In this document: positions 1 to 64,000 of the stretch, one piece after another
Layout: each line of letters begins with the position of its first letter
Numbering within the stretch: position 1 is the stretch's first letter
IMG/VR virus record: IMGVR_UViG_3300009158_000031
Span: 124,001-188,000 of that record
Length of the DNA: 64,000 nt
Reading direction: 5' to 3' (one strand)
Made by a program: the position numbers and the translations under genes
The notes under the pieces: generated by a model
What the model was told of the DNA's origin: nothing
What the model saw: the letters and a program-made list of their open reading frames with translations, nothing else
Databases searched by the model: none

Positions 1-2
1 TC

Positions 3-1550
3 TTTTTAGAATTTCGTTTAGTTAGATATGGTACAGATGTAGGAACTAGAACTCTTACATTAGCGGCAATGGAATTCGAGAGCAAATCTGCTCCTGAACA
101 AATGGTTGAATCGCCATTTGGAAATACATCATGTTATGCACAATGTTCTCCATCACAAAACTTCTATACCGGAGTAAGAATTGATTGTGATCCAAGACTT
201 CTATTTCAACCTTACAATTTAATGAATCCGGCAATAAACTTCTATCGAGAAGCTTCGAATGCCGTATCTGAAATGTTTGGTCATTGTGTTCGTTATTTCA
301 AAACTCAAGCAGATGTTGCTTCAGCTGATGCGGTACTTAAAGAATATTCATTATTCAATGTGACTGATGTTAAAGACATCAAAATCATGGTTCCGGATAA
401 TACATTCCCAGATAATGCTATTGCATTCTTTCCTTATGATATGGATTTTGGAGAAGGTCTAGAGATACACATAGTAAGAGATCATTTCGAAAGAGCATTC
501 GGTGTAGATGATTTACCTGAACAAAAAGATTATTTATACTTTCCTCTCATAGATCGTATGTTCGAAGTTCATTCAGCATATCTTTATAGAGATTTTATGA
601 TGTCTCAAGTTTATTACAAAGTGATGCTATACAAATGGCAAGATAAGCTAAATGTAATGAGAGATATCAAAGAAATCAATGATTATGTAGATAATTTAAC
701 TGAGAATTTTGATGAAGTTCTACAACCAGAGGTGGATAAAGAATTTTTACAAATAACGAAACCAGATCAATATGTAACTTCATCCATGAATAATATCGGT
801 GGATATGATAATGTTAGATCTCTTATTAATACAGATATTCAAATAAAGACTTATGATCTAAACAATTACTTTACAATAGTAGGTAAGTATTTTTACGAAT
901 TGAATACCGGAATAAAACAAAATGATTTAGCGGTGAAATATAAATTGTTAGTAAATAGATCACAAAGTGAACATACTGCATTTTCTGCATGGTTCAAACC
1001 TTTAAAGTCTAATTGGACAACGCAAACAAATACATACGATACAATAATCAATGGATATAATACTGCAGAATCCAAAGGTTATCGAATCAATCTTCTTTAT
1101 AGTAATGTAAATAATACAGTTGTTACTAGTGGAATAGAAGTTAAAATAAATGGACAAACTTTACAATTCAATCAAGATTTTCCTCAATTAAATAGAGACG
1201 AATGGTATGCAATCGTATTTAATCAGCTAAACGATTTTTCACAGGCATCAATTCATATTTGGAAAATGAAATGGACAGGGGCACCAAACACACAAAAGAC
1301 AACCGATCTTCAATTAGTATACACTCAAAACGTTTCAATTATTGCAGAAGAAGTCAAACCAACTGCAACTAATTTTACTTTAGTCGGTGGAACTTTAGGA
1401 ATAACAAATGTAAGAATTTGGAAAGAATCTATTGAAGAAGAAAAACAACCATTGGTTCTTAATCAATATGTAGTAAGAGATTCTCATTTATCTTTAGCTA
1501 CAGACAATGCTATACCACCTTTACGATTAGTTAAAGAATATGTTAGATAA
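3..1550 (+). CDS. Neck/head-completion protein (T4 gp14-like N-terminal part) with C-terminal LamG/concanavalin-like domain; 5'-truncated by the window edge
   Basis: The frame is open from position 3 (FLEFRLVRYGTDVGTRTLTLAAM...), so ATG 69 is internal. Segments QKDYLYFPLIDRMFEVHSA and YKVMLYKW resemble T4 gp14-type neck proteins. It lies just upstream of terminase and sheath, as in T4 gene order. C-terminal FSAWFKP / EWYAIVF / ITNVRIW pattern is LamG-like. Confidence 0.5.
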   Translation, partial: FLEFRLVRYGTDVGTRTLTLAAMEFESKSAPEQMVESPFGNTSCYAQCSPSQNFYTGVRIDCDPRLLFQPYNLMNPAINFYREASNAVSEMFGHCVRYFKTQADVASADAVLKEYSLFNVTDVKDIKIMVPDNTFPDNAIAFFPYDMDFGEGLEIHIVRDHFERAFGVDDLPEQKDYLYFPLIDRMFEVHSAYLYRDFMMSQVYYKVMLYKWQDKLNVMRDIKEINDYVDNLTENFDEVLQPEVDKEFLQITKPDQYVTSSMNNIGGYDNVRSLINTDIQIKTYDLNNYFTIVGKYFYELNTGIKQNDLAVKYKLLVNRSQSEHTAFSAWFKPLKSNWTTQTNTYDTIINGYNTAESKGYRINLLYSNVNNTVVTSGIEVKINGQTLQFNQDFPQLNRDEWYAIVFNQLNDFSQASIHIWKMKWTGAPNTQKTTDLQLVYTQNVSIIAEEVKPTATNFTLVGGTLGITNVRIWKESIEEEKQPLVLNQYVVRDSHLSLATDNAIPPLRLVKEYVR

Positions 1551-1752
1551 TGGGAGAATGAAGGAGATTAACCTAACTAGTAACTACTAGTACTGCCTGA
1601 AGAACTATATTATTTCCTCGATCACCTTAGATAAAGGTTATATGTTATTTTGAAGTAGTCAGATTCAGTACCATCGTTGATTCATTTACACATTTCCTGC
1701 AAATAATAATAAAACCTAAGAGATGCTAATTTATGCATCCAATAAATAAATT

Positions 1753-2382
1753 ATGGAAGATAAAAACGATTCAGTAAGAAAATCTATAGATGATTTATTA
1801 GCAGAAGATCAACAATCAAATTCTTTGTCTACTACATCAGGTGGAGGTTTACCTGCATTTCAAGTAACAGATCCTTTAGATTATGATGGAGAAAAAGATA
1901 TAGCACAGAATAAGGCCAAGAAATTAATGAATTCTCTTTTGAAATTCTACCTATCACAGGAGATAATTCAAAAGAATGAATATATTACTCTCAAAGCTAA
2001 AATTGATGTAATGACAATGAGTAACTTAATGTTTCAGATGAGAACTGCTGAACATGCAATAGTTACTTTGTTAAGATCTATTGATGCCGGTGAAGCTTCA
2101 CCTCGTATGTTTGAAGTTCTTGGTGGACTTCAGAAAACGATGTTAGATATTATGAAACATCAAACCCTTCATATGATGGCTGCGGAGGAGAACATGAAAA
2201 AACTTAAACGTGATATTGATATCTATGGAGATTCAATTGATATTACACCAAAAGACACAAAACCTCAGATTGCATCTGTTAATAGAGGAACTAGAAATCT
2301 AATGAGAGATATTCAATCAGAAATCAACGGAGAAGAAATTGAAGAAACTGATTTCGATTCCCAAAATCAAGAAGATATGTAA
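1753..2382 (+). CDS. terS: Terminase small subunit (T4 gp16-like)
   Basis: ASPRMFEVLGGLQKTMLDIMK matches the gp16 PRAYEV..L.K helix motif; helical 209 aa; upstream of TerL. Confidence 0.7.
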   Translation: MEDKNDSVRKSIDDLLAEDQQSNSLSTTSGGGLPAFQVTDPLDYDGEKDIAQNKAKKLMNSLLKFYLSQEIIQKNEYITLKAKIDVMTMSNLMFQMRTAEHAIVTLLRSIDAGEASPRMFEVLGGLQKTMLDIMKHQTLHMMAAEENMKKLKRDIDIYGDSIDITPKDTKPQIASVNRGTRNLMRDIQSEINGEEIEETDFDSQNQEDM

Positions 2383-3060
2383 ATGATTAATCCAATTAAA
2401 GGTACTTTTAAAACCTTTCATAATTTCATTAAAATTATAGGTCATAACGATAAAGAGTTAGATCCTAAACAATTTACTCGAATTGATACAGAAGAGAAGG
2501 TTCTTTATCTAACGTTTGATACCTGTCCAACTAATGGAGTAGACTTCGATACCGTAAATTGGTTAATGGAAAATAAAATACCAGCAACCATATTTCTAAA
2601 TATTGAATGGTATAAAACAAACAAATCGAAAGATCTGTCATTCTTAAAATCCTCACAATTTGAAATTGGTGGTCATGGATATAATCATAAACGTCCATTT
2701 AGACAAGATCTTCGAGAACAAACATATGATATTGATTCTTGTGTAAACTTCATTGATAGTGAATTAAAACGAGAAGTAAAATGGTATCGTTGTCCTTATG
2801 GAAAACCTAATGAAGATACCTTTAATATATTAGAACCTTTAGGTATTAGATACGCATCATGGGCTGGTCATGTATTTGACAAGAGTGTACCTGATTTAGC
2901 AAATCCAAATAAAGTTGCATTATCATATCTAGCTCAAAATACTCGTCCTGGAGATATTTTGTTATTTCACATCAATGGTGAAGGAATTAATACATTAGAG
3001 ATTTTAAAGATTGCTCATACATGGGCAATCGATCAAGGATATTCCTTCAAAACGCTATAA
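2383..3060 (+). CDS. Polysaccharide deacetylase (NodB/CE4 family)
   Basis: CE4 motifs LYLTFDTCP, GHGYNH, RCPYG and GDILLFH. Confidence 0.85.
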   Translation: MINPIKGTFKTFHNFIKIIGHNDKELDPKQFTRIDTEEKVLYLTFDTCPTNGVDFDTVNWLMENKIPATIFLNIEWYKTNKSKDLSFLKSSQFEIGGHGYNHKRPFRQDLREQTYDIDSCVNFIDSELKREVKWYRCPYGKPNEDTFNILEPLGIRYASWAGHVFDKSVPDLANPNKVALSYLAQNTRPGDILLFHINGEGINTLEILKIAHTWAIDQGYSFKTL

Positions 3061-3063
3061 TTT

Positions 3064-4854
3064 ATGTTTAAAGTAAAAGAATATAAAGAGGAAAATTCAG
3101 AAGATAACAAAGTAATTTGGACATCTGCAAAAGTTGAAAAACTTCTTGTGGCAATGGAAGAAGGATATGCTACGGTTGACCATCCATTTTATGAAGGTGA
3201 TCCTAGTTATCGAAAAGGAAATATTGTATTTGAATATAGTGATTGGGAATATGAAGAGATAAAGAAATGTGCTAAGGATATCATTCACTTTGCCAATCAT
3301 TATTGTACGGTAATGACAGATGAAGGTTACATGAAAATCGAACTTCGTCCATATCAAGAAGATGTACTTCGATCATATCAAGCAAATCGTTGGAATATCT
3401 TTATGGCATCTCGTCAAATAGGTAAAACTATTACATCTTCTATATTTTTAACATGGTATCTTCTATTTCACTTTGATAAAAATGTACTCCTTATGTCTAA
3501 TAAAGGAGCAACCACTAAAGAGATTATGGATAAGATCAAAGCAATCGTTGAAGGTCTTCCATTCTTCTTAAAACCTGGTGTTAATAAGAAAGACGTTATG
3601 ACAATGATATTCGATAATAAATGTCGTATCATTGGTCAGAATACTACAAAAACCGGTGGTATTGGATTTACCATCCATTTGCTATTTATAGATGAGTTTG
3701 CTCACATTCCAGAAGGAATTAAGAGAACCTTCTATGAAAACGTATATCCAACTTTATCATCATCCAAAATATCCAGGGTTATAATCACAAGTACACCTAA
3801 TGGATTTGATCTATTTCATGATTTATATTCATCTGCTATGGATGGATCTAATGAGTATAAAGCAATGAGAGTTGATTGGTGGCAAGTTCCAGGTAGAGAT
3901 GAAGAATGGAAAGAACGAGAGATAGCAAATTTAGGTTCGTTAGAAGCTTTTAATCAACAATATGGTTGCCAATTTCTTTCATCTTCTAATTTACTTCTTT
4001 CATCCGATGAATTAAAAAGACTTAAGCGAGATGAAGCAGAATATATCTTTCAGGAATTTGATGCTTTAGATGATTTAGGTTTGGATTATTCTCAGCTTAA
4101 ATGGCATCCTGATTTTGATATATTAGATATCGACGATCCAAATAAATTCTTCATATTTGCCATTGATTTGGCTGAAGGAATAGGACGAGATCATTCTATC
4201 ATAAATATATTTGAACTTGATTCGTTAACGTATGAAGATATTGAAAAATTAGAATCGCCAGGAGGAATAACGGATTTCTTTTCATTAAGACAAGTTGGTT
4301 TATTTAGATCTAATATACATCCAATAGAAAGTTTTGCAAAAATTCTTTATACGATGTCTGTGAAAATTTTTGATCAGGAAAATCTACGACATGTAATTGA
4401 ATATAATGTTTATGGTGCTGAGTTAATGAAAAACTTAATTACGTTATATCCATCATCCAATGATTTTGATGAGGATTGTGTAGTTAGGTATCATCATAGA
4501 GTCGGTGCTAAAGTTAAACAACCCGGACTTAGATTAAATAAAGATTTGAAGAAAATTTATTGTGAAAAGATGAAAGCTTTGATAATGTCTGGAAAAATTC
4601 AATTAAACGAGAGACAATCTATACAAGAGGCTTCTATGTTTTCTAGAAATCCTTCTGGAACATATTCAGCTCAAACTGGCCATGATGATATTATTATGTC
4701 GGCGGTTTCTGTATCTTCTTTCTTCGATACTTTAGATTTTGCAGACATCGTAGAAGAGTATTTCGAATTCCTCGATGGTGAGAAAGTCGCTAAAATAGAA
4801 CAGATCCTAGATGAACTAGGAGACGATACAGGGGAAATATATGATATTTTTTAG
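3064..4854 (+). CDS. terL: Terminase large subunit (T4 gp17-like)
   Basis: LRPYQ, Walker A ASRQIGKT, Walker B LFIDEFAH, ITSTPNG, nuclease AIDLAEG and GHDDIIMS. Confidence 0.96.
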   Translation: MFKVKEYKEENSEDNKVIWTSAKVEKLLVAMEEGYATVDHPFYEGDPSYRKGNIVFEYSDWEYEEIKKCAKDIIHFANHYCTVMTDEGYMKIELRPYQEDVLRSYQANRWNIFMASRQIGKTITSSIFLTWYLLFHFDKNVLLMSNKGATTKEIMDKIKAIVEGLPFFLKPGVNKKDVMTMIFDNKCRIIGQNTTKTGGIGFTIHLLFIDEFAHIPEGIKRTFYENVYPTLSSSKISRVIITSTPNGFDLFHDLYSSAMDGSNEYKAMRVDWWQVPGRDEEWKEREIANLGSLEAFNQQYGCQFLSSSNLLLSSDELKRLKRDEAEYIFQEFDALDDLGLDYSQLKWHPDFDILDIDDPNKFFIFAIDLAEGIGRDHSIINIFELDSLTYEDIEKLESPGGITDFFSLRQVGLFRSNIHPIESFAKILYTMSVKIFDQENLRHVIEYNVYGAELMKNLITLYPSSNDFDEDCVVRYHHRVGAKVKQPGLRLNKDLKKIYCEKMKALIMSGKIQLNERQSIQEASMFSRNPSGTYSAQTGHDDIIMSAVSVSSFFDTLDFADIVEEYFEFLDGEKVAKIEQILDELGDDTGEIYDIF

Positions 4855-4881
4855 TCATCTATCACATATCAGAAAAACCCA

Positions 4882-4889
4882 GATATATA
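4882..4889 (+). promoter_or_regulatory. Representative T4-like late promoter variant RATA(A/T)ATA (also at 1741, 8219, 8883, 17657, 24760, 46152, 53260, 53880, 54721, 55554, 58853)
   Basis: Octamer lies a few to about 35 bp before starts of structural and CTS genes. T4 late consensus is TATAAATA. The AT-rich background limits significance. Confidence 0.45.
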
Positions 4890-4908
4890 ATTAAAAAATT
4901 AAAGACCC

Positions 4909-7900
4909 ATGGCAATATCTCCTAGTCTACAACAATTCAAATCTTCAGGTGTTTACCGATTAGAATTCGACAAGAGTCAAATTACTAATATTCCATCTGA
5001 AACAATCCGTTTAATTATCGGATTCTCAAAAAAAGGACCTTTTAATACTCCTGTTCTTTGTAAAGACACCGTCTTCTTTAAAGAAATTTTTGGAGATATT
5101 GATACTTCTCTTGAAAGAAAAGGTTCGTTCTTCCATAGAACGGCTCTAGTTTCTCTTGATAGAGGTCCAGTTATTGTATTGAATCTTTTGAATCTTGACG
5201 ATACTCTAGATCAATCACAATTCCGCTCAATCTCTACTGCTTCTTGGCAAGCTAATTCAGCGGTTAAGTATGCTCCAGTATCAAATTATTTCAACCAAGA
5301 TAAATTCTGGTTCACTGATGCTCAAGCTCTTATTGACACTGCAGATAATTCTGATTATCAATCAGTTTTAGCTCAAAGATTACTTAACCTTGCAAATGTT
5401 GGTAGAAAAAACATGTCAGTTTTTACTAAAAAATCTACAACTTTAGGTTTCGATATTTTAGCTAAAGATTGGTACGGAACTGGTAAAGTTCCAGAATTCA
5501 TTAACGAAAATGATTACATCTCTGATTATATGGTAGATTTGATTATCGTTGAAGGTGACTTCTCTAATTATCAATCTCTTGCAATCGATCCAATTTATGG
5601 AACTTATTTCGATGCAACTGGTTTAAAAACTACTATCACTGATTCTTATGGAAATATTTTAGATGGTTTAACTGCATTCTTAAACTTAAATTCAGTTAAT
5701 GTACTAGGTGTTTATACTGGTTGTTTAATTCCAGAATTCCAAGATAAAAATGGTAATAACCTTTTCATTCAAGATCTAGTTAATCTAGAAACTTCTAAGA
5801 CTGGTTTGCTATTAGGAATTAATGTAGATACTATTGATGATGCTCCTGAAACTATTGGAAACGATTTAATTGACTTAATTGGTCATGGTATCGAATCTCA
5901 AGAACCTACAGTAGTAGACTTCCTTTCTTATTATGGTTCTATTGTTTCTGCAATGCCTTATGCCGGAGCTACCGGTATCGATACTCTTATCGTTGCTGGA
6001 ACTGCTGGTCAAACTGGTGCTCAGGCATTAATGATTGCTTCTGCTGGTTTAACTGGAGCTTCTGCTACAAACGGTTGGAAAACTACAACAGGTCATTATG
6101 ATACTTTATTGGTATATGGTCCTTCTGCTACTCTTCCCACTTCATTTGCATCTAAATTTGCTAACGAAACAGCATTCGCTACTTTCCGTACTGCCGTTTC
6201 AGTGGATAATACATTCATTAAAGCTGGTGCTTCAGCGAATACAACTGGTGCTTCAGGTAACTACTCTTATTTAGCTTCCGAATCTTATGATACTACAACT
6301 GATATCTTAACACTTAAGATCTCTAACGTTGCTGGTTCTGGTGTTACTGGTCCTACTTCAGTTGCTCAAGGTTATTATTACTTATACCCAGTTGGTTTAA
6401 CCGCTGGTGGTACTGCTTCATTACCGGTTATCCAATCAGTGAATTTCAATTTTGCTGAAGGTGGTAATTTGTTTACTGGTGTTGCAAATCAACTTTATCA
6501 AGATAATCTTTCTGGTATTTTAACTGATGGAGATAAAGTTAAAGTTAATAATGCAGGTGCTACTGCTACTGCTTATGCTGAATTTAACCGAGTATCTACT
6601 AATGACTTTAGTGGTGCTACATTTACTAACGCTAATGCTTTTGGTAATGAAGCTCCTATTCTAAATGCATTTACTAATTACATTGAAGTTAATGCTTATA
6701 CAAATCCTAACTTATCTACTGGAGCTACTGCAATTACTCCGCAAACTACTTATGTGGTAAATACTTTAACCGGTAATATCAACGAATCTTTCGCTCTATG
6801 GGGTGGAACTGCCTATACAAATCCTACTAACGTAGTTTGGGTAGATAATGGTTCTACTGGTCCTCTTGGATTAAATGGTTTCAATGGTCTAATCATTAAA
6901 AATCAATTATTGCTTCAGAACTTTGGCGGAACTGGTGGTGCTACATCTAACAGTCCTATTACTGGAAAATCAAGATTAACTCGCATCCTTTCAGTTGCTG
7001 AAATTACCGATCCTACATCTGATCTTTACAAAAAGATCAAGATTACTACAGTAGATCCCATCTTTATTTCTGCAACAAGTGAAATTGAAAGATATAAAGA
7101 GGCTTCTAATTTTGTTACTCACTACAGACCTTCTGCTCTTAGAGGTTATACTTTAAGAACTGGTCAAATGCCTGATGGTACTGATACTCGTCAAAATGAA
7201 ATTCTAGACGTTATGTATAACAGTAATATCGCGGCTGCTCTTGCTGATCGTGAAACTATTAGTTTCCGTTATATTATCGATTCATTCCAAGGAACAATCG
7301 AACCTTCAACGAAGATTCGTTTAACTAAACTTGCTAAGAATCGTCAATCTGCTTTAGCAATTGTCAATATGCCTTCAGTGAAACAATTTAAAGATAGTAC
7401 TAACCCTATATTCAAATTAACTTCATCTTCTCAATTCGATGCTGCTTATATTGCTGATGGTGGTAATCTATCAACAAATCCTTCAAACATATTCAGCTTA
7501 CCAGGTATTGCTGATGGTGGTAATTACTCCGCTTTCTATGGTCCTAACTTGACTATCAGAGAAGCCGGTAAAAACACTTCAGTTCCTCCTGCTGCTCATG
7601 TTGGTAACTTATACATTGACAAATACACTCAAGCCCTTCCTTATTCAATTATCGCTGGTCCTCGTAGAGGTGTGATAACAGGAACTGGTCTTGTAGGTGT
7701 TGAATACAATTTTGATAGAACCGATCTAGATTCAATTGAACCATTTGGTTACAATGCAATCGTTAACAAGAGAGGTTTTGGATTAACTATTAATGCCAAT
7801 CAAACTGCTCAACAAACTGTAAAATCTGCTCTTTCACAAATTCACGTAAGAGAGTTATTAATTTACATTCAAGATGGTATTGAGGCTATCCTTAAAAATT

Positions 7901-8160
7901 ACCGTTGGGAATTCAACAGTGCTAATAATCGTTTAGAAATTAAAACTTTAGCCGACAATTTCCTATCACAAATCCTTTCTGATGGTGGAGTTTACGACTT
8001 CCAAAACATTATGGATACAACTAACAATACGACTGAGATCATCGATAACAATTATGGAATCCTTGATACTTACATCGAACCTGTTAGAGGAATGGGTATC
8101 TTAGTTCACAGAACTACAATTCTAAGAACTGGTGCTATTTCAACTGGTAACTTTATTTAA
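4909..8160 (+). CDS. gp18: Tail sheath protein (T4 gp18-like) with a large Gly/Ala/Thr-rich central insertion
   Basis: N-terminal SGVYRLEFDKS and IIGFSKKGPFNTP; C-terminal SALSQIHVRELLIYI..WEFN and DFQNIMDTTNNT..IIDNN..IEPVRGM; 1083 aa. Confidence 0.95.
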   Translation: MAISPSLQQFKSSGVYRLEFDKSQITNIPSETIRLIIGFSKKGPFNTPVLCKDTVFFKEIFGDIDTSLERKGSFFHRTALVSLDRGPVIVLNLLNLDDTLDQSQFRSISTASWQANSAVKYAPVSNYFNQDKFWFTDAQALIDTADNSDYQSVLAQRLLNLANVGRKNMSVFTKKSTTLGFDILAKDWYGTGKVPEFINENDYISDYMVDLIIVEGDFSNYQSLAIDPIYGTYFDATGLKTTITDSYGNILDGLTAFLNLNSVNVLGVYTGCLIPEFQDKNGNNLFIQDLVNLETSKTGLLLGINVDTIDDAPETIGNDLIDLIGHGIESQEPTVVDFLSYYGSIVSAMPYAGATGIDTLIVAGTAGQTGAQALMIASAGLTGASATNGWKTTTGHYDTLLVYGPSATLPTSFASKFANETAFATFRTAVSVDNTFIKAGASANTTGASGNYSYLASESYDTTTDILTLKISNVAGSGVTGPTSVAQGYYYLYPVGLTAGGTASLPVIQSVNFNFAEGGNLFTGVANQLYQDNLSGILTDGDKVKVNNAGATATAYAEFNRVSTNDFSGATFTNANAFGNEAPILNAFTNYIEVNAYTNPNLSTGATAITPQTTYVVNTLTGNINESFALWGGTAYTNPTNVVWVDNGSTGPLGLNGFNGLIIKNQLLLQNFGGTGGATSNSPITGKSRLTRILSVAEITDPTSDLYKKIKITTVDPIFISATSEIERYKEASNFVTHYRPSALRGYTLRTGQMPDGTDTRQNEILDVMYNSNIAAALADRETISFRYIIDSFQGTIEPSTKIRLTKLAKNRQSALAIVNMPSVKQFKDSTNPIFKLTSSSQFDAAYIADGGNLSTNPSNIFSLPGIADGGNYSAFYGPNLTIREAGKNTSVPPAAHVGNLYIDKYTQALPYSIIAGPRRGVITGTGLVGVEYNFDRTDLDSIEPFGYNAIVNKRGFGLTINANQTAQQTVKSALSQIHVRELLIYIQDGIEAILKNYRWEFNSANNRLEIKTLADNFLSQILSDGGVYDFQNIMDTTNNTTEIIDNNYGILDTYIEPVRGMGILVHRTTILRTGAISTGNFI

Positions 8161-8172
8161 TATTTGAATGAA

Positions 8173-8196
8173 GCTGGGATTCGCAAGGATCCCAGC
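8173..8196 (+). other. GNRA-capped hairpin between sheath and tube genes (mRNA stabiliser/processing site or weak terminator)
   Basis: gctgggattc-GCAA-ggatcccagc: 10-bp stem with one G.U pair, no U-tract. Confidence 0.55.
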
Positions 8197-8254
8197 CAAT
8201 TCATTTACGAATCAGTAAGATAAATAATAAAATACACAAAAAAAGCAATATACA

Positions 8255-8809
8255 ATGCCAGGATTACCACATTTTCTAAACAGTAAAGCGGCTACTAAAT
8301 ACTACGAACCGTTTTATCAAAACTTGTTTGAGGTAAACATTCTTCCTCCTTCTACTATTTCTGGTGGAGAGATCTTGATTGAACACGTAAATAAAATCGG
8401 CGGTTTAACTCAAGATAGAGGTTCAGAAGCAACCACTCAATCATACAAATTCGCTAAGAGATCTTACGCAATGGGAACTCCTACAGATACCATTACAGAT
8501 TTAACAATCGGTTTCTCTCTTAACTTAAACGATGCAAACGAACTATACGTATATAAAACATTACGTGATTGGTTCCGTTTGATCTATAACCCACTTACTG
8601 GTGAACAAGGTTTGAAGAAAGATTATGTAGGTACTCTCGTTATTACAAACTATAATCGTGCCGGAGATATCTTCTGGCAACGTACTTTCCATGATTGTTT
8701 CCCTACTGGAGATATCGGTGAATTAGCTGCAGATTACTCAGGTGGTGAAAAAGTTGATATGCCAGACGTTAAATTTCGTTCTGATTGGTGGGAAGAGAAC
8801 ATCGTTTAA
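8255..8809 (+). CDS. gp19: Tail tube protein (T4 gp19-like)
   Basis: YKTLRDWFRLIYNPLTG..YVGTLVITNYNRAGDIFWQRTFHDCFP; 184 aa directly after the sheath. Confidence 0.9.
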   Translation: MPGLPHFLNSKAATKYYEPFYQNLFEVNILPPSTISGGEILIEHVNKIGGLTQDRGSEATTQSYKFAKRSYAMGTPTDTITDLTIGFSLNLNDANELYVYKTLRDWFRLIYNPLTGEQGLKKDYVGTLVITNYNRAGDIFWQRTFHDCFPTGDIGELAADYSGGEKVDMPDVKFRSDWWEENIV

Positions 8810-8830
8810 TTTCAATCTATTAAGACTTTT

Positions 8831-8861
8831 AAAGAGAACTTCGAAAGAGGTTCTCTTTTGT
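8831..8861 (+). terminator. Rho-independent terminator after tail tube
   Basis: aaagagaacttc-GAAA-gaggttctcttt followed by tgtt. Confidence 0.75.
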
Positions 8862-8918
8862 TGTATATTCATATAAGTAAGAGATAAATATAATAACGAA
8901 AAAAAATTATATTTAAAA

Positions 8919-9182
8919 ATGGGTGAAACGTCGGTTGTTGGTATAATTTTAGCACTAATCGGTATATTTAAAGGAAAAGACATATGGGAATTCTTTAAAC
9001 ATCGAGCTACTATTAAAAGTAAAACTAATGACAAGGTCATTGAGATTTATGAAAAACAACTAAATACTTGCGAAACTAAAGTTCAGCTTTTAGAAACAAA
9101 AAATGATAAATTGTCTAAGAGATTTGAAACTAAATTGAAGAGTCGAGGAAAAACCAAAGAAGAACCTCTTAAAAAAGATTAA
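8919..9182 (+). CDS. Small membrane protein with coiled coil (holin/spanin-like, unassigned)
   Basis: N-terminal hydrophobic helix VVGIILALIGIF, then a heptad-rich C-terminus. Confidence 0.35.
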   Translation: MGETSVVGIILALIGIFKGKDIWEFFKHRATIKSKTNDKVIEIYEKQLNTCETKVQLLETKNDKLSKRFETKLKSRGKTKEEPLKKD

Positions 9183-9185
9183 AAT

Positions 9186-9449
9186 ATGAAAAACTACATA
9201 AACACATTTGAAGAGTTCTTAAATGAATCAATTAACGAAAATGTTTGGGCAGATATAACTAAATCAGCAAAACCTACTAAAGGTCCTTGGACTCTAGTAT
9301 CATCTGATAATAAAAAAGTTTTAGCCCAGAGCACAACTGATAATATACACATGCTTCCTGCTCATTTTGAATCACTGAAACTAAAATTTCCAAAATCAAG
9401 TATTCATATAGAAAGTGCTTCCGGTGAAGTAATTTGGAAAATGAAATAA
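9186..9449 (+). CDS. Putative internal head protein with capsid-targeting sequence (CTS 1)
   Basis: Starts MKNYINTFEEFLNESINE; compare the T4 IPII/IPIII CTS MKTYQEFIAE. Confidence 0.65.
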   Translation: MKNYINTFEEFLNESINENVWADITKSAKPTKGPWTLVSSDNKKVLAQSTTDNIHMLPAHFESLKLKFPKSSIHIESASGEVIWKMK

Positions 9450-9454
9450 TCAAT

Positions 9455-9910
9455 ATGAAAAATTACATAAACACATTTGAAGGTTTCTTAAATGAAGTTC
9501 GATTAAATGAAGATAAAATGCCGGTAGTTTCGGACTTTAAAGCTAACCCAACCGTATTGGATGGTGTTAAAATTAAAAACCTAGCCGAAGAAAATCCTGA
9601 ACAGGTGTTCATTATAAAGAAGGAATATGGCAAATGGCCTGATGATATACTTGCTAAATACAGCAAAACAGAAACTTCGATAACTGAATTTCTACCAATC
9701 GATAAATATGCTACAATGACAAAGTTAGAGTACTTAGGTTCTATGGCTGAAGTTATTGATATGATGTTCGGAGCTGACGAATGGCCACCAGCTAAACAGA
9801 AAGAACTTGCAAATGAACCATACTTATCTACTAATAAACAAGGAGAAGTTATAATAGATGTTCAACGAGGAAATATCAGTAAGTTTGTAAAATTAGCAGA
9901 AAAAAAGTAA
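9455..9910 (+). CDS. Putative internal head protein (CTS 2)
   Basis: True start is ATG 9455: MKNYINTFEGFLNEVRLNE. Confidence 0.65.
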   Translation: MKNYINTFEGFLNEVRLNEDKMPVVSDFKANPTVLDGVKIKNLAEENPEQVFIIKKEYGKWPDDILAKYSKTETSITEFLPIDKYATMTKLEYLGSMAEVIDMMFGADEWPPAKQKELANEPYLSTNKQGEVIIDVQRGNISKFVKLAEKK

Positions 9911-9920
9911 TTTAACTAAT

Positions 9921-10526
9921 ATGAAAAATTACATAAACACATTTGAAGGCTTCTTAAATGAATCTAAATACAAAGGAAATATCTCAGGAGATTCTGCTGA
10001 ATATATTGCTAAAGAAATGTCACAATATGTTAAAGGCATAATTAAACAGCCTAATGATAATGTTACTTACTTCCATTTAAAAGATAAATCCGGCAAATCA
10101 AAAGTTATTAAAACCTTATTAGATGTTTATGGATTAGAAGCAGTAGATGGTGGAAATCAATTTTCTCCATCACCTACTATTAAATTTGATAACGATCAAC
10201 TTCTTGAATCCCTTAGATCAGGTCCTAATGATGCTAAAATATATCCCATTAAAAAAGGAAGTGATCCAGAAGATCTTCTTTCCGGTAGATCTAGAGGATC
10301 ATGGGTAAGTTCAAAAACCATTAATGATATATTAGACGTTTTTGGTAAGGAAATGACCATTTATAAAGGTGACGAAATCACAGAATTCCTTCAAGTTAAT
10401 AGCCGAGATAATAGTGACATATATAAAATAGTTAGACGAGATTTAAGAGGACCTAGAACGGTTGGTTATATCCCTTCATATTATCAGAATTTTGACCAAA
10501 CCGAAGAAATAAACAATACTCGTTAA
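9921..10526 (+). CDS. Putative internal head protein (CTS 3)
   Basis: MKNYINTFEGFLNES; a possible second internal site at QLLES. Confidence 0.65.
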   Translation: MKNYINTFEGFLNESKYKGNISGDSAEYIAKEMSQYVKGIIKQPNDNVTYFHLKDKSGKSKVIKTLLDVYGLEAVDGGNQFSPSPTIKFDNDQLLESLRSGPNDAKIYPIKKGSDPEDLLSGRSRGSWVSSKTINDILDVFGKEMTIYKGDEITEFLQVNSRDNSDIYKIVRRDLRGPRTVGYIPSYYQNFDQTEEINNTR

Positions 10527-10527
10527 T

Positions 10528-11010
10528 ATGAAAAACCACATAAACACATTTGAAGGATTCTTAAATGAAGCTCGATTAAATGAAAGCAAACCTGCTATGA
10601 TGTACTATGTAGTAGCCAAGGATGTCATTAAGGATAGAAGACTTAAAGTATATCCTGAAAACATCGAAAGACTTTTGAACAACTTACAAGCAGACGGACA
10701 TTTATCATATGATGCAACGATAACATCAGATGCAAAGAAAGATATTGAAAACGCATTAGATAAGTTAGACTTGAAAGGGAATGAATTGCTTTCATATGCA
10801 AGAAAAGGCATGAAGTACGAAAGTGAAGATGTTAATGAAGCCAATCAAATTAAAGTTGGAACTTTTGTTAGATACAAAAAAGACGAAGATTTTACTGGTG
10901 GTAAGATCAAATCTATAAGTTCTGGTAAAGCAGAAATACATAATTGGGATGGTTCAACAACAGAACTTCCACTTAAAGATCTTGAATATATTGAGTCTTG
11001 GAATAATTAA
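10528..11010 (+). CDS. Putative internal head protein, two modules (CTS 4)
   Basis: MKNHINTFEGFLNEARLNE; internal EDVNE followed by a small SH3/Tudor-like beta module (IKVGTFVRY..GKIKSI..AEIHNWDG). Confidence 0.65.
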   Translation: MKNHINTFEGFLNEARLNESKPAMMYYVVAKDVIKDRRLKVYPENIERLLNNLQADGHLSYDATITSDAKKDIENALDKLDLKGNELLSYARKGMKYESEDVNEANQIKVGTFVRYKKDEDFTGGKIKSISSGKAEIHNWDGSTTELPLKDLEYIESWNN

Positions 11011-11013
11011 AAT

Positions 11014-11421
11014 ATGAAACCTATCAAACTATATAAAGAGTTTATTAATGAGGCAAAAGACGTTGATTCGGCAATGAAGAAAATCGATGATTTGCCAAAA
11101 GGATCAACCTTTGAAGATGCCAAAAGAATAGATCGTATTTTTGATATCAGTAAACATAGTTGGAGTGAGGTTGTGGAAACTTTTGAAAAGAATCAAAAAT
11201 CCGCAAAGATTAAACCGATAAATATAAAAGACATACAAATAACTCAACCAAATATCCAGAGCAATAAAGTGAAAGCCATGATTGAGAAATTTGATAAATT
11301 ACCTACAATTAATGCAGTTCAATTTCCGGATGGAATATCCATATATGATGGACATCATCGTCTATTAACTGCTTGGTCAATAGGAGAAACACGAATCAAA
11401 GTTAATCTTGTAAAAATATGA
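11014..11421 (+). CDS. CTS-bearing ParB/Sulfiredoxin-fold protein (CTS 5)
   Basis: MKPIKLYKEFINE, then INIKDIQITQPNI and IYDGHHRLLTA (ParB/Srx DGxHR motif). Confidence 0.7.
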   Translation: MKPIKLYKEFINEAKDVDSAMKKIDDLPKGSTFEDAKRIDRIFDISKHSWSEVVETFEKNQKSAKIKPINIKDIQITQPNIQSNKVKAMIEKFDKLPTINAVQFPDGISIYDGHHRLLTAWSIGETRIKVNLVKI

Positions 11422-11648
11422 AACACCTACACACATACAAAGAGTTCTTATTCGAGTCAACGATTTCCGAAATGAAGATAACTTCAGTTGGCGTTAAAGA
11501 GATTCTTAAGAAGCTTTATGACGATGCTAAACTTACAAAAGCATTACATTTTAAAAACTTCCGAGATGCACTCGATTCTATTCTTGGATATAGTCAAACG
11601 GAATTAGAAGAATTAGAAACAGAGATAAAAGAACTAGAGCACGCTTAA
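11418..11648 (+). CDS. Putative internal head protein (CTS 6)
   Basis: MKHLHTYKEFLFESTISE. Confidence 0.6.
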   Translation: MKHLHTYKEFLFESTISEMKITSVGVKEILKKLYDDAKLTKALHFKNFRDALDSILGYSQTELEELETEIKELEHA

Positions 11649-11670
11649 GATAATTTAAAAAATAAAAAAC

Positions 11671-12501
11671 ATGAAACATACACAAACATTCAAAGAGTTC
11701 TTAAATGAACAAGAAGAGATACTTAATGAAGATAGTTCTCTTGCACTTATGGTAATACTGCAAGCGGCTATAGTTAATGGACTTCTAATAGGTCAAATGG
11801 CGGCTAGTGGTGGTGGAGATGGCTTTCATCCTATCGATGATTTAAAAGCTTGGTGGGCGAAACGTAAAAAAGATAAAGCTGTAAAAAGTATTGTTGATAA
11901 ATTAAAAGAAGATCCTGAAGTTTTAGCCTTTTTGAAAATGTCAAATTGGGCACAAAAAGGAAAATGGTATAAACTTATTGAACCTAAACTTAATGACGAA
12001 GAGAAAAAATATCTAAAAAGTATTTCAAGAACTCCATTTATGAATGAGGAAGTTAATGAAAATTCCGCAATCCTTCTTGATCTTTCTGATAAGCAGTTGG
12101 CACTTTCTATAAAGGCTAAATTACCAGCCAAGTATAAAAAAGATACGAAGACTTTAATATACAATGCTCCATATTCAATGGTTTCTCATGGTGCTAAACT
12201 TACAAACCTTCCAACTCCTTCACGAGTATATCAATTGGAAAAAATGAATGAAACTTATAGAGGATCTGATAATTGGATATCTTTATCTTCATTAGCTATT
12301 GTACAAGATACAACCAATCAAGTTACTTTTGTAATTGTATATGAAGAATTTGATCCAATTCAATTTGATGAAATAAAATCAAATAAAGATTTGTACAAAG
12401 AAGAGGATTATAAAGACGAAAAAGATTTGCTTAAAAAGATGCAAACTTGGTTTGCTTATTCTGAAAAGGTCTTTAAAGAAGTAATAGAAGATCACTCATA
12501 A
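11671..12501 (+). CDS. Putative internal head protein, two modules (CTS 7)
   Basis: MKHTQTFKEFLNEQEEILNE; hydrophobic segment LALMVILQAAIVNGLLIG; internal FMNEEVNE linker. Confidence 0.6.
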   Translation: MKHTQTFKEFLNEQEEILNEDSSLALMVILQAAIVNGLLIGQMAASGGGDGFHPIDDLKAWWAKRKKDKAVKSIVDKLKEDPEVLAFLKMSNWAQKGKWYKLIEPKLNDEEKKYLKSISRTPFMNEEVNENSAILLDLSDKQLALSIKAKLPAKYKKDTKTLIYNAPYSMVSHGAKLTNLPTPSRVYQLEKMNETYRGSDNWISLSSLAIVQDTTNQVTFVIVYEEFDPIQFDEIKSNKDLYKEEDYKDEKDLLKKMQTWFAYSEKVFKEVIEDHS

Positions 12502-12512
12502 AAAAACATAAT

Positions 12513-12989
12513 ATGAAACATATACTCACATTCAAAAACTTCTTAAACGAGGAAAGAGTTTATGGAATGTTCAATGATTCTCAAGGAAAACCATCTAAAC
12601 TTTCACAAGAGATTTTAGATATTTGTCTAAAAGCACTACCTAAATATGTAATAGATAATATTGAATCAGTTGAAGCTTCCGGTTATTCTAAGACAAATTT
12701 AGCATCACCTCCTACGGTTAGTAATAAAGGTCAATCAAGAGGTGAAAATGATTATACGACTATTGTTCTAATATTCAAAAATCCAATGGGAAAATCTAAA
12801 ACAACTGAATTGACGGTTGGATTAAGAAAAAGAACTTCTGGACCAGGAACTGGTTATCTTGCGGTTAAACCTACTGCAAATGGTCATTATGTTTTACCTG
12901 AACATAGTGCCGCAATTGAATTTTATGATGCAGCGCCTGAAAGTTTAGCGGATTTATATAAGAGTACACTAGAAAAATTAATGAAATAA
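12513..12989 (+). CDS. Putative internal head protein (CTS 8)
   Basis: MKHILTFKNFLNEE. Confidence 0.65.
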   Translation: MKHILTFKNFLNEERVYGMFNDSQGKPSKLSQEILDICLKALPKYVIDNIESVEASGYSKTNLASPPTVSNKGQSRGENDYTTIVLIFKNPMGKSKTTELTVGLRKRTSGPGTGYLAVKPTANGHYVLPEHSAAIEFYDAAPESLADLYKSTLEKLMK

Positions 12990-12990
12990 T

Positions 12991-13353
12991 ATGAAACATA
13001 TACCAACATTCGATAATTTCCTAAATGAAGGAACCATCATGATTTTTCACTACTCAAAGAAATCTTCAGAGATTGATGGTGACGTGAAAGAATTACAGAA
13101 GAAAGCTCAAGAATTTATTAAAATCGCAAGAGACAAAGATTACAATATATCTTCTAACGATTCCGTACTTTATTTTCCAAATTTTAAATGGGCAGGAGGT
13201 AAACAAATCTTTGGACCATCATTAGGTATTAAAGCAGGATCAGAAACAATGCTAATTAATCCAATAGGCTCTGATAAAATAATCAAGATTAGCGAAGGCT
13301 TGCTTGTTCGTTTTGTAAAAGACGGCAGAATCGAATCATATAATTTATACTAA
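12991..13353 (+). CDS. Putative internal head protein (CTS 9)
   Basis: MKHIPTFDNFLNEG. Confidence 0.65.
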   Translation: MKHIPTFDNFLNEGTIMIFHYSKKSSEIDGDVKELQKKAQEFIKIARDKDYNISSNDSVLYFPNFKWAGGKQIFGPSLGIKAGSETMLINPIGSDKIIKISEGLLVRFVKDGRIESYNLY

Positions 13354-13354
13354 T

Positions 13355-13603
13355 ATGAAACATATACTCACATTCAAAAACTTCTTAAATGAAGGATTCA
13401 AGAAACCTTATAGCGAAAAAATGAGCCTTGAGGATTTTTCTGCTATAGAAGTTGGAAGTGAGGTTCTTTATGCTGGAGCAACTTACGAAGTGGTTAACAA
13501 CGATGGTGCAACTCTTCAATTAAAACCGGCTAAAGGTGCTAATGGTAAAGCGACTAAAGTTAATTTCTCAATGTTTAATGTTGCTGGAGCAATCCGCGAT
13601 TAG
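13355..13603 (+). CDS. Putative internal head protein (CTS 10)
   Basis: MKHILTFKNFLNEG; SH3-like cargo (IEVGSEVLYAGATYEVV). Confidence 0.65.
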   Translation: MKHILTFKNFLNEGFKKPYSEKMSLEDFSAIEVGSEVLYAGATYEVVNNDGATLQLKPAKGANGKATKVNFSMFNVAGAIRD

Positions 13604-13688
13604 TTGAATCTTCATAAATTTCAAATCATATAATTAAAATTATAAGTCTAAGGATATGATCTGCTTATAGTAAAAAATATCATATGTT

Positions 13689-15050
13689 TTGAAATTAAGA
13701 CAAGGGTTATTATTCCTAAAATCTCTACACACAAGATCTAAATCCGATGAAGAAGTTCTTCAATGGATAGAATCTAGACGATCATTAGTTAAGCACACGA
13801 TTCAACAAATCGATCTTAATAAGCTAAATGGTTGGAATTTCTACGATCATAAGATAGAACATACTTCTGGTAAATTTTATCAGATTCATATTAGACGCAA
13901 TGAGTTAGATGGAAGGATTTGGGATCAACCAATAATCAATCAACCCGAAATTGGTATTCTTGGATTTATTACCAAACAAATCGATGACGTACTTCATTTT
14001 CTAGTTCAAGCTAAAATTGAACCAGGAAATATCAATATCGTTCAGTTATCACCAACCGTACAATCAACTAAAAGTAATTTCACTAAAGTTCATGGTGGTG
14101 CATTAACACCCTTTGTAGAATATTTCTTAAAAGGAGAATCTAGAATTTTAGTAGATCAACTACAATCCGAACAATCTAGTAGGTTCTTTCAAAAACGTAA
14201 TCGCAATATTATTATAGAAGTTGAAGATGAGTTATCTCATGAAAATTATTTATGGATGACTCTTGGAGATCTTGTTGCATTAACTAGATATCCTAATACT
14301 GTCAATATGGATAGTCGAACCGTTTTAAGTTGTATTCACTTTGGTTCATATTCATTTGAACATCTAGAACTAAGAGATTTTCTTGGTGGAATTTCACATG
14401 ATTCTGCTTGGATAGATTCACTACTTCGTAAAGATGTATATCAAAAATCCCATCCAGAAATTCTTTCATTAATTACCGATCTTAAATTTAGAAGAGAAGC
14501 TTTGACTAGGTTAATTTATCTTTCAGAATCACATGATTGGAATTTGATTGATGGTAAGATTGTTCATAAAGATGAAAAATATTTTGATGTAGTAGGTTAT
14601 CGAATATTTATTGAAAATCGAGAATCCGCTCAATGGGATCAACCTTTAATCCGACCTAAATCTACTGGAATATGTTGTTTCTTTGCTCGTAAATTTGAAG
14701 GAGTATTTCACTTACTAGTTCAGCTAAAAGATGAGATTGGATCTTTTGATGGTGTTGAAATGGCACCAACTATTCAAATGTCTGAAGAGAATTTAGATCT
14801 ATCGCCTTTCTTTGAATCGTATCAAAGACTAATAAATACAGATTCGGTTTTATTTGATGTTATGCAATCCGAAGAAGGAGGAAGATTTTATCAAGAACAA
14901 AACCGAAATATTATCATAGAAGTTAATGAAGAACTGGAACTTCCAAGAAATTATATTTGGATGACTCTTAATCAACTTAAAACATTCTTACAATATAACA
15001 ATTACGTAAATATTCAAACACGTTCAATTATGTCATCTTTACCTCTATGA
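13689..15050 (+). CDS. NDP-hexose 2,3-dehydratase (EvaA/SpnO/TylX3 family), TTG start
   Basis: Two-repeat architecture: WDQPIINQPEIGILGF..LVQAKIEPGN..QLSPTVQST..QSEQSSRFFQKRNRN, then WDQPLI..LLVQ..EMAPTIQ..QSEEGGRFYQEQNRN. Confidence 0.92.
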   Translation: MKLRQGLLFLKSLHTRSKSDEEVLQWIESRRSLVKHTIQQIDLNKLNGWNFYDHKIEHTSGKFYQIHIRRNELDGRIWDQPIINQPEIGILGFITKQIDDVLHFLVQAKIEPGNINIVQLSPTVQSTKSNFTKVHGGALTPFVEYFLKGESRILVDQLQSEQSSRFFQKRNRNIIIEVEDELSHENYLWMTLGDLVALTRYPNTVNMDSRTVLSCIHFGSYSFEHLELRDFLGGISHDSAWIDSLLRKDVYQKSHPEILSLITDLKFRREALTRLIYLSESHDWNLIDGKIVHKDEKYFDVVGYRIFIENRESAQWDQPLIRPKSTGICCFFARKFEGVFHLLVQLKDEIGSFDGVEMAPTIQMSEENLDLSPFFESYQRLINTDSVLFDVMQSEEGGRFYQEQNRNIIIEVNEELELPRNYIWMTLNQLKTFLQYNNYVNIQTRSIMSSLPL

Positions 15051-16000
15051 AAGTAGCTATTCTAAATTGTTCAGATATTGCAAAACGAAGAATGATTCCG
15101 GCATTTCAGGCAATACCTGAAGTTGAAGTTTCTATCGTATGTAGCCGAGATATTCGTAGAGCTAAACAATATGCTGAAGAATTTGGAATCCCAAAATATA
15201 CGGATAATCCAGATGAAATTATTGGAGTTGATCTAGTTTATATTTCATCTCCTCCATCTGAACATTTTGATGCGATTAAAACATTTATAAAGAGAAAAAT
15301 TAATATTCTTTGCGAAAAATCTCTTACCATAGATGCATATCAAACAACCTATCTAATTAATCTAGCCGATAAACAAGGAGTTCTTATACAAGAAAATTAT
15401 GGATTTCCTTTTCATACTCAGTGGAAATGGATAAAAGAAAACCTAAATAAAATAGGAGATCTTCTTTACATAAGAAGTGGATTTGAATTTCCTCCAAGAA
15501 ATACCGAAACAGATTTTCGTTACAAATCTGCTCTCGGTGGTGGTGCTCTTTTCGATGCCGGTGGATATCCTATTAAATTAGCCTCTTTATTATTGGGAAC
15601 TCCTCAAAAACTTGATGCAGTTACTCATATATCAAAATCACTTGATATTGATCTTTCTGGAAGAACATTTATTATTGATGAAACTGGAAAATCTGCATTT
15701 TTAACTTGGAGTTTTGAATCTACTTATCGTTGTGATGTAGAAATTGTAGGAACTCAAGGAACAATTAAAGCTGGTAAGATATTTACTCCTAGAATTGATG
15801 AACATGTTGAAGTGTCAATTTCACTTATTGGAGAGCCGGTAGAAAGACAACAATTTGTTTGCGATCATTTCGTTGAACTTATTCGAGATTTTATAAATAG
15901 AATAAAGATTAAAGATAACTCTCATCATAAAAGTATATTAAAACAATCAAAATGGCAAACATATGTATCGTCTACTAGTATCAGAACCTTCACTAACTAA
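15047..16000 (+). CDS. Gfo/Idh/MocA oxidoreductase, likely NDP-sugar 3-ketoreductase (SpnN/KijD10-like)
   Basis: CSDIAKRRMIPA, ILCEKSL, GGGALFDAGGYP; coupled to the 2,3-dehydratase by an ATGA overlap. Confidence 0.82.
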   Translation: MKVAILNCSDIAKRRMIPAFQAIPEVEVSIVCSRDIRRAKQYAEEFGIPKYTDNPDEIIGVDLVYISSPPSEHFDAIKTFIKRKINILCEKSLTIDAYQTTYLINLADKQGVLIQENYGFPFHTQWKWIKENLNKIGDLLYIRSGFEFPPRNTETDFRYKSALGGGALFDAGGYPIKLASLLLGTPQKLDAVTHISKSLDIDLSGRTFIIDETGKSAFLTWSFESTYRCDVEIVGTQGTIKAGKIFTPRIDEHVEVSISLIGEPVERQQFVCDHFVELIRDFINRIKIKDNSHHKSILKQSKWQTYVSSTSIRTFTN

Positions 16001-17045
16001 CTTCGAAGAATTTGCAAATATTGCAAAAGAAGTTTGGGCAAGTGGAATCCTAACGCACAATGGACCTAAGGTCAAAGAACTCGAACATCGGTTAAAAGAA
16101 CAATGGCAGATACCTCATCTATCATTAGTTACAAATGGAACTATTGCACTTGAAGTTGCAATGAGAGCTCTAGAACTTCCTAAAGGAAGTGAAATTATTA
16201 CAACTCCATTTACCTGGATTGCAACTGCATCAGCTATTCAATGGCAAGATTATGAACCTATTTTTGTTGACGTTGATCCAAATACTCTTAATATAGATCC
16301 GGCTAAAATTGAAGAAAAAATAACAGATAGAACATCTGCTATTTTAGCGGTTCATGTATTCTCGAATCCATGTGATGTAGATTCTATTCAAGAAATTGCA
16401 GATCGTCGAGGTCTACGAGTTATTTATGATGGTGCTCATGCAGTTGGTGTAAAATATAAAGGAGTAGATCTTTCTCAATTCGGTGATATTACAACTCATT
16501 CATATCATGCAACTAAAATTTATAATAGTGGAGAAGGTGGATCGATTATTACTAGAAATCCAGAGTTAGCTAAAAGAATTGATCGTCTTCGCTTCTTTGG
16601 ACATAATGAAAAGAAAGATATTGTACATGAAGGAACTAATGCTAAAATGCATGAAATCTCTGCTGCAATTGGATTAGCTAATTTAAAAATGTTACCTAAA
16701 ACAATTATGCATAGAAAACTTTTAACTCTTATGTATAAACATAGAATGGAAGGTTTACCGGTTAGATATCAAGCAATCAGCAACGACTCTTATAATTTTT
16801 CATATTTCCCCATCATATTTGAAACAGAAGAACAATGTCTTAAAGTGTATGCGGCATTAGATGCTATTAAAATTATGCCTCGTAGATATTTCTATCCATC
16901 AGTTAACGAATTCAAAATCTTTGATCCTCAATCATGTCCTATTAGCGAAGATATTTCTAGACGAATTCTTTGTCTACCATGTCACGATGGTGTGAAGCTT
17001 ATGGATGTCGATGAAATCTCACACACAATAATCAAAACTTTCTAA
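15963..17045 (+). CDS. vioA: DegT/DnrJ/EryC1 PLP aminotransferase, VioA-like sugar 4-aminotransferase
   Basis: VTNGTIAL, IYDGAHA, SYHATKIYNSGEGG (catalytic Lys retained), GTNAKMHEISAAIGL, RRYFYP. Confidence 0.85.
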   Translation: MYRLLVSEPSLTNFEEFANIAKEVWASGILTHNGPKVKELEHRLKEQWQIPHLSLVTNGTIALEVAMRALELPKGSEIITTPFTWIATASAIQWQDYEPIFVDVDPNTLNIDPAKIEEKITDRTSAILAVHVFSNPCDVDSIQEIADRRGLRVIYDGAHAVGVKYKGVDLSQFGDITTHSYHATKIYNSGEGGSIITRNPELAKRIDRLRFFGHNEKKDIVHEGTNAKMHEISAAIGLANLKMLPKTIMHRKLLTLMYKHRMEGLPVRYQAISNDSYNFSYFPIIFETEEQCLKVYAALDAIKIMPRRYFYPSVNEFKIFDPQSCPISEDISRRILCLPCHDGVKLMDVDEISHTIIKTF

Positions 17046-17046
17046 G

Positions 17047-17661
17047 ATGCATGTAGTTATTGGAGCTAATGGATTAGCTAAACAAGTACTTCCTTTATAC
17101 GACGCAAATCCTAGAGTTATCTTCTTTGATGATACTGAAAATGCAGGAGAGAACCTATATGAACATAAAATTGCACATGATCTTAAATGGGTAAAAGAGT
17201 ATACGTCAATTGGCGAGACAGTAAATTTCTCAATTTGTATAGGAAATCCTAAATGGCGTGAGTATTTTTATTATCTTCTGGTTGATATGGGAGCCACACC
17301 AATTAATATCTTATCGGAATTATCCTCCATTCAAGAGAGATCCGAGATTGACACAGGGAATATCTTTTTAGACTACACTTTAGTAGAAACCGATGTAAAA
17401 ATTGGAAAAGGAAACCTTATAAATTGCTATGCCGGTTTATTTCATGATTCTCAAATAGGAGATTTTAATGAGATTATGCCAGGAGCTAAAATTCTAGGAG
17501 GAGCTAAAATAGGTAACTCTTGTAGAATAGGAACGAATGCAACAATTCTTCCACAAATACATATTTGCTCGAATGTAGTAATTGGAGCTGGAGCAGTGGT
17601 TACTAAAAATATTACTGAACCAGGAACATATATTGGAATTCCTGCAAGGAAGCAAGGATAA
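17047..17661 (+). CDS. NeuD/PglD/VioB-like sugar N-acetyltransferase (left-handed beta-helix)
   Basis: VVIGANGLAK Rossmann-like N-terminus; hexapeptide repeats; ends GAGAVVTKNI..GTYIGIPAR. Confidence 0.88.
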   Translation: MHVVIGANGLAKQVLPLYDANPRVIFFDDTENAGENLYEHKIAHDLKWVKEYTSIGETVNFSICIGNPKWREYFYYLLVDMGATPINILSELSSIQERSEIDTGNIFLDYTLVETDVKIGKGNLINCYAGLFHDSQIGDFNEIMPGAKILGGAKIGNSCRIGTNATILPQIHICSNVVIGAGAVVTKNITEPGTYIGIPARKQG

Positions 17662-17684
17662 ATAACAAAATACAACATATATTA

Positions 17685-18566
17685 ATGGAATTTTTAAAGT
17701 ACAACAACTTCATTCTTAATGAGCAATCTAAATGGGTTAATTTAGACACTATTAATGAAGCTGCACTTACGGCTACTCCAGATAAAAGCGTTAAGTTTGG
17801 TATTTGTATTACCACTTACAAAATTGATGCTGGTGGTAGACAAAATCACATGTCCACCGAAAAAGTTCTGAGAGAATGTTTAGAGTCAGTTAAAACACAG
17901 AGTTGGCCAGAATGGAAAGTCTATATTATGGGAGACGCATATCCACAAGAAGAATGGCCGGAAATTGAAAAACTTGCTGCATCTATCGTTCCAAAAGATA
18001 AACTTTGGATGGATAATCTAAAAACACCAGGAGAAAGAGACAAATATGATGGATCTATTCCACATCTAACAGGAGGAAATACGGCAGCAAACGTGACCAT
18101 CGCTCAAATGAAAAAAGATGGCATTAAGTATTTTGCACGTCTTGACCATGATGATGCTTGGAAAACCGATCATTTAAAAACTCATGCTACTGCTTATACA
18201 CAATTCCCAGAAGTTGTTTATAGTTTAACACAAGCTCGCAAGAAAAGAGTAAAAGGAGATGCCGGATCTTACATGTATTTTCCTGACAAAGGAACATATG
18301 AGAATTCTGAAAATAATTACACATTAGGTCTTGGTGGACAATGTCATTCAGCAATGACTTGGAAATTAGAACCTTTAAAATATATCAAGTATCGTACTTG
18401 GGATCAACAAAAAGCGACACAACCTCGTAGAAAAGAGTGCTTCCCTGGCGATTGGGATAATACTGAAAGAATTAAAAGAATTGTAGAAGATGAAAATAAT
18501 AAACACTCAATGATTTTTGTTCCTAAATTAACTGTAAAATATCGTAACTCTGAAGGAAAATTTTAA
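17685..18566 (+). CDS. GT2-like glycosyltransferase with N-terminal CTS
   Basis: MEFLKYNNFILNE..TINE leader; GICITTY, CLESVKTQS, IMGD, YFARLDHDDAW (DxDD). Confidence 0.75.
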   Translation: MEFLKYNNFILNEQSKWVNLDTINEAALTATPDKSVKFGICITTYKIDAGGRQNHMSTEKVLRECLESVKTQSWPEWKVYIMGDAYPQEEWPEIEKLAASIVPKDKLWMDNLKTPGERDKYDGSIPHLTGGNTAANVTIAQMKKDGIKYFARLDHDDAWKTDHLKTHATAYTQFPEVVYSLTQARKKRVKGDAGSYMYFPDKGTYENSENNYTLGLGGQCHSAMTWKLEPLKYIKYRTWDQQKATQPRRKECFPGDWDNTERIKRIVEDENNKHSMIFVPKLTVKYRNSEGKF

Positions 18567-18567
18567 T

Positions 18568-19140
18568 ATGAAAAAACTACTAATCTTATTAATCTCGAGT
18601 CTTCCTCTTTTTGGATATTCACAAGACACTCTGGTAAAAAGACCTATCTATACTGTAAAATATTCTCAATCACTACAACAACCTCTTTGGTTAGAGTATT
18701 CTGTTAAAAGTCGTGAATGTGGAGCGAAACGAGATGGAATGGATTTTTATTCCGAAAAGGGAATTATAACAAGTGACAACGCTGATTATGCCGATAATGT
18801 TTATGATAAAGGTCATATGGCTCCTGCTGCCGATTTCTGTGTTAATCGAGAAACTCTATTACTAACATTTTCCTATCTCAATTGTGCTCTTCAACACTAT
18901 AAATTAAACCGAGGTGTATGGAAACAACTTGAATCAAATGAACGTGAATGGTCTAAAACTGATTCATTGATTATTCGAATCGATGTTATTTTTGAAAATG
19001 CTACCAAACTTCCTAGTGGTGCAACTATTCCTACTGCTTTTAAGAAGACTATTAAATTCTATAATTCAAAGAAGACGGTTGTTTATTACTTCAAAAACGA
19101 ACCTCCTACAAAAACACTAGATCAATATCTAGTTAAATAA
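18568..19140 (+). CDS. Secreted DNA/RNA non-specific endonuclease (NucA/Endonuclease_NS)
   Basis: Signal peptide MKKLLILLISSLPLFGYSQ; YDKGHMAPAAD; TFSYLNCALQ..LNRGVWKQLE. Confidence 0.92.
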   Translation: MKKLLILLISSLPLFGYSQDTLVKRPIYTVKYSQSLQQPLWLEYSVKSRECGAKRDGMDFYSEKGIITSDNADYADNVYDKGHMAPAADFCVNRETLLLTFSYLNCALQHYKLNRGVWKQLESNEREWSKTDSLIIRIDVIFENATKLPSGATIPTAFKKTIKFYNSKKTVVYYFKNEPPTKTLDQYLVK

Positions 19141-19144
19141 CTAA

Positions 19145-19201
19145 TTGTTAATAACTTTTGATCCCGAGATTTTTTAATCTCGGGATTTTGTATTATATTT
19201 G
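19145..19201 (+). promoter_or_regulatory. Composite early promoter, copy 1
   Basis: TTGTTAATAACTT at 19145; Bacteroidota -7 element TATATTTG at 19194 (49 bp later); internal palindrome at 19161-19186. Confidence 0.8.
19161..19190 (+). terminator. Perfect inverted repeat embedded in promoter 1 (terminator for upstream operon and/or operator)
   Basis: atcccgagatt-tttt-aatctcgggat followed by tttg. Confidence 0.55.
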
Positions 19202-19223
19202 TATATACAATTTAAAACAATAT

Positions 19224-19616
19224 ATGCAAAAGATTAGTGCTCAAGTTGTCCTCATCAACGAGGAAGGAAAAATTCTCTGTGTTTCTAGAAAAGATAACCA
19301 TTCTGATTTTGGTTTACCTGGTGGTAAATCCGATCCTGAAGATAATGGTGATCCCGTTCAAACTGCCATTAGAGAAACCAAAGAAGAAACCGGTTTAGAT
19401 GTTCACGATCTTAAACTTATATTTGCAATTCATAAATACGGTTTCATGAATTATACTTATGTTGCCAAGTATTCTGGTGAAATTCATTTTAATGAACCTC
19501 ATATTGTTAAATGGGCACCAATCAAATTAGCAACGGAAGGAACCTTCGGTGTGTATAATCAATTAGTTGCAGAATCCTTAAGAGATTCAAATTATGAATT
19601 CATCCGCCATTTTTAA
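19224..19616 (+). CDS. NUDIX hydrolase
   Basis: Nudix box GLPGGKSDPEDNGDPVQTAIRETKEETGL; start moved to ATG 19224, downstream of the promoter. Confidence 0.92.
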   Translation: MQKISAQVVLINEEGKILCVSRKDNHSDFGLPGGKSDPEDNGDPVQTAIRETKEETGLDVHDLKLIFAIHKYGFMNYTYVAKYSGEIHFNEPHIVKWAPIKLATEGTFGVYNQLVAESLRDSNYEFIRHF

Positions 19617-19618
19617 AA

Positions 19619-19675
19619 TTGTTAATAACTTTATTCAAAAAGATTTTTTTATTTCACAAAGATTTATTATATTTG
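19619..19675 (+). promoter_or_regulatory. Composite early promoter, copy 2
   Basis: TTGTTAATAACTT at 19619; TATATTTG at 19668. Confidence 0.8.
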
Positions 19676-19700
19676 TATATACAATTTAAACAAATAACAT

Positions 19701-19910
19701 ATGCAACCTTTCGTAATTACTCTATCCGCTAAAGCCGCAAAATCTTTTCTTAAAGATCTTCGATCAAATGCAATTTCATTACAAACCATCGTAGAAAAAA
19801 CCCATTTTACGCATTTCGGATTTATGGAAGATTCACCTAAACTCCAAATGGCAATTCATTTAGTGAAAGAAAGATTCGGTACTAAATCATTTTCAATTGA
19901 ATACATCTAA
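19701..19910 (+). CDS. Hypothetical early protein
   Basis: 69-aa ORF directly after promoter 2. Confidence 0.6.
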   Translation: MQPFVITLSAKAAKSFLKDLRSNAISLQTIVEKTHFTHFGFMEDSPKLQMAIHLVKERFGTKSFSIEYI

Positions 19911-19928
19911 TATTAAAACCAAAATCAT

Positions 19929-20348
19929 ATGAGCAATTACAAACAATGGATGAATCAAAAACAATCAGAAGTAAAAATAACAATTTCACCTTCTGATCTT
20001 GAGTACTCTGAAATTATAAAAGAATATACATTACTTACTGGATCTACGAATTATTACGATAATCGTGATCTATACAATCAAATTACCAATAATATACGAA
20101 AGGTAATTATCTTAGAAAATGTTTCTTTAAACGAAGCTCAAACTTTCGCTGAACCTTTAAGAATTACATTCCCTAATCAATGTGTTTCACTTTATGCTGG
20201 TGAAAATTCATTCGTTGGTAATACCACTTGGAACGATCAATTAAAAATGTTTTTTGAATATCCAACATTTACGGAAATTGGAAAATCCATAATGGCAATC
20301 CGAAAAGAAGAAGCAAACGCAATGGGAATCGAAGCATCTTGGGAATAA
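19929..20348 (+). CDS. Hypothetical early protein
   Basis: 139-aa ORF in operon. Confidence 0.6.
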   Translation: MSNYKQWMNQKQSEVKITISPSDLEYSEIIKEYTLLTGSTNYYDNRDLYNQITNNIRKVIILENVSLNEAQTFAEPLRITFPNQCVSLYAGENSFVGNTTWNDQLKMFFEYPTFTEIGKSIMAIRKEEANAMGIEASWE

Positions 20349-20363
20349 TCAAAATTAATCTAT

Positions 20364-20498
20364 ATGCAATATATCAAAAAAATCTATCGTGCAATACGAT
20401 GCAAATTTTGCGGAAAGAATATATCTTCCGTTGGTGCAGGAACCGAACCTCGACCTGAAATGTGTGAGCGATGCTATGAACATGGCGGAGATGAATAA
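20364..20498 (+). CDS. Small zinc-finger protein (not in ORF track)
   Basis: MQYIKKIYRAIRCKFCGKNISSVGAGTEPRPEMCERCYEHGGDE; two CxxC pairs; fills the gap up to promoter 3. Confidence 0.6.
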   Translation: MQYIKKIYRAIRCKFCGKNISSVGAGTEPRPEMCERCYEHGGDE

Positions 20499-20555
20499 TT
20501 GTTAATAACTTTCCTACAAAACATTTTTTTATTCCACAAAAAAGTATTATATTTG
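20499..20555 (+). promoter_or_regulatory. Composite early promoter, copy 3
   Basis: TTGTTAATAACTT at 20499; TATATTTG at 20548. Confidence 0.8.
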
Positions 20556-20579
20556 TTATAACCAATTAAAAAATAATCT

Positions 20580-20822
20580 ATGAATTCATTCTATGACAAT
20601 CTAAAAGGCGTTGAAAAAGTAATGTACAAAACAAAATTCGACTTTCACATGAAATATTCTACCGGTGCTACCAAAGATTCTGCACATACTGCTGGTATTA
20701 AAGAGCTAGAAAGACTTGGAAAAATGCGTAAAGAAATGGATCAACCACAAACTTATGTAGATCTTTCAACTGGTCGTAAATTTCGTTCAACCGAATCAGA
20801 ACTTATATCACGTAATTCTTAA
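20580..20822 (+). CDS. Hypothetical early protein
   Basis: 80-aa ORF after promoter 3. Confidence 0.6.
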   Translation: MNSFYDNLKGVEKVMYKTKFDFHMKYSTGATKDSAHTAGIKELERLGKMRKEMDQPQTYVDLSTGRKFRSTESELISRNS

Positions 20823-20842
20823 CATCATATAAATTATAACTA

Positions 20843-21088
20843 ATGAAAAAATTACTCACATTTGCTCTTATCATTGTTTCTATTGCAACTTCATGTAAAG
20901 AGCCAAAAAGTAAAACCGTTGTTAATCACATAGTTCAATCTATTGACACATCATTAAAATGGAATCCGACTATTCAACGAATGGAACCAATCTATGTTTA
21001 TCATTATATAGATGGTGATAGTGTAAGAATGGCTGCTGATCGAATAAAAATCGGTGATACCATACCATACATATATTATAAATACTAA
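20843..21088 (+). CDS. Putative lipoprotein
   Basis: MKKLLTFALIIVSIATSC-KEPK lipoprotein signal. Confidence 0.6.
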   Translation: MKKLLTFALIIVSIATSCKEPKSKTVVNHIVQSIDTSLKWNPTIQRMEPIYVYHYIDGDSVRMAADRIKIGDTIPYIYYKY

Positions 21089-21097
21089 TCTTTTCGA

Positions 21098-22933
21098 ATG
21101 AAAGTAACAGACATAAGTAAAAAATACGAATTACTCGATGAAATACAGCACGTCTTAAAAAGACCTGGAATGTATATTGGTTCAACCAAACCACATCAAT
21201 CATCCGAGTATTTTTTAGAAGATGGTAAATTTCAAAAAGAAGAAATTGAATTTAATCCAGGCTTTCTAAAATTATTTGATGAAATCGTTTCCAACTCGGT
21301 AGATGAATCTAAACGTAATAAGACACTAGATACTATCGTTGTAAATGTAAACGAACAAACAAATGAAATTACCATTTGGGATAATGGTGGTATTCCAGTT
21401 GTTCAACATACTGAACACAAACAATGGATTCCAGAATTAATCTTCTCAAATCTTCGTGCTGGTTCAAATTTCGATGATACTCAATCAAGAACCGTTGCTG
21501 GAACAAATGGTGTTGGTTCCACATTAACTAATATCTTTTCCAAGAAATTTACAGTAAAAACGGCAGATGGTAAAAATCAATACCTTCAAACCTTTTCCGA
21601 CAACATGGGAAAACGAACCGAAGCTAAGATTTCCAAATCTGATAGAAAATTTACTGAAATATCTTATATCGCGGATCTTCAACAATTTGGAATGAAATCA
21701 ATTGGCGAAAAGCATCTCAAAATGATGCGTAAACGTTTAATCGATATTGCCGCTGCAAATCCAGGACTTCGAGTAAATTTCAATAAAGAGAAATATCGTT
21801 TCAAATCATTTTTAGAATATGTTAAATTATACGTCAATGAAGCTTTATTCGAATCTTCAGAAAATTGGGAATTCGCTTTTGCACCATCAAACGGATCTTT
21901 TCAATCTGTTTCCTTTGTTAACTCCATTGAAACTAAGGATGGTGGAACTCATATCAATTACATCTTAAATCAAGCAGTTGAAAAACTACGAATTCTAATT
22001 AAGAAAAAACATAAAGTCGAGGTAAAACCAGCCGAGATTCGTAATCACATTTTTCTATTTGTTAATGCAACGGTATTCAATCCGGCATTCTCATCCCAAA
22101 CTAAAGAAAAACTAATTACCGAACCTAAAGATTTTGGATCTTCTCATATCATTTCAGATAAACTTGCAATGCGTATCTTTCAATCTGAAATTGTAAAATC
22201 ATTACTTGATTGGATAGATCGTAAAAAGGAAGCTGATGAAAGAGCACAACTTCGTAAATTAAACAAGAATTTAGATACCACCAAGATTCAAAAGCTAATT
22301 GATGCAAAATCTAGAGGTGATCGTGATAAATGTGTACTTGGTATATTCGAAGGAATGAGTGCATTAAGTGCCGTTCGTAAATTTAGAGAACCTCAATCAT
22401 TCGGTGCATTTCCACTCAAAGGAAAATTCCTAAATGTTAATGAACTAAAACCATCTGATGTTATTAAGAATCGTGAAGTAGTCGATCTTATGGGTTCGCT
22501 TGGACTTCGTTTAGGTGAAGCACCTGAAAATCTTCGATATGGTAAAATTTACATATATACCGATGCTGATCCAGATGGTGATGCAATCGCTGCATTGTTA
22601 ATTAATTTCTTCGCTAAATTTTGGCCAGAATTATTTACTGAAAATCGCATCTTCCGTATTATGACTCCTATTGTGGTTGCTCAAAAAGGAAAACAAACCA
22701 TGAGTTTCTATACTAACGAAGAATATCATAAATGGTTTAAAGAAATCGATCCAAAACCCTGGTCTATCGAATACAAAAAAGGTCTTGCATCTCTTGAAGA
22801 TGTGGAATACAACGATATCATTCGTAATCCAAATACTTTATTGCTTACTAGCGATAAATTATTCAAACAAACTTTATCTGAATGGTTCGGTGGAGATTCA
22901 ACCCCTAGAAAAACAAAATTGTTAAAAGCGTAA
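21098..22933 (+). CDS. gp39: DNA topoisomerase II large (ATPase/TOPRIM) subunit, T4 gp39+gp60 fused type
   Basis: HVLKRPGMYIGS, LFDEIVSNSVDE, DNGGIP, AGTNGVGSTLTN, FEGMSA, PLKGKFLNV, YTDADPDGDAI. Confidence 0.96.
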   Translation: MKVTDISKKYELLDEIQHVLKRPGMYIGSTKPHQSSEYFLEDGKFQKEEIEFNPGFLKLFDEIVSNSVDESKRNKTLDTIVVNVNEQTNEITIWDNGGIPVVQHTEHKQWIPELIFSNLRAGSNFDDTQSRTVAGTNGVGSTLTNIFSKKFTVKTADGKNQYLQTFSDNMGKRTEAKISKSDRKFTEISYIADLQQFGMKSIGEKHLKMMRKRLIDIAAANPGLRVNFNKEKYRFKSFLEYVKLYVNEALFESSENWEFAFAPSNGSFQSVSFVNSIETKDGGTHINYILNQAVEKLRILIKKKHKVEVKPAEIRNHIFLFVNATVFNPAFSSQTKEKLITEPKDFGSSHIISDKLAMRIFQSEIVKSLLDWIDRKKEADERAQLRKLNKNLDTTKIQKLIDAKSRGDRDKCVLGIFEGMSALSAVRKFREPQSFGAFPLKGKFLNVNELKPSDVIKNREVVDLMGSLGLRLGEAPENLRYGKIYIYTDADPDGDAIAALLINFFAKFWPELFTENRIFRIMTPIVVAQKGKQTMSFYTNEEYHKWFKEIDPKPWSIEYKKGLASLEDVEYNDIIRNPNTLLLTSDKLFKQTLSEWFGGDSTPRKTKLLKA

Positions 22934-22937
22934 ATAT

Positions 22938-24296
22938 ATGAAAGTAGCTGAACAGAAATCAAAATCGGTAACTGAATATCTGGATACCGAATATTTAAGT
23001 TATGCCAAGTATGTGGTGGAAAATCGTGCAATACCTTCGGTTATTGATGGATTCAAACCAACACAAAGAAAAATCATTTTTACTGCAAATCGAGCATGGA
23101 AGAATGGAACTGAAAAACCTTTTAAGATTTTTCAATTGAGCGGTAAAGTTGCAGTTGAATCTTTTTATCATCATGGTAATGCATCACTTGATGCTGCAAT
23201 TATTGGTATGGCACAATCATTTAAGAATTCACTTCCGCTCCTTGAAGAGATTGGTCAATTTGGATCTTTGCGATCTCCTGAAGCCGGTGCTCCTCGTTAT
23301 ATCTCAACTAAATTATCTAAAAATTTCAGATTGATTTATAAAGACTTCGAATTACTTACTCCTCGAATGGAAGAAGGAAATGAAATTGAACCTGAATATT
23401 TCTTACCAATTATACCTACTGTTTTATTAAATGGATCTTCCGGTATTGCAGTTGGATTTGCCACTAACATTCTTAACCGAAATCCAATTGATTTAATCGA
23501 TGCTTGTCTTGCGATTGTTAATGGAAAGAAATTTAAAGAACCTTTACCATGGTGGAGAGACTTTAACGGTAACGTTGAAAAAGTCGATGGCAGTGCATCA
23601 TCATTTGTATTTCGTGGAATCTATGATGTAAAAGATACTACAACCGTAGAAATCACAGAACTTCCACCTTCAATGACTCTTGAGAAATATGATAATATTC
23701 TTAATGGTTTATTGGAAAAAGGAATCATTCGTCATTATGATGATAATTGTTCAAATGGAATTAGCTATACCGTAAAAATTGGTAGAGCAGAAATGAAACA
23801 ACATGAACCTCGTCTTGAAGGTTATTTAAAATTAGCCGAAGCCGAAACAGAAAATCTAACTTGTTTAGATGAACGTGGTAAGCTAATCATTTTCAAAAAC
23901 GTAAATGAAATTATCAATTACTTTGTAAACTTCCGTCTAAGTTATTATGACAAACGAAAACAATATTACGTTGATCTATATACCCGAGACCTAACTAGAT
24001 TATCAAATCGAGCTAGATTTATTAAAATGGTTGTTGATAGCAAACTAAAAATTAATAACGTTCCTAAAGCACAAATCGAAGCTGAATTAATAAAGAATAA
24101 ATTCGATCAGCTAGATGGATCGTTTACTTACTTACTTTCAATGCCTATTCATTCATTAACGAAAGAAAAAATCGATGAATTGCTTAAAGATGTTGAAACC
24201 AAAAAATCTGAAATCGAAGAAATTCAAAAGTTAACTAAGGAAGAATGGTATAAACAAGACCTTATGGCTCTTAAAAAATCATTACAAACCAAATAA
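22938..24296 (+). CDS. gp52: DNA topoisomerase II medium subunit (T4 gp52/GyrA-like)
   Basis: RAIPSVIDGFKPTQRKI, FYHHGNAS, GQFGSLRSPEAGAPRYI (active Tyr), LLNGSSGIAVGFATNI. Confidence 0.96.
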   Translation: MKVAEQKSKSVTEYLDTEYLSYAKYVVENRAIPSVIDGFKPTQRKIIFTANRAWKNGTEKPFKIFQLSGKVAVESFYHHGNASLDAAIIGMAQSFKNSLPLLEEIGQFGSLRSPEAGAPRYISTKLSKNFRLIYKDFELLTPRMEEGNEIEPEYFLPIIPTVLLNGSSGIAVGFATNILNRNPIDLIDACLAIVNGKKFKEPLPWWRDFNGNVEKVDGSASSFVFRGIYDVKDTTTVEITELPPSMTLEKYDNILNGLLEKGIIRHYDDNCSNGISYTVKIGRAEMKQHEPRLEGYLKLAEAETENLTCLDERGKLIIFKNVNEIINYFVNFRLSYYDKRKQYYVDLYTRDLTRLSNRARFIKMVVDSKLKINNVPKAQIEAELIKNKFDQLDGSFTYLLSMPIHSLTKEKIDELLKDVETKKSEIEEIQKLTKEEWYKQDLMALKKSLQTK

Positions 24297-24301
24297 TTCA
24301 C

Positions 24302-24562
24302 ATGAAAAAATATATCATCATTGCGATTGCAGCCTTAATTATAGAAGCTGCTGGTACCATGTACATATCAACCGTTGCTGATAAAAGTATATCAATGATA
24401 TTTTGGGCTTCTCTTGGTCCTTTCCTCGGTCTACCATTTGTAGGCTATATGGTTGAATCTAAAACTTGGAAAGACCGTATAAAAATGGCTTTAGCCTCTT
24501 CTACTGGTTTTACTATTGGAGCGGCAATCATTTATGGAGTTAACAGCACTCATCTTTTTTGA
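24302..24562 (+). CDS. Small 3-TM membrane protein
   Basis: Three hydrophobic segments in 86 aa. Confidence 0.55.
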   Translation: MKKYIIIAIAALIIEAAGTMYISTVADKSISMIFWASLGPFLGLPFVGYMVESKTWKDRIKMALASSTGFTIGAAIIYGVNSTHLF

Positions 24563-24783
24563 TGGCCTAGTAGATATATTCCCAATAAGTATTTTGATTA
24601 TACTTCTCGGATCAATAGATGACCACCTTTGTTTAATGATAATTTTGTTAAGGAAAAACTTTATCAAATAAATTCTGGTCATTAGAGTATCATATATTGA
24701 ATCCATATTTTTAGATTATAGGAATACTATAATCATATACTATTTTATTATAGTTCTTAGATATATAAAATAAAACCAAGGAA

Positions 24784-25026
24784 ATGAAAGAGAACAAAGA
24801 TAGAAAATACCAAGTTCTACTCTCTCCTTCGGATGACCATAAATTAAAGAACATTATCATCAATTACTCATCGGTGAAAGGTCAATTAATGACGGCATCA
24901 GCTTATATTCGAGATATGATTAACAATCATATAAGAGAATATGAAGGAGAACAAAATTCGTTTGTGAATGAACGAGTTAAAGAAATTATTCAAACAACAA
25001 AACAAAATTCAAAAAACGAAAATTAA
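24784..25026 (+). CDS. Ribbon-helix-helix-like DNA-binding protein
   Basis: KYQVLLS strand, DDHKLKNI helix, TASAYIRDMINNHI helix (CopG/MetJ-like pattern). Confidence 0.5.
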   Translation: MKENKDRKYQVLLSPSDDHKLKNIIINYSSVKGQLMTASAYIRDMINNHIREYEGEQNSFVNERVKEIIQTTKQNSKNEN

Positions 25027-25029
25027 AAA

Positions 25030-25992
25030 ATGGAAAACAAAAATAATTATGAGGCAGGGATGAATGATTTAGAGAATCGTGAATTTCGCCAAGAAACGAA
25101 AATTGAAGAACAGGAAGTAAAACCTACTTCATTGGGTAAAGCTAGAGATTATACTGATCGTGGATCAGATGAAGCGGCTTTATTACCAGGTTATCATGAA
25201 ATCTATGCAGAGCAATTCCCATCAAAAGGAATTTTTTATCCAGAAGGAACTCGCTTTATGATTCGTGCAGCACAAGTAAAAGAGATTCGTCATTTCTCTA
25301 CAATCGACGAACAAAATCCCTTTTCGGTAGATGAAGCCTTAAATGAAATTCTTAATGGATGTATGCAAATTCGTGTACCTGGCCGTCAAGCATCTTTTAA
25401 AGATCTTAAAGAAGAAGATCGTATATTCATAATCATGGCTATTCGTGAATTAACTTTCCTTAAAGGTGAAAATCGTCTAATGTTAAGTGTAACTTGCAAA
25501 GAGTGTAGTACTGATAATGAACTTGATATTCGTAATGATGCATTTGAATCTACTAAATTAGAAGATACCATTATGAAATATTACGATCCAGAATCTCGTA
25601 TATTTGATGTACAAACTAAATCATCAGGTAATATTAAAATCTCTCCACCATCAATTGGTATCATGAGAGAAATTACTAAATATATTCAAAAGACTCAACA
25701 AGAAGGAAAGAAAATCGATCAATCATTCGTTAAGGTTCTTCCTTACATGATTCAAGAATGGAGAGGATTTACTGAAGCATCCATTAAAAATATGGAAGTT
25801 GAATTTATGCGTTGGGATACTACTAAATATCAAACAATGAGTAAATTAACTGAAATGACTCGAATAGGGGTAAAAGAAGAGCTAAGTCATAATTGCTCAA
25901 AGTGCGGTACGGAGTTGCGCACTCCCATTAGCTTTCCCGGCGGTATCAAAAGTCTTTTCGTTATTTCAGATATCTCTGGAGAACTTATTTAA
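25030..25992 (+). CDS. Baseplate hub/tail assembly chaperone (T4 gp26-like)
   Basis: PSKG..FMIRAAQVKEI, DRIFIIMAIRELT, CKEC and CSKCG zinc pairs, IKISPPSIG; precedes the tape measure gene. Confidence 0.72.
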   Translation: MENKNNYEAGMNDLENREFRQETKIEEQEVKPTSLGKARDYTDRGSDEAALLPGYHEIYAEQFPSKGIFYPEGTRFMIRAAQVKEIRHFSTIDEQNPFSVDEALNEILNGCMQIRVPGRQASFKDLKEEDRIFIIMAIRELTFLKGENRLMLSVTCKECSTDNELDIRNDAFESTKLEDTIMKYYDPESRIFDVQTKSSGNIKISPPSIGIMREITKYIQKTQQEGKKIDQSFVKVLPYMIQEWRGFTEASIKNMEVEFMRWDTTKYQTMSKLTEMTRIGVKEELSHNCSKCGTELRTPISFPGGIKSLFVISDISGELI

Positions 25993-26257
25993 GACTAAAA
26001 CTTATTTACTTTATCATCTACGACTACAGCCTTCAGAAATTGAAGGCATGTCGTATTATGAGTACGAATATATCACACAGAACTTGATAGATATATTAAA
26101 GGAGAAACAAGATGCCGAAGAACGTTCTCATAAAGGACAATCTGATAGTATGAATGTTAATTCCATGATGAAAGACGCTAAAAAGAGTTTACCTTCAATG
26201 CCTAGCATGGGTTCACTATCATCTTTCCCTGGAATTCCCTCCTCATTAAAAATATAA
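25886..26257 (+). CDS. T4 gp51-like/lambda gpT-like chaperone extension; open frame lacking a good start, probably reached by frameshift
   Basis: The +1 frame relative to 25030 is open from 25886 to 26257 and reads LFQISLENLFKTKTYLLYHLRLQPSEIEGMSYYEYEYITQNL. The first ATG (26048) falls in the middle of the gp51-like motif. Confidence 0.6.
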   Translation, partial: VIIAQSAVRSCALPLAFPAVSKVFSLFQISLENLFKTKTYLLYHLRLQPSEIEGMSYYEYEYITQNLIDILKEKQDAEERSHKGQSDSMNVNSMMKDAKKSLPSMPSMGSLSSFPGIPSSLKI

Positions 26258-26264
26258 TTTGTAA

Positions 26265-29200
26265 TTGAGCGCTAGACAAGTAAATGCACAAGAAGCAATT
26301 GTTTCCATCACTAGCAAGATGGAAGCGATGCTTCAGCAAGTGCAAACCCAATATGATCAGTCAATTAATTTATTAACGTCATTAAATACAACAATGACGG
26401 TTGATGTTGGGCAGGAGCTTAAGAAGCAAACCTCCTTACTTATGTCCATTGAGGCTAAGATAGGAACCAATGGAGGTAGTGCTGGCGAAGATAAAATGTT
26501 AGGCAAGAATTTAGAAATTCTCTCTAAAGGATTGAGTAAACTTGTTAAAGCGGCTGAAAAAATTAAACCTAAAACTGGCGAACAAGTAAAAGAATTTTTA
26601 GGTAATATAGCTGATGGTCTAGCTAGTTTAACTGATAAAATAGATGAAAAGAAAGCTGAAATTATAGCGAATACGGTTATAACTTTAGCAAAAGGTGTTC
26701 TTCTATTTGGATTAGCAATGACTCTATATGTAATACTCGGACCAACCGCAATGTTAGGTTCAATGCTATTTGGATTAACAATTAGACTCTTATTGAAATC
26801 TGCCGGAGAAGTAGATGAAAATTCGCTTAAAGGAATTGTTGCAGTTGCTGCATTAGGTCTTGGTGTTATATATTTTGGATTAGCAATGGCTTTATATGCA
26901 GTTATTGGTATTCCTGCAATGCTAGGTGCTGTTTTATTTGGATTAACCGTTAGATTATTAGCTAAAACTGCCGGATTAAATGATCCTAAAGTTGCTGCTG
27001 GAATTGTCGGAATTGCTGCATTAGGTCTTGGAGCCATATATTTTGGATTAGCAATGTTGGGTTATGCAATTATCGGTATTCCAGCAATGCTAGGTGCTGT
27101 TTTATTTGGATTAACCGTTAGATTATTAGTGAAAACAGCTGGTTTAAACGATCCTAAAGTTGCTGCCGGAATGCAAGCCTTAATAGGACTTGGTAAAGCT
27201 ATTTTAATATTCGGTTTAGTTATGTTGGCTTATGCAATTATTGGTATTCCTGGATTGATTGGTGCTTTGGTTCTTGCATTAACTCTTAAACTTCTTTCGA
27301 AAAGTATTAAGTCAATGGGATCTAATATGGTCAGAAAAGGAATTATAAATATGGCTTTAGGAGCTATTGCTATTATTCTTCTCGGATTAACTATTATATT
27401 ATTTGCAAAAGAGGTTCCTATAATGAGTTCTCTTTATGTTATTCTTACCATTGGTGCATTTGCTTTAGCCTTCTATATAGTAGGTAAATTCTTTAATGAT
27501 ATATTAAAAGGAGCTCTTGCAGTTGCTGCTATAGGATTAGGTATATCATTCTTAGCCTTAGGTTTATTCTTTTATAAATCAGTTGGAATGACTTGGGAAG
27601 AAACCGCAATGTTAGGGGTTACTATCGCTGGTCTTGGATTAGTAATGGGAGGTGCTGGTGAATTCTTTATGGAAATTATTAAAGGATCCGCTGCAATGAT
27701 AGTCGCCGGAATTGCTCTAATAGTTATTTCTGCGGGTTTACTTGTATTCGCTCAAACTAAATTAACATTTCAAGATGCTGCTATTCTAGGAGCTACCATC
27801 TTAGGACTTGGTGTTGTAATGGGAATTGCCGGTGCTGGACCGGTACCTTTATTTATTGCATTAGGATCTGCCGCAATGATTGTTGCTGGTTTATCTTTAG
27901 TAGTTCTTTCTCTTGGTCTTGGAGCATTCAAGCTAACCGGATTTAAAGTTGAAGATGCTTTATCTTTAGGAGCTGCTATAGGTGCAGTTGGTGTAACTAT
28001 GGGTATTGCCGGATTAGCCTCTCCATTTATTATATTAGGTAGTGCAGCAATGGCTATTGCCGGTGTTGCATTAATGCCTCTTGCATTAGGATTGGCCGTA
28101 TTCAAAGCTATTGGTTGGAAAAAAGGAACCGATGATGAGAGTTTAAAATCTGCATTAGGTTCCGTAATATCTGGTTTTCTTGGAGGAGATATGCCTGGTG
28201 GTATTCTTGCATCAATTAAATTTGCTGCTCAAGCGGCAGCTAGATCGGTTCTTCTATTCATAGCAATTCCGCCATTAATTCTTGCCGGTGTTGCTTTATT
28301 GTCTATCTCTTTAGGATTAGCCGCATTTAAGAAAGCCGGATTTACTTCTTCGGATTCTGCTAATATGGAAGCTGCTATTGGTGGTATCGTTGGAGCATTC
28401 TCATTAGTTACTGATAAAGAACGTCAGAAGAAAATGGGAATCAATGTCGATTGGATGGATTTAATGATTGGTATTATGGCACTTTCACAAGCCGGAAATA
28501 CTCTATCTTCATTAGCAAAAGGAATTCAAGCATTTGCTAATCTTTCAGTTATTGAATATGAGGTGGTTGGTGCTGGAACTAAAAATGCTAAAATCGTTCC
28601 TAAAGGAATTACCAAATTAAGCAAGTCCGATTTTGAATCAGCGGCTTATGGAATGGCACAAGTAATTGGGGCTATTGCCGAACCATTCGCTTTAGTTGGT
28701 AAATTAGAAAAGGGTACACCATCTGGAAATCCTTTCTATGATGCAATATTCGGTGGTGGATTTGTATCTGCCGGTATTGATGCATTATCAAGATCTGGAG
28801 ATACTCTTGTTAATTTAGCAAAAGGAGTACAAGCATTCGCTAATCTCGAAATAACTGAATATGAAGTAATTGGTGCTGGAACTAAAAATGCTAAAATAAT
28901 TCCTAAATCGATTACGAAAATGTCGCCGACAGATTTTGCTGCTGCCGGAGCCAATATAGCAAAAATTATTGCGGTTGTTGCCGAAGCATTCGCTAAAGTA
29001 GGTAAAGATGAAGCTGCATCTGAAGGAGTATTCTCTGGAGGATTCTTATCTAAAGGAGTCGAAGCATTAGCTAACATAGGAGAAAATCTACAAGGAATTA
29101 CTGAATCGGTTATTAAAGTTGCAACAGGAACATTTACTCCAATGACTGCCGTTCAAGACGGAAAAGGTACTAAATTAGTACCTGGAACTCCTATTAAAAT

Positions 29201-30005
29201 TTCTAAGGCAATGTTAGAAGAGGCTGCCAGAACAATTAATAGTGTTATAATGGTTCTAGGACAGGGAATGATGGACTTCGGAACATTCGTTGACGAGAAT
29301 GAAGATTCTATCGACGAAGCTATTGAATACATTCCTACAATGAGTGAAGCCTTAATGAAGATGGTAGAGGTTAATGAAAAATTCTCTAAGATAACAGATG
29401 CAGATAAAGGAGTTAAATCATTTACTAGTTTTAATCAAGCAGTAATGGATGCTTATGATCCAGCCAAGCAGAAAAATCTTCCTCAAACAGCAGGATATAT
29501 GATGCTATTCGTTAAAGGTATTGAAAGACTTGCTGCACCGGCCGATCAATTAGGTAAGGTTGCATCTAACGTAGAACGTATAGAAGCAGCAATGAAAAAT
29601 ATCAAAACTCATGTTAATGGATTTGATATGGAAAGGCTTACTAAAACGGATTCTCTATTTAAGTCAATGGCGATTTTATCAAAGAATCCTGAAGCTATGG
29701 CTGCTAAAATTAATGATACTCTTAAAGTTGCATTTGAAGAATTTGGTAAAGCTCTTACCGAAGCAATTAAAGAATCCGGTGGTGGTGGTGGCGGTGGCGG
29801 TGGTGGAATACTTGAAGGCGTTAAAGATATTTTGACTCCAGGTCCAGCAGGTGCTGCTCCAAAAGCTACCGATCCAAAAGGAAAGGCTGCTCCTGGACCT
29901 GCTCCTCTCACTGCAGAGGCGATTGGAGCTGCTATGTCGAAAGCTTTAAATGCCGCTTCAATTACCATAAAACCGGCAGCAAACGCGGTATTCAAAACCA
30001 CCTAA
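26265..30005 (+). CDS. Tape measure protein
   Basis: 1246 aa, Gly/Ala/Leu-rich amphipathic repeats (56-aa period near 26850-27200, about 100-aa period near 28520/28820); follows the chaperone genes; TTG start uncertain. Confidence 0.8.
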   Translation: MSARQVNAQEAIVSITSKMEAMLQQVQTQYDQSINLLTSLNTTMTVDVGQELKKQTSLLMSIEAKIGTNGGSAGEDKMLGKNLEILSKGLSKLVKAAEKIKPKTGEQVKEFLGNIADGLASLTDKIDEKKAEIIANTVITLAKGVLLFGLAMTLYVILGPTAMLGSMLFGLTIRLLLKSAGEVDENSLKGIVAVAALGLGVIYFGLAMALYAVIGIPAMLGAVLFGLTVRLLAKTAGLNDPKVAAGIVGIAALGLGAIYFGLAMLGYAIIGIPAMLGAVLFGLTVRLLVKTAGLNDPKVAAGMQALIGLGKAILIFGLVMLAYAIIGIPGLIGALVLALTLKLLSKSIKSMGSNMVRKGIINMALGAIAIILLGLTIILFAKEVPIMSSLYVILTIGAFALAFYIVGKFFNDILKGALAVAAIGLGISFLALGLFFYKSVGMTWEETAMLGVTIAGLGLVMGGAGEFFMEIIKGSAAMIVAGIALIVISAGLLVFAQTKLTFQDAAILGATILGLGVVMGIAGAGPVPLFIALGSAAMIVAGLSLVVLSLGLGAFKLTGFKVEDALSLGAAIGAVGVTMGIAGLASPFIILGSAAMAIAGVALMPLALGLAVFKAIGWKKGTDDESLKSALGSVISGFLGGDMPGGILASIKFAAQAAARSVLLFIAIPPLILAGVALLSISLGLAAFKKAGFTSSDSANMEAAIGGIVGAFSLVTDKERQKKMGINVDWMDLMIGIMALSQAGNTLSSLAKGIQAFANLSVIEYEVVGAGTKNAKIVPKGITKLSKSDFESAAYGMAQVIGAIAEPFALVGKLEKGTPSGNPFYDAIFGGGFVSAGIDALSRSGDTLVNLAKGVQAFANLEITEYEVIGAGTKNAKIIPKSITKMSPTDFAAAGANIAKIIAVVAEAFAKVGKDEAASEGVFSGGFLSKGVEALANIGENLQGITESVIKVATGTFTPMTAVQDGKGTKLVPGTPIKISKAMLEEAARTINSVIMVLGQGMMDFGTFVDENEDSIDEAIEYIPTMSEALMKMVEVNEKFSKITDADKGVKSFTSFNQAVMDAYDPAKQKNLPQTAGYMMLFVKGIERLAAPADQLGKVASNVERIEAAMKNIKTHVNGFDMERLTKTDSLFKSMAILSKNPEAMAAKINDTLKVAFEEFGKALTEAIKESGGGGGGGGGGILEGVKDILTPGPAGAAPKATDPKGKAAPGPAPLTAEAIGAAMSKALNAASITIKPAANAVFKTT

Positions 30006-30023
30006 CCTAATAAAAAACAATAT

Positions 30024-30770
30024 ATGGCTAAAAGAAGAAAGAATTATCAAGAGGAAGAACAAGATTACCAAGAGGTAATCAATCATTTCCAACCAAATCA
30101 ACCCATTCTTGAAAAATACAAAATTGAGTTAAAACCTAAAAGCGAAAATCAAAAGATTTTTTTAGACTTAATAAGTAATAAGGAAATTGTAATATGTTCG
30201 GGTCCAGCTGGTACAGGTAAAACTTTCTTAGCTTGCGTTCAAGCACTTAAATTATTCAAATCCGAATTTAAGTATCGTAAAATCGTATTAGTAAAATCCG
30301 TTACAACTCTTAAGGATGAAGAGATTGGTTATCTTAAAGGAACTATGGAAGAAAAAATGGAACCTTTCGTTTATTCATTCTTTCACAACTTCGAGAAAAT
30401 CCTTCCCAAGAATGTTATTAAAAATTTAAAAGACTCTCAATCAATTGAAGTTCTTCCTCTTGCATATATGCGAGGAATTAATCTAGATAATTGTATTGTA
30501 ATTGTCGATGAATGTCAAAATATTACACCTGATAATATGAGAACTATTATGACTCGTATAGGTGAAAATTGTAAGATGATATTCTTAGGTGATGAAGGTC
30601 AAATCGATTTGAAAAATAAGAAAAACTCTTCTTTACAGCTAATCATGGATAAATTCTCAACGGTTCCAGCAATTGGATGTATTAGATTCACCGAAGAAGA
30701 TACGGTTAGAAATCCATTAATCAGAAAAATAGAAGAAGTTTTTAGATCTATTTCTAATCCTACTGCATAA
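30024..30770 (+). CDS. phoH: PhoH-family ATPase
   Basis: GPAGTGKT, IGYLKGTMEEKMEP, PLAYMRG, IVDECQN, LGDEGQID, VRNPLI. Confidence 0.95.
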   Translation: MAKRRKNYQEEEQDYQEVINHFQPNQPILEKYKIELKPKSENQKIFLDLISNKEIVICSGPAGTGKTFLACVQALKLFKSEFKYRKIVLVKSVTTLKDEEIGYLKGTMEEKMEPFVYSFFHNFEKILPKNVIKNLKDSQSIEVLPLAYMRGINLDNCIVIVDECQNITPDNMRTIMTRIGENCKMIFLGDEGQIDLKNKKNSSLQLIMDKFSTVPAIGCIRFTEEDTVRNPLIRKIEEVFRSISNPTA

Positions 30771-30777
30771 AATAGGT

Positions 30778-31299
30778 ATGAAAAGAAAAAAGCCAAATGT
30801 CTTCTTAATATCCGATACTTTCTTTGGTAGAAATTTAGCTGCCGTTGAAAGAGGATTTGAGAGTGTAGAAGAGATGGAAGATAACATGATTGATTTATGG
30901 AATGAAACCGTCGGTGAAGATGATGTAGTATATCATTTAGGTAATTTTGCATGGGATCCTATTTCAGCAGAAACGGCAATCAATTTTCTGAAAGGTAAAA
31001 TTTATTTCGTATCCGGTAAATGTGATACCTTTCTACCGACCATATCTTTAGTTAAAACTGGAGTTCATACTTTATTTACCAATCAGATTGGAACTATGAA
31101 AGATCACAATTTTATATTTTCTCATTGGCCTATGTTAGATTGGCCTGGAAAAGAAAATGGATTTATGCAATTTCATGCCGGAGAAGAACCAACAAATATT
31201 AAAGAACAACGAATCAATGTCAATTGTAAGAATTGGGGTTTAAAACCAGTTGCCCTAGATGCTATACTTGATATTATTGAAATAACAAATAAAAAATAA
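30778..31299 (+). CDS. Calcineurin-like phosphoesterase homologue with degenerate metal ligands
   Basis: FLISDTFFG, YHLGNF, VSGKCD, FSHWP, FHAG replace canonical SDxH, HLGD, GNHD, SHYP and HGH. Confidence 0.7.
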   Translation: MKRKKPNVFLISDTFFGRNLAAVERGFESVEEMEDNMIDLWNETVGEDDVVYHLGNFAWDPISAETAINFLKGKIYFVSGKCDTFLPTISLVKTGVHTLFTNQIGTMKDHNFIFSHWPMLDWPGKENGFMQFHAGEEPTNIKEQRINVNCKNWGLKPVALDAILDIIEITNKK

Positions 31300-31377
31300 A
31301 CATAGAGCCTCACTCTTGTTTGTCTTGGGTTTAATCACCCTAGAGTAGTCTAATCGGCTACAATAAGATTAACAAAC
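31298..31377 (+). ncRNA. Candidate structured 5' leader: left arm of a long-range inverted repeat plus a three-way junction with two UAAUC loops
   Basis: P1 ttgtttgtctt/aagattaacaa; P2 gggt-ttaatc-accc; P3 gtagtc-taatc-ggctac. Confidence 0.45.
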
Positions 31378-31394
31378 TAAAAACAAAGGTAAAA

Positions 31395-32171
31395 ATGTAC
31401 ACAACAACCACAACAGAAAAAGCTTGCGAAGCTCATATCGCTATTAATCACAGCCGTCTAAAGAGCTATGATAAAAATCGCTACTATCTTAAAGATAAAA
31501 CAAATTTCGAGATAGAGGTATTCAATCCACATACCGTTTCGGTATTAGCAAAAATCAAAATGAATGGTGAGTATATCTCAACTGCCGGATTGATTATTAA
31601 ACCAGGTCAACGAGTATTTCTTTCTCGTTATCTAGACACAAACAATTCCTTCCTTTTCGAAACATATGATGTTGAGAATAATCATGAAGTACTTGAAGCA
31701 ATTGCCAACAATGGTAAAATTGAAGTTGAATTCTTCTTAGAACAGAATTATTATAATCCTACTTTTAGTGGAATATCGTGGACTTCATCGCCAACGGTTT
31801 ATTATCAAAACAACTTCCATAATGGAAATATGTTGTTCGATTCACAACCCATCTTTGGAGGAATTGCCTCTACCTTCACATCATCTCTTAATATGCCTAT
31901 TGCCGGTAGTTCAGATGTAAAATCTCTTTCGGTAGATGCATCAATAGAAACGGGAAGAATTGAGAAAGGTGAAAAGACTAATCAAAAAATGGAATCATCT
32001 TATGGATCTTATAATTCATGGCCAACGAACGCCATTCAAATTCAGCTATTCCCGGAATCAATCAAACCAATTGAGGTTTCTGAAATTCGTACATATTGTA
32101 CTGAATGTGGAACTCGAATGAAAAAACAAACATGGAAATTCTGCCCTAATTGCGGAACTAAAAATGACTAA
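31395..32171 (+). CDS. Conserved phage protein with C-terminal double zinc ribbon
   Basis: Beta-rich N-domain (FEIEVFNP..KIKMNG..KPGQRVFL); C-terminal YCTECG..KFCPNCG. Confidence 0.7.
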   Translation: MYTTTTTEKACEAHIAINHSRLKSYDKNRYYLKDKTNFEIEVFNPHTVSVLAKIKMNGEYISTAGLIIKPGQRVFLSRYLDTNNSFLFETYDVENNHEVLEAIANNGKIEVEFFLEQNYYNPTFSGISWTSSPTVYYQNNFHNGNMLFDSQPIFGGIASTFTSSLNMPIAGSSDVKSLSVDASIETGRIEKGEKTNQKMESSYGSYNSWPTNAIQIQLFPESIKPIEVSEIRTYCTECGTRMKKQTWKFCPNCGTKND

Positions 32172-32199
32172 TTAGAGAGTGAGGCCTCTATGTTTTAAT

Positions 32200-32256
32200 T
32201 TGTTAATAACTTTATTCAAATAAATTTTTTTATTCCACAAAAAAGTATTATATTTG
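32200..32256 (+). promoter_or_regulatory. Composite early promoter, copy 4
   Basis: TTGTTAATAACTT at 32200; TATATTTG at 32249. Confidence 0.8.
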
Positions 32257-32282
32257 TATATACAATTTAAAACAATATACAT

Positions 32283-32483
32283 ATGACAATGACTAAATTA
32301 GACTACAACAAAATCTCAAACGTATTCGTAGGTGGAATCGATATGGAAGATTTTCCAGATTTCTGTGACGCTTACATCGAATCTGCTGATTATGATAATC
32401 GTGAAATGACCGACGAAGAATTAGATATTCTTAACGAAGACGGTAGCTTTATTTCCGAACACGCACATTCACAAATTTGTTAA
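32283..32483 (+). CDS. Small acidic early protein
   Basis: IDMEDFPDFCDAYIESADYDNREMTDEELD; very acidic, possible DNA mimic. Confidence 0.6.
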   Translation: MTMTKLDYNKISNVFVGGIDMEDFPDFCDAYIESADYDNREMTDEELDILNEDGSFISEHAHSQIC

Positions 32484-32484
32484 T

Positions 32485-32646
32485 ATGATAATTTACATGA
32501 TACAAACTCTTCAGATGTTCGTAAACATAAGAGGAGAAGAATTCGCAAAACGAATTTCAGAATGTGGAAGATTCCAACAAACTAAAGATGGAGTTCCATT
32601 TTTAATAATTGAAGACGAAGATAAACTTAATACTCTACTAAATTAA
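32485..32646 (+). CDS. Small hypothetical protein (53 aa, not in track)
   Basis: MIIYMIQTLQMFVNIRGEEFAKRISECG..; tightly packed between neighbours. Confidence 0.45.
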   Translation: MIIYMIQTLQMFVNIRGEEFAKRISECGRFQQTKDGVPFLIIEDEDKLNTLLN

Positions 32647-32647
32647 T

Positions 32648-32809
32648 ATGGAAGATAAAGAGATAATCATAAAAGCAATCGCTCAAAGAATCAAAGATGA
32701 GCAAAAGAAACATGAACGAAGTATTCCAGATTGGCATGAAATTGCTGCACGAAAAATATATGCTTCATTAGATATTAAACCTAAAACAGATTCAGATGAA
32801 AACTTATGA
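32648..32809 (+). CDS. Small hypothetical protein (53 aa, not in track)
   Basis: MEDKEIIIKAIAQRIKDEQKKHERSIPDWHEIAARKIY..; tightly packed. Confidence 0.5.
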   Translation: MEDKEIIIKAIAQRIKDEQKKHERSIPDWHEIAARKIYASLDIKPKTDSDENL

Positions 32810-33023
32810 ACCAACCGATTCTATGCGAACGAATCAACTATCATTTACTCCAGGAGGATCTACTATAAAGGTTCTATATGAAACTCATGAAGTGGTATAC
32901 ACAAAAGTAAAATATCCAAATGCATATATTAGGAAAATTCTAACCGATGCTCAACCTGAAGCAATTTGGATAAACGATCAATTAACACACATAAAAAAAG
33001 ATGGGACGATTACGAAACTTTAA
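32796..33023 (+). CDS. Hypothetical protein
   Basis: 75-aa ORF in operon. Confidence 0.55.
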   Translation: MKTYEPTDSMRTNQLSFTPGGSTIKVLYETHEVVYTKVKYPNAYIRKILTDAQPEAIWINDQLTHIKKDGTITKL

Positions 33024-33492
33024 TAAATTAAAATGGAAACCTTTTCAATTGAGAGAGGGTTCAATTTCCATAACTAATTACTTTATCGATAAAGATGGAA
33101 AGAAATGTCCAATGCAATCACATTTAGATATTCCCAAATATTCATTCTTTGAGATTGTAAAATGGGAACCTAATCAATATTATGGTAAGCTTCAAGAATA
33201 TTTAGATAATGGATGGAACATATCATTTGGCGGAGATTTCCTTCAACGGAATAATACCTCTATTTCTCTATCATTCTTTACCGGATCTCCTGAATCTTGT
33301 TTCATGCTTGCCTCATGGGAAAACATGGATCATGATGAAAAATCTCCTGACCTTAAATTTGTAGGATCTCGTCCAATGGATTTAAATGAAGAAGAACAGG
33401 CAATTTTCATGCAGATTGCAAAAGCCGGTCAACAACATATAGAAAAGGTATTAAGCAAATTCAACGAAGAAGATCACGATCATTGGAATTAA
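33001..33492 (+). CDS. Hypothetical protein
   Basis: 163-aa ORF in operon. Confidence 0.55.
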   Translation: MGRLRNFNKLKWKPFQLREGSISITNYFIDKDGKKCPMQSHLDIPKYSFFEIVKWEPNQYYGKLQEYLDNGWNISFGGDFLQRNNTSISLSFFTGSPESCFMLASWENMDHDEKSPDLKFVGSRPMDLNEEEQAIFMQIAKAGQQHIEKVLSKFNEEDHDHWN

Positions 33493-33493
33493 A

Positions 33494-33550
33494 TTGTTAA
33501 TAACTTTTGAAACAAATATTTTTTTATTCCAAAAAGATTTATTATATTTG
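33494..33550 (+). promoter_or_regulatory. Composite early promoter, copy 5
   Basis: TTGTTAATAACTT at 33494; TATATTTG at 33543. Confidence 0.8.
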
Positions 33551-33576
33551 TATATACAATTTAAAACAATATACAT

Positions 33577-33846
33577 ATGACACACAGAGAATTCCATTTA
33601 AACGTAACAAAAGCAATTACCGAAAACTCCGGTAGAGAAGTTTATCCCATAATATACAAAGTTGGTGATACTTTAACACTTAACGAAAAACAATTCGATG
33701 ATCTTCAATCTGGTTCTACTATCACTTTTTATACTAACGAAGGAATCATGGAATTTGACAAATATAATTTTAATAATGAAGTTTCCTTCACAGAAATAAC
33801 CGTTCAATCCGGAACTCGCAAATTAGGTCAACGTAAAAAGAAATAA
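33577..33846 (+). CDS. Hypothetical early protein
   Basis: 89-aa ORF after promoter 5. Confidence 0.6.
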   Translation: MTHREFHLNVTKAITENSGREVYPIIYKVGDTLTLNEKQFDDLQSGSTITFYTNEGIMEFDKYNFNNEVSFTEITVQSGTRKLGQRKKK

Positions 33847-33847
33847 T

Positions 33848-33912
33848 TTGTTAATAACTTTCCATCAATAAATTTTACTTTACCAATTTTTTTTATTATA
33901 TTATACTATAAA
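33848..33912 (+). promoter_or_regulatory. Composite promoter, copy 6 (variant -7: TATATTAT-ACTATAAT)
   Basis: TTGTTAATAACTT at 33848; TATATTAT at 33897 (49 bp later). Confidence 0.7.
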
Positions 33913-33935
33913 TAATAACTTAAACAAATCAACTT

Positions 33936-34535
33936 ATGGCTAAAAACGAATCATTAAAGGAATTAGGCGTTTCATTTAAAGAAACCAGATCAGAACGAGT
34001 ATTTACCGATTTGTATCATCGACTTAAACCAGGATTAACAAATTATGTCTTTCAAATTGTAAAAGATTACGATATGTCTAATCATATTGTTTCGGCGGTA
34101 ATGTCTGAGGTTTACAATAAAATCGATAAATATGATCCCAAATGGCATATATCAACGTGGATTTATCGAATAGCATACACTCATGCTTGTGGTTATCTTC
34201 GTGCTAAAAAAGTACAAAGAACGGTTTCCCTTTCTGCATTCGATAACGATGAAAATCGTAACCGTTTACATAAACTTGAATTTGAATCTATCGAAGATCA
34301 TCGTGATGCAATCGAAAAACGTGAGGATGCTGATGCGGAAAAAGCACACATTTTATACCTTCGTACAATCGTCGATAATTTACCAATCGAATATCGTGAG
34401 GTAGTAGTTGAAAAATTCTATAACGATTTAAAATACGATGAAATCGCCGAGAAACTAAATATTCCATTACATACCGTAAAAAATCGAATTTCTCGAGGAA
34501 AACGAATCATTCAAGAAGAACTTACCAAAAAATAA
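33936..34535 (+). CDS. ECF-type RNA polymerase sigma-70 factor
   Basis: Region 2 (VYNKIDKYDPKWHISTWIYRIAYT); region 4 HTH (LPIEYREVVVEKFYNDLKYDEIAEKLNIPLHTVKNRISRGK). Confidence 0.92.
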   Translation: MAKNESLKELGVSFKETRSERVFTDLYHRLKPGLTNYVFQIVKDYDMSNHIVSAVMSEVYNKIDKYDPKWHISTWIYRIAYTHACGYLRAKKVQRTVSLSAFDNDENRNRLHKLEFESIEDHRDAIEKREDADAEKAHILYLRTIVDNLPIEYREVVVEKFYNDLKYDEIAEKLNIPLHTVKNRISRGKRIIQEELTKK

Positions 34536-34551
34536 ATTAATTTGAAATATT

Positions 34552-34620
34552 CAATTGTCACTTATCAATGATAGGTGACAATTGCTGTTCCTACAGACCG
34601 CTAGTAGTAAGCAATTTTTT
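34552..34620 (+). terminator. Long hairpin plus overlapping alternative hairpin with T-tract after the sigma gene
   Basis: caattgtcacttatc-aat-gataggtgacaattg (34552-34584); aattgct (34580-34586) can instead pair with agcaatt (34610-34616), which is followed by tttt. Confidence 0.5.
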
Positions 34621-34658
34621 CATCACTTTTAGGATACATATCTTAAAACAAAAACAAA

Positions 34659-36581
34659 ATGAAGAAATTGCTTAAATCATTTCTATTGATGATTATTCTA
34701 GCTCTTCCAATTCTTACGTTTGCACAATCTGGTCCACCAGCACCAAGTGCAGGAATCTGGGCTTTAATAGATACCAACTATTCTGTTGGTACATCAACAT
34801 TAGGAATATCAAAAGCCAGAATAACTCTTAAAAACACAACCAGTACATTATATACTGGTGTACAATTTAGAGTATTCTACGACAAAAATGCTTTCTCATC
34901 TGCATCAGTTGCTTTAGTAGGATCAACAACTAATCTTTACCTACAATCAGTAGATAACAATACGGCAGGTTATGTTACTATGTCTCTAGTTTATACAGGA
35001 AATAGTTCAGCATATACATTAGCAGACGGTGAAAGATTTGAAATTACATTTAATCACGTATCATCCGGTGCATTTTTTGCCTTACCAAGTATTAGTGCAT
35101 TAACCTGGACTGGTTCTGCTACTTTTCCTGAGATTGCTGCTGAGCAAACTGGTTTAGATACGGTCTTAAATTTACATAGTTATGGTGGAACTTGGTTAAG
35201 ACCACAACTTAGTTATCATGGTAAATTTACTAACGTAACCGCAACACCAGCTAAAAACCTTCCGCTTTCATTAGAAAAAAAAGTTAAGATTGGTGGAACT
35301 TGGGGTGCACATGCAACTTACACAACTAACCTTTTAGGAGTATTTTCATTTACGGAATTAATCGATACAACTTATTATGATGTTCGTCTTTCTATTCAAG
35401 GAGATACAATGTCAGTTGGTAACGTTATTTCAACTGCCGATGCTCAGCTAATTAATCAATGGGTTCTTGGTGGAGCTACTCCTTCTGGATTTGATTTTTA
35501 TACTGGAGACGTTAATTCATCTAATGGAATATCCATCACCGATGCTTATGGAGTATTTGGTAGAATTGCCGGTAGATTTAGCACTTGGCCTAACTCAGTT
35601 AAAGATGTAAAATTCTTTACTGAAACAGAATATACCACAATCGTTGGAACCCCAACCACAAACTTTACTGGAACTATTTCAGGAGCTACGAACTTCTATT
35701 TTGATATACTTCCTGGAGCACCAGATAGTGTAACTTATTATGTATGTGTACCTGGTGATGCAAATGGAACCGGTTATCATATGGCTCGTCTAACCCCAAT
35801 AGATATTATTGTTAGTCCACCTGCCGGAACTCCTATCCAACAAGAAAATGTTATTGATATGAAAGTTGAATATGACTTTCCTACATCTTCTATGGAAATA
35901 GGTCTACCTTCACTTTCTGTTAAAGAAGGAAATCTAGTGGAACTTCCAGTTACTGTTAAAACTAATGGAAAAGATATTTCAGCATTACAACTTTCAATGC
36001 TATACGATCAAACGCTTTTACAATTCAAAGATGTTAAGAATTCTCAAAAATCCATGTTTTGGATGTCTTCTATTAATCCTATGAATGGTATTATAGAATG
36101 GGCCGGATATGATCCTTCATCTAACAAATCATATATGATTTCTGATGGATATGAAATATTCACTCTTCGTTTCTTGGCTTTGAAACCTCAAGCAGAATGG
36201 AATCAATCACCTCTTTATACTTCTCGTAAATTTTCAGGTGATGCTTATTCTAAAGATATGAATATTACTCCAGCAAATGGAATTTTGATTGTCGCTAAAA
36301 TGGCACCTATTTCTGGAGGTTTAAGTGAAAATGAAATGACTATATTTCCAAATCCAACATCTGGTGAAATTACCATCGACTTTACCGTAAAACAGACAGG
36401 TCGAGTAAAGTTATATATAGTAGGCATGAATGGAGAAATCAATCACATAATTCTTGATAAAGATATGCCAGAAGGTGAATATGTTTATACTTCAAATATT
36501 AATCATCTTACTCAAGGAATTTATGTTGCTTCTTTACAAGCCAAGAATCAAACTATAAGTAAAAAAATAATCAAAAACTAA
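34659..36581 (+). CDS. Secreted cohesin-Ig-dockerin-cohesin protein with T9SS C-terminal sorting domain
   Basis: Signal peptide; cohesin-like YTGVQFRVFYDKNAF; dockerin/EF-like ISTADAQLI..GDVNSSNGISITDAY; second cohesin LVELPVTVKT..ISALQLSMLYDQTLLQF; CTD TIFPNPTSGEITI..GIYVASL..KKIIKN. Confidence 0.82.
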   Translation: MKKLLKSFLLMIILALPILTFAQSGPPAPSAGIWALIDTNYSVGTSTLGISKARITLKNTTSTLYTGVQFRVFYDKNAFSSASVALVGSTTNLYLQSVDNNTAGYVTMSLVYTGNSSAYTLADGERFEITFNHVSSGAFFALPSISALTWTGSATFPEIAAEQTGLDTVLNLHSYGGTWLRPQLSYHGKFTNVTATPAKNLPLSLEKKVKIGGTWGAHATYTTNLLGVFSFTELIDTTYYDVRLSIQGDTMSVGNVISTADAQLINQWVLGGATPSGFDFYTGDVNSSNGISITDAYGVFGRIAGRFSTWPNSVKDVKFFTETEYTTIVGTPTTNFTGTISGATNFYFDILPGAPDSVTYYVCVPGDANGTGYHMARLTPIDIIVSPPAGTPIQQENVIDMKVEYDFPTSSMEIGLPSLSVKEGNLVELPVTVKTNGKDISALQLSMLYDQTLLQFKDVKNSQKSMFWMSSINPMNGIIEWAGYDPSSNKSYMISDGYEIFTLRFLALKPQAEWNQSPLYTSRKFSGDAYSKDMNITPANGILIVAKMAPISGGLSENEMTIFPNPTSGEITIDFTVKQTGRVKLYIVGMNGEINHIILDKDMPEGEYVYTSNINHLTQGIYVASLQAKNQTISKKIIKN

Positions 36582-36586
36582 TAATC

Positions 36587-36916
36587 ATGTCAGAAGAAAC
36601 ACAAGATCAAAATGACGGAACTTGGTCAGGTCTAAAGAAAACTTTAATAGGAACTCTAACCACAGTTATTGCTGGCGGAGGAATCTGGTTATCTACTACT
36701 CTATTTGGTGGTGGACACGAAGATAAAGAAGAAACTAAAACCGAGCAAGCTGCACCAGCACCAGTTGTAATTAATGTACAACAAAATCAAGAGAATACTC
36801 AAAAACAACAAAACAATGGTGGTACCACTACTATCATCAAAGAAAGAGTTATAGAGAAAGCTCCTGCTGAAAAGAAAGAAGAAAAGAAAAAAGAATCTGA
36901 GGATGCTCCTTGGTAA
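36587..36916 (+). CDS. Single-TM membrane protein
   Basis: TLIGTLTTVIAGGGIWLSTTLFG helix; low-complexity exported tail. Confidence 0.6.
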   Translation: MSEETQDQNDGTWSGLKKTLIGTLTTVIAGGGIWLSTTLFGGGHEDKEETKTEQAAPAPVVINVQQNQENTQKQQNNGGTTTIIKERVIEKAPAEKKEEKKKESEDAPW

Positions 36917-36935
36917 TTAAAAAAATTAAAACAAA

Positions 36936-37232
36936 ATGGCTAAATTACAAAACACCAAACCTGGATTCTTTAAGAGAATGTTTATGGATGATAACGATAT
37001 TAATGAAAAATCTATCGTTGGATTTTGTGCTTTCATTGTGATGGTTATTGCATTTGGAGTTGATATTTATACCGGTTTCAAAGGTATGCCTTTCGAGATT
37101 AATGAATTCATTTTTGATGGATTTATGGTTATTACTTTAGGTGCATTTGGTATCGCTTCAGTTGATAAGTACTTAACCGGAAAGAATAAAAATGAGAGTT
37201 CATCATCTAATGAAGAACCGCCTATTGAATAA
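36936..37232 (+). CDS. Two-TM membrane protein
   Basis: SIVGFCAFIVMVIAFGVDI and IFDGFMVITLGAFGIA helices. Confidence 0.6.
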   Translation: MAKLQNTKPGFFKRMFMDDNDINEKSIVGFCAFIVMVIAFGVDIYTGFKGMPFEINEFIFDGFMVITLGAFGIASVDKYLTGKNKNESSSSNEEPPIE

Positions 37233-37242
37233 ACCAAAATTT

Positions 37243-37962
37243 ATGAAAGCGATTATAATTTCTATATTGCTATTATTTTTTGCTCAAGCAAGTATTGCTC
37301 AGATTGGTACTATAAAATCTGAGCAATATCAAGCTGAGTTTGAAAAGAAGCAATCTCTTGATGCATTACCAGAATATACTGATACAGTTAAAGTTCCCAT
37401 TCAAATTCTTAAAATTGGAATCAATTCAGAATTGTATGAGATGTACCCTGAATTGAAAGATAAAAGAGTTGGTTTAGGTGTAACTAATATTGTTCTAGAA
37501 TATCTTGAATATACTAATCGTTTTGTATTCACTGAAGATAAACTTGAAATTAAAGAACGTATGGTTCAGCAATTTAAAGCATCTGATAAAGGATTTACTG
37601 AAAATAAAATAGACGGTAGAGGAAAGATCAAACTCGCTAAATATTTTGTTTATATTGAGGTCTATGATTTTTCTGTATCTGATGATGAAGTTGTAAAAAT
37701 TAATGGCGAATCAAAAACCACTCAAATAACTCGTTTAGGTTTACAAATTAAATTTGTGGATGCTGAGACTGGTGAAATTATTATGGGATCCGGTCTTGGT
37801 GAAGCATCAACTATTAAGACGGTTTCTATTTTAGATGGAGTTGATGATAGTGAAATTAAGTTCAATCAATCACACATTGGTATAACTACCAAGAAATCTC
37901 TTGAAACGGCATCTTCTAGAATTGTTTCGAGAATGATTAAAAAAGGCATATTCAAATCGTAA
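37243..37962 (+). CDS. CsgG/HfaB-like exported protein
   Basis: Signal peptide from ATG 37243 (MKAIIISILLLFFAQASIAQ); GLGVTNIVLEYL..RFVFTE, YFVYIEVYDFSV, LQIKFVDAETGEII..G.G follow the CsgG pattern. Confidence 0.75.
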   Translation: MKAIIISILLLFFAQASIAQIGTIKSEQYQAEFEKKQSLDALPEYTDTVKVPIQILKIGINSELYEMYPELKDKRVGLGVTNIVLEYLEYTNRFVFTEDKLEIKERMVQQFKASDKGFTENKIDGRGKIKLAKYFVYIEVYDFSVSDDEVVKINGESKTTQITRLGLQIKFVDAETGEIIMGSGLGEASTIKTVSILDGVDDSEIKFNQSHIGITTKKSLETASSRIVSRMIKKGIFKS

Positions 37963-39726
37963 ATGTACATTAGATCAATTATATTCTTTATTGCCTTTTG
38001 GTTCACGTCAATAGCAAGTTATGGTCAGTCTTTTAATTATTCATATACTGATCCTTGTACAGGTGTAGTCAAGACAATACCGGTTTCTACTAATGGAATA
38101 ACGGTAACCTATTACGGCCAAATCCATACATTTCAACCTACTGATTTTTACAATGGAGGTTTTGAAAGTTGGGCTCAAACGGTATACTCATCCTTTGGAA
38201 ATAATAATCCATGTGCTTCTATTGTAGGTCTTCCTACTGGAATTAATATAGCACAAAACACAGCAATCAATTTCTTAAGTATTATAAATTCTCTATCTGC
38301 TATTAGTGATTTATCTTCTTTAGGTGGAGCTACTAATTTATTATCAGGAATTGGAAGTGTTTCCGGTTCTACTAGTAATAAAAAGAAAGATGATAAAAAG
38401 AGTGGATCCGCTCAAACAGACGGAACAACCACAACTACTGAAGGTAGCGTATCAACTCCTAATGGAGGATCAACAACATCAGGTTCATCAGGAAATTCCG
38501 GATCCACTCAAACGAATGGAACTGCTACAAATACGGAAGGAAGCGTATCAACTCCAAGTGGAGGTTCAACAACTTCAGGATCTTCTACTAATCAAGGAAC
38601 TGGAAATACAAATCCAACTCAACCTACTCAAACAGGAGGTCAAACAACTCAACCACCGGTAGGTTCTACTCAAAATCAAACTGGCACAAATGGAAATAAT
38701 AACACGAGTAATACCAATAGTAATTCTAGTGGGTCTAGTAATACTAGCAATAATACAAACAATACTCAACCTACGACTGGTACAAATCAAACACAAAACC
38801 CTACCACAACCCAAAATGGAAATTCACAGAGTGGAAGCACAAATTCAAATAGCGGCAATGCTAACCAAAATGGGAGTGGATCCTCTAATAGCAATGGATC
38901 GAGCAACCAAAATGGTAGCGGATCAAACTCAAACGATGGATCTTCTCAAGAAGGTAAAAGTGGAAGCGGAAATACTCAAGGAAGCGAAACGCCTAAAGAA
39001 GAAGGTGGAAAAACCAACCTAGTAGGTGGAGCCGTTTCGACTTTAGCAAATTCAACTAGTTCTGGTAAAGCCGCTTCAACTGAAAGTAGAAAACCCACAA
39101 TTCTAGGAAGTAGTGATTTTGTTGGATTTAATTTTAAAGATTCCGATATTGATCGAGGAGCTAAATTTACAGGAGGTTATACTTCATTAAGATGGGATGG
39201 ACAAAGATCCCATGGAATTTTAGTTGATTATACAACTGCTCTTAAAGGACCAAATATTACTGGATTTTATGCAATCATAAAGAAGAAGAGAATTGATTTA
39301 ATATCAACTACGCTTACATTAGGATTTGATCGAAAGACTTCGGTTTATGGAACTTTGGCTCTTGGTCAAATGTGGAATATTGATAAAAAGAAAAAACTTA
39401 AAGCAGTATACATGTTAACCGGATCATTTGGTTCTGTATATGGCGAAGAATTTGTTGGTACTGCTGCAATTGCCGGTGTAATGTACGATTGGAAAATTTC
39501 TAAACGAATAGATATTAAATTAATGGGGCTATATGTCTATGCTCCATATGTTAGTTATTATAATGACATACTACTAAAATCTCCTCATGTAGTTCTTCCT
39601 ATCATTGGAACTAACATTGGACTTACGAAGAGATTTAAGTTAAACATAAATGGTGGTGGAGCTTGGGCATTACAAGAAAATGCATTAAACTACACCATAA
39701 TGATGGGTACTAGATTTTTATTATGA
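37963..39726 (+). CDS. Outer-membrane beta-barrel protein with a long Ser/Thr/Asn/Gly-rich stalk
   Basis: Signal peptide; about 220-aa low-complexity linker with a 31-aa duplication (TEGSVSTPNGGSTTSGSS / TEGSVSTPSGGSTTSGSS); amphipathic strands ending NYTIMMGTRFLL. Confidence 0.65.
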   Translation: MYIRSIIFFIAFWFTSIASYGQSFNYSYTDPCTGVVKTIPVSTNGITVTYYGQIHTFQPTDFYNGGFESWAQTVYSSFGNNNPCASIVGLPTGINIAQNTAINFLSIINSLSAISDLSSLGGATNLLSGIGSVSGSTSNKKKDDKKSGSAQTDGTTTTTEGSVSTPNGGSTTSGSSGNSGSTQTNGTATNTEGSVSTPSGGSTTSGSSTNQGTGNTNPTQPTQTGGQTTQPPVGSTQNQTGTNGNNNTSNTNSNSSGSSNTSNNTNNTQPTTGTNQTQNPTTTQNGNSQSGSTNSNSGNANQNGSGSSNSNGSSNQNGSGSNSNDGSSQEGKSGSGNTQGSETPKEEGGKTNLVGGAVSTLANSTSSGKAASTESRKPTILGSSDFVGFNFKDSDIDRGAKFTGGYTSLRWDGQRSHGILVDYTTALKGPNITGFYAIIKKKRIDLISTTLTLGFDRKTSVYGTLALGQMWNIDKKKKLKAVYMLTGSFGSVYGEEFVGTAAIAGVMYDWKISKRIDIKLMGLYVYAPYVSYYNDILLKSPHVVLPIIGTNIGLTKRFKLNINGGGAWALQENALNYTIMMGTRFLL

Positions 39727-40715
39727 GAAAGTTTATCACCACAATAATTGCCATCTTGTTAACCGGTGCTACATATGCACAAGCGTTTACATATTCAGGC
39801 TACATATATAACGCAAATGGTACAGGAGCAGTAAATGTTCCAGTAAAGTTATATAAGAGAACAACTCCAAATATAACTGGTTTTACGTCTCAAACAAACT
39901 ATAATGGTCACTCATATTATAGATCAACCGGTTCTATGACGTGGACTGATGCAAAACAAGCTTGCATAAATATGAATGGGCACTTGGTTACAATTGCTAA
40001 CGCCTCTGAACAATCATTCGTATTTAATACATGGCCATCAGGATGGATTGGATTTACTGATGAATCGGTTGAAGGTACATTTGTATGGGTAACTGGAGAA
40101 CCTGTAAATTATACCAATTGGAATCCTGGTGAACCAAATAATGCAGGCAATGAAGATTATGCTCAATTTGTTAGTGGCGGTAAATGGAATGATCTACCTA
40201 ACACATCTTTACCTTATGTAATTGAATTTGATTATATTGTAACCACTACTCCATGGGTTTTGCATCAAACCGTATACACAAACGCTAGTGGATATTATTC
40301 ATTCAATCAATTGACAAATCCATCAGTTGAATGGTATATTCGATATGATGCACCAACACCAATCACAATACATCAAACATCTGATTTAAGTACAATTGGA
40401 AATATCGTATTAGGAGTTACCACCAAGAAATCTTTACATTGGAATATGTTCGATGTGAATAATGATGGAAATATAACGATATCTGATGCATACTATGTGA
40501 GTGGAAAGAAAAACGGAATATTTGCAAGTTGGATTGGATCTCAATCATCAGCCTTATATACGCCAGCCCAATTTAATATTCTAAATACCGGAACTACTAA
40601 TTTAAAGGCAACATACCCTGGAGTAAGCTCATTTACAATATCAACTCCAGTGAATGGTGGATCTGCAAATTATTACCTAATTGCTCCAGGTTATGCTGGA
40701 CAAGTAACATACTAA
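39723..40715 (+). CDS. Secreted Ig-like/C-type lectin/dockerin-like protein
   Basis: Signal peptide; CTLD motifs MTWTDAKQAC, GHLVTI, WIGFTDE..EGTFVWVTGE..NYTNWNPGEPNN..EDYA..GKWNDL; FDVNNDGNITISDAY. Confidence 0.88.
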   Translation: MRKFITTIIAILLTGATYAQAFTYSGYIYNANGTGAVNVPVKLYKRTTPNITGFTSQTNYNGHSYYRSTGSMTWTDAKQACINMNGHLVTIANASEQSFVFNTWPSGWIGFTDESVEGTFVWVTGEPVNYTNWNPGEPNNAGNEDYAQFVSGGKWNDLPNTSLPYVIEFDYIVTTTPWVLHQTVYTNASGYYSFNQLTNPSVEWYIRYDAPTPITIHQTSDLSTIGNIVLGVTTKKSLHWNMFDVNNDGNITISDAYYVSGKKNGIFASWIGSQSSALYTPAQFNILNTGTTNLKATYPGVSSFTISTPVNGGSANYYLIAPGYAGQVTY

Positions 40716-40721
40716 ATATTT

Positions 40722-41177
40722 ATGAAAAATCTACTTCTTATATTACTTCTGCTTCCAATGTTATCATTCGGACAAATCAATTCATGTGTTCATGTTGATT
40801 CGGTTTATTCAACCGCTAAATATAAGGATATGGGTAATCGTGATATTCGCTTTGGTATTAGACAAATGACCGAGGATATTCTTTCTGAAAAATATTGTAT
40901 CAATTCATCATCTCCGGATGTAGATGTAGAGGTATTTTTCTTTGGTTTACCTAGAAGTACTTATAGAATAATTGGAGTAGAGAAAACTAATCAAATAACT
41001 CAAGTTGGCATTCGTATTTATTATAATGGTGTTAAATACGAAGCTTATGGAGAATCTGATACTGAAATACGAACTGTGATGTTAGAGATTGTTGAAGGAC
41101 AGACTCCATTTTCAAAGATGACGGTTTCTAATGCGATAAAAAAAGCAATAGAATCATGCGTATCTCAAATGCCTTAA
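40722..41177 (+). CDS. Exported protein, possibly CsgG/LptE-like fold
   Basis: Signal peptide; alpha/beta pattern ending in helix VSNAIKKAIE. Confidence 0.45.
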   Translation: MKNLLLILLLLPMLSFGQINSCVHVDSVYSTAKYKDMGNRDIRFGIRQMTEDILSEKYCINSSSPDVDVEVFFFGLPRSTYRIIGVEKTNQITQVGIRIYYNGVKYEAYGESDTEIRTVMLEIVEGQTPFSKMTVSNAIKKAIESCVSQMP

Positions 41178-41617
41178 TTATATTCTTACTCTTTATACCA
41201 TCATTCATATTTGGACAAATTAAAGTTCAAGATGTTGGTGACGGATGGCAAAGCAAAGTAGATTCTGCTATTACTCTTATACAGAAAACTGATACCATCG
41301 CCTATCAAATCTTAATAGAAAATTGTAAGGATGTGGAATTTATTATTGGTAAGTACTCTACTACTAAACCTCCTTATACGATTGCTATAACCACTAAAGA
41401 TATGAATCTAAATTCCATCAATAATATAGCAGCCGTGTTAATACATGAATCATATCATCTTTTTATATACAATAACAAAATAGTATATTCACCAACCGAT
41501 GAAGAAGCCACTTGCTATGAAAGAGAATATGAATTTCTTTGTAAACTCCCTAATGTTGAAGATTGGCTATTTCTTAATGCCATGAACAACATCATCCTTT
41601 TCCGAAATCGGAAGTAA
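41156..41617 (+). CDS. Exported zincin-like metallopeptidase
   Basis: Signal peptide; IAAVLIHESYH (HExxH) followed by EEATCY. Confidence 0.65.
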   Translation: MRISNALIIFLLFIPSFIFGQIKVQDVGDGWQSKVDSAITLIQKTDTIAYQILIENCKDVEFIIGKYSTTKPPYTIAITTKDMNLNSINNIAAVLIHESYHLFIYNNKIVYSPTDEEATCYEREYEFLCKLPNVEDWLFLNAMNNIILFRNRK

Positions 41618-41671
41618 CTTTTTATTACACGGTTCATATAATTAATATATTGATCTCTTAAAATTAAGGAA

Positions 41672-42298
41672 ATGAAACCACACAAGCTAAAAGGAGATTT
41701 TGATCTAGATGAATCTTCATCTAACAAAATCAAAGAAGTAAAAGATAAAATATCCAATTGGCTTTGGATGAATATTGGATGGCAATTTAGATACATTTAT
41801 CGTAAAATTCGTAATCTAATTAGATGGACTCCTATTATTTGGAAAGATCAAGATTGGGATGATACTTTCATATTTGAAATTCTAAAATTCAAATTGACCA
41901 ATCAAGCTAAATATATTGGTGGTCAGGATCGTCATACAACGGCAAAAAGAGATGCCGAGATTATGATGACTTGCGTTAGATTAATTGATCGTATACAAGA
42001 TGATTTCTATGATAGTGAATATACAGATTATCATGAAGCTGATTTTAGATTTGAAGATTGCGAAGATAAACCCGGATATTCACAATTACACATTGATGAG
42101 ATTTCTAATAGATTTCCAGAATACTTCTCTAAATATCCAAGACAATATAAACGAGCATTAGATCCTAATACTCATTGGTATTATAGCGAGAAATCTGATA
42201 AGACAATTGCAATGTGGATTAGTAACGAAAATCAAAAACGAGCACAAACTCTACTCTTCAAAATTATAAACGAAAGAATCCAAGGATGGTGGGATTAA
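41672..42298 (+). CDS. Conserved phage hypothetical protein
   Basis: 208 aa; IWKDQDWD..FEILKFKL..GWWD. Confidence 0.6.
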   Translation: MKPHKLKGDFDLDESSSNKIKEVKDKISNWLWMNIGWQFRYIYRKIRNLIRWTPIIWKDQDWDDTFIFEILKFKLTNQAKYIGGQDRHTTAKRDAEIMMTCVRLIDRIQDDFYDSEYTDYHEADFRFEDCEDKPGYSQLHIDEISNRFPEYFSKYPRQYKRALDPNTHWYYSEKSDKTIAMWISNENQKRAQTLLFKIINERIQGWWD

Positions 42299-42403
42299 TC
42301 AACAGATGTACTTCTTAGTTCATCTATTGACCCTAATAGAATCAATAACTATTATATACATTATCTTACAATCAATACCTCTATTGTTAATAATTGGCTA
42401 AAA

Positions 42404-42470
42404 TTGTTAATAACTTTATGACTCGAGATTTTTTAATCTCGGTTTTTTGTATTATATTTATACTATAATT
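42404..42470 (+). promoter_or_regulatory. Composite promoter, copy 7 (variant -7: TATATTTA-TACTATAAT) with internal palindrome
   Basis: TTGTTAATAACTT at 42404 (partial copy at 42384); CGAGATT-TTTT-AATCTCG at 42424-42441; TATATTTA at 42453. Confidence 0.72.
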
Positions 42471-42481
42471 AATTAAACAAT

Positions 42482-43126
42482 ATGAAGATAGAAATTCCAA
42501 AAGGCGTAAACGTTTGGTTTACTTCGGATACCCATTACAATCACAAAAACATTTGTCGAGGCGTAAGTACATGGGAAGCTGGAAGAGGAACTCGAGATTT
42601 TACAAATCTACAAAAGATGAACGATGCGATCGTTAATCAAATCAATTCAAAGGTAATGGAAGATGATATTCTTTTCCATCTTGGTGATTGGTCATTTGGT
42701 GGATTTGAATCTATTATGGAATTTCGTAATCGTATCGTTTGTAAAAACATTCACTTAATCTTAGGTAATCATGACCATCATATCGAAAATAATGCAGATG
42801 ATGTTCAAGATTTATTTTCTTCTGTTAATCAGTACTTGAAAATGCAAATCAACATTAACCGAACAGCAAATGGCGTAGATAAACATAACTTCGTTTTATG
42901 TCATTATCCTCTTGGATCTTGGCACGATATGGCAATGGGTGTAATACATTTACATGGTCACGTTCACCTTCCACCAAATTTAAAACTTGGTGAAGGAAAG
43001 GCAATGGATGTAGGTGTTGATGGAAATAATATGGCAGTATACTCATTACAAGAAATTGTGAACATCATGAAGAAACAACCAATTGCCTCTTTACGTTTAC
43101 CAAAAGATCATCATGAACAAGTCTAA
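42482..43126 (+). CDS. Calcineurin-like metallophosphoesterase
   Basis: TSDTHYNH, HLGDWS, LGNHDHH, CHYP, HLHGHVH, DVGVD. Confidence 0.92.
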   Translation: MKIEIPKGVNVWFTSDTHYNHKNICRGVSTWEAGRGTRDFTNLQKMNDAIVNQINSKVMEDDILFHLGDWSFGGFESIMEFRNRIVCKNIHLILGNHDHHIENNADDVQDLFSSVNQYLKMQININRTANGVDKHNFVLCHYPLGSWHDMAMGVIHLHGHVHLPPNLKLGEGKAMDVGVDGNNMAVYSLQEIVNIMKKQPIASLRLPKDHHEQV

Positions 43127-43138
43127 CATAAAATAAAT

Positions 43139-43543
43139 ATGAAAAATCTAATTCTACTTCGAGGATTACCAGGTTCTGGAAAATCCACAGCTGCAAAACT
43201 ATTTCAAGGATCAGGATATTCTTCACATTATGAAGCCGATATGTATTTCCTTAATAAAGAAACTGGTGAATATCAATTTGATCCGAGTAAATTAAAATTG
43301 GCTCATAATTGGTGTGCTATACAAACTCAAAAAGCAATGGTTGATGAGATACCTACTATTATAATCTCGAATACATTTACTCAAGAATGGGAAATGGACA
43401 ATTATCGTGAATTAGCAAAAATGCACGATTATCAAGTATTTACTCTAATTGTAGAAAATCGTCATGGTGGAGTTAATGTACATGGAGTACCTGATGATAA
43501 ATTAAAAGCAATGGAAGACCGTTTTGAACTTAAATTAATATAA
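43139..43543 (+). CDS. P-loop kinase (polynucleotide-kinase/AAA_33-like)
   Basis: LILLRGLPGSGKST, HYEADMYF, IISNTFT, NVHGVP. Confidence 0.88.
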   Translation: MKNLILLRGLPGSGKSTAAKLFQGSGYSSHYEADMYFLNKETGEYQFDPSKLKLAHNWCAIQTQKAMVDEIPTIIISNTFTQEWEMDNYRELAKMHDYQVFTLIVENRHGGVNVHGVPDDKLKAMEDRFELKLI

Positions 43544-43544
43544 C

Positions 43545-43763
43545 ATGAAAAATGACAGACACATTTGGGAAGGTTGGACAGCTCAATCTTTTATCGATGA
43601 ATTACAACCAATCTTTAATATGATAATCCAAAATCAATCTCATATTAAACCTTTTAAAACAAAAGAAGAACTTAAAACCTGGTGTAAGGATCATCAACCT
43701 TACTATAAGAAACATATACCAGAAGTATACAATCATTTCTTAGAACTTACTGAATTAAAATAA
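43545..43763 (+). CDS. Hypothetical protein
   Basis: 72-aa ORF in operon. Confidence 0.6.
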   Translation: MKNDRHIWEGWTAQSFIDELQPIFNMIIQNQSHIKPFKTKEELKTWCKDHQPYYKKHIPEVYNHFLELTELK

Positions 43764-44012
43764 ATGGGAAAAATAATATTAGAATTCGATTCAATCGAAG
43801 AATCGCAAGATGCAAGAGTAGCATTGGATGCGATGAAATGGAAAATGGCAATGTGGGACTTAGATCAAAAGTTAAGAGGAACTACTAAATATGGAGCAAG
43901 TCAACTTGATACAGCAAAAGAAGCAACAGATGAAGAGATGAATATTGCAGAAAAATACAGAAATACGATTAGGGAAATACTTAATGAATATAATCTAAAC
44001 ATAGAAGATTAA
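43764..44012 (+). CDS. Hypothetical protein
   Basis: 82-aa ORF, TAAATG-coupled. Confidence 0.6.
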   Translation: MGKIILEFDSIEESQDARVALDAMKWKMAMWDLDQKLRGTTKYGASQLDTAKEATDEEMNIAEKYRNTIREILNEYNLNIED

Positions 44013-44032
44013 ACGATTACAAAATATAATAG

Positions 44033-44293
44033 ATGAAAAATATTGATATTGAATTAGACCGAATAAATGTTCGTTCAGAACAAATACTTGATAGATTAAA
44101 AGAAATTCAAGGAGAAAGAACAACTATTAAATTCAAGATAAAAAATAATCTAATAGATTTTGTTTTAGGAGAGCTACAAATGCAAACACTCGATTATGAA
44201 GCACTTCTTCTAGTCGAAGAAACGGTAGAATTAGAAGTAGATATTTCGTTCGTGGAGTTAATCGATGAATTGGATATTGATATACAAAGATAA
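44033..44293 (+). CDS. Hypothetical acidic protein
   Basis: 86-aa ORF. Confidence 0.5.
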   Translation: MKNIDIELDRINVRSEQILDRLKEIQGERTTIKFKIKNNLIDFVLGELQMQTLDYEALLLVEETVELEVDISFVELIDELDIDIQR

Positions 44294-44299
44294 AAAATT

Positions 44300-44914
44300 A
44301 TGAAAGCGTTAAAAAAAATAAAGTACTTCATCAAAGATTTCGAATTTTTGAAGGCGTATAACTCACCATTCCTAGCACCAAAACCTCATTTGTACATTGG
44401 AAAAATTGCTTTAGGAACACCACATTTTTTTCCTAGAAAATGGGTAAAGGCTACTCCAGAAAGAGCTACTGAGGCAGCTTTACGAGAAATTGAAGATACC
44501 AAGAAATTTAATGAAAATCATACCGAATATAAAAGAACCGTCAAGACTTTTGATGATCTTTATGTAGAGAAGATGAGATGGTCTTATACCGAACCTAAAA
44601 AAATCGGTTTTGATTTTGTTTCACTTGGTTGGAAAACTAAATGGTCAGATACCGATTATCGTTTTGAATGGTCGCCTAGATGGTCATTTGTCTTTTTTAA
44701 ATGGCAAATTGCCATTACGTTTGTTGCTCCTCAAATAGATCATTATTGGGAATGTTGGTTATTTTATACTCGAAATACTGATAAAACTAAATCAATTGAA
44801 CAAAGAATCATTCAATGTAGAAAAGAATTTCCTTGTAATTGGATTTCCTCAATTGATGGAGTAAAAACAACTACTTGTTATTGGGATGTAATTTTAAAGG
44901 AAAAATGGTTATAA
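44300..44914 (+). CDS. Hypothetical protein
   Basis: 204-aa Trp-rich ORF. Confidence 0.6.
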   Translation: MKALKKIKYFIKDFEFLKAYNSPFLAPKPHLYIGKIALGTPHFFPRKWVKATPERATEAALREIEDTKKFNENHTEYKRTVKTFDDLYVEKMRWSYTEPKKIGFDFVSLGWKTKWSDTDYRFEWSPRWSFVFFKWQIAITFVAPQIDHYWECWLFYTRNTDKTKSIEQRIIQCRKEFPCNWISSIDGVKTTTCYWDVILKEKWL

Positions 44915-44926
44915 CATATAATAGAT

Positions 44927-45493
44927 ATGAAAGTAATATTTTTAGATAATGATGGAGTAATTTGTTTATCTAGCAATTGGGGTGGAAGATCTAAGAAATG
45001 GTCTAATTATAGGAGTGAAAATCCTGAATCTAGTAATGACTTAAGATCTGCTCCTGTTACCGTGAGATTTGATAATTTCGATAAGAAAGCCATTAAAATT
45101 CTTAACGAAGTTATTGAGGAAACTGGTGCTGAAATTGTGGTAAGTTCTGATTGGAAACTTCACGCAAATCTCGAAGAACTTGGAGATTATTATGAATCAC
45201 AAGGAATCGTTAAAAGGCCTATTGCAATAACTCCTAACTTAGAAGATTTTGATCCTGATTCTGCTGGCATATATCATTGGAAAGGGTGGAAGGAAAGAGC
45301 TCGAATATTAGAAATACAAAAGTATCTTGAACTACATCCAGAGATTACACATTGGGTTGCTATTGATGATTTGAATATGTCACCAGAATATAACCAAGAT
45401 CATGGATTAGAACATTTCGTTTTAACGCCGAGATCGAATGAAGGAATTAAACAATCCGGTATAAAAGAAAAACTAATTAATAAATTGAAATAG
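44927..45493 (+). CDS. HAD-superfamily phosphatase (Swiss-Army-Knife RNA-repair-like HAD)
   Basis: KVIFLDNDGV, IVVSSDWK, WVAIDD. Confidence 0.85.
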   Translation: MKVIFLDNDGVICLSSNWGGRSKKWSNYRSENPESSNDLRSAPVTVRFDNFDKKAIKILNEVIEETGAEIVVSSDWKLHANLEELGDYYESQGIVKRPIAITPNLEDFDPDSAGIYHWKGWKERARILEIQKYLELHPEITHWVAIDDLNMSPEYNQDHGLEHFVLTPRSNEGIKQSGIKEKLINKLK

Positions 45494-46156
45494 ATGGAAA
45501 CGAAGATTGTTTGTATCTCTGATACACATGGTAAACACAAACAAATTCCCGAAGATTGGTTTCCTGAAGGAGATATTATCGTACATGCCGGTGATATTAG
45601 TTCAATGGGTTATTTACACGAAATAGAAGAATTTTGTAAATGGTACTCTAATCTATCATATTCTTATAAGATTCTTATTGCAGGAAATCATGATTGGGGA
45701 TTCCAAACTAAACCTCAGGAAGTAAAAGAAATTCTTGATCGTTATCCAGAAATTACCTACCTACAAGATTCTAGTATAGAAATACGAGGTATTAAATTCT
45801 GGGGTTCTCCATGGCAACCTGAATTTTGTGATTGGGCTTTCAATCTTAAAAGAGGACCTCGAATTCTAGAAAGATGGAAACAAATACCCGAAGATACTCG
45901 AGTACTTATTACTCATGGTCCTGTACAGGGAAGATGTGATATGACATTAAGTGGAGAATTCGTTGGTTGTGAAATGCTTGAAATGGAACTTCATACTAGA
46001 TTAAATGTTGAGCTACATATATGCGGACATATTCATTGTGCTCATGGAGAAACTCATGATGGTAAAACACATTTCATCAATGCCGCAATTCTAAACGAAC
46101 GTTATCAAGTACAATATAAACCGATCGTTTACACCGTTGACCTAAACGACGAATAA
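45494..46156 (+). CDS. Metallophosphoesterase (MPPED/239FB-like)
   Basis: CISDTHG, VHAGD, IAGNHD, GSPWQP, ITHGP, HICGHIH. Confidence 0.92.
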   Translation: METKIVCISDTHGKHKQIPEDWFPEGDIIVHAGDISSMGYLHEIEEFCKWYSNLSYSYKILIAGNHDWGFQTKPQEVKEILDRYPEITYLQDSSIEIRGIKFWGSPWQPEFCDWAFNLKRGPRILERWKQIPEDTRVLITHGPVQGRCDMTLSGEFVGCEMLEMELHTRLNVELHICGHIHCAHGETHDGKTHFINAAILNERYQVQYKPIVYTVDLNDE

Positions 46157-46175
46157 ATATAAAAAACAACTTACC

Positions 46176-46469
46176 ATGGATAAAATTCCTACATATAAAA
46201 ACTATAAACAAGATTTTACGACTAAGAAGCTAGATGAAGCCGGCATGAAAGTATCTCGTCAACTTCAAAAAGCAACCGAAGATTATCATCAAGCACAACT
46301 AGATATGCAGACTATACAAAAAGATTTTATTGCAACTGCTAAAAATGATGAATCTAAACGTAAAGAACTTAAAGATAAACTAATTAAACAAAATGAAATC
46401 GTCAAAACCAAAGAGAAAGCGTTTCATCAAGCCCTTGGCAACGAGGACATTGACGATCTTGAAATCTAA
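46176..46469 (+). CDS. Coiled-coil protein with weak CTS-like start
   Basis: MDKIPTYKNYKQDF..KLDE; helical. Confidence 0.5.
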   Translation: MDKIPTYKNYKQDFTTKKLDEAGMKVSRQLQKATEDYHQAQLDMQTIQKDFIATAKNDESKRKELKDKLIKQNEIVKTKEKAFHQALGNEDIDDLEI

Positions 46470-46473
46470 AAAT

Positions 46474-46959
46474 ATGGGTCTATTTAATTTCTGGTCATGG
46501 CCAGCTGAACTTATCGATGATATACGACAATGGTTTGTTGTTAGATCAGCACTTAAAGAACCGGCTACTGATGCTGAGTTTAAAGCATTTAAAGATCTTG
46601 AAATCAGAAAAGATAAAATTGGTAGATTATATACCGTCGTAAATTTACCCGAAGAACTTTGGCCATATGAAAAAAAGAATATGGCTTGGCCTTATGTCCT
46701 AGATAAATTAAGAACTGTAGATGAACTTCTAATGAGATTGCGTCTAAACGAACTTCTATTTCCAGATGTTAGACCTATCGAAGATTCATTTGCATATTTG
46801 GTAATTCTTTCTCCATCAATTGAATCCTTTTCGATATGGAAATTTTTAAGATGGTTACTTAATTTATCAGTAACTACCGGAACATTATTTTTAATCGATC
46901 GAATAGTACTTAAACTTTCCGGATTAGGTATACTAGATCACTTCATAACATTATTTTGA
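46474..46959 (+). CDS. Hypothetical protein with C-terminal hydrophobic segment
   Basis: Start at ATG 46474 (MGLFNFWSW). Confidence 0.55.
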   Translation: MGLFNFWSWPAELIDDIRQWFVVRSALKEPATDAEFKAFKDLEIRKDKIGRLYTVVNLPEELWPYEKKNMAWPYVLDKLRTVDELLMRLRLNELLFPDVRPIEDSFAYLVILSPSIESFSIWKFLRWLLNLSVTTGTLFLIDRIVLKLSGLGILDHFITLF

Positions 46960-47678
46960 GAACTACAATAGGAAACCACGGTGCTGGTAGATACTATGTT
47001 GTAGACGAAGAGAAACAAATCAAACTCCCATCTGTCACTACTATACTTGGTGAAATGATGGACAAATCCGGTTTGCTAGAATGGCAAAAACGAGTTGGTG
47101 TTGAAGAGGCAGAAAAAATCGCCAAGAAAGCAGCAAATCGAGGAACATTCATGCATGCCGTTTTAGAGAATTATGTTGATAACTTATTCGTTGCACCTAT
47201 AGAAAATGCATTACAAGAATCTTTTAAAAAGGCAGTAGCCGAAAACGATTTCACTGAAGAAGAATTTGAAATTGGTAAGAACTTATTCTTTAACTTTTAT
47301 CAATCCGACTTTTTTAATAAAATTGATGGAGTTCTTTATCAAGAAGAAGCTCTATGGTCTAATCGAGGTGGTGGTTATGCTGGTCGTATGGACTTAGCAG
47401 TTAGGTATAAAGATCAAAAGAAAAAAGTCGTAGATTATAAAACATCTAAAAAACCTAAAAGAGATGATTGGATTCTAGGTTATAAAATGCAAGTATCCGC
47501 TTATGCAGTTGCGTTATACGATCGATTTGGAATTGTCATAGATGAATGTGAAATATGGATATCTTGTGAGACTGGAGATTTACAAACATTTACACTAACA
47601 CAACCAGATATGAAATTTTATTTCGGTGAATTTATGAAGTTAGTTAAAGGTTATCATGAGAAATTCCCACAGAATTAA
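46956..47678 (+). CDS. PD-(D/E)XK exonuclease (RecB/Cas4-like phage family)
   Basis: LPSVTTILG, RGTFMH, YAGRMDLA, VVDYKTS, YKMQVSAYA. Confidence 0.88.
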   Translation: MRTTIGNHGAGRYYVVDEEKQIKLPSVTTILGEMMDKSGLLEWQKRVGVEEAEKIAKKAANRGTFMHAVLENYVDNLFVAPIENALQESFKKAVAENDFTEEEFEIGKNLFFNFYQSDFFNKIDGVLYQEEALWSNRGGGYAGRMDLAVRYKDQKKKVVDYKTSKKPKRDDWILGYKMQVSAYAVALYDRFGIVIDECEIWISCETGDLQTFTLTQPDMKFYFGEFMKLVKGYHEKFPQN

Positions 47679-47691
47679 CATATAATAGAAT

Positions 47692-48345
47692 ATGGCGATA
47701 CCTAAAATTATACATCAAATTTGGATTGGTCCCAAGAAATGCCCTGATAAATTAATACAAACTTGGCGAGATCTACATCCAGAAGAAGATGGTTGGCAAC
47801 ATATACTTTGGACAGATAAAGATGTAGATGATTTCAAAATGAAAAATATCCGTCATTATAATGATATTGAAGAATGGGCAGGAAAAGCAGATGTTTGGCG
47901 ATATGAAATACTTTATCGTTATGGTGGATTCTTTTGTGATGCAGATTCTATTTGCACTAATACATTAGATGATTTTTTCTTTGAACATGATTGTTTTGCT
48001 GGTTTCGAAAATGAACAAGCTAGACCTAATCTAGTGGCAAACGGTTATATCGGTGCTTCAAAAGAAAATCCATTCATGAAAATCCTTATTGATGAGTTAT
48101 ACAAAACTACATCGGTTTCTCATAAATATACTAATCGTATGGCTTGGCAAAATACCGGTCCTCTTTTCTTTACGAACACAATCATTAAACATCAATATCC
48201 AATTTCGGTTTATCCATCATTTGTTTTTATACCTGAACATTATTCAGGAGTCAAATATACAGGAGATAAAAAATCTTACTCTAAACAATTATGGGGTAGT
48301 ACGCAAGAATTTGGAGCTAACCCAAACTTTTATAACGAATTATGA
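47692..48345 (+). CDS. DXD glycosyltransferase (GT32/Gb3-synthase-like)
   Basis: IPKIIHQIWIG, KADVWRYEILYRYGGFFCDAD, TGPLFFT. Confidence 0.9.
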   Translation: MAIPKIIHQIWIGPKKCPDKLIQTWRDLHPEEDGWQHILWTDKDVDDFKMKNIRHYNDIEEWAGKADVWRYEILYRYGGFFCDADSICTNTLDDFFFEHDCFAGFENEQARPNLVANGYIGASKENPFMKILIDELYKTTSVSHKYTNRMAWQNTGPLFFTNTIIKHQYPISVYPSFVFIPEHYSGVKYTGDKKSYSKQLWGSTQEFGANPNFYNEL

Positions 48346-49046
48346 TAGCATCTGTAATTGTTCCTATTTACAATACACCCATTGAATGGCTTAAACTTTC
48401 AATCGAATCGATAAAAGCACAGACATATAAAGATCTGCAAATTTTACTTATTGATGATTGTTCAACCGATCTTGAAGTACAAAAAGCCTGTCAAGAGCTA
48501 GAGGATTCTGATAATAGAATTGAATACTATAGATTAGAAGAAAATCGAGGTATTGCCGGTGCACTTAATGTAGGTTTGCATTATTCGAAATCTGAATGGG
48601 TTTTTAGAATGGATGCCGATGATATTATGTTACCAGGAAGAATTCAATTACAAATGGATTATCTTAAAGAAAATCCAACCGTTGATATTCTTGGTGGTGG
48701 TCTTTTTTATCTAATTAAAAATGAAGATACTTGGAATTATGATCCTAATCCAATAATTCATCCTAATATAATTACTCGTGAAATTGGTAAAAACTCTCAT
48801 TGGTTTATTAATCATCCAACAGTAGTTTACAGAAAATCTAAGATTCGAGAAATTGGTGGTTACGATGAATCTTTACGAGGTCTTCCTGAAGATTATGAAC
48901 TTTGGTGTCGTTCTTTACGTAATGGATTGACCATACATAACATTGCTCTTCCTTTAATATTTCTAAGACTTTCGCCAAAATCACTTTCTCAAAATTTCGA
49001 TTCTAGAGTACTTGATTTTCTAAATCAAAACCAGAAAACCCTATGA
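48342..49046 (+). CDS. GT2 glycosyltransferase
   Basis: VIVPIYNT, IDDCSTD, ALNVGL, RMDADD, NHPTV, EDYELW. Confidence 0.92.
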   Translation: MIASVIVPIYNTPIEWLKLSIESIKAQTYKDLQILLIDDCSTDLEVQKACQELEDSDNRIEYYRLEENRGIAGALNVGLHYSKSEWVFRMDADDIMLPGRIQLQMDYLKENPTVDILGGGLFYLIKNEDTWNYDPNPIIHPNIITREIGKNSHWFINHPTVVYRKSKIREIGGYDESLRGLPEDYELWCRSLRNGLTIHNIALPLIFLRLSPKSLSQNFDSRVLDFLNQNQKTL

Positions 49047-49816
49047 TAACTACTGCATTAATAGGTGGACTTGGAAATTACATGTTCCAAATTGCCACAG
49101 CTCATTCTATCGCTAAAGATGTAAGAACTGATGCCTTTTTTGATTTAAGTAGAACCGGCCAATCACAAAGACACATCAATTATTATTTAGATAATATCTT
49201 CAAAAATGTAAAGTTCGGAACCCCAATCCCGAAATACTTATATAACGAGAAAAAATTCAGTTTTGATACGATCCCAGCAGTAGATGATTTATATTTAAGC
49301 GGATATTTTCAAAGTGAAAAGTATTTTGAAAAATACGCTAAAGAAATACGAGATCTATTTAGATGCAAAGAAACTGAAATTAAATTAAGGGAACATATCT
49401 CACAAATCGATTTTACTTGCTCAATACATGTTAGACGAGGAGATTATCTTCAATATCCGAATAAACACAATCAATCACCTGCAGATTATTATAAAACAGC
49501 AATTCAATTAGTAAAAGATCAATTTCCTAATTATGAAGTAACTTTTCTGGTATTCTCTGATGATATACAATGGTGTAAAAATCATTTCATTGGAATGGAA
49601 TATATGTTCATTGAAGGATTCGAAGATTGGGAAGACATGATACTCATGTCTTTATGTGATGCTAATATTATAACAAATTCCACCTTTTCTTGGTGGGCAG
49701 CTTGGTTAGGTGAAACTCCTAATAAGCTAATCATTGCACCAGAAAAATGGTTTGGTTCAGAAGGACCACAAGATCAACAAGATATTATACCTGAACGATG
49801 GATAAAATTAAGATAA
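49043..49816 (+). CDS. GT11 alpha-1,2-fucosyl/colitosyltransferase
   Basis: GGLGNYMFQ, GYFQSEKYF, SIHVRRGDY, FSDDIQWCK, NSTFSWWAAWL. Confidence 0.92.
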   Translation: MITTALIGGLGNYMFQIATAHSIAKDVRTDAFFDLSRTGQSQRHINYYLDNIFKNVKFGTPIPKYLYNEKKFSFDTIPAVDDLYLSGYFQSEKYFEKYAKEIRDLFRCKETEIKLREHISQIDFTCSIHVRRGDYLQYPNKHNQSPADYYKTAIQLVKDQFPNYEVTFLVFSDDIQWCKNHFIGMEYMFIEGFEDWEDMILMSLCDANIITNSTFSWWAAWLGETPNKLIIAPEKWFGSEGPQDQQDIIPERWIKLR

Positions 49817-50628
49817 GAGATTATGCCTTTGCTCATGCAAAGTACAGTACAGATTTTCAAAACTCTCAATTTATTGAATGGGATAGAGGACCTATAACTG
49901 CTGAAGACAAAGTGGTATTCTATACTGACAATTCATTAGAATTAGTTCACCGAGAATCTTCGCAAAATGCACATTGTAAAAAGATTGCATGGTTGCTAGA
50001 ACCGGTGGATGTATGTCCTCATTCATACGATTTCATCCGAATAACTCGTTATTTTGATTTAGTTCTTTCGCATAACATAGATTTCGTAAATGAAATGCAA
50101 AATCGAGGAGTTGAAGCATTATGGGTACCATTTGGTGGTTGTTGGATAAAACCAGAAGATCAACGAATATATGATAAACATGGAATGACTTCAATCATTG
50201 CATCAGATAAACAAATGACGGTTGGTCATCGTTTACGACACTCAGTCATTGCAGCAACTAGAGATAAACTAACTGTTCGAGGAAGAGGCTATACGCCTGT
50301 TGATTATAAGCTCGATTTACTCAAAGATTTTAGATTCCATGTAGTTATTGAAAACGCTAATATTGCTGGTTGGTTTACTGAAAAGCTAATTGATTGCTTT
50401 AGAACAGGAACCGTTCCTATTTATTGGGGAAATCCTCTGATCGAAGAAATTTTTGATCGTGAAGGAATGATACTTTGCTACAATGAACAACAAATTATTG
50501 ATGCAATAAATTCTGTTACTCTAGAAAAATATGATACGATGAAAGAGGCAATACAACGAAATTTCGAAATTGCACAAACCTACCTAATTGCCGAAGATTA
50601 TATCTATAAAAATATTCTCAATAAATGA
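49798..50628 (+). CDS. GT10-like fucosyltransferase-family protein
   Basis: FRFHVVIEN..GWFTEKLIDCFRTGTVPIYWG. Confidence 0.78.
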   Translation: MDKIKIRDYAFAHAKYSTDFQNSQFIEWDRGPITAEDKVVFYTDNSLELVHRESSQNAHCKKIAWLLEPVDVCPHSYDFIRITRYFDLVLSHNIDFVNEMQNRGVEALWVPFGGCWIKPEDQRIYDKHGMTSIIASDKQMTVGHRLRHSVIAATRDKLTVRGRGYTPVDYKLDLLKDFRFHVVIENANIAGWFTEKLIDCFRTGTVPIYWGNPLIEEIFDREGMILCYNEQQIIDAINSVTLEKYDTMKEAIQRNFEIAQTYLIAEDYIYKNILNK

Positions 50629-51551
50629 AACAAAAAATTCTAATAACTGGATCTAATGGAATGGTTGGTAAAGACCTTATTAGATTAATAGAAGACGAAG
50701 GGTTATACTCAGTAATAGGAGTTCCTTCTAAAGTATATGATCTTAGAGATTCTCAAGAAGTATTTGGTTTATTGAGACTCAATAAACCGGATATTGTAGT
50801 TCATTTAGCTGCAAAAGTCGGAGGAATTGTAGATAACATAGAAAAACCTGCAGAATACACAGAAGATAATTTACTAATGAATACGAACATCGTATCAGCT
50901 TCTCGTAATTTTGGAGTAAAAAGATTAATTGGAATTCTTTCAACTTGTGCATATCCTGATAAAGTTGAAATTTATCCCATGACAGAAGAACAACTTCATG
51001 ATGGTCCACCGGCACCAACTAATTTTGGTTATGGTATATCTAAACGTTGTATGGCATCTCATATAGATGCAATCAATAAACAATATGGATTGGAATATCA
51101 ATATCTAATTCCCTGCAATTTATATGGAGAACACGATAAATTTGATAATCAAAGAGCACATTTCATATCAGCTCTAATCAAAAAGATATTAGATGCTAAA
51201 GAACAAAATGCAGAAGAAGTAACCCTATTTGGTGATGGAACTCCTCTTCGTCAATTTATGCATTCTAGAGATTTAGCTAACATCATATATGAATGTATCA
51301 AAAATGATATAACCGAATCAATGAATGTGGCAACTGAAGATAATTTATCTATTGATGAAATGGCACATATTGCTAGAACTTCTTTAGGTGCCGATCATAT
51401 AAAAATAAAATACGATATCACCAAACCAAATGGTCAATTTCGTAAAGATGTTTCAATACAAAAATTACGTAAACATTTCCCTGACTTTAAGTTCACTACT
51501 TTAAGCGAAGGAATCAAACAAATATATCAAACTTATGCAAAAAGCAATTAA
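50625..51551 (+). CDS. fcl: GDP-L-fucose synthase-like epimerase/reductase (Fcl/WcaG; ColC in this context)
   Basis: ITGSNGMVG, HLAAKVGGI, LSTCAYP, PTNFGYGISKR, PCNLYG, GDGTPLRQF, GQFRKD. Confidence 0.88.
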   Translation: MKQKILITGSNGMVGKDLIRLIEDEGLYSVIGVPSKVYDLRDSQEVFGLLRLNKPDIVVHLAAKVGGIVDNIEKPAEYTEDNLLMNTNIVSASRNFGVKRLIGILSTCAYPDKVEIYPMTEEQLHDGPPAPTNFGYGISKRCMASHIDAINKQYGLEYQYLIPCNLYGEHDKFDNQRAHFISALIKKILDAKEQNAEEVTLFGDGTPLRQFMHSRDLANIIYECIKNDITESMNVATEDNLSIDEMAHIARTSLGADHIKIKYDITKPNGQFRKDVSIQKLRKHFPDFKFTTLSEGIKQIYQTYAKSN

Positions 51552-52713
51552 GTTAGTATCCGACACAATTGATAAGAAAGATCTAAAGGCTCTATCTGAT
51601 TGGATGTTACACTCAGAAACTCCACAATTAACAAAAGGTCCTTTAACAATTGAATTTGAAAAGAATTGGTCAGAATGGTTAGGTGTAAAACATACGACTT
51701 TCGTAAACTCCGGTTCATCTGCAATTCTTTTGGCGCTTGCCGCATTAAAAGAAACAAATCGTTTAAGAAACGAAAAAGTCGTAGTTCCTGCATTGAGTTG
51801 GGTAACCGATGTTAGTTCTGTTATGCAATTAGGAATGACTCCTATTTTATGTGATTGTAATAATGAAGATCTTTCATTAGATCTCGATGATTTAGAGAAG
51901 ATATTTATTGAAGCAAATCCTTCAGTAATGATTTTAGTTTCCGTTCTTGGTCTAGTACCAGATATGAATAATGTTGTTAAGCTTTGTAAAAAATATGGAG
52001 TTTATCTTATTGAAGATGTATGTGAAAGTATGGGATCTTCTTATAATGGAAATAAACTAGGAACCTTTGGTGACATATCTTTATTTTCACTTTACTATGG
52101 ACATCATATTTCAACTATTGAAGGTGGTTTAATTTGTACTAATAACGAAGAGCTAAATACCATAATTCGATCAATGAGATCTCATGGTTGGGATCGCGAT
52201 TGGAACGATAAAACCAAACGAGAATATAGAGATCTATATGATATATCAGAATTTGATTCAATGTATACATTCTATTATCCAGGGTATAATCTCAGATCTA
52301 CTGATTTACAAGCCTTCATTGGTTTACGCCAAATAGGAAAGATCGACGAATTTGCTAAACTTCGTTCGTATAATTTCACGATCTATCAAGAACTTTTATC
52401 AGAATACAATGAATTAGATATTGAATATCGAGAAAATACATTTATTTCTAATTTTGCATATCCTATGGTACATGCAAATCGAGAAAAAATTATTACTGCT
52501 CTTCGAGAAAAAAATATTGAAGTTCGACCTTTAATTGCCGGAAATATGGCAAACAAACCATTTTGGAAAATGAAATATGGTGATCGAGATGATTACTTCT
52601 TCAATTGTGTTGACATTGATAAATGTGGATTCTATCTACCAAATCATCAAGGTTTAATCCGGGAAGACATTGAATTCATATGTTCAATAATTATCAAACA
52701 TGCAAAATCTTAA
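51535..52713 (+). CDS. colD: GDP-4-keto-6-deoxymannose 3-dehydratase (ColD-like PLP enzyme)
   Basis: FVNSGSSA, EDVCES, SLYYGHHISTIEGG (His in place of the catalytic Lys, as in ColD), RSHGW, GYNLRSTDLQA, RPLIAGN. Confidence 0.8.
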   Translation: MQKAIKLVSDTIDKKDLKALSDWMLHSETPQLTKGPLTIEFEKNWSEWLGVKHTTFVNSGSSAILLALAALKETNRLRNEKVVVPALSWVTDVSSVMQLGMTPILCDCNNEDLSLDLDDLEKIFIEANPSVMILVSVLGLVPDMNNVVKLCKKYGVYLIEDVCESMGSSYNGNKLGTFGDISLFSLYYGHHISTIEGGLICTNNEELNTIIRSMRSHGWDRDWNDKTKREYRDLYDISEFDSMYTFYYPGYNLRSTDLQAFIGLRQIGKIDEFAKLRSYNFTIYQELLSEYNELDIEYRENTFISNFAYPMVHANREKIITALREKNIEVRPLIAGNMANKPFWKMKYGDRDDYFFNCVDIDKCGFYLPNHQGLIREDIEFICSIIIKHAKS

Positions 52714-52752
52714 TATTAAAACAATCATATAAAATAAAACAAACAAATTAAA

Positions 52753-53268
52753 ATGAAAGTAGTTAAAGCAAACGACGTTCCTACTCAGGAACAAACAAAA
52801 ACAGGTGCAATTAATGAAGTATTAGTTGCTCAATTGGTGGAAAAATTTGATAACATGAAAATGTTAGTAGATACTAAAAAGTACTCTATTCTTTTAGATG
52901 AAAATCAAACAAATGCATTGATGAACGAATTCTATCCAGCATTTCAATGGAAAGGTTACGAATCTTATGCAGTGGCAGAAACCTATAATCAATTAAGTGA
53001 AATGGTTAAAGATAACAAAATCGATTCAGGTGCTGATGCTCCTATTATTGAAGCTATCTTTCACTTCTTAAAAAATTATATTGGAACTGGTGTTGATTCT
53101 GCTACTAAATTCCGTTCAATTTGCGATCAATTTGCATTACCTATGCAAGACATCAATACTGATCGTCAAACATTGAAAGATGTTGCTCTAGAATTAACTG
53201 CAGCGGAAAAAGGAATTACCGTAGAATCATTAGTAAATTCATTCGATCCAGAAAAACGAAATATATAA
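52753..53268 (+). CDS. Hypothetical protein
   Basis: 171-aa helical ORF. Confidence 0.6.
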   Translation: MKVVKANDVPTQEQTKTGAINEVLVAQLVEKFDNMKMLVDTKKYSILLDENQTNALMNEFYPAFQWKGYESYAVAETYNQLSEMVKDNKIDSGADAPIIEAIFHFLKNYIGTGVDSATKFRSICDQFALPMQDINTDRQTLKDVALELTAAEKGITVESLVNSFDPEKRNI

Positions 53269-53284
53269 TAGAAAGAAACTCCTA

Positions 53285-53524
53285 ATGTTCAAGAAATTCT
53301 TTCAATTTATAAGTGAAGGCAAAAAACCAAAACCGCATGAGATCCAACAAGCTGACCCTCAAAGTCCTCCTGTAGATCCATCAATAGTAACTAAATGCCC
53401 TAAGTGTGGAAGTACTGGTATGATTTGCGATTGCTATACTGATGATTATTATAATGCAAAGCTGCCTCAACAGGCACCAAGACCTAATAAAAAAGTAAAA
53501 CCTAAAACGAAAAAAGATGAATAA
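53285..53524 (+). CDS. Small CTS-like, Cys-containing protein
   Basis: MFKKFFQFISEG; CPKCG..CDC. Confidence 0.55.
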   Translation: MFKKFFQFISEGKKPKPHEIQQADPQSPPVDPSIVTKCPKCGSTGMICDCYTDDYYNAKLPQQAPRPNKKVKPKTKKDE

Positions 53525-53807
53525 ATTCGAACAATTCATAGAGAAACATTTTAACAAATTAGCTTTATTTTTGTTGATTGTTACTTTCCTAAATACATGC
53601 GGAAACCCAAACAAAGTTACAAACAAACGTTTAGATGCTTTAACAACTAAGATTGATTCTTTACAATCAATTACTGTTAATATAAAAGATCTTCAAATCG
53701 AAGGACTTAAAGCCGAAAAACGAATGATACAATCAACCGATCGTAAAATGTTAGACGTTAGTCGTCAAACAGAAATCGATAAAGAGATTGAAAAACTTTC
53801 CAAGTAA
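53517..53807 (+). CDS. Putative lipoprotein/spanin-like coiled coil
   Basis: LALFLLIVTFLNTC-GN, then a coiled coil. Confidence 0.45.
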   Translation: MNKFEQFIEKHFNKLALFLLIVTFLNTCGNPNKVTNKRLDALTTKIDSLQSITVNIKDLQIEGLKAEKRMIQSTDRKMLDVSRQTEIDKEIEKLSK

Positions 53808-53812
53808 TATAT

Positions 53813-53841
53813 AAAAGAACCGAGCAATCGGTTCCTTTTTT
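53813..53841 (+). terminator. Rho-independent terminator
   Basis: gaaccga-GCAA-tcggttc followed by ctttttt. Confidence 0.8.
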
Positions 53842-53851
53842 GTTAATAATT

Positions 53852-53877
53852 AGGAGATCTAAATGATCTCCTTTTTG
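53852..53877 (+). terminator. Second tandem terminator-like hairpin
   Basis: aggagatc-taaat-gatctcct followed by tttt. Confidence 0.6.
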
Positions 53878-53899
53878 CATATAAATAATATACATAAAA

Positions 53900-54277
53900 A
53901 TGAAAGTTACCAAAAGCATTAAATTAGAAGATTATCTTTTCCTTGAAATCGAAAGAATTATCAATGAAGATAATTCTATAGAAAAACACTTTTACTTAAA
54001 AGATGACGAAAATAAAATTCGTCAGAAATTAGCAGTATTAAGCGATCTAAGATGGTCATCTCATAATCCAATGGCATTGGATAAATTTTTTAAAATATCA
54101 AAACAATATAAGGTGCCTATAACAAATAACATCAATAAAGGATTGGATTTCGAACATGAAATAAGTATTCAAAAGAGATTTAATTGTTTCAGCCGAACAT
54201 TCAAAATTAGAGTAACTAGATTAACCAATCAAACAGCCAGAAATACAAGAAATGCAATACAGAATATACTTGGATGA
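53900..54277 (+). CDS. Hypothetical protein
   Basis: 125-aa ORF preceded by TATAAATA at 53880. Confidence 0.55.
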   Translation: MKVTKSIKLEDYLFLEIERIINEDNSIEKHFYLKDDENKIRQKLAVLSDLRWSSHNPMALDKFFKISKQYKVPITNNINKGLDFEHEISIQKRFNCFSRTFKIRVTRLTNQTARNTRNAIQNILG

Positions 54278-54725
54278 TGTAAGAACTCCAGTCGATAAAG
54301 ACTCTTGGGTGATTGTTAGAAATTATGAAAAATTCATAGCTAAAGTTAGCGAATTAGGATTGAAGAACATTTCAACAATCTCATTAGATCATGATTTAGG
54401 CGATGGAGCTATGAGTGAATACTTCAATAATGTATCACCAAATTATAAGTTAGATTATAACAACATCAATGAAAAAACAGGAATGGATTGTACTAAATGG
54501 TTGATTAATCATTTTTACGAAATCAATCCTAAGAGAACGGAAATGACACGTTTTGATAGAAAATCTGTTCCATTAATATTTCCTACCGTATATGTACATT
54601 CTGCAAATCCAATTGGAAGCGCTAATATGATGGGATATATCAATAACTTCTTAATGAATGAAGGTGCTCCTCAAACATGTGTTAGAGTTCGTATCGATCA
54701 TACTATGGAAACTATCATCGAATAA
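54252..54725 (+). CDS. Cyclic-phosphate-processing receiver-like domain protein
   Basis: IYLDDVRTP, ISLDHDLG, TGMDCTKWL, VHSANPIG. Confidence 0.82.
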   Translation: MQYRIYLDDVRTPVDKDSWVIVRNYEKFIAKVSELGLKNISTISLDHDLGDGAMSEYFNNVSPNYKLDYNNINEKTGMDCTKWLINHFYEINPKRTEMTRFDRKSVPLIFPTVYVHSANPIGSANMMGYINNFLMNEGAPQTCVRVRIDHTMETIIE

Positions 54726-54748
54726 ATAAAGAAAATATACTTACGTCA

Positions 54749-55546
54749 ATGAACAAACGCGACAACATAATTAAATGGACAATCATTGGAATCTTTGTTG
54801 GCTTATATGCCATGGTTTCAGCTATCTCCACTATTCACGTTATCGATTTCTTTCGTTTAAGTAATCCAAATTGGTTGGCAATTACTTTAGCGATTGCATT
54901 CGAGATTGGTGCTGCTGCATCGTTAGGTGCTATCGTAATCCTAGATAAAACTTCTCGTTTTATGGTTTGGATGTTATTCTTAATTATAACTGCAATGCAG
55001 ATGATGGGAAATATGTATTATGCATATACTCATTTAACCGAATATCAATCTTGGTCTGAGCTATTTGGATTGATTGAAGACGAACCCATTTATCAAAAAC
55101 GAATACTTTCATTAATTTCTGGTGCAATTTTACCTTTAGTTGCACTTGGATTTATCAAATCCCTAGTTGATTATATTAGACCTTCAAAAGAACAACATTT
55201 AACCGATAAAGAAATACAGAAAGAGGCTATCATAAAGACGATGAAATCTGACGAGAAATCTAATATATATGATACTCCTGAAGTAAAAGAAAAAATGTTA
55301 GCCGATTTATTTACAAAAGATGAGGTTATTGAAGAAGACGTTCAAGTTAGTCCTAGCATCGAATCCGAAGAAAATCCTCATAATATCACAATAGAATCGG
55401 TAGAGAATAAAGAAGAATGGCCACCAAAAGAAGAAATTCAATTCTATAAAGGACCTACTGCTAGCGAATCGTCAACTTTACCTAAAGAACCACAAACTGT
55501 TAATACTATAGAAGAGCTAAGACACTTCAATAAGATGCATGCATAA
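54749..55546 (+). CDS. Multi-TM membrane protein with acidic C-terminal tail
   Basis: Four hydrophobic helices in the first 140 aa. Confidence 0.65.
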   Translation: MNKRDNIIKWTIIGIFVGLYAMVSAISTIHVIDFFRLSNPNWLAITLAIAFEIGAAASLGAIVILDKTSRFMVWMLFLIITAMQMMGNMYYAYTHLTEYQSWSELFGLIEDEPIYQKRILSLISGAILPLVALGFIKSLVDYIRPSKEQHLTDKEIQKEAIIKTMKSDEKSNIYDTPEVKEKMLADLFTKDEVIEEDVQVSPSIESEENPHNITIESVENKEEWPPKEEIQFYKGPTASESSTLPKEPQTVNTIEELRHFNKMHA

Positions 55547-55580
55547 TCAATGAGATAAATATAAAAACATCTCATTTTAA

Positions 55581-56123
55581 ATGGACATAGTATCATCGGG
55601 TAGTAGTATCAATGGAATTTCTCAATTTGGAACGGCATTTATGGACTTGCAAGAGAATTTCTGTTGCTGGGACACGGATAACCGACATATCATTCGTTGG
55701 ATTGGTTGTAATCCATCTATTTACAAAAACAACAAAAATGTATTTTCTGCAGCCGATTTAGCATTCTGTAATTGGTATCAGGTAGTAGATTCTTATCAAT
55801 TTACTATTGTAGAAATGGCTCCTGAAGCATTAGTTGAGGTTGCTTTAAATTCAAAGTACTTAATGATGAAAGTTATATGGCCAACCGGAACTACTGGACC
55901 ATTAGAATCTGCTAAAACTATAGAAGTTCAAATTAATGAACAGGCTGGTTATGTTGGTTCTACCGTACCTGTTAATATCGAATCTCCTAGTCCTGCTAGA
56001 TATAACACATATGTTATGAAAGATGTATTTACTCTTAATTCAGAATCTCTTTTAACTAGCAATTTAATTCTAAACAATATATCTGCCTATACGGTAGATG
56101 TTGCAATATTATACGCAAAATAA
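55581..56123 (+). CDS. Hypothetical (probable virion) beta-rich protein
   Basis: GATAAATA upstream; 180 aa. Confidence 0.5.
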   Translation: MDIVSSGSSINGISQFGTAFMDLQENFCCWDTDNRHIIRWIGCNPSIYKNNKNVFSAADLAFCNWYQVVDSYQFTIVEMAPEALVEVALNSKYLMMKVIWPTGTTGPLESAKTIEVQINEQAGYVGSTVPVNIESPSPARYNTYVMKDVFTLNSESLLTSNLILNNISAYTVDVAILYAK

Positions 56124-56133
56124 ATAAAAAACA

Positions 56134-56451
56134 ATGTCTATAGCAAGTAGAAATACATTAAAAACCGGATTTGTTGCAGGTACTGCAGCAACCGCAACTA
56201 AATTTGCAGATTTAATCGATTCTGCATTTAACCGAAATGATGACTCTTTAGTATTAGGTCCAACCGGAATGACTGGTGTTTATGGTCTATTAGGTCCAAC
56301 TGGTGGAACTTATATGGGAATGTTCATCTCTCCATCTTACGCTGGATTTACTGGAGCTTCTGGAATGACTGGTCAAACTATTTTTGACGGTTATACCATG
56401 TATGTTTATAGTGGAGTAAATTGGGTAAAATTTGGTGGTACTTCAGTTTAA
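56134..56451 (+). CDS. Small virion-type protein with GxTG repeats
   Basis: SRNTLKTGF..TKFADLIDS N-terminus; GPTGMTG, GPTGGT, GFTGASGMTGQT. Confidence 0.55.
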   Translation: MSIASRNTLKTGFVAGTAATATKFADLIDSAFNRNDDSLVLGPTGMTGVYGLLGPTGGTYMGMFISPSYAGFTGASGMTGQTIFDGYTMYVYSGVNWVKFGGTSV

Positions 56452-56484
56452 GTAACTTCATATAATTACTAAAACCAATTATAT

Positions 56485-56745
56485 ATGTCACAAAAGAAAA
56501 GTGTTACTAATGCTGGTGAAGCTATCTCAGTATTAATTCAAACCGCAGAATTAGCTCAATCAAGAGGAATCTTATCGTTAGATGATGCATTCCTGGTAAA
56601 GCAATCAATTGATTTGCTTGATGCAATGGCTAAGGCTGCACAACGTATGGATGGACCAATTCCTCCAGGACATCCTGTTCCTGAAACGGCAATTCCTACA
56701 TATGATGAAAATCAAGTTTTAAACGAAAGTGCAAAAACCAAATAA
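56485..56745 (+). CDS. Hypothetical protein
   Basis: 86-aa ORF. Confidence 0.55.
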   Translation: MSQKKSVTNAGEAISVLIQTAELAQSRGILSLDDAFLVKQSIDLLDAMAKAAQRMDGPIPPGHPVPETAIPTYDENQVLNESAKTK

Positions 56746-57040
56746 AGAAAACCTGCTTACTCAAGGTGAATATAACCCAGGTACAGAAAATACTGATCTA
56801 GAAAAGATTCGTTTTTTTCGTTCTACTTGGAAAAATTTCTTCGACTACTGGAAGGCTAGAGGTGTAGAAACCGATCCTTATGAAGGTACAGAGATGGAAT
56901 ATCCTACTAAAAAAGTACAAGATAAACCAACTTTACCATATCAGGACTTTGGCACTTACGACAAATCTAGTAAAAATCAGAAGCTATCTGAAAGTTTCAA
57001 TGATTTCCAAAAAGAAGAAGATAATTCAATCGAAGAGTAA
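56729..57040 (+). CDS. Hypothetical protein (GTG start)
   Basis: 103-aa ORF. Confidence 0.5.
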   Translation: MQKPNKENLLTQGEYNPGTENTDLEKIRFFRSTWKNFFDYWKARGVETDPYEGTEMEYPTKKVQDKPTLPYQDFGTYDKSSKNQKLSESFNDFQKEEDNSIEE

Positions 57041-57057
57041 GTACATATAATTAATAT

Positions 57058-57285
57058 ATGTCATACCGAGAATTAATCCCAAATTCAAATTTTTCTAATC
57101 CTCTTAACGAATTAATGTTTAAATTCATGGATCGTTTAGATATGGATGCTCGAGATCGAGAGATCTTCGAGGATTTGGCGTTATTCATTTATCATGAAGG
57201 TAAATTAAAAGGTGCAGAAGAGTACTTAAACGAAATAACTGAAATTAAATTAATAGATAATGGAGAAAACAAAACAGCCGATTAA
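57058..57285 (+). CDS. Hypothetical protein
   Basis: 75-aa ORF. Confidence 0.55.
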   Translation: MSYRELIPNSNFSNPLNELMFKFMDRLDMDARDREIFEDLALFIYHEGKLKGAEEYLNEITEIKLIDNGENKTAD

Positions 57286-58441
57286 CGGCTTACCTACTAT
57301 TGGATTGAGCATCATTGTAAAAAATGAATCCAAAGTAATTGAAAGAATGCTCAATACCGTGCATCCTATACTTGATTACTATTGTGTAATTGATACTGGA
57401 TCTACTGATGGAACGCAAGATATTATTCGCAAATTCTTTGAAGAAAAAGGAATACCCGGTGAAGTAATCGAACATCAATGGGTTAATTTCCAAGATGCTC
57501 GTAATACGGCAATGAATGCCGTAAAAGGTAAAGTAGATTTTGGATTTTGGATAGATGCCGATGAACAATTAACATACGATCCAAGATTTAATTTAATGGC
57601 TTTGAAAATGAGTCTAGCTAAAATCGATGGTGGAAATGTAAAAGTAACTTATGGTGATCAGAATTATTACCGTATGCAATTCTTTCGAACTAATAAACCA
57701 TGGTATTGGTATGGTCCAGTCCACGAGGTTCTTATTAGTGATGAACCACTAATATCAAATGAAGTTCCTGGTCTTGGTGTCCTAGTTACTCCTGATGGTA
57801 ATTCATGGACTTCTGAATCGGTACAATCTAAATATGAAGGTCATGCTAAAATCCTAGAAGATTACGTAGCAAATGATCCCAAGAAAGATCCTCGTTGGTT
57901 ATTCTATTTAGCTCAATCATATAGAGATGCTAATGGTGAAGAAAACCTAAAGAAATCTCTTGGATGGTATACTAAACGTGCTGAAACGCTTAGTGGATTT
58001 TGGGAAGAGGTTTATTATTCAGGTTTAATGGCTGCAACTATTAAAGCTCAATTAAAACATCCAACATCAGAAATTATCGAAGATTATCTTAAGATAGGTA
58101 AAACTAATATCTTCCGTTGTGAACACCTAGTTCCCATCATTATGCATTATCAAGCAATAAAAGAATTTGATATTGCATACATATTCTCATCACATGCAAT
58201 GAAATATGCCGGTAAGAATCCATTCCCTAAAGCAACTTTATTCATCGATAAAAACACTTACAATTGGAAGATTTTTGATCTTCATTGTTTAAGTTGTTTC
58301 TATTCTGGTCGTAAAGAAGAAGGCGAACAAGCATTTAGAAAATTGCTTAAAGCTAAAGAGAAAGGACTTATCCCACAAACGGAATTAGCTAGAATTGAAC
58401 AAAACCGTCAATGGTTTATTAAAGCAAAAAATGGAAAGTAA
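57260..58441 (+). CDS. GT2 glycosyltransferase with TPR repeats
   Basis: LSIIVKNESKVIERML, DTGSTDGT, FQDARN, WIDADE, WYGPVHE; TPR-like PRWLFYLAQSYRD..WYTKR..EEVYYS. Confidence 0.9.
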   Translation: MEKTKQPINGLPTIGLSIIVKNESKVIERMLNTVHPILDYYCVIDTGSTDGTQDIIRKFFEEKGIPGEVIEHQWVNFQDARNTAMNAVKGKVDFGFWIDADEQLTYDPRFNLMALKMSLAKIDGGNVKVTYGDQNYYRMQFFRTNKPWYWYGPVHEVLISDEPLISNEVPGLGVLVTPDGNSWTSESVQSKYEGHAKILEDYVANDPKKDPRWLFYLAQSYRDANGEENLKKSLGWYTKRAETLSGFWEEVYYSGLMAATIKAQLKHPTSEIIEDYLKIGKTNIFRCEHLVPIIMHYQAIKEFDIAYIFSSHAMKYAGKNPFPKATLFIDKNTYNWKIFDLHCLSCFYSGRKEEGEQAFRKLLKAKEKGLIPQTELARIEQNRQWFIKAKNGK

Positions 58442-58658
58442 AATGAAGCTTAACAAAAGAGAAGATATTAAAGTAGCTATGTGGATAAATGAAGAGCTGG
58501 TTACTAATGATTCTAATATTGTGTATGCTGAAATTGAAGAAAACGACCTTTTCTTGTTAATAAAAACCGAGTCAAAAGATTATAAATTTAAAATATCCAA
58601 ATATGAAAACATTAAAGAAAATGAACCTGAAAGGGGAAATGGAGTACAAGAGAGTTAA
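58431..58658 (+). CDS. Hypothetical protein
   Basis: ATG 58431 overlaps the end of the GT gene. Confidence 0.4.
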   Translation: MESKMKLNKREDIKVAMWINEELVTNDSNIVYAEIEENDLFLLIKTESKDYKFKISKYENIKENEPERGNGVQES

Positions 58659-58818
58659 TGACTCTGAAGGAAACAATCTTACACGAGTTGGATGGAACTT
58701 CTGTCCTAAAACTGAGTGGAAAGAAAATGTAAGAGATTTCGGTAAAACGAAAGAAGAAATCACTAAGGTTGATAAACCTAAGAAAGAAAAGAAGATTAAA
58801 AAGGAGAAAGTCGCTTAA
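58603..58818 (+). CDS. Small basic hypothetical protein
   Basis: MKTLKK..YKRVND..GWNFCPKTEWK. Confidence 0.6.
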   Translation: MKTLKKMNLKGEMEYKRVNDSEGNNLTRVGWNFCPKTEWKENVRDFGKTKEEITKVDKPKKEKKIKKEKVA

Positions 58819-58864
58819 TTGCGGCTTTTGCCGTTTTAACCATCGAGGATTGAATATATATTAC

Positions 58865-60178
58865 ATGAAAAGATTATTAAAGTATAAAGACTTTGTTGAA
58901 GTTTTAAGCGAAGGTGCTAGACTTCAAGCATTGGTCGATGATCTTCCTTTGTTTGAAGGTGGTGCATACGGTCACCTATCACATCCTTTCGAAGACATGA
59001 ATTTGACTATGGCAGATTTGCATACGATGATACAAGATACTGTTAATGGATCTTTTGGTCCTGAGAATTTTGTTCAAGAGAAAACTGATGGTCAGCAAAT
59101 ATCAATATCTTGGAAGGATGGTAAATTGATTGCGGCAAGAAATAAAAGTCATCTAAAGAATGCTGGCGAAGCCGCATTAGATTCTTCTGGTATTGCTTCT
59201 ATGTTTGCTGGTCGTGGTGATATCGAAATTGCCTATAATGCAGCAATGGAAGATCTTCAAAAATCTATTGGCGGTTTATCAGATAAAGATAAATTAGCCT
59301 TCTTTGCTAATGGTAAGAAATTCGTTTCATTAGAAGTTATTACGCCTATCACACAAAATACAGTTCCTTATGGTCAAAATATGCTTGTATTCCATGGAGT
59401 ACTTGAATATGATGAATCCGGAAATGTTATCGATGAAGATAAACAAGCTGCTAGAAATCTTGGTAAATCAATTGCTGATGCGAATCTAGCTGCACAGAAA
59501 ATGTTCTTTGTTAGAGGACCTCAAGATATGGATATTAAACCATTTCCTAATACCGCAAAAAGATCTTCATATTACGAAAAGAAATACAACGAAATCCTTA
59601 CTACTTGTGGATTAACTGATGCATCTACCGTATTTGATTATGCAATAGGTATGGCTAGATTAGTACTTGAAGAAGAAGCTAAATCTGCAAAGGTTGAAAT
59701 CCCTGCATCTGCAATCGATGGTTTGGCTGCACGTATAGCAGATATTAATAAGTCTTTTTCGGTTTCGTTAATCAAGAAAGAACTTGGTGATAATGCTGAT
59801 TGGTATTTTGATCTAGAAAAGAAAAGTGCCAAACAACTTAAACGTAAAATTTATGCTCCTCTTGAATCGCTTTTCCTTGAAATAGGAACAGAATTCATGA
59901 AGAATATGTCTACCTTCCTATCTGCAAATCCTACGGAAGCAGCCGAAGCAATGAAAAATGAAATTGATTCTACTATCGCAAAGATTCGTACAAATGGTGA
60001 CGAAAAAGACGTAGAAAAATTAGAACACGAATTAACTAGAGTTACTGCTGCTGGTGGTGTCGAAGGATTGGTTCCTACTGAAGGAATTACATTCGTTTAT
60101 AAAGGTAAACTTTATAAGTATACTGGAATTTTCGCTCCACTACATCAAATACGCTCTATTTTAGCTTATAAAAAATAA
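58865..60178 (+). CDS. CTS-bearing ligase-like (covalent nucleotidyltransferase) protein
   Basis: True start ATG 58865: MKRLLKYKDFVEVLSE..LFEGG; GHLSHPFED; QEKTDG (KxDG motif I); PTEGITF..YKYTG (motif IV/V-like). Confidence 0.62.
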   Translation: MKRLLKYKDFVEVLSEGARLQALVDDLPLFEGGAYGHLSHPFEDMNLTMADLHTMIQDTVNGSFGPENFVQEKTDGQQISISWKDGKLIAARNKSHLKNAGEAALDSSGIASMFAGRGDIEIAYNAAMEDLQKSIGGLSDKDKLAFFANGKKFVSLEVITPITQNTVPYGQNMLVFHGVLEYDESGNVIDEDKQAARNLGKSIADANLAAQKMFFVRGPQDMDIKPFPNTAKRSSYYEKKYNEILTTCGLTDASTVFDYAIGMARLVLEEEAKSAKVEIPASAIDGLAARIADINKSFSVSLIKKELGDNADWYFDLEKKSAKQLKRKIYAPLESLFLEIGTEFMKNMSTFLSANPTEAAEAMKNEIDSTIAKIRTNGDEKDVEKLEHELTRVTAAGGVEGLVPTEGITFVYKGKLYKYTGIFAPLHQIRSILAYKK

Positions 60179-60191
60179 AAACAAAGTAATT

Positions 60192-60368
60192 ATGCAAAAG
60201 TACGAAGAAATCAAAACTTTAATCTCATCAATCGATGGTGACGTAGACAAATTTTATAATAAAGGAAATAAGTCTGCTGGAACTCGTATCCGTAAAGCTA
60301 TGCAAGATTTGAAAAAACTTGCTCAAGACTTACGTGTTGATGTTCAAGAATCGAAAAGTGCTGAGTAA
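60192..60368 (+). CDS. Histone H1-like protein, Hc1 family (58 aa, not in track)
   Basis: MQKYEEIKTLISSIDGDVDKFYNKGNKSAGTRIRKAMQDLKKLAQDLR; KF..KGNK.AGTR.RK is the Hc1/Bacteroidota histone-H1-like signature. Confidence 0.85.
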   Translation: MQKYEEIKTLISSIDGDVDKFYNKGNKSAGTRIRKAMQDLKKLAQDLRVDVQESKSAE

Positions 60369-60374
60369 TCCTAA

Positions 60375-60830
60375 ATGACCGGATTGTTCAAAATTAATGA
60401 AGATTCTGCCTTTGGACCGGGAATGATGTTTGGCATCCCTGGTCCTGGTCCAAAAGCGGATTCTCCAAAACAACCTTCTGATAAAAAGAAGGAAAAAGGA
60501 ATTACCCCGAAACAAATGAAGAAGACTATACCATCATTCAAAAAATTTAACGAAGGTTTTGCTTACGTTAAAGATCCTTTCAGAGAAGGTGAAAGGATGT
60601 TCAGTAAAGATATTAAAATAGACAATGTTGCTGTTATTAATATCAATGGTTCTATTGATGGATTAGATGCTACACACACAGCAATCGTATCCGTTATAAC
60701 TAGTACTATGGATAACTTCGGCGAAGATCTTGGTAAAGAACGAATCATATTAACACAAAAAGATTTTACCACTAAAGCAGAGGCTGAAAGCTTTTTGAAG
60801 AAAATTGAAAAAGAAATTATCTACAAATAA
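60375..60830 (+). CDS. Hypothetical protein with N-terminal FKINE and internal CTS-like IPSFKKFNE
   Basis: Sequence motifs as stated. Confidence 0.55.
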   Translation: MTGLFKINEDSAFGPGMMFGIPGPGPKADSPKQPSDKKKEKGITPKQMKKTIPSFKKFNEGFAYVKDPFREGERMFSKDIKIDNVAVININGSIDGLDATHTAIVSVITSTMDNFGEDLGKERIILTQKDFTTKAEAESFLKKIEKEIIYK

Positions 60831-61417
60831 TGAAGAAATTTAAAGAATTCGTTACAGATATTCTGATATTTGAAAAGATTGATGGAAAGGAAGTTTGTAT
60901 ATTTCCTGGACGTTTTCAACCTTTTCATAATGGACATATTGAAGCAATACATCGAACAGCAAAAGCTTTCGGAGTTCCTGTTATCCCGGTACAAATCAAA
61001 TCAAAGAACGAAAATTCACCTTTCCCAGATTCTCTTCTAGAAAAGATTGGTAAGGCCATGATTAAAGAATTTCCTTTCATTGAAGATTATGTACTTTATC
61101 CTCCTGATAAGAAAACTGTAGTACCTCAAATGGTTAAATTCCTTCAAGAAAAGGGTTATGATCCAATTGGTATTGGTTGTGGAAGTGATCGTTTAAGAGA
61201 TTATGAACGTCAAGTTGAATATCTAACATCACCGAAATCGGATGTTCAAGTTAATAAATTTTCGGTTGCAATGGTTGATGAACGAAGAGCCGATGGTCCT
61301 TCAGGAACAAGAGTTCGTGAAGCACTTATGAATGATGATAAAGAGGCATTCGAAAAAGCTACACCAAGATCACTACATCCTTTCTATAAAGAGCTACAAA
61401 AATACCTTAAAAAATAA
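60830..61417 (+). CDS. CTS-bearing HIGH-superfamily (cytidylyl/adenylyl) nucleotidyltransferase
   Basis: MKKFKEFVTDILIFE; FPGRFQPFHNGH (HxGH); GSDR; SGTRVRE. Confidence 0.85.
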   Translation: MKKFKEFVTDILIFEKIDGKEVCIFPGRFQPFHNGHIEAIHRTAKAFGVPVIPVQIKSKNENSPFPDSLLEKIGKAMIKEFPFIEDYVLYPPDKKTVVPQMVKFLQEKGYDPIGIGCGSDRLRDYERQVEYLTSPKSDVQVNKFSVAMVDERRADGPSGTRVREALMNDDKEAFEKATPRSLHPFYKELQKYLKK

Positions 61418-61433
61418 AAATCATAATATAAAT

Positions 61434-62957
61434 ATGAAACCTATTAAAAACTACAACGAATTCATTAATGAAGCATGGATTGGTCCATTCGTATTCAATG
61501 AAGACATGACCGATGATGAACTAAAGGCTATATACCAAGGTGCATTAGATGGATTTGCTTATTGGCAAAAAGGATTTGAATATCCAAAAGCCGATTACAA
61601 AAAGGCATATACTGAAATTGGAAAGATTCTAAAGAAAAGAGGAGTTAATGTTGATGAATCTGTTAATGAAGGATCTAACGACGAAATGGTAAAACGGAGT
61701 TGTGTCGAAAGACTTTCTCAATTCTTTAGAGTTAGTCCAAACGCATTATCACATTTCAAATTTGATGGAACCGATAACATTAAAGCTTTAACAAAAGCTC
61801 TTAATTCTACATCAGATGAAGGAACCGAGGCATACTATAAAGTAGCAATCCGAGTTGGAAAACAAGATGCCGGTATCGAAGAATCTATCGAGGAATCAGC
61901 TAAATGTCCTCCTATATACATTCCGGTATTATCTAATATCGATCATACTAGAATAATCAAATGGATGGATATTCATTTTGATAGTCATAAATGGGATATG
62001 AAGAAATCCGGTGCTGGTTTTGAAATCGATGTTGAAAAACTATCTAGTCAAGAACAAGATGATTTATTAAAATATTTACACTCACAAGATTATTTAGAAG
62101 AATCTGTTAATGAAGCTTGGAGTAATATAGACACCGACAAAGCTGCCGATCTAATCAATAAAGAAATTGGAGTTAATCCTGGTTATTTCTTTATTGGCGA
62201 TGAAGATTTATGCATCAAATTTGATAAATTATGGACTGAAAAGAAATACAAAGTAGCTCTTAATATGTTATTTTTTATTGAAAATCTAAAAGATCTTAAA
62301 GACTTCATAAAACAAAACCAAAACGAATCGGTTAATGAAGCAGTATCACCAGAAGTACATCGTATGGTTAATAAATTTGTAACCGGTATGGCTGATAAAT
62401 ATGATTATTCTTTACAAGATGCAGTTTATGCAATACTAGACGTTTTAAAAAGTCAAAAATATAAAGGATTAAAAGAATCTGTTAATGAAGGTGAAACTTT
62501 AATATTTGATGAGATCGGAGAAAACCTAACCAAACTTCAGGATCAAATAGATGCAATGCTTAAATGGGAAATCACCGATCAAAAATGGATCGTTGCACTT
62601 AAAACAATTCAATCTGCCTGTTCTAAATTGGAAGATACTGTCGCTAAAGCTGATCAGAAATTAGGTGCTATTGAATATAATGAATCCATTAGTGAAGGTC
62701 TTTTAAAATTAGATGAAGGTGCTGTTAAACAATTTGAGATCGATTATAAAGACATGGAAAGTAGTATCAAACGAGGTATTGGTTGGATTGATCCTGAATA
62801 TGTGGCTGAAACTTGGGAGAATTCTTCAGATACTATTGATTATGAAATAGTTAGAAATGAAATTCTTACTCGTCTAATTAAAGCCGATCTTCTTTATACA
62901 TCACTAGATGGAGAAACTAAAGGTAAAAGAATTACCAACATAAGTCAAATTAAATAA
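61434..62957 (+). CDS. CTS-bearing multi-module polyprotein with ES(V/I)(N/E/S)E linkers
   Basis: True start ATG 61434: MKPIKNYNEFINE; linkers DESVNE, EESIEE, EESVNE, NESVNE, KESVNE, NESISE. Confidence 0.75.
   Translation: MKPIKNYNEFINEAWIGPFVFNEDMTDDELKAIYQGALDGFAYWQKGFEYPKADYKKAYTEIGKILKKRGVNVDESVNEGSNDEMVKRSCVERLSQFFRVSPNALSHFKFDGTDNIKALTKALNSTSDEGTEAYYKVAIRVGKQDAGIEESIEESAKCPPIYIPVLSNIDHTRIIKWMDIHFDSHKWDMKKSGAGFEIDVEKLSSQEQDDLLKYLHSQDYLEESVNEAWSNIDTDKAADLINKEIGVNPGYFFIGDEDLCIKFDKLWTEKKYKVALNMLFFIENLKDLKDFIKQNQNESVNEAVSPEVHRMVNKFVTGMADKYDYSLQDAVYAILDVLKSQKYKGLKESVNEGETLIFDEIGENLTKLQDQIDAMLKWEITDQKWIVALKTIQSACSKLEDTVAKADQKLGAIEYNESISEGLLKLDEGAVKQFEIDYKDMESSIKRGIGWIDPEYVAETWENSSDTIDYEIVRNEILTRLIKADLLYTSLDGETKGKRITNISQIK
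61656..62490 (+). repeat. 16-bp linker repeats gaatc(t/g)gttaatgaag at 61656, 62100, 62325 and 62475
   Basis: Three identical copies and one with a single substitution; degenerate copies at 61881 and 62682. Confidence 0.92.
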
Positions 62958-63859
62958 TGCTAAAATTTAATCAATTTGTTAACCTGATTCTTAATGAAGG
63001 AGGTAATGCGATTGAGGATGCTCGTCCTATTTTGCAATCTGAAATAGATGCAACGTATGCATATGTTATTAAAAACATATATCCTCTTATTGGTCTTGCC
63101 GAAGATTTTGCTAAACCAATAGGATCTTTTAAGAAAAAAGCACCTGATCAAACATCTGGTGATATCGATATTGCCGTTCTTGCTGATAGAATTGCCGGAG
63201 AAAATGGAATTGATTTATCTCAGGTTCTTGAATTCATCGCATCTAAATTGAGTGATTATTCTCCGGTCGTTAGTAAAGGGTTTCAACAAGTTTCTATAGG
63301 TGTTCCAATTGAAGGTGATAAGAAAAAAGGTATTGCACAAATTGATTTGATGCTAACAGATAATCTGAATTTTTCCTCCTTCATGTATCATTCACCAGAC
63401 TTTACTCAAGCAGAATCCAAATATAAAGGACTTTACCGTAATATTCTACTAATGAATATCATTAGCAATTCGAAACGAGAAACTACCAAGCTAACCGACA
63501 AAGGTGAAATTGAAGAATATCGTTCATATGTACTTCGTCTAAATCAAGGTGTTGTTGCGGTAACCAAATCGTTTATAGGTAAGAAAGGGTTAGTTAAGAA
63601 TCCTACATTACTCAACGATCAAGATAAATTTATGTCTAATACTCCAGAAGTTATTGCGGAATTGGCATTCGGTCCGGATGTTCCCATTTCAGAAATAATG
63701 ACTTTTGAAGATACTTGGAGACATACAATGGATTCTAAATTTATTCACCAAGATAAATTAGATGCAATTCTAAAAGATTTCAGAACTAGATTACTTGCTG
63801 CTAAAGTTCCTTTCCCTATTGAATGTGTAGAACAATACCCAAATATATTTACATCATGA
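62957..63859 (+). CDS. CTS-bearing DNA polymerase beta-superfamily nucleotidyltransferase
   Basis: MLKFNQFVNLILNEGGNA; PIGSFKKK..SGDIDIAV (GS..DxD); AQIDLM. Confidence 0.8.
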   Translation: MLKFNQFVNLILNEGGNAIEDARPILQSEIDATYAYVIKNIYPLIGLAEDFAKPIGSFKKKAPDQTSGDIDIAVLADRIAGENGIDLSQVLEFIASKLSDYSPVVSKGFQQVSIGVPIEGDKKKGIAQIDLMLTDNLNFSSFMYHSPDFTQAESKYKGLYRNILLMNIISNSKRETTKLTDKGEIEEYRSYVLRLNQGVVAVTKSFIGKKGLVKNPTLLNDQDKFMSNTPEVIAELAFGPDVPISEIMTFEDTWRHTMDSKFIHQDKLDAILKDFRTRLLAAKVPFPIECVEQYPNIFTS

Positions 63860-64000
63860 TGTTAAAATACAATCAATTCGTTCAATGGTTAAATGAATCA
63901 GCTATGGCTCCAGTTGAATGGAATGAGAAGCCTAAATATCGAGTACAATTTCTTAGTTTCTTAGAAGATAAAAATAAAGAACTTATAATTGATGGTAAAT
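63856..64000 (+). CDS. CTS-bearing protein, 3'-truncated by the window edge
   Basis: MMLKYNQFVQWLNESAM.. starts at an ATGA overlap with the previous stop. Confidence 0.65.
   Translation, partial: MMLKYNQFVQWLNESAMAPVEWNEKPKYRVQFLSFLEDKNKELIIDGK

What the first reader, a model, noticed from the sequence alone, without database searches (positions are those of the whole stretch)
58865..64000. Three different nucleotidyltransferase folds, each with a capsid-targeting leader, in one operon
Seen: a ligase-like protein (QEKTDG; EGITF..K), a HIGH-family transferase (RFQPFHNGH) and a Pol-beta-family transferase (GS..SGDIDI), plus the polyprotein and a truncated fifth CTS gene. All carry K(F/Y)xxF..xE leaders. 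Established: these folds perform RNA/DNA ligation, NMN/CTP transfer, and template-free tailing or second-messenger synthesis, respectively. Inference: the virion injects a ready-made nucleotide-handling kit that acts before phage transcription. Possible uses are tRNA end repair, NAD+ rescue against NADase defences, DNA circularisation or protection, and modification of host proteins.
Basis: partly seen in the sequence, partly recalled or inferred. Interest (0 to 1): 0.75.

Follow-up and report, generated by a model that had tools for sequence, protein, structure and literature searches.

The report
Capsid-targeted RNA-repair-like enzyme cassette in phage
An uncultivated 254-kb T4-like marine phage puts a T4-style "pack me into the head" leader on about 30 proteins, among them a conserved trio of nucleotide-transferring enzymes (an RNA-ligase-like protein, a HIGH-motif transferase and a mini polymerase-X-like protein) that in related phages are fused to classic RNA-repair domains, so the phage probably injects a ready-made nucleic-acid repair kit with its DNA.

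Summary
Window 58865-64000 is a + strand operon of seven genes. P1 is ligase-like, P4 a HIGH transferase and P6 a Pol-beta-superfamily transferase. All quoted motifs are present.

The leaders are real. About 30 ORFs in the genome carry them, against 0-2 in shuffles. They match the T4 capsid targeting sequence MKTYQEFIAE in register. The genome encodes a T4-type S77 prohead protease. The same x-N-E|[AGS] site punctuates the P5 polyprotein and the scaffold.

Structure models refine the folds. P1 is closest to RNA ligases. P6 is closest to family X DNA polymerases (palm plus thumb, like ASFV Pol X), not to cyclic-nucleotide synthases.

P1, P4 and P6 form a conserved cassette in most of 43 related viral contigs. 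In other phages they are fused with polynucleotide-kinase-like, HD and CCA-adding domains. This points to RNA or tRNA end repair.

Distant homologues in cultured phages lack the leader, so capsid routing is a clade-specific addition.

Packaging, cleavage and all enzyme activities remain untested. The P4 substrate is unknown.

Verdict: a new variant of known kinds, and moderately to highly interesting.

The parts
58853..58861 (+). Late-promoter-like motif GAATATATA, 4 nt upstream of the P1 start codon
   Evidence: The motif [AG]ATATA[TA]A[AT] occurs 61 times on the + strand and 16 times on the - strand. It also precedes the sheath gene, the protease-scaffold gene and many leader genes. Its function is inferred.
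58865..60178 (+). P1, 437 aa: an RNA-ligase-like covalent nucleotidyltransferase with a ~180-aa helical insert between motifs IIIa and IV. Leader is aa 1-16; a second site, LFE|GG, follows aa 31.
   Evidence: Invariant K73, D75, G76, R92, E157, H177, E406, G407 and K418 in 36 diverse homologues. AF2 pLDDT 89, with the leader and linker below 50. The top 14 structural hits are all ligases, RNA ligases first (Z 8.2-9.7). No Pfam, NCBIfam or PHROG hit.
60192..60368 (+). Hc1, a 58-aa histone H1-like DNA-binding protein without a leader
   Evidence: Pfam Hc1 1.3e-24. Present only in the closest relatives.
60375..60830 (+). P3, 151 aa, unknown function. A canonical leader, MKKTIPSFKKFNE|G, starts at internal Met48 (nt 60516).
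   Evidence: Sequence. The homologue in L027 matches only aa 49-150. No family hit.
60830..61417 (+). P4, 195 aa: HIGH-motif (Rossmann-like) nucleotidyltransferase. Leader-like aa 1-15; the Rossmann strand beta-1 starts at aa 21.
   Evidence: Pfam CTP_transf_like 1.4e-8. PHROG cytidyltransferase 4e-11. PDB PPAT and archaeal NMNAT hits from aa 21 on. NMNAT models score far below cut-off.
61425..61433 (+). Second late-promoter-like motif (TAATATAAA region) just upstream of P5
61434..62957 (+). P5, 507 aa: a heteropolyprotein made of a 13-aa leader plus seven unrelated acidic segments of 50-86 aa. Segments 1-6 each end in ES[VI][NES]E followed by A, G or S.
   Evidence: The six-residue site occurs 6 times in the whole genome, all in P5. 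The segments do not match each other. P5 is hypervariable between near-identical phages.
62957..63859 (+). P6, 300 aa: Pol-beta-superfamily nucleotidyltransferase with a family-X-like palm and thumb. Leader is aa 1-14.
   Evidence: Invariant G56, S57, D69, D71 and D130 in 35 homologues. AF2 pLDDT 90. Foldseek finds Pol beta at E 6e-6. VIA-align top 8 hits are all family X polymerases: ASFV Pol X Z 9.2 with 161 of 176 residues aligned. AFDB searches agree.
63857..64000 (+). P7, cut by the window end (507-508 aa in the genome, ending at genome position 189382). Leader MLKYNQFVQWLNE|S; function unknown.
   Evidence: No Pfam, NCBIfam or PDB hit. The ESM Atlas gives only weak leads to restriction-endonuclease clusters.

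Best explanation
The region is a late operon of head-internal 'cargo' proteins in an uncultivated 254-kb T4-like phage.

Proposed route:
1. Each cargo protein starts with a 13-16-residue propeptide of the T4 capsid-targeting type: aromatic-x-x-Phe-[Val/Ile/Leu]-x-Glu.
2. The propeptide docks the protein onto the scaffolding core of the prohead (inferred).
3. The phage's S77 (gp21-type) prohead protease cuts after the Glu (inferred).
4. The mature protein stays in the head and is ejected with the DNA (inferred).

P5 is a polyprotein that the same protease would cut into seven small internal proteins.

Three of the cargoes form a conserved cassette:
- P1: an RNA-ligase-like enzyme, with Lys73 as the predicted AMP-accepting residue.
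- P4: a HIGH-motif nucleotidyltransferase.
- P6: a minimal polymerase-X-like nucleotidyltransferase, with a catalytic triad at Asp69, Asp71 and Asp130.

In related phages these same domains are fused with polynucleotide-kinase-like, HD-phosphohydrolase and CCA-adding domains. The cassette is therefore most likely a nucleic-acid end-repair module that works mainly on RNA or tRNA. P6 would restore missing 3' nucleotides and P1 would seal the break. P4 would make or transfer an adenylyl or cytidylyl group onto an unknown phosphate acceptor.

Delivery in the virion would put these enzymes in the cell at the moment of infection.

Shown: fold classes, conserved catalytic residues, synteny, fusions, the leader statistics and the protease gene.
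Inferred: packaging, cleavage, substrates and timing.
For: Leader and protease:
- 36 regex hits against 0-2 in shuffles, on about 30 ORFs.
- T4's CTS is MKTYQEFIAE (PMC8442874). Targeting depends on residues 4 and 7, and processing on residues 8 and 10 (PMC9026906). P5's YNEFINE against T4's YQEFIAE has the same spacing.
- The leader codons vary synonymously, so selection acts at the protein level.
- An S77 protease and a gp23-type capsid protein are encoded.
- [VILFYM]NE[AGS] occurs 67 times against 14-17 for control motifs. The top carriers are P5 and the protease-scaffold protein.
- The capsid protein starts MYLINE|S.
- Leaderless distant homologues begin exactly at the predicted cut: Atu_ph07 gp065 starts M-GGRAF against P6's LNE|GGNAIE.
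- The leaders have low pLDDT.
- The late-promoter-like motif is shared with the sheath and protease genes.

Folds.

Cassette:
- Of 43 loci with a P6 homologue, 30 also hold P1 and 32 hold P4, on the same strand and often directly adjacent.
- Leaders are kept on most P1, P4 and P6 homologues.

RNA-repair context:
- L057 encodes a 1636-aa protein with HIGH + CCA/PolyA_pol + DUF5661 + AAA_33 kinase + HD + a P6-like domain.
- P0382 has HIGH + DUF5661 + AAA_33 + HD + PolyA_pol + a P1-like domain.
- P1-HIGH fusions occur in both orders, and one homologue has an intein next to motif I.
- A HAD_SAK_2 RNA-repair domain is a neighbour in 7 loci.
- Pairing of an RNA ligase with a Pol-beta nucleotidyltransferase is a known RNA-repair theme (RlaP; PMC7824862).
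- The phage has only 2 tRNA genes.
Against: - There are no virion proteomics for this phage or for any relative carrying the leader.
- The first 50 kb of the nearest cultured relative examined, PTm1, shows no such leaders.
- P6's best structural matches are DNA polymerases, and a DNA-binding Hc1 sits in the operon, so a DNA substrate is not excluded.
- This genome's end-healing enzymes (AAA_33 kinase, HAD_SAK_2, two metallophosphoesterases) and its canonical RNA ligase (DRB0094 family) have no leader. The injected trio alone could not repair the 2',3'-cyclic-phosphate/5'-OH ends that anticodon nucleases make.
- P4's leader lacks the usual small residue after the Glu.
- The structural Z-scores (about 9) and TM-scores (about 0.35) are moderate. 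No sequence profile links P1 or P6 to solved ligases or polymerases.
- P4's substrate is unknown.
- The complex prediction gave no answer.
Confidence: 0.45

Rival explanations
1. Same packaging route, but the cassette works on the phage's own DNA. The Pol-X-like P6 would fill gaps and P1 would seal nicks, possibly nicks with an RNA 3' end. Repair or end-joining of the injected genome would then be immediate, with Hc1 as a DNA-condensing partner.
For: - P6's eight best structural matches are all family X DNA polymerases, over palm plus thumb.
- ASFV pairs a minimal Pol X with a ligase (knowledge of that system; the ASFV ligase is also among the P1 hits, Z 7.0).
- Hc1 is in the operon.
- P4-like domains are fused to linker histone in other viral proteins.
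- P1's best hit, Naegleria Rnl, seals nicks in duplexes (PMC4408790, listed).
Against: - P1 ranks RNA ligases above DNA ligases and has no OB domain.
- The fusion partners are CCA-adding, polynucleotide-kinase-like and HD domains, an RNA-repair set.
- Hc1 is absent from most syntenic loci.
Confidence: 0.2
2. The leader is not a capsid address. It would be a shared N-terminal tag for some other purpose, such as a processing or activation signal, assembly into a cytoplasmic complex, or turnover. The three enzymes would then act in the cytoplasm late in infection, like ordinary phage RNA-repair genes.
For: - Homologues in cultured phages (Atu_ph07 gp065, P-HM1, Moby) are leaderless. gp065 is not annotated as a virion protein, although neighbouring genes are.
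- About 30 tagged ORFs include typical cytoplasmic enzymes, such as a RimK-like ATP-grasp.
- There is no proteomic evidence.
Against: - The leader matches the experimentally defined T4 CTS in register.
- The same site is enriched in the protease-scaffold protein and at the capsid protein's N-terminus.
- Leader genes cluster between the portal and protease genes, where T4 keeps its core proteins.
- T4's prohead protease is active only inside proheads (established knowledge of gp21).
Confidence: 0.2
3. The kit serves nucleotide-cofactor or signalling chemistry: NAD+ resynthesis by an NMNAT-like P4 against NADase defences, and/or cyclic-oligonucleotide synthesis or tailing by P6.
For: - P4 shares GRFQPFHxGH and SGTxxR with archaeal-type NMNAT.
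- CD-NTases appear among the weaker P6 hits.
Against: - The NMNAT models score 15.7-30 bits against cut-offs of 127-409, and match only the HIGH-motif segment at the start of the Rossmann domain (about aa 21-54).
- No Nampt or Nudix partner was looked for or seen nearby.
- CD-NTases align only to the ~100-residue core at Z 5.3-6.2, below the Pol X hits.
- This reading does not explain the conserved linkage to an RNA-ligase-like protein or the kinase/HD/CCA fusions.
Confidence: 0.07

Closest known systems
T4 internal proteins (IPI-III) and Alt: capsid targeting sequence plus gp21 prohead protease
   Same: - A short N-terminal propeptide with the same aromatic-x-x-Phe-[I/L/V]-x-Glu spacing.
- Cleavage after the Glu.
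- An S77 protease gene.
- Diverse, fast-evolving cargo.
- An enzyme (Alt) among the T4 cargoes.
   Different: - About 30 tagged ORFs, against a handful in T4.
- The cargo includes three nucleotidyltransferases, a RimK-like ATP-grasp and a seven-part polyprotein.
- The P5 segments are acidic; T4's IPs are described as basic (PMC8442874).
- The preferred site is x-N-E|[AGS].
- Packaging here is inferred, not shown.
Phage and bacterial RNA repair systems: T4 Pnkp + Rnl1, RNA ligase + RlaP Pol-beta NTase, 'Swiss-army-knife' multidomain repair proteins
   Same: - A ligase paired with a Pol-beta-superfamily nucleotidyltransferase.
- In relatives, fusion to P-loop kinase, HD/HAD phosphoesterase and CCA-adding domains.
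   Different: - P1 and P6 belong to no curated family. There is no hit to RlaP (PF10127) or to the RNA_ligase models.
- A HIGH-motif transferase is a constant third member.
- The trio carries capsid-targeting leaders, whereas this genome's healing enzymes do not.
ASFV Pol X, the minimal family X DNA polymerase
   Same: - Palm plus thumb only, with no 8-kDa or fingers domain.
- A three-Asp catalytic centre.
- It is the best structural match (Z 9.2, 161 of 176 residues aligned).
   Different: - 13% identity and no sequence-profile link.
- P6 has an extra beta-rich insert and a C-terminal helical extension.
- The template and substrate of P6 are unknown.
Giant-phage ejection proteins processed by a prohead protease (phiKZ, SPN3US)
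   Same: Many head-internal proteins are matured by a T4-related protease and are presumed to be injected.
   Different: - A different phage lineage.
- The leader here is a compact, T4-like, easily recognisable consensus.
- RNA-repair-type enzymes were not found reported as packaged cargo in the papers read here. This is my reading, not an exhaustive search.

Membership tests
T4-type CTS-bearing head-internal proteins | N-terminal 10-19-aa propeptide with aromatic targeting positions and an [I/L/V]-x-E cleavage site | tested here: met
   Leaders of P1, P5, P6 and P7 (and of P3 from Met48) fit. P4 fits only weakly. The comparison is with MKTYQEFIAE and its mapped residues 4, 7, 8 and 10.
T4-type CTS-bearing head-internal proteins | The genome encodes a gp21-type (Peptidase_S77) prohead protease | tested here: met
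   PF03420 scores 50.7 bits, above cut-off, at genome 101739-102092, fused to a scaffold-like region.
T4-type CTS-bearing head-internal proteins | The protein is found in proheads or virions and is cleaved at the site | not testable with these tools
   The genome is a metagenomic contig and no virion proteome exists. The indirect support is motif enrichment in the scaffold and leaderless homologues that start at the predicted cut.
ATP-dependent polynucleotide ligase / covalent nucleotidyltransferase superfamily (P1) | Motif I KxDG with the nucleotide-accepting lysine, plus motifs III, IIIa, IV (EG) and V (K) | tested here: met
   K73, D75, G76, R92, E157, H177, E406, G407 and K418 are invariant in 36 sequences of 34-74% identity. 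One homologue has an intein next to motif I.
ATP-dependent polynucleotide ligase / covalent nucleotidyltransferase superfamily (P1) | Adenylyltransferase-domain fold | tested here: met
   The top 14 VIA hits are all ligases, at Z 6.7-9.7 with 180-215 residues aligned. Foldseek finds RNA ligases at probability 0.8-0.94.
Curated RNA/DNA ligase sequence families (Pfam, NCBIfam) | Score above the family cut-off | tested here: not met
   No hit in Pfam, NCBIfam or PHROGs, or by profile against PDB sequences. By contrast, this genome's other ligase hits TIGR02306 at 1e-59.
HIGH-motif (cytidylyltransferase-like) nucleotidyltransferases (P4) | Pfam PF01467 above cut-off, an HxGH motif and a second ISxxxxR-type motif | tested here: met
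   35.5 bits against a cut-off of 21. Motifs H-N-G-H and SGTRVRE are present.
NMN adenylyltransferase (P4) | Equivalog model above cut-off | tested here: not met
   15.7-30 bits against cut-offs of 127-409, and only over the HIGH-motif segment at about aa 21-54.
Family X DNA polymerases (P6) | Pol-beta palm with G[SG] and a DxD...D triad, followed by a thumb subdomain | tested here: met
   G56, S57, D69, D71 and D130 are invariant. The top 8 VIA hits are all family X, with 161-178 residues aligned over palm plus thumb.
Family X DNA polymerases (P6) | Sequence-family membership and the 8-kDa/fingers domains | tested here: not met
   No Pfam hit. The N-terminal domains are absent, as in ASFV Pol X. 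TM-score is only about 0.35.
RlaP (PF10127) RNA-ligase-associated Pol-beta NTases (P6) | PF10127 match | tested here: not met
   No hit for P6 at E <= 1, and none anywhere in the genome. Only the genomic association with a ligase is shared.
CD-NTase / cyclic-oligonucleotide synthases (P6) | CD-NTase fold over the whole domain, with a CBASS-type context | tested here: not met
   Z 5.3-6.2 over about 100 core residues only. No effector or CBASS neighbours are present.

The most novel reading that the evidence does not exclude
A large clade of uncultivated marine T4-like phages has re-routed a whole set of translation-apparatus repair and modification enzymes through the capsid. It did so by adding a T4-type targeting propeptide, or by stringing the enzymes into protease-cut polyproteins. 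The set includes an RNA-ligase-like protein, a HIGH transferase, a Pol-X-like transferase and a RimK-like ATP-grasp. In relatives it also includes kinase, HD and CCA-adding domains.

The virion would then inject a pre-assembled RNA/tRNA repair kit that neutralises tRNA- or RNA-cleaving defences before any phage gene is expressed. The HIGH transferase, which is the N-terminal module of several of the fused proteins examined, would have a new nucleic-acid-end-directed activity.
Probability: 0.3. Interest if true: 0.85.

Novelty: new variant of a known kind. Interest (0 to 1): 0.66.

Why it matters
- It would extend the T4 paradigm of injected internal proteins from small inhibitors and one ADP-ribosyltransferase to a multi-enzyme nucleic-acid repair kit.
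- It would show that capsid routing can be gained by simply adding a ~13-residue tag, or by concatenating enzymes into polyproteins.
- It gives a fold and a likely chemistry to two large, unannotated viral protein families. P1 has more than 1600 clusters at 50% identity and P6 has more than 200 homologues.
- The compact leader and cleavage consensus could be used to predict head-internal proteomes of uncultivated phages from sequence alone. It also gives testable substrates for a new prohead protease specificity.

Tried and rejected
- DNA search of the region against 50,697 phage records: no match.
- Single-sequence and profile searches of P1, P6 and P7 against PDB sequences: only chance hits.
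- PHROGs and NCBIfam: nothing for P1, P3, P5, P6 or P7.
- Cyanophage P-HM1 neighbours of the P4 homologue, one of them annotated 'possible cytitidyltransferase', were tested as hidden P1 or P6 homologues. hhalign probability was 0.1%, so this was rejected.
- KptA/Tpt1 (PF01885), RlaP (PF10127) and DUF6267 (PF19782): absent from the genome. A Trl1-type pathway fed with NAD+ is therefore not supported.
- Three-chain complex prediction for P1 + P6 + P4: score 0.00, which the tool states is no evidence either way.
- First 50 kb of Tenacibaculum phage PTm1 searched for the leader: none found, and its annotation carries no proteomic flags.
- ESM Atlas search for P7: only weak restriction-endonuclease leads.
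- No tRNA genes in the window.
- The idea that the leader is a conserved RNA element was rejected, because the conserved residues use synonymous codons.

Full report
**What is there**

The window is bases 124001-188000 of a single 254,393-bp viral contig (IMG/VR). It has 33% G+C and CheckV estimates it as 83% complete. Almost all genes are on the + strand. The contig encodes a large terminase, a tail sheath and topoisomerase II, a T4-type prohead protease (Peptidase_S77) and a gp23-type capsid protein.

By terminase, the nearest relatives share only 34-44% identity. They are uncultured huge phages, Sphingomonas phage PAU and Tenacibaculum phages PTm1/PTm5. The region has no nucleotide match among 50,697 phage records.

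The finding's coordinates hold seven + strand genes:
- P1, 58865-60178
- an Hc1 histone-like gene, 60192-60368 (Pfam 1.3e-24)
- P3, 60375-60830
- P4, 60830-61417
- P5, 61434-62957
- P6, 62957-63859
- P7, from 63857, cut by the window end

**The leaders**

P1, P5, P6 and P7 begin with M..K[F/Y]x[D/E/Q]F[V/I]...E followed by G, A or S. P4 is a weaker version (IFE|K). P3 has a canonical leader if it starts at its internal Met48.

This signal is not specific to the operon:
- A leader regex finds 36 Met-anchored matches in the genome, all on the + strand. Twenty shuffles give 0-2 and the reversed sequence gives 1.
- About 30 ORFs carry it, in clusters. One cluster of seven small genes lies at window 9186-13600. 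Another lies between the portal and protease genes.
- The consensus MK.I.TF.EF[VIL]NE|[AGS] has the same spacing as the T4 capsid targeting sequence MKTYQEFIAE (PMC8442874). In T4, residues 4 and 7 direct targeting, and residues 8 and 10 direct cleavage by gp21 (PMC9026906). P5's YNEFINE against T4's YQEFIAE is the clearest case.
- The conserved residues use synonymous codons, so selection acts on the peptide and not on an RNA element.

**The cleavage site**

- The site [VILFYM]NE[AGS] occurs 67 times in + strand ORFs, against 14-17 for control motifs. The two richest proteins are P5 (6 sites) and the protease-scaffold fusion (5 sites).
- The capsid protein starts MYLINE|S.
- P5 is a 13-residue leader followed by seven mutually unrelated, acidic segments of 50-86 residues. 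The first six end in ES[VI][NES]E before A, G or S. That hexamer occurs six times in the genome, all in P5.
- A relative has a different polyprotein with the same ESVNE|A junctions.
- A motif, [AG]ATATA[TA]A[AT], occurs 61 times on the + strand and 16 times on the - strand. It precedes the sheath gene, the protease-scaffold gene, many leader genes, P1 and P5. I read it as a late promoter; this is an inference.

**The three enzymes**

P4 is a bona fide HIGH-motif nucleotidyltransferase:
- Pfam CTP_transf_like scores 35.5 bits against a cut-off of 21. PHROG gives cytidyltransferase.
- Its Rossmann core starts at residue 21, so the first ~20 residues are an extension.
- Its GRFQPFHNGH and SGTRVRE motifs look most like archaeal-type NMNAT. 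The NMNAT models score far below cut-off, so its substrate is open.

P1 has no family hit anywhere, yet it is a very large family:
- 488 homologues at 90% clustering, and 1604 representative clusters at 50%.
- In 36 sequences of 34-74% identity, K73, D75, G76 (EKTDG), R92, E157, H177, E406, G407 and K418 are invariant. This is the motif I/Ia/III/IIIa/IV/V pattern of covalent nucleotidyltransferases.
- The AlphaFold model has pLDDT 89, with the leader and linker below 50.
- Its 14 best matches are all ligases. RNA ligases come first: Naegleria Rnl Z 9.7, Trl1 9.2, TbREL1 9.1, T4 Rnl2 and Rnl1 8.7. DNA ligases score 6-8. The viral structure library agrees.
- A helical insert of about 180 residues separates motifs IIIa and IV.
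- One homologue carries an intein next to motif I.

P6 also has no family hit:
- It has more than 200 homologues, with invariant G56, S57, D69, D71 and D130.
- Its model has pLDDT 90.
- Foldseek matches DNA polymerase beta at E 6e-6.
- In an unbiased search, the eight best hits are all family X polymerases, aligned over palm and thumb. ASFV Pol X gives Z 9.2 with 161 of 176 residues aligned.
- TUTases, MenT and CD-NTases match only the ~100-residue core at lower Z.
- P6 is therefore polymerase-X-like. It is not a member of any curated family, and it is not RlaP.

**Comparative evidence**

Synteny:
- Forty-three viral contigs encode a P6 homologue. Thirty also hold P1 and 32 hold P4 within 8 kb. 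These lie on the same strand, usually in the order P1-P4-P6, and are often directly adjacent.
- This holds down to about 35-40% identity.
- Hc1, P3, P5 and P7 are variable passengers.

Leaders in the same loci:
- P6: 19 of 27 distinct N-termini have a leader. Six more are internal junctions that keep the same FEQFVSE|GG-type site.
- P1: about 16 of 18.
- P4: about 22 of 26.

Distant homologues in cultured phages lack the leader:
- Atu_ph07 gp065 starts M-GGRAF, exactly where P6 is predicted to be cut. It is not annotated as a virion protein.
- The cyanophage P-HM1 and Stenotrophomonas Moby P4 homologues start at the Rossmann strand.

The leader is therefore a separable, clade-specific addition.

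**Function**

Fusions are the main clue:
- Microcystis phage Mel-JY01 fuses a P4-like and a P1-like domain through IIAE|GG.
- P1-HIGH fusions occur in both orders.
- Five of six long P1 homologues examined carry a HIGH domain. P0382 (1930 aa) reads HIGH - DUF5661 - AAA_33 kinase - HD - PolyA_pol/CCA - P1.
- L057 encodes a 1636-aa protein that reads HIGH - CCA-adding head - DUF5661 - AAA_33 kinase - HD - P6, with a KLNE|GG junction.
- A HAD_SAK_2 'Swiss Army Knife RNA repair' domain is a neighbour in seven loci.

Kinase, phosphoesterase, CCA-adding enzyme and ligase form the classical RNA end-healing and sealing set. Pairing of a ligase with a Pol-beta transferase is a described RNA-repair theme (PMC7824862). 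The phage has only two tRNA genes.

I therefore favour RNA/tRNA end repair. There are two caveats:
- P6 looks like a DNA polymerase, and a DNA-binding Hc1 sits in the operon.
- This genome's own healing enzymes have no leader: kinase at window 43139-43543, HAD_SAK_2 at 44927-45493, and two metallophosphoesterases. Nor does its canonical DRB0094-type RNA ligase. The injected trio could not by itself mend cyclic-phosphate/5'-OH breaks.

**What remains open**

- Packaging, cleavage, timing and every enzymatic activity are inferences.
- The complex prediction was uninformative.
- P4-like domains are also fused in other viral proteins to RimK, DUF5824, kinase, Pol-beta transferase and linker-histone domains. 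RimK-like and DUF5824 proteins also carry a leader in this genome. P4 may therefore be a common head module of cargo polyproteins, with a role I cannot define.

**Verdict**

- The capsid-targeting reading is well supported by sequence logic but is unproven.
- Among the proposed uses, RNA repair is the best supported. Second-messenger synthesis and NAD rescue are not supported.
- This is a new variant of known kinds: T4 CTS cargo combined with phage RNA-repair cassettes.

Noticed in passing
window 9186-13600: A run of seven small ORFs (76-201 aa) lies just downstream of the tail-tube-like gene. All start with near-identical leaders (MKNYINTFE[EG]FLNE|S, MKHIPTFDNFLNE|G and similar). This looks like the counterpart of T4's polymorphic internal-protein cluster. 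None has a Pfam hit.
   Followed up: partly
window 42482-46156: A leaderless RNA end-healing cluster: a metallophosphoesterase-like ORF (42482-43126), an AAA_33 P-loop kinase (43139-43543), a HAD_SAK_2 'Swiss Army Knife RNA repair' phosphatase (44927-45493) and a second metallophosphoesterase-like ORF (45494-46156).
   Followed up: partly
L003 16526-17533 (genome 198526-199533): A canonical RNA ligase of the DRB0094 family (TIGR02306, 1e-59) with no leader. The phage therefore has two ligase-type genes, one leader-bearing and predicted to be packaged, the other leaderless.
   Followed up: partly
L016 (genome 109124-110623): A 500-aa leader-bearing protein (MNLKYFSDFVNE|A) with a RimK-like ATP-grasp domain (2e-34) and a weak Zn_protease-like C-terminus. 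RimK-type enzymes add glutamates to ribosomal protein S6, so this hints at injected modification of the translation apparatus.
   Followed up: no
window 60192-60368: A 58-aa Hc1 histone H1-like protein sits inside the cargo operon without a leader. In other viral proteins, P4-like domains are fused to linker-histone domains.
   Followed up: no
genome-wide; e.g. window 4882, 58853, 61425: The motif [AG]ATATA[TA]A[AT] lies 4-30 nt upstream of many structural and leader genes (61 on the + strand, 16 on the - strand). The upstream regions are A-rich with no Shine-Dalgarno sequence. This would fit a Bacteroidota-type host.
   Followed up: partly
P0241 (homologue of P1): A P1 homologue carries an intein (Intein_splicing, 5e-12) inserted just before the KxDG motif region.
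   Followed up: no
L020 (genome 218420-218815): A leader-bearing 132-aa ORF has a sub-threshold match to the NleE cysteine methyltransferase effector family (22.9 bits against a cut-off of 27).
   Followed up: no
L004 9682-11583 (genome 101682-103583): The prohead protease is fused to a long, repeat-rich, scaffold-like C-terminal region in one 633-aa ORF, with five x-N-E|[AGS] sites. In T4 the protease (gp21) and scaffold (gp22) are separate genes.
   Followed up: partly
window 26265-30005: A 1246-aa ORF with no PHROG hit lies in a stretch of raised G+C (0.36-0.39 against about 0.32).
   Followed up: no

What the first reader, a model, noticed from the sequence alone, without database searches (positions are those of the whole stretch)
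61434..62957. Seven-module polyprotein strung on ESVNE linkers: probable protease-released bundle of injected peptides
Seen: after the CTS (MKPIKNYNEFINE), unrelated 50-80 aa modules are separated by DESVNE, EESIEE, EESVNE, NESVNE, KESVNE and NESISE(GLLKLDE). Four linkers share the 16-bp sequence gaatc(t/g)gttaatgaag (61656, 62100, 62325, 62475). The same xNE site ends the leaders and appears inside CTS genes 10528 (EDVNE) and 11671 (EEVNE). Established: T4 gp21 cleaves after (I/L/F)xE. Inference: one targeting signal delivers about seven small effectors that the prohead protease releases, a viral polyprotein strategy rarely described in bacteriophages. The DNA repeats would allow module swapping.
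Basis: partly seen in the sequence, partly recalled or inferred. Interest (0 to 1): 0.82.

Follow-up and report, generated by a model that had tools for sequence, protein, structure and literature searches.

The report
Cleavable string of phage head cargo
A jumbo freshwater phage encodes a 507-residue protein made of seven unrelated small domains joined by copies of its head protease's apparent cutting site, so one packaging signal probably loads several small proteins into the capsid.

Summary
ORF 61434-62957 has a 13-residue leader and seven mutually unrelated 50-86 aa modules. They are joined by six ES(V/I)(N/S/E)E linkers, against 0.009 expected by chance.

The modules are independent units. 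Each recurs in every order in hundreds of metagenomic phage proteins, and also alone behind a leader. Close relatives differ by whole-module gains and losses bounded exactly at linkers.

Residues before a module start are nearly fixed: Glu at P1 (88-100%), Asn at P2, Val/Ile/Leu at P3. This holds whether a leader or a linker precedes.

The same contig encodes a T4 gp21-family (Peptidase_S77) prohead protease fused to a scaffold. The motif is concentrated in that scaffold and in the first 70 residues of the capsid protein. It is absent from the mature capsid protein in 80 related phages. The leader resembles the T4 capsid targeting sequence.

Best reading: a protease-cleavable precursor of several T4-IP-like internal head proteins.

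Cleavage, packaging, injection and module function remain untested. The modules are acidic, unlike the basic T4 IPs, and match no known fold or family.

Verdict: a new variant of a known kind, defining a large unannotated phage protein family.

The parts
61434..62957 (+). Polyprotein ORF, 507 aa, 58.1 kDa, pI 4.8 (the end coordinate includes the stop codon)
   Evidence: 96%-identical full-length homologue P0001
61434..61472 (+). Leader MKPIKNYNEFINE, a CTS-like signal that ends in the INE| site
   Evidence: Compare the T4 CTS MKTYQEFIAE. The same leader type occurs on about 14 other genes of the window.
61473..61670 (+). Module M1 (aa 14-79), ending with linker 1 ESVNE at 61656-61670
   Evidence: 99 BLAST hits in family proteins at any position. 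P1 is Glu in 71 of 71 distinct upstream contexts. An environmental contig diverges exactly at 61670.
61671..61895 (+). Module M2 (aa 80-154), ending with linker 2 ESIEE at 61881-61895
   Evidence: A 12-nt deletion variant of this linker occurs in P0003 and in an RNA-run contig.
61896..62114 (+). Module M3 (aa 155-227), ending with linker 3 ESVNE at 62100-62114
   Evidence: In P0008 this module follows the leader directly (FFNE|SAKCPP)
62115..62339 (+). Module M4 (aa 228-302), ending with linker 4 ESVNE at 62325-62339 (TCG serine codon)
62340..62489 (+). Module M5 (aa 303-352), ending with linker 5 ESVNE at 62475-62489
62490..62696 (+). Module M6 (aa 353-421), ending with linker 6 ESISE at 62682-62696
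   Evidence: P1 is Glu in 91% of contexts
62697..62954 (+). Module M7 (aa 422-507). It begins with a 7-residue spacer GLLKLDE| (62697-62717), a second tandem site, before the conserved GAVKQF core.
   Evidence: AF2 gives pLDDT 93.9 and pTM 0.85 for the module alone. There are 108 hits. P1 is Glu in 88% of contexts before GAVK.
9186..13603 (+). Hotspot of nine small leader-bearing genes directly after the tail-tube gene. Their mature parts recur as internal modules of polyproteins in other phages.
62957..63859 (+). Next gene, a 300-aa nucleotidyltransferase-like protein with leader MLKFNQFVNLILNE|G. In P0052 it is fused behind module M1.

Best explanation
The ORF is a precursor polyprotein of internal head proteins.

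Proposed mechanism:
1. The 13-residue N-terminal leader, a relative of the T4 capsid targeting sequence, brings the whole 58-kDa chain into the scaffolding core of the prohead.
2. The phage's gp21-family (Peptidase_S77) prohead protease cuts after Glu in each [V/I/L]-N-E|(A/G/S) junction. These junctions are the leader end, the six linkers and the extra LDE| site.
3. Cutting frees seven autonomous 5.7-9.9 kDa domains. They are too large and too folded to leave the shell, so they stay with the DNA.
4. The domains are presumably ejected into the host, like T4 Ip1-3.

The junction peptide is also where lineages exchange, insert and delete modules. The gene therefore behaves as a cassette array drawn from a pool of more than 100 module families.

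Shown: the modular architecture, the junction logo, the equivalence of leader and linker, the presence of the protease, and the motif's concentration in canonical protease substrates.

Inferred: targeting, cleavage, retention, injection, and anti-defence or another early function.
For: (1) Architecture and statistics.

(2) Modules are evolutionary units.
- 476 clusters (50% identity) match at E<=1e-3, with match borders at module borders.
- Modules occur alone in 65-117 aa proteins and inside proteins up to 1131 aa.
- They occur in every order.
- Near-identical relatives differ by whole cassettes bounded by ES(V/I)NE.
- An environmental DNA contig departs from the window exactly after linker 1.

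(3) Junction logo.
- P1 is Glu in 100%, 91% and 88% of contexts for M1, M6 and M7.
- P2 is Asn in 52-69%.
- P3 is V/I/L in about 85%.
- P1' is mostly Ala or Gly for M1 and M7, but is varied for M6.
- ESVNE occurs 139 times in the family, against ESVNQ, ESVND and ESVNK 0 times each.

(4) Leader and linker are interchangeable.
- M1 follows a leader 21 times and an internal linker 76 times.
- P0008 joins the leader directly to M3.
- Five single-module leader genes of the window are internal modules elsewhere.

(5) Protease.
- The same contig, about 20 kb upstream, carries Portal_T4, a 633-aa Peptidase_S77-scaffold fusion and a Gp23-type capsid protein.
- The fusion is 34% identical to T4 gp21.
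- It keeps His and Ser at the two positions where wild-type T4 gp21 has them and the crystallised chain 5JBL has Ala.

(6) The motif marks canonical substrates. In 80 related phages, [VILFY]NE[AGSN] occurs per 1000 aa at:
- 25.5 in the first 70 aa of the capsid protein;
- 0 in the other 40,608 aa of the capsid protein;
- 8.2 in scaffold parts;
- 0.17 in protease domains.
A conserved AEL.RVNE|(A/S).GF follows the protease domain, and exact ES[VIL]NE occurs in scaffolds.

(7) In the window, [VILF]NE[AGS] occurs at 5.7 per 1000 aa in leader proteins against 0.23 elsewhere.

(8) The T4 CTS MKTYQEFIAE resembles MKPIKNYNEFINE. T4 Alt is cut at ITE-6 and LTE-619. T4 Ips share only the leader and are injected anti-restriction proteins.

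(9) Cultured relative PAU has the same kind of leader ending KLNE|A on an annotated internal capsid protein, and KLNE|S in its capsid protein N-terminus.

(10) Structure. M7 alone gives pLDDT 93.9. In the full-length model confidence drops below 50 at linkers 1-3, all six linkers are coil, and pTM is 0.28.

(11) Codons at leaders and linkers vary synonymously, so selection acts on the peptide.
Against: No proteomic or biochemical datum exists, because no cultured phage carries a member.

The modules are acidic (pI 4.4-5.1, with M5 at 6.8), whereas T4 IPs are highly basic. Retention with DNA and the IP analogy are therefore less certain.

The second half of the full-length AF2 model is low confidence, so burial of linkers 4-6 is not excluded by that model alone.

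No module has a recognisable fold or family, so 'effector' is an analogy.

The gene lies about 60 kb from the head genes, among accessory enzymes.

Linker 2 (SIEE|S) and linker 6 (SISE|G) depart from the N-at-P2 consensus.
Confidence: 0.6

Rival explanations
1. It is an uncleaved multi-domain ('polyvalent'-type) internal or virion protein. The ES(V/I)NE peptides would be only flexible spacers and scars of fusions between neighbouring leader-bearing genes. Only the N-terminal leader, if anything, would be removed.
For: There is no direct evidence of cleavage. Fusion of leader genes clearly happens. Polyvalent injected proteins with 2-15 domains are known.
Against: A spacer or scar does not explain invariant Glu at P1 and an aliphatic residue at P3, irrespective of the flanking modules. 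It also does not explain the same motif in scaffolds and in the capsid propeptide, with total avoidance in the mature capsid protein. Tandem double sites such as FLNE|SINE| and SISE|GLLKLDE| are also unexplained.
Confidence: 0.2
2. It is a scaffold or core filler. The chain would be loaded into the prohead core, cut at the linkers and expelled or degraded like T4 gp22, gp67 and gp68. It would then have an assembly role and would not be delivered cargo.
For: The composition is acidic, as in the T4 core proteins gp67 and gp22. Multi-site cutting is typical of scaffolds.
Against: The modules are compact globular domains rather than coiled coil. Their number and identity differ between near-identical phages. 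They also occur as stand-alone accessory leader genes in a hotspot. The phage already has a 633-aa protease-scaffold. Folded domains of 6-10 kDa are the size of retained T4 IPI* and IPII* (own knowledge).
Confidence: 0.12
3. The leader and xNE sites serve a process unrelated to the capsid, for example export or processing by another protease such as the ClpP-like gene downstream. Alternatively the 16-bp repeats are DNA-level signals.
For: A ClpP-like 175-aa gene lies about 4.4 kb downstream. Three of the four ESVNE linkers share identical codons, more than the 0.11 per-site expectation from codon bias.
Against: The motif is tied to the capsid protein N-terminus and to the scaffold in 80 phages. 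The leader resembles the T4 CTS. Across loci, linker codons roughly track background usage and all synonyms occur. The ATG inside the repeat is out of frame (sequence). The family is essentially absent from 185,579 cellular genomes.
Confidence: 0.05

Closest known systems
T4 internal proteins Ip1-3 and Alt: CTS-targeted head cargo trimmed by gp21
   Same: - A short N-terminal leader of the same type (T4 MKTYQEFIAE against MKPIKNYNEFINE), ending in aliphatic-x-Glu.
- A gp21-family protease is encoded.
- The bodies are small, unrelated and hypervariable and share only the leader.
- The genes cluster in hotspots.

   Different: - T4 IPs are single-body proteins, cut once next to the CTS. Here up to seven or more bodies hang on one leader, separated by repeated sites.
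- The bodies are acidic, not basic.
- P2 is almost fixed as Asn.
- The host clade is a PAU/PTm1/megaphage-like jumbo phage lineage, not Tevenvirinae.
Multi-site processing of head and ejection proteins in phiKZ, 201phi2-1 and SPN3US (S80 proteases gp175 and gp245)
   Same: A prohead protease cuts after Glu at several motif copies in one substrate, and many packaged ejection proteins are involved.
   Different: There, the multiple cuts mostly fragment propeptides for removal and leave one mature body. Here each inter-site segment is a conserved, autonomous, shuffled domain.
Polyvalent proteins of phages and conjugative elements (Iyer et al. 2017, PMC5512222)
   Same: Many unrelated domains sit in one polypeptide. 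They are predicted to be packaged and injected early, with domain shuffling driven by conflict.
   Different: Polyvalent proteins carry recognisable enzymatic and DNA-binding domains, often with MuF or portal anchors or embedded zincin peptidases. Here there is no known domain, the modules are tiny, a CTS-type leader is present, and a uniform external-protease site lies at every junction.
Polyproteins of eukaryotic RNA viruses
   Same: One translation product is cut by a virus-encoded protease at conserved junction motifs into independent products.
   Different: This is a dsDNA phage. The polyprotein is accessory cargo rather than the replication or structural core. Cleavage would occur inside the assembling capsid.

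Membership tests
T4-type CTS-bearing internal head protein | N-terminal leader of about 10-14 aa resembling the CTS and ending in (L/I/V)-x-E | tested here: met
   MKPIKNYNEFINE against T4 MKTYQEFIAE. About 14 genes in the window share this leader type.
T4-type CTS-bearing internal head protein | The genome encodes a gp21-family (Peptidase_S77) prohead protease | tested here: met
   L097:108-2009 scores 49.1 bits against PF03420 (cut-off 27). It is 34% identical to T4 gp21. His and Ser are kept at the positions that are Ala in the crystallised 5JBL chain.
T4-type CTS-bearing internal head protein | Protein present in the capsid and leader removed by the protease | not testable with these tools
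   No cultured phage carries a member and no proteomic data are available.
T4-type CTS-bearing internal head protein | Highly basic mature protein | tested here: not met
   Module pI is 4.4-5.1, with M5 at 6.8. T4 IPs are described as highly basic.
T4-type CTS-bearing internal head protein | Single body cut once next to the CTS | tested here: not met
   There are seven bodies and seven or eight candidate sites.
Protease-processed viral polyprotein | Segments are autonomous units | tested here: met
   Modules occur as stand-alone proteins and in every order. M7 alone gives pLDDT 93.9.
Protease-processed viral polyprotein | A conserved protease recognition motif at every junction, shared with the protease's known substrates | tested here: met
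   Junction logo. The motif is enriched in the scaffold and the capsid propeptide and absent from the mature capsid protein. That this motif is what the protease recognises is inferred from its position, by analogy with T4.
Protease-processed viral polyprotein | Cleavage products demonstrated | not testable with these tools
   Needs mass spectrometry or an in-vitro assay.
Polyvalent proteins (Iyer 2017) | Combination of recognisable enzymatic or DNA-binding domains, often with a MuF or portal anchor or an embedded peptidase | tested here: not met
   There are no significant Pfam or PHROG hits in the ORF (one sub-threshold Pfam hit, YqzH, E=0.077). Among ten long relatives the only hit is one DUF5824.
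Scaffold or core protein (gp22/gp67/gp68-like) | Conserved, elongated or coiled-coil protein encoded with the head genes | tested here: not met
   The modules are globular. Their content varies among near-identical phages. The gene lies about 60 kb from the head module.

The most novel reading that the evidence does not exclude
A whole clade of uncultured jumbo phages, probably of Bacteroidota-type hosts, keeps a combinatorial library of more than 100 families of small injected proteins. These are strung as beads on one capsid-targeting leader. A single five-residue peptide serves both as the prohead-protease release site and as the breakpoint for cassette exchange. This would be a phage counterpart of integron or polymorphic-toxin cassette systems for early-acting, possibly anti-defence, cargo.
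Probability: 0.4. Interest if true: 0.85.

Novelty: new variant of a known kind. Interest (0 to 1): 0.72.

Why it matters
If the linkers are cut, this shows that phages can multiplex head cargo. One targeting signal and one gene would deliver a stoichiometric set of small proteins at the moment of DNA entry.

It gives a rule that can be read from sequence: leader plus [VIL]NE| junctions. This rule predicts the mature N-termini of hundreds of unannotated proteins (476 clusters at 50% identity). It also marks them as candidate injected factors, the class that in T4 turned out to be specific inhibitors of type IV restriction.

It extends the T4 CTS and gp21 logic to a distant jumbo and megaphage lineage. 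It also offers natural, modular cleavable linkers for packaging foreign proteins into capsids.

Tried and rejected
- DNA and tblastn searches of the ORF, and of the 1131-aa relative P0225, against 50,697 phage records found nothing.
- P0025 matched only through a C-terminal domain shared with actinophage head-protein fusions.
- Pfam, PHROGs, the ESM Atlas and Foldseek (PDB and BFVD) gave no function for the ORF or for module M7.
- A fragment-based MAFFT alignment for AF2 (A2) stacked all modules on top of each other and was discarded. A 15-row collinear alignment was used instead, so the M4-M6 part of the full model is uninformative.
- The first attempt to walk upstream failed because the window's first ORF is truncated. 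An exact-pattern scan and two look-ups then reached the head genes.
- Tenacibaculum phage PTm1 has the same terminase, sheath and tube order but no leader genes after the tube.
- T4-type late promoter TATAAATA: there are only 6 copies in the window, and the one at 61427 overlaps the start codon. It is not informative.
- A genome-contig scan with the M7 profile returned only two short doubtful matches.

Full report
**1. What is there**

The window is 33% GC, with all genes on the + strand. It is part of an uncultured freshwater jumbo-phage contig, IMG/VR 3300027733_000028 (207 kb). The same sequence occurs in a 254-kb contig.

It carries a T4-like large terminase, a 1083-aa tail sheath and a tail tube, and topoisomerase II. 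The nearest relatives are metagenomic megaphages, Sphingomonas phage PAU and Tenacibaculum phages PTm1 and pT24.

ORF 61434-62957 encodes 507 aa. The longer frame from 61332 overlaps the upstream gene and is not used by homologues.

After the leader MKPIKNYNEFINE, six ES(V/I)(N/S/E)E peptides cut the chain into pieces of 66, 75, 73, 75, 50, 69 and 86 aa.
- Chance expectation for the motif is 0.009 copies. The maximum was 2 in 200,000 shuffles.
- The 16-mer shared by four linkers occurs only there in the window.
- The pieces are unrelated to one another.

**2. The pieces are independent modules**

An exhaustive HMMER search found 476 clusters at E<=1e-3. The matched stretches coincide with module borders, for example 75-153, 229-296, 344-416 and 425-507. 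They lie in proteins from 65 to 1131 aa.

BLAST of the seven modules against the 251 retrieved proteins shows every order and combination. Examples are M2-M6-M1, M7-M2, M6-M3-M2 and M3-M4-M5-M7, as well as single modules behind a leader.

An alignment of the closest relatives has M1 and M7 nearly identical. The differences are whole cassettes inserted, deleted or replaced exactly between ES(V/I)NE peptides.

In a lake metagenome, a contig follows the window up to 61670, the last base of linker 1, and then continues with unrelated sequence. A 12-nt deletion inside linker 2 is seen in a metatranscriptome contig and in P0003.

Cutting the 251 proteins at linkers gives 122 clusters of 30-120 aa segments.

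Five of the window's own small leader genes (9186, 9921, 10528, 11671, 13355) have bodies that are internal modules of polyproteins elsewhere. The 300-aa enzyme-like gene that follows the ORF is fused behind M1 in P0052.

Module M7 modelled alone gives pLDDT 93.9 and pTM 0.85. The full-length model is poor overall (pLDDT 52.6, pTM 0.28). Its confident part, M1-M3, drops below 50 exactly at linkers 1-3, and all six linkers are coil.

**3. The junction is a conserved peptide, not a DNA signal**

I anchored on conserved module starts and read the residues before them:
- P1 is Glu in 71 of 71 distinct contexts for M1, in 91% for M6 and in 88% for M7.
- P2 is Asn in 52-69%, otherwise Asp, Thr or Ser.
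- P3 is Val, Ile or Leu in about 85%.
- P1' is mostly Ala or Gly for M1 and M7, but is varied for M6.

The logo is the same whether an N-terminal leader or an internal linker precedes. For M1 this is 21 leaders against 76 linkers.

ESVNE occurs 139 times in 121,078 residues of the family. ESVNQ, ESVND and ESVNK never occur. Tandem sites are common, such as FLNE|SINE| and SISE|GLLKLDE|.

Leader and linker codons vary synonymously within the window. Over 40 distinct sites in other loci they roughly follow background usage.

Three of the four ESVNE linkers in this ORF do share identical codons. The per-site expectation is 0.11. This is compatible with recent exchange, but it is not evidence that the DNA repeat is the functional element.

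**4. The protease and its other substrates**

About 20 kb upstream on the same contig lie three head genes:
- Portal_T4;
- a 633-aa protein whose residues 22-136 match Peptidase_S77 (49 bits, cut-off 27);
- a Gp23-family capsid protein.

The protease part is 34% identical to T4 gp21. It keeps His and Ser at the two positions where wild-type T4 gp21 has them and the crystallised chain 5JBL has Ala.

Its scaffold part carries RVNE|A directly after the protease domain. It then carries GLNE|G, KVNE|N, RYNE|A, SLNE|S and PINE|S. The capsid protein starts MYLINE|S.

Across 80 related phages fetched with a capsid-protein profile, [VILFY]NE[AGSN] occurs at these rates:

| Region | Occurrences per 1000 aa |
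|---|---|
| First 70 aa of the capsid protein | 25.5 |
| Remaining 40,608 aa of the capsid protein | 0 |
| Scaffold parts | 8.2 |
| Protease domains | 0.17 |
| Other ORFs | 1.0 |

The capsid N-terminus has two conserved sites..LINE|A at about residue 8 and ..LNE|S at about residue 47. The second lies where T4 gp23 has its LTE|A propeptide site.

Scaffolds of several relatives contain exact ES[VIL]NE.

In the window, [VILF]NE[AGS] is 25-fold denser in leader proteins than in the rest.

PAU, a cultured relative, has five head-cluster genes with an MKT(L/I).QLYE leader. Two of them end in KLNE|A, one of which is annotated as an internal capsid protein. Its capsid protein has KLNE|S near the N-terminus.

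**5. Comparison with what is known**

- T4 internal proteins share only the CTS MKTYQEFIAE and are cut once beside it.
- All T4 internal head proteins reach the core through a CTS, and Alt is cut at ITE-6 and LTE-619.
- Ip1-3 are injected, specific inhibitors of GmrSD-type restriction.
- phiKZ and SPN3US proteases cut several motif copies, mainly to fragment propeptides.
- Polyvalent proteins combine many recognisable domains in injected proteins.

I found no description of a leader plus an array of small unrelated bodies separated by prohead-protease sites. The library searched is incomplete, so this is not proof of absence.

**6. Verdict**

The mosaic, cassette-like nature of the gene is established, and so is the identity of leader ends and linker ends. 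That the junction is the S77 protease's site is a strong inference from where the motif sits in the capsid protein and the scaffold.

Packaging, cleavage, retention, injection and function are unproven.

Points against a simple IP analogy:
- the modules are acidic;
- they have no recognisable fold or family;
- the gene sits among leader-bearing accessory enzymes rather than head genes.

I put 0.6 on the cleaved head-cargo polyprotein reading. I class it as a new variant of a known kind, and rate interest at 0.72.

Noticed in passing
window 9186-13603: Nine consecutive small genes start with MK(N/H/P)..F..F(L/I)NE directly after the tail-tube gene, like a T-even IP hotspot. Genes 10528 and 11671 contain internal EDVNE and EEVNE sites, which makes them two-module mini-polyproteins.
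   Followed up: partly
window 17685-18566, 58865-60178, 60830-61417, 62957-63859; L097:7547-9052; L005:12420-13949: Larger, enzyme-like proteins also carry the leader, suggesting packaged enzymes in the manner of T4 Alt:
- a GT2-like protein;
- a ligase-like protein with a KxDG motif;
- a cytidylyltransferase-like protein;
- an NTase-like protein;
- a RimK-type ATP-grasp protein;
- a 509-aa protein of unknown function.
The leaders of 58865 and 60830 are atypical (they end VLSE and LIFE).
   Followed up: partly
window 60192-60368: A 58-aa protein whose orthologue in L001 is annotated with PF07432, the Hc1 chlamydial histone-like domain. It could be a DNA-condensing protein.
   Followed up: no
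L097:4487-7072 (same contig, about 17 kb upstream of the window): An 861-aa Lys/Ala/Glu-rich low-complexity protein lies two genes after the capsid gene. It ends with ...QFLINE at its extreme C-terminus and has internal SANE|A and PNE|S sites.
   Followed up: no
L097:12055-16239: A cluster of RNA repair and quality-control genes: a ligase-like gene, Ro/TROVE, SmpB, and a PolyA_pol/CCA-adding-type nucleotidyltransferase.
   Followed up: no
L005:15890-16417 (about 4.4 kb downstream of the ORF): A ClpP-like 175-aa protease gene sits among metabolic genes. I considered it as an alternative protease and judged that unlikely.
   Followed up: partly
window 34659-41617: A run of genes with Bacteroidota-style signal or lipoprotein N-termini (MKKLL...FAQ). 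This is consistent with a Bacteroidota host.
   Followed up: no
P0025 residues 387-555: The C-terminal domain of a polyprotein relative matches parts of actinophage proteins annotated as capsid maturation protease or portal. This may be an effector domain shared with MuF-type fusions.
   Followed up: no
window 61057-63857 in run X13: Lake metatranscriptome contigs cover parts of the gene and its neighbours at about 90-97% identity. Relatives therefore appear to be transcribed in nature, although DNA carry-over is not excluded.
   Followed up: partly
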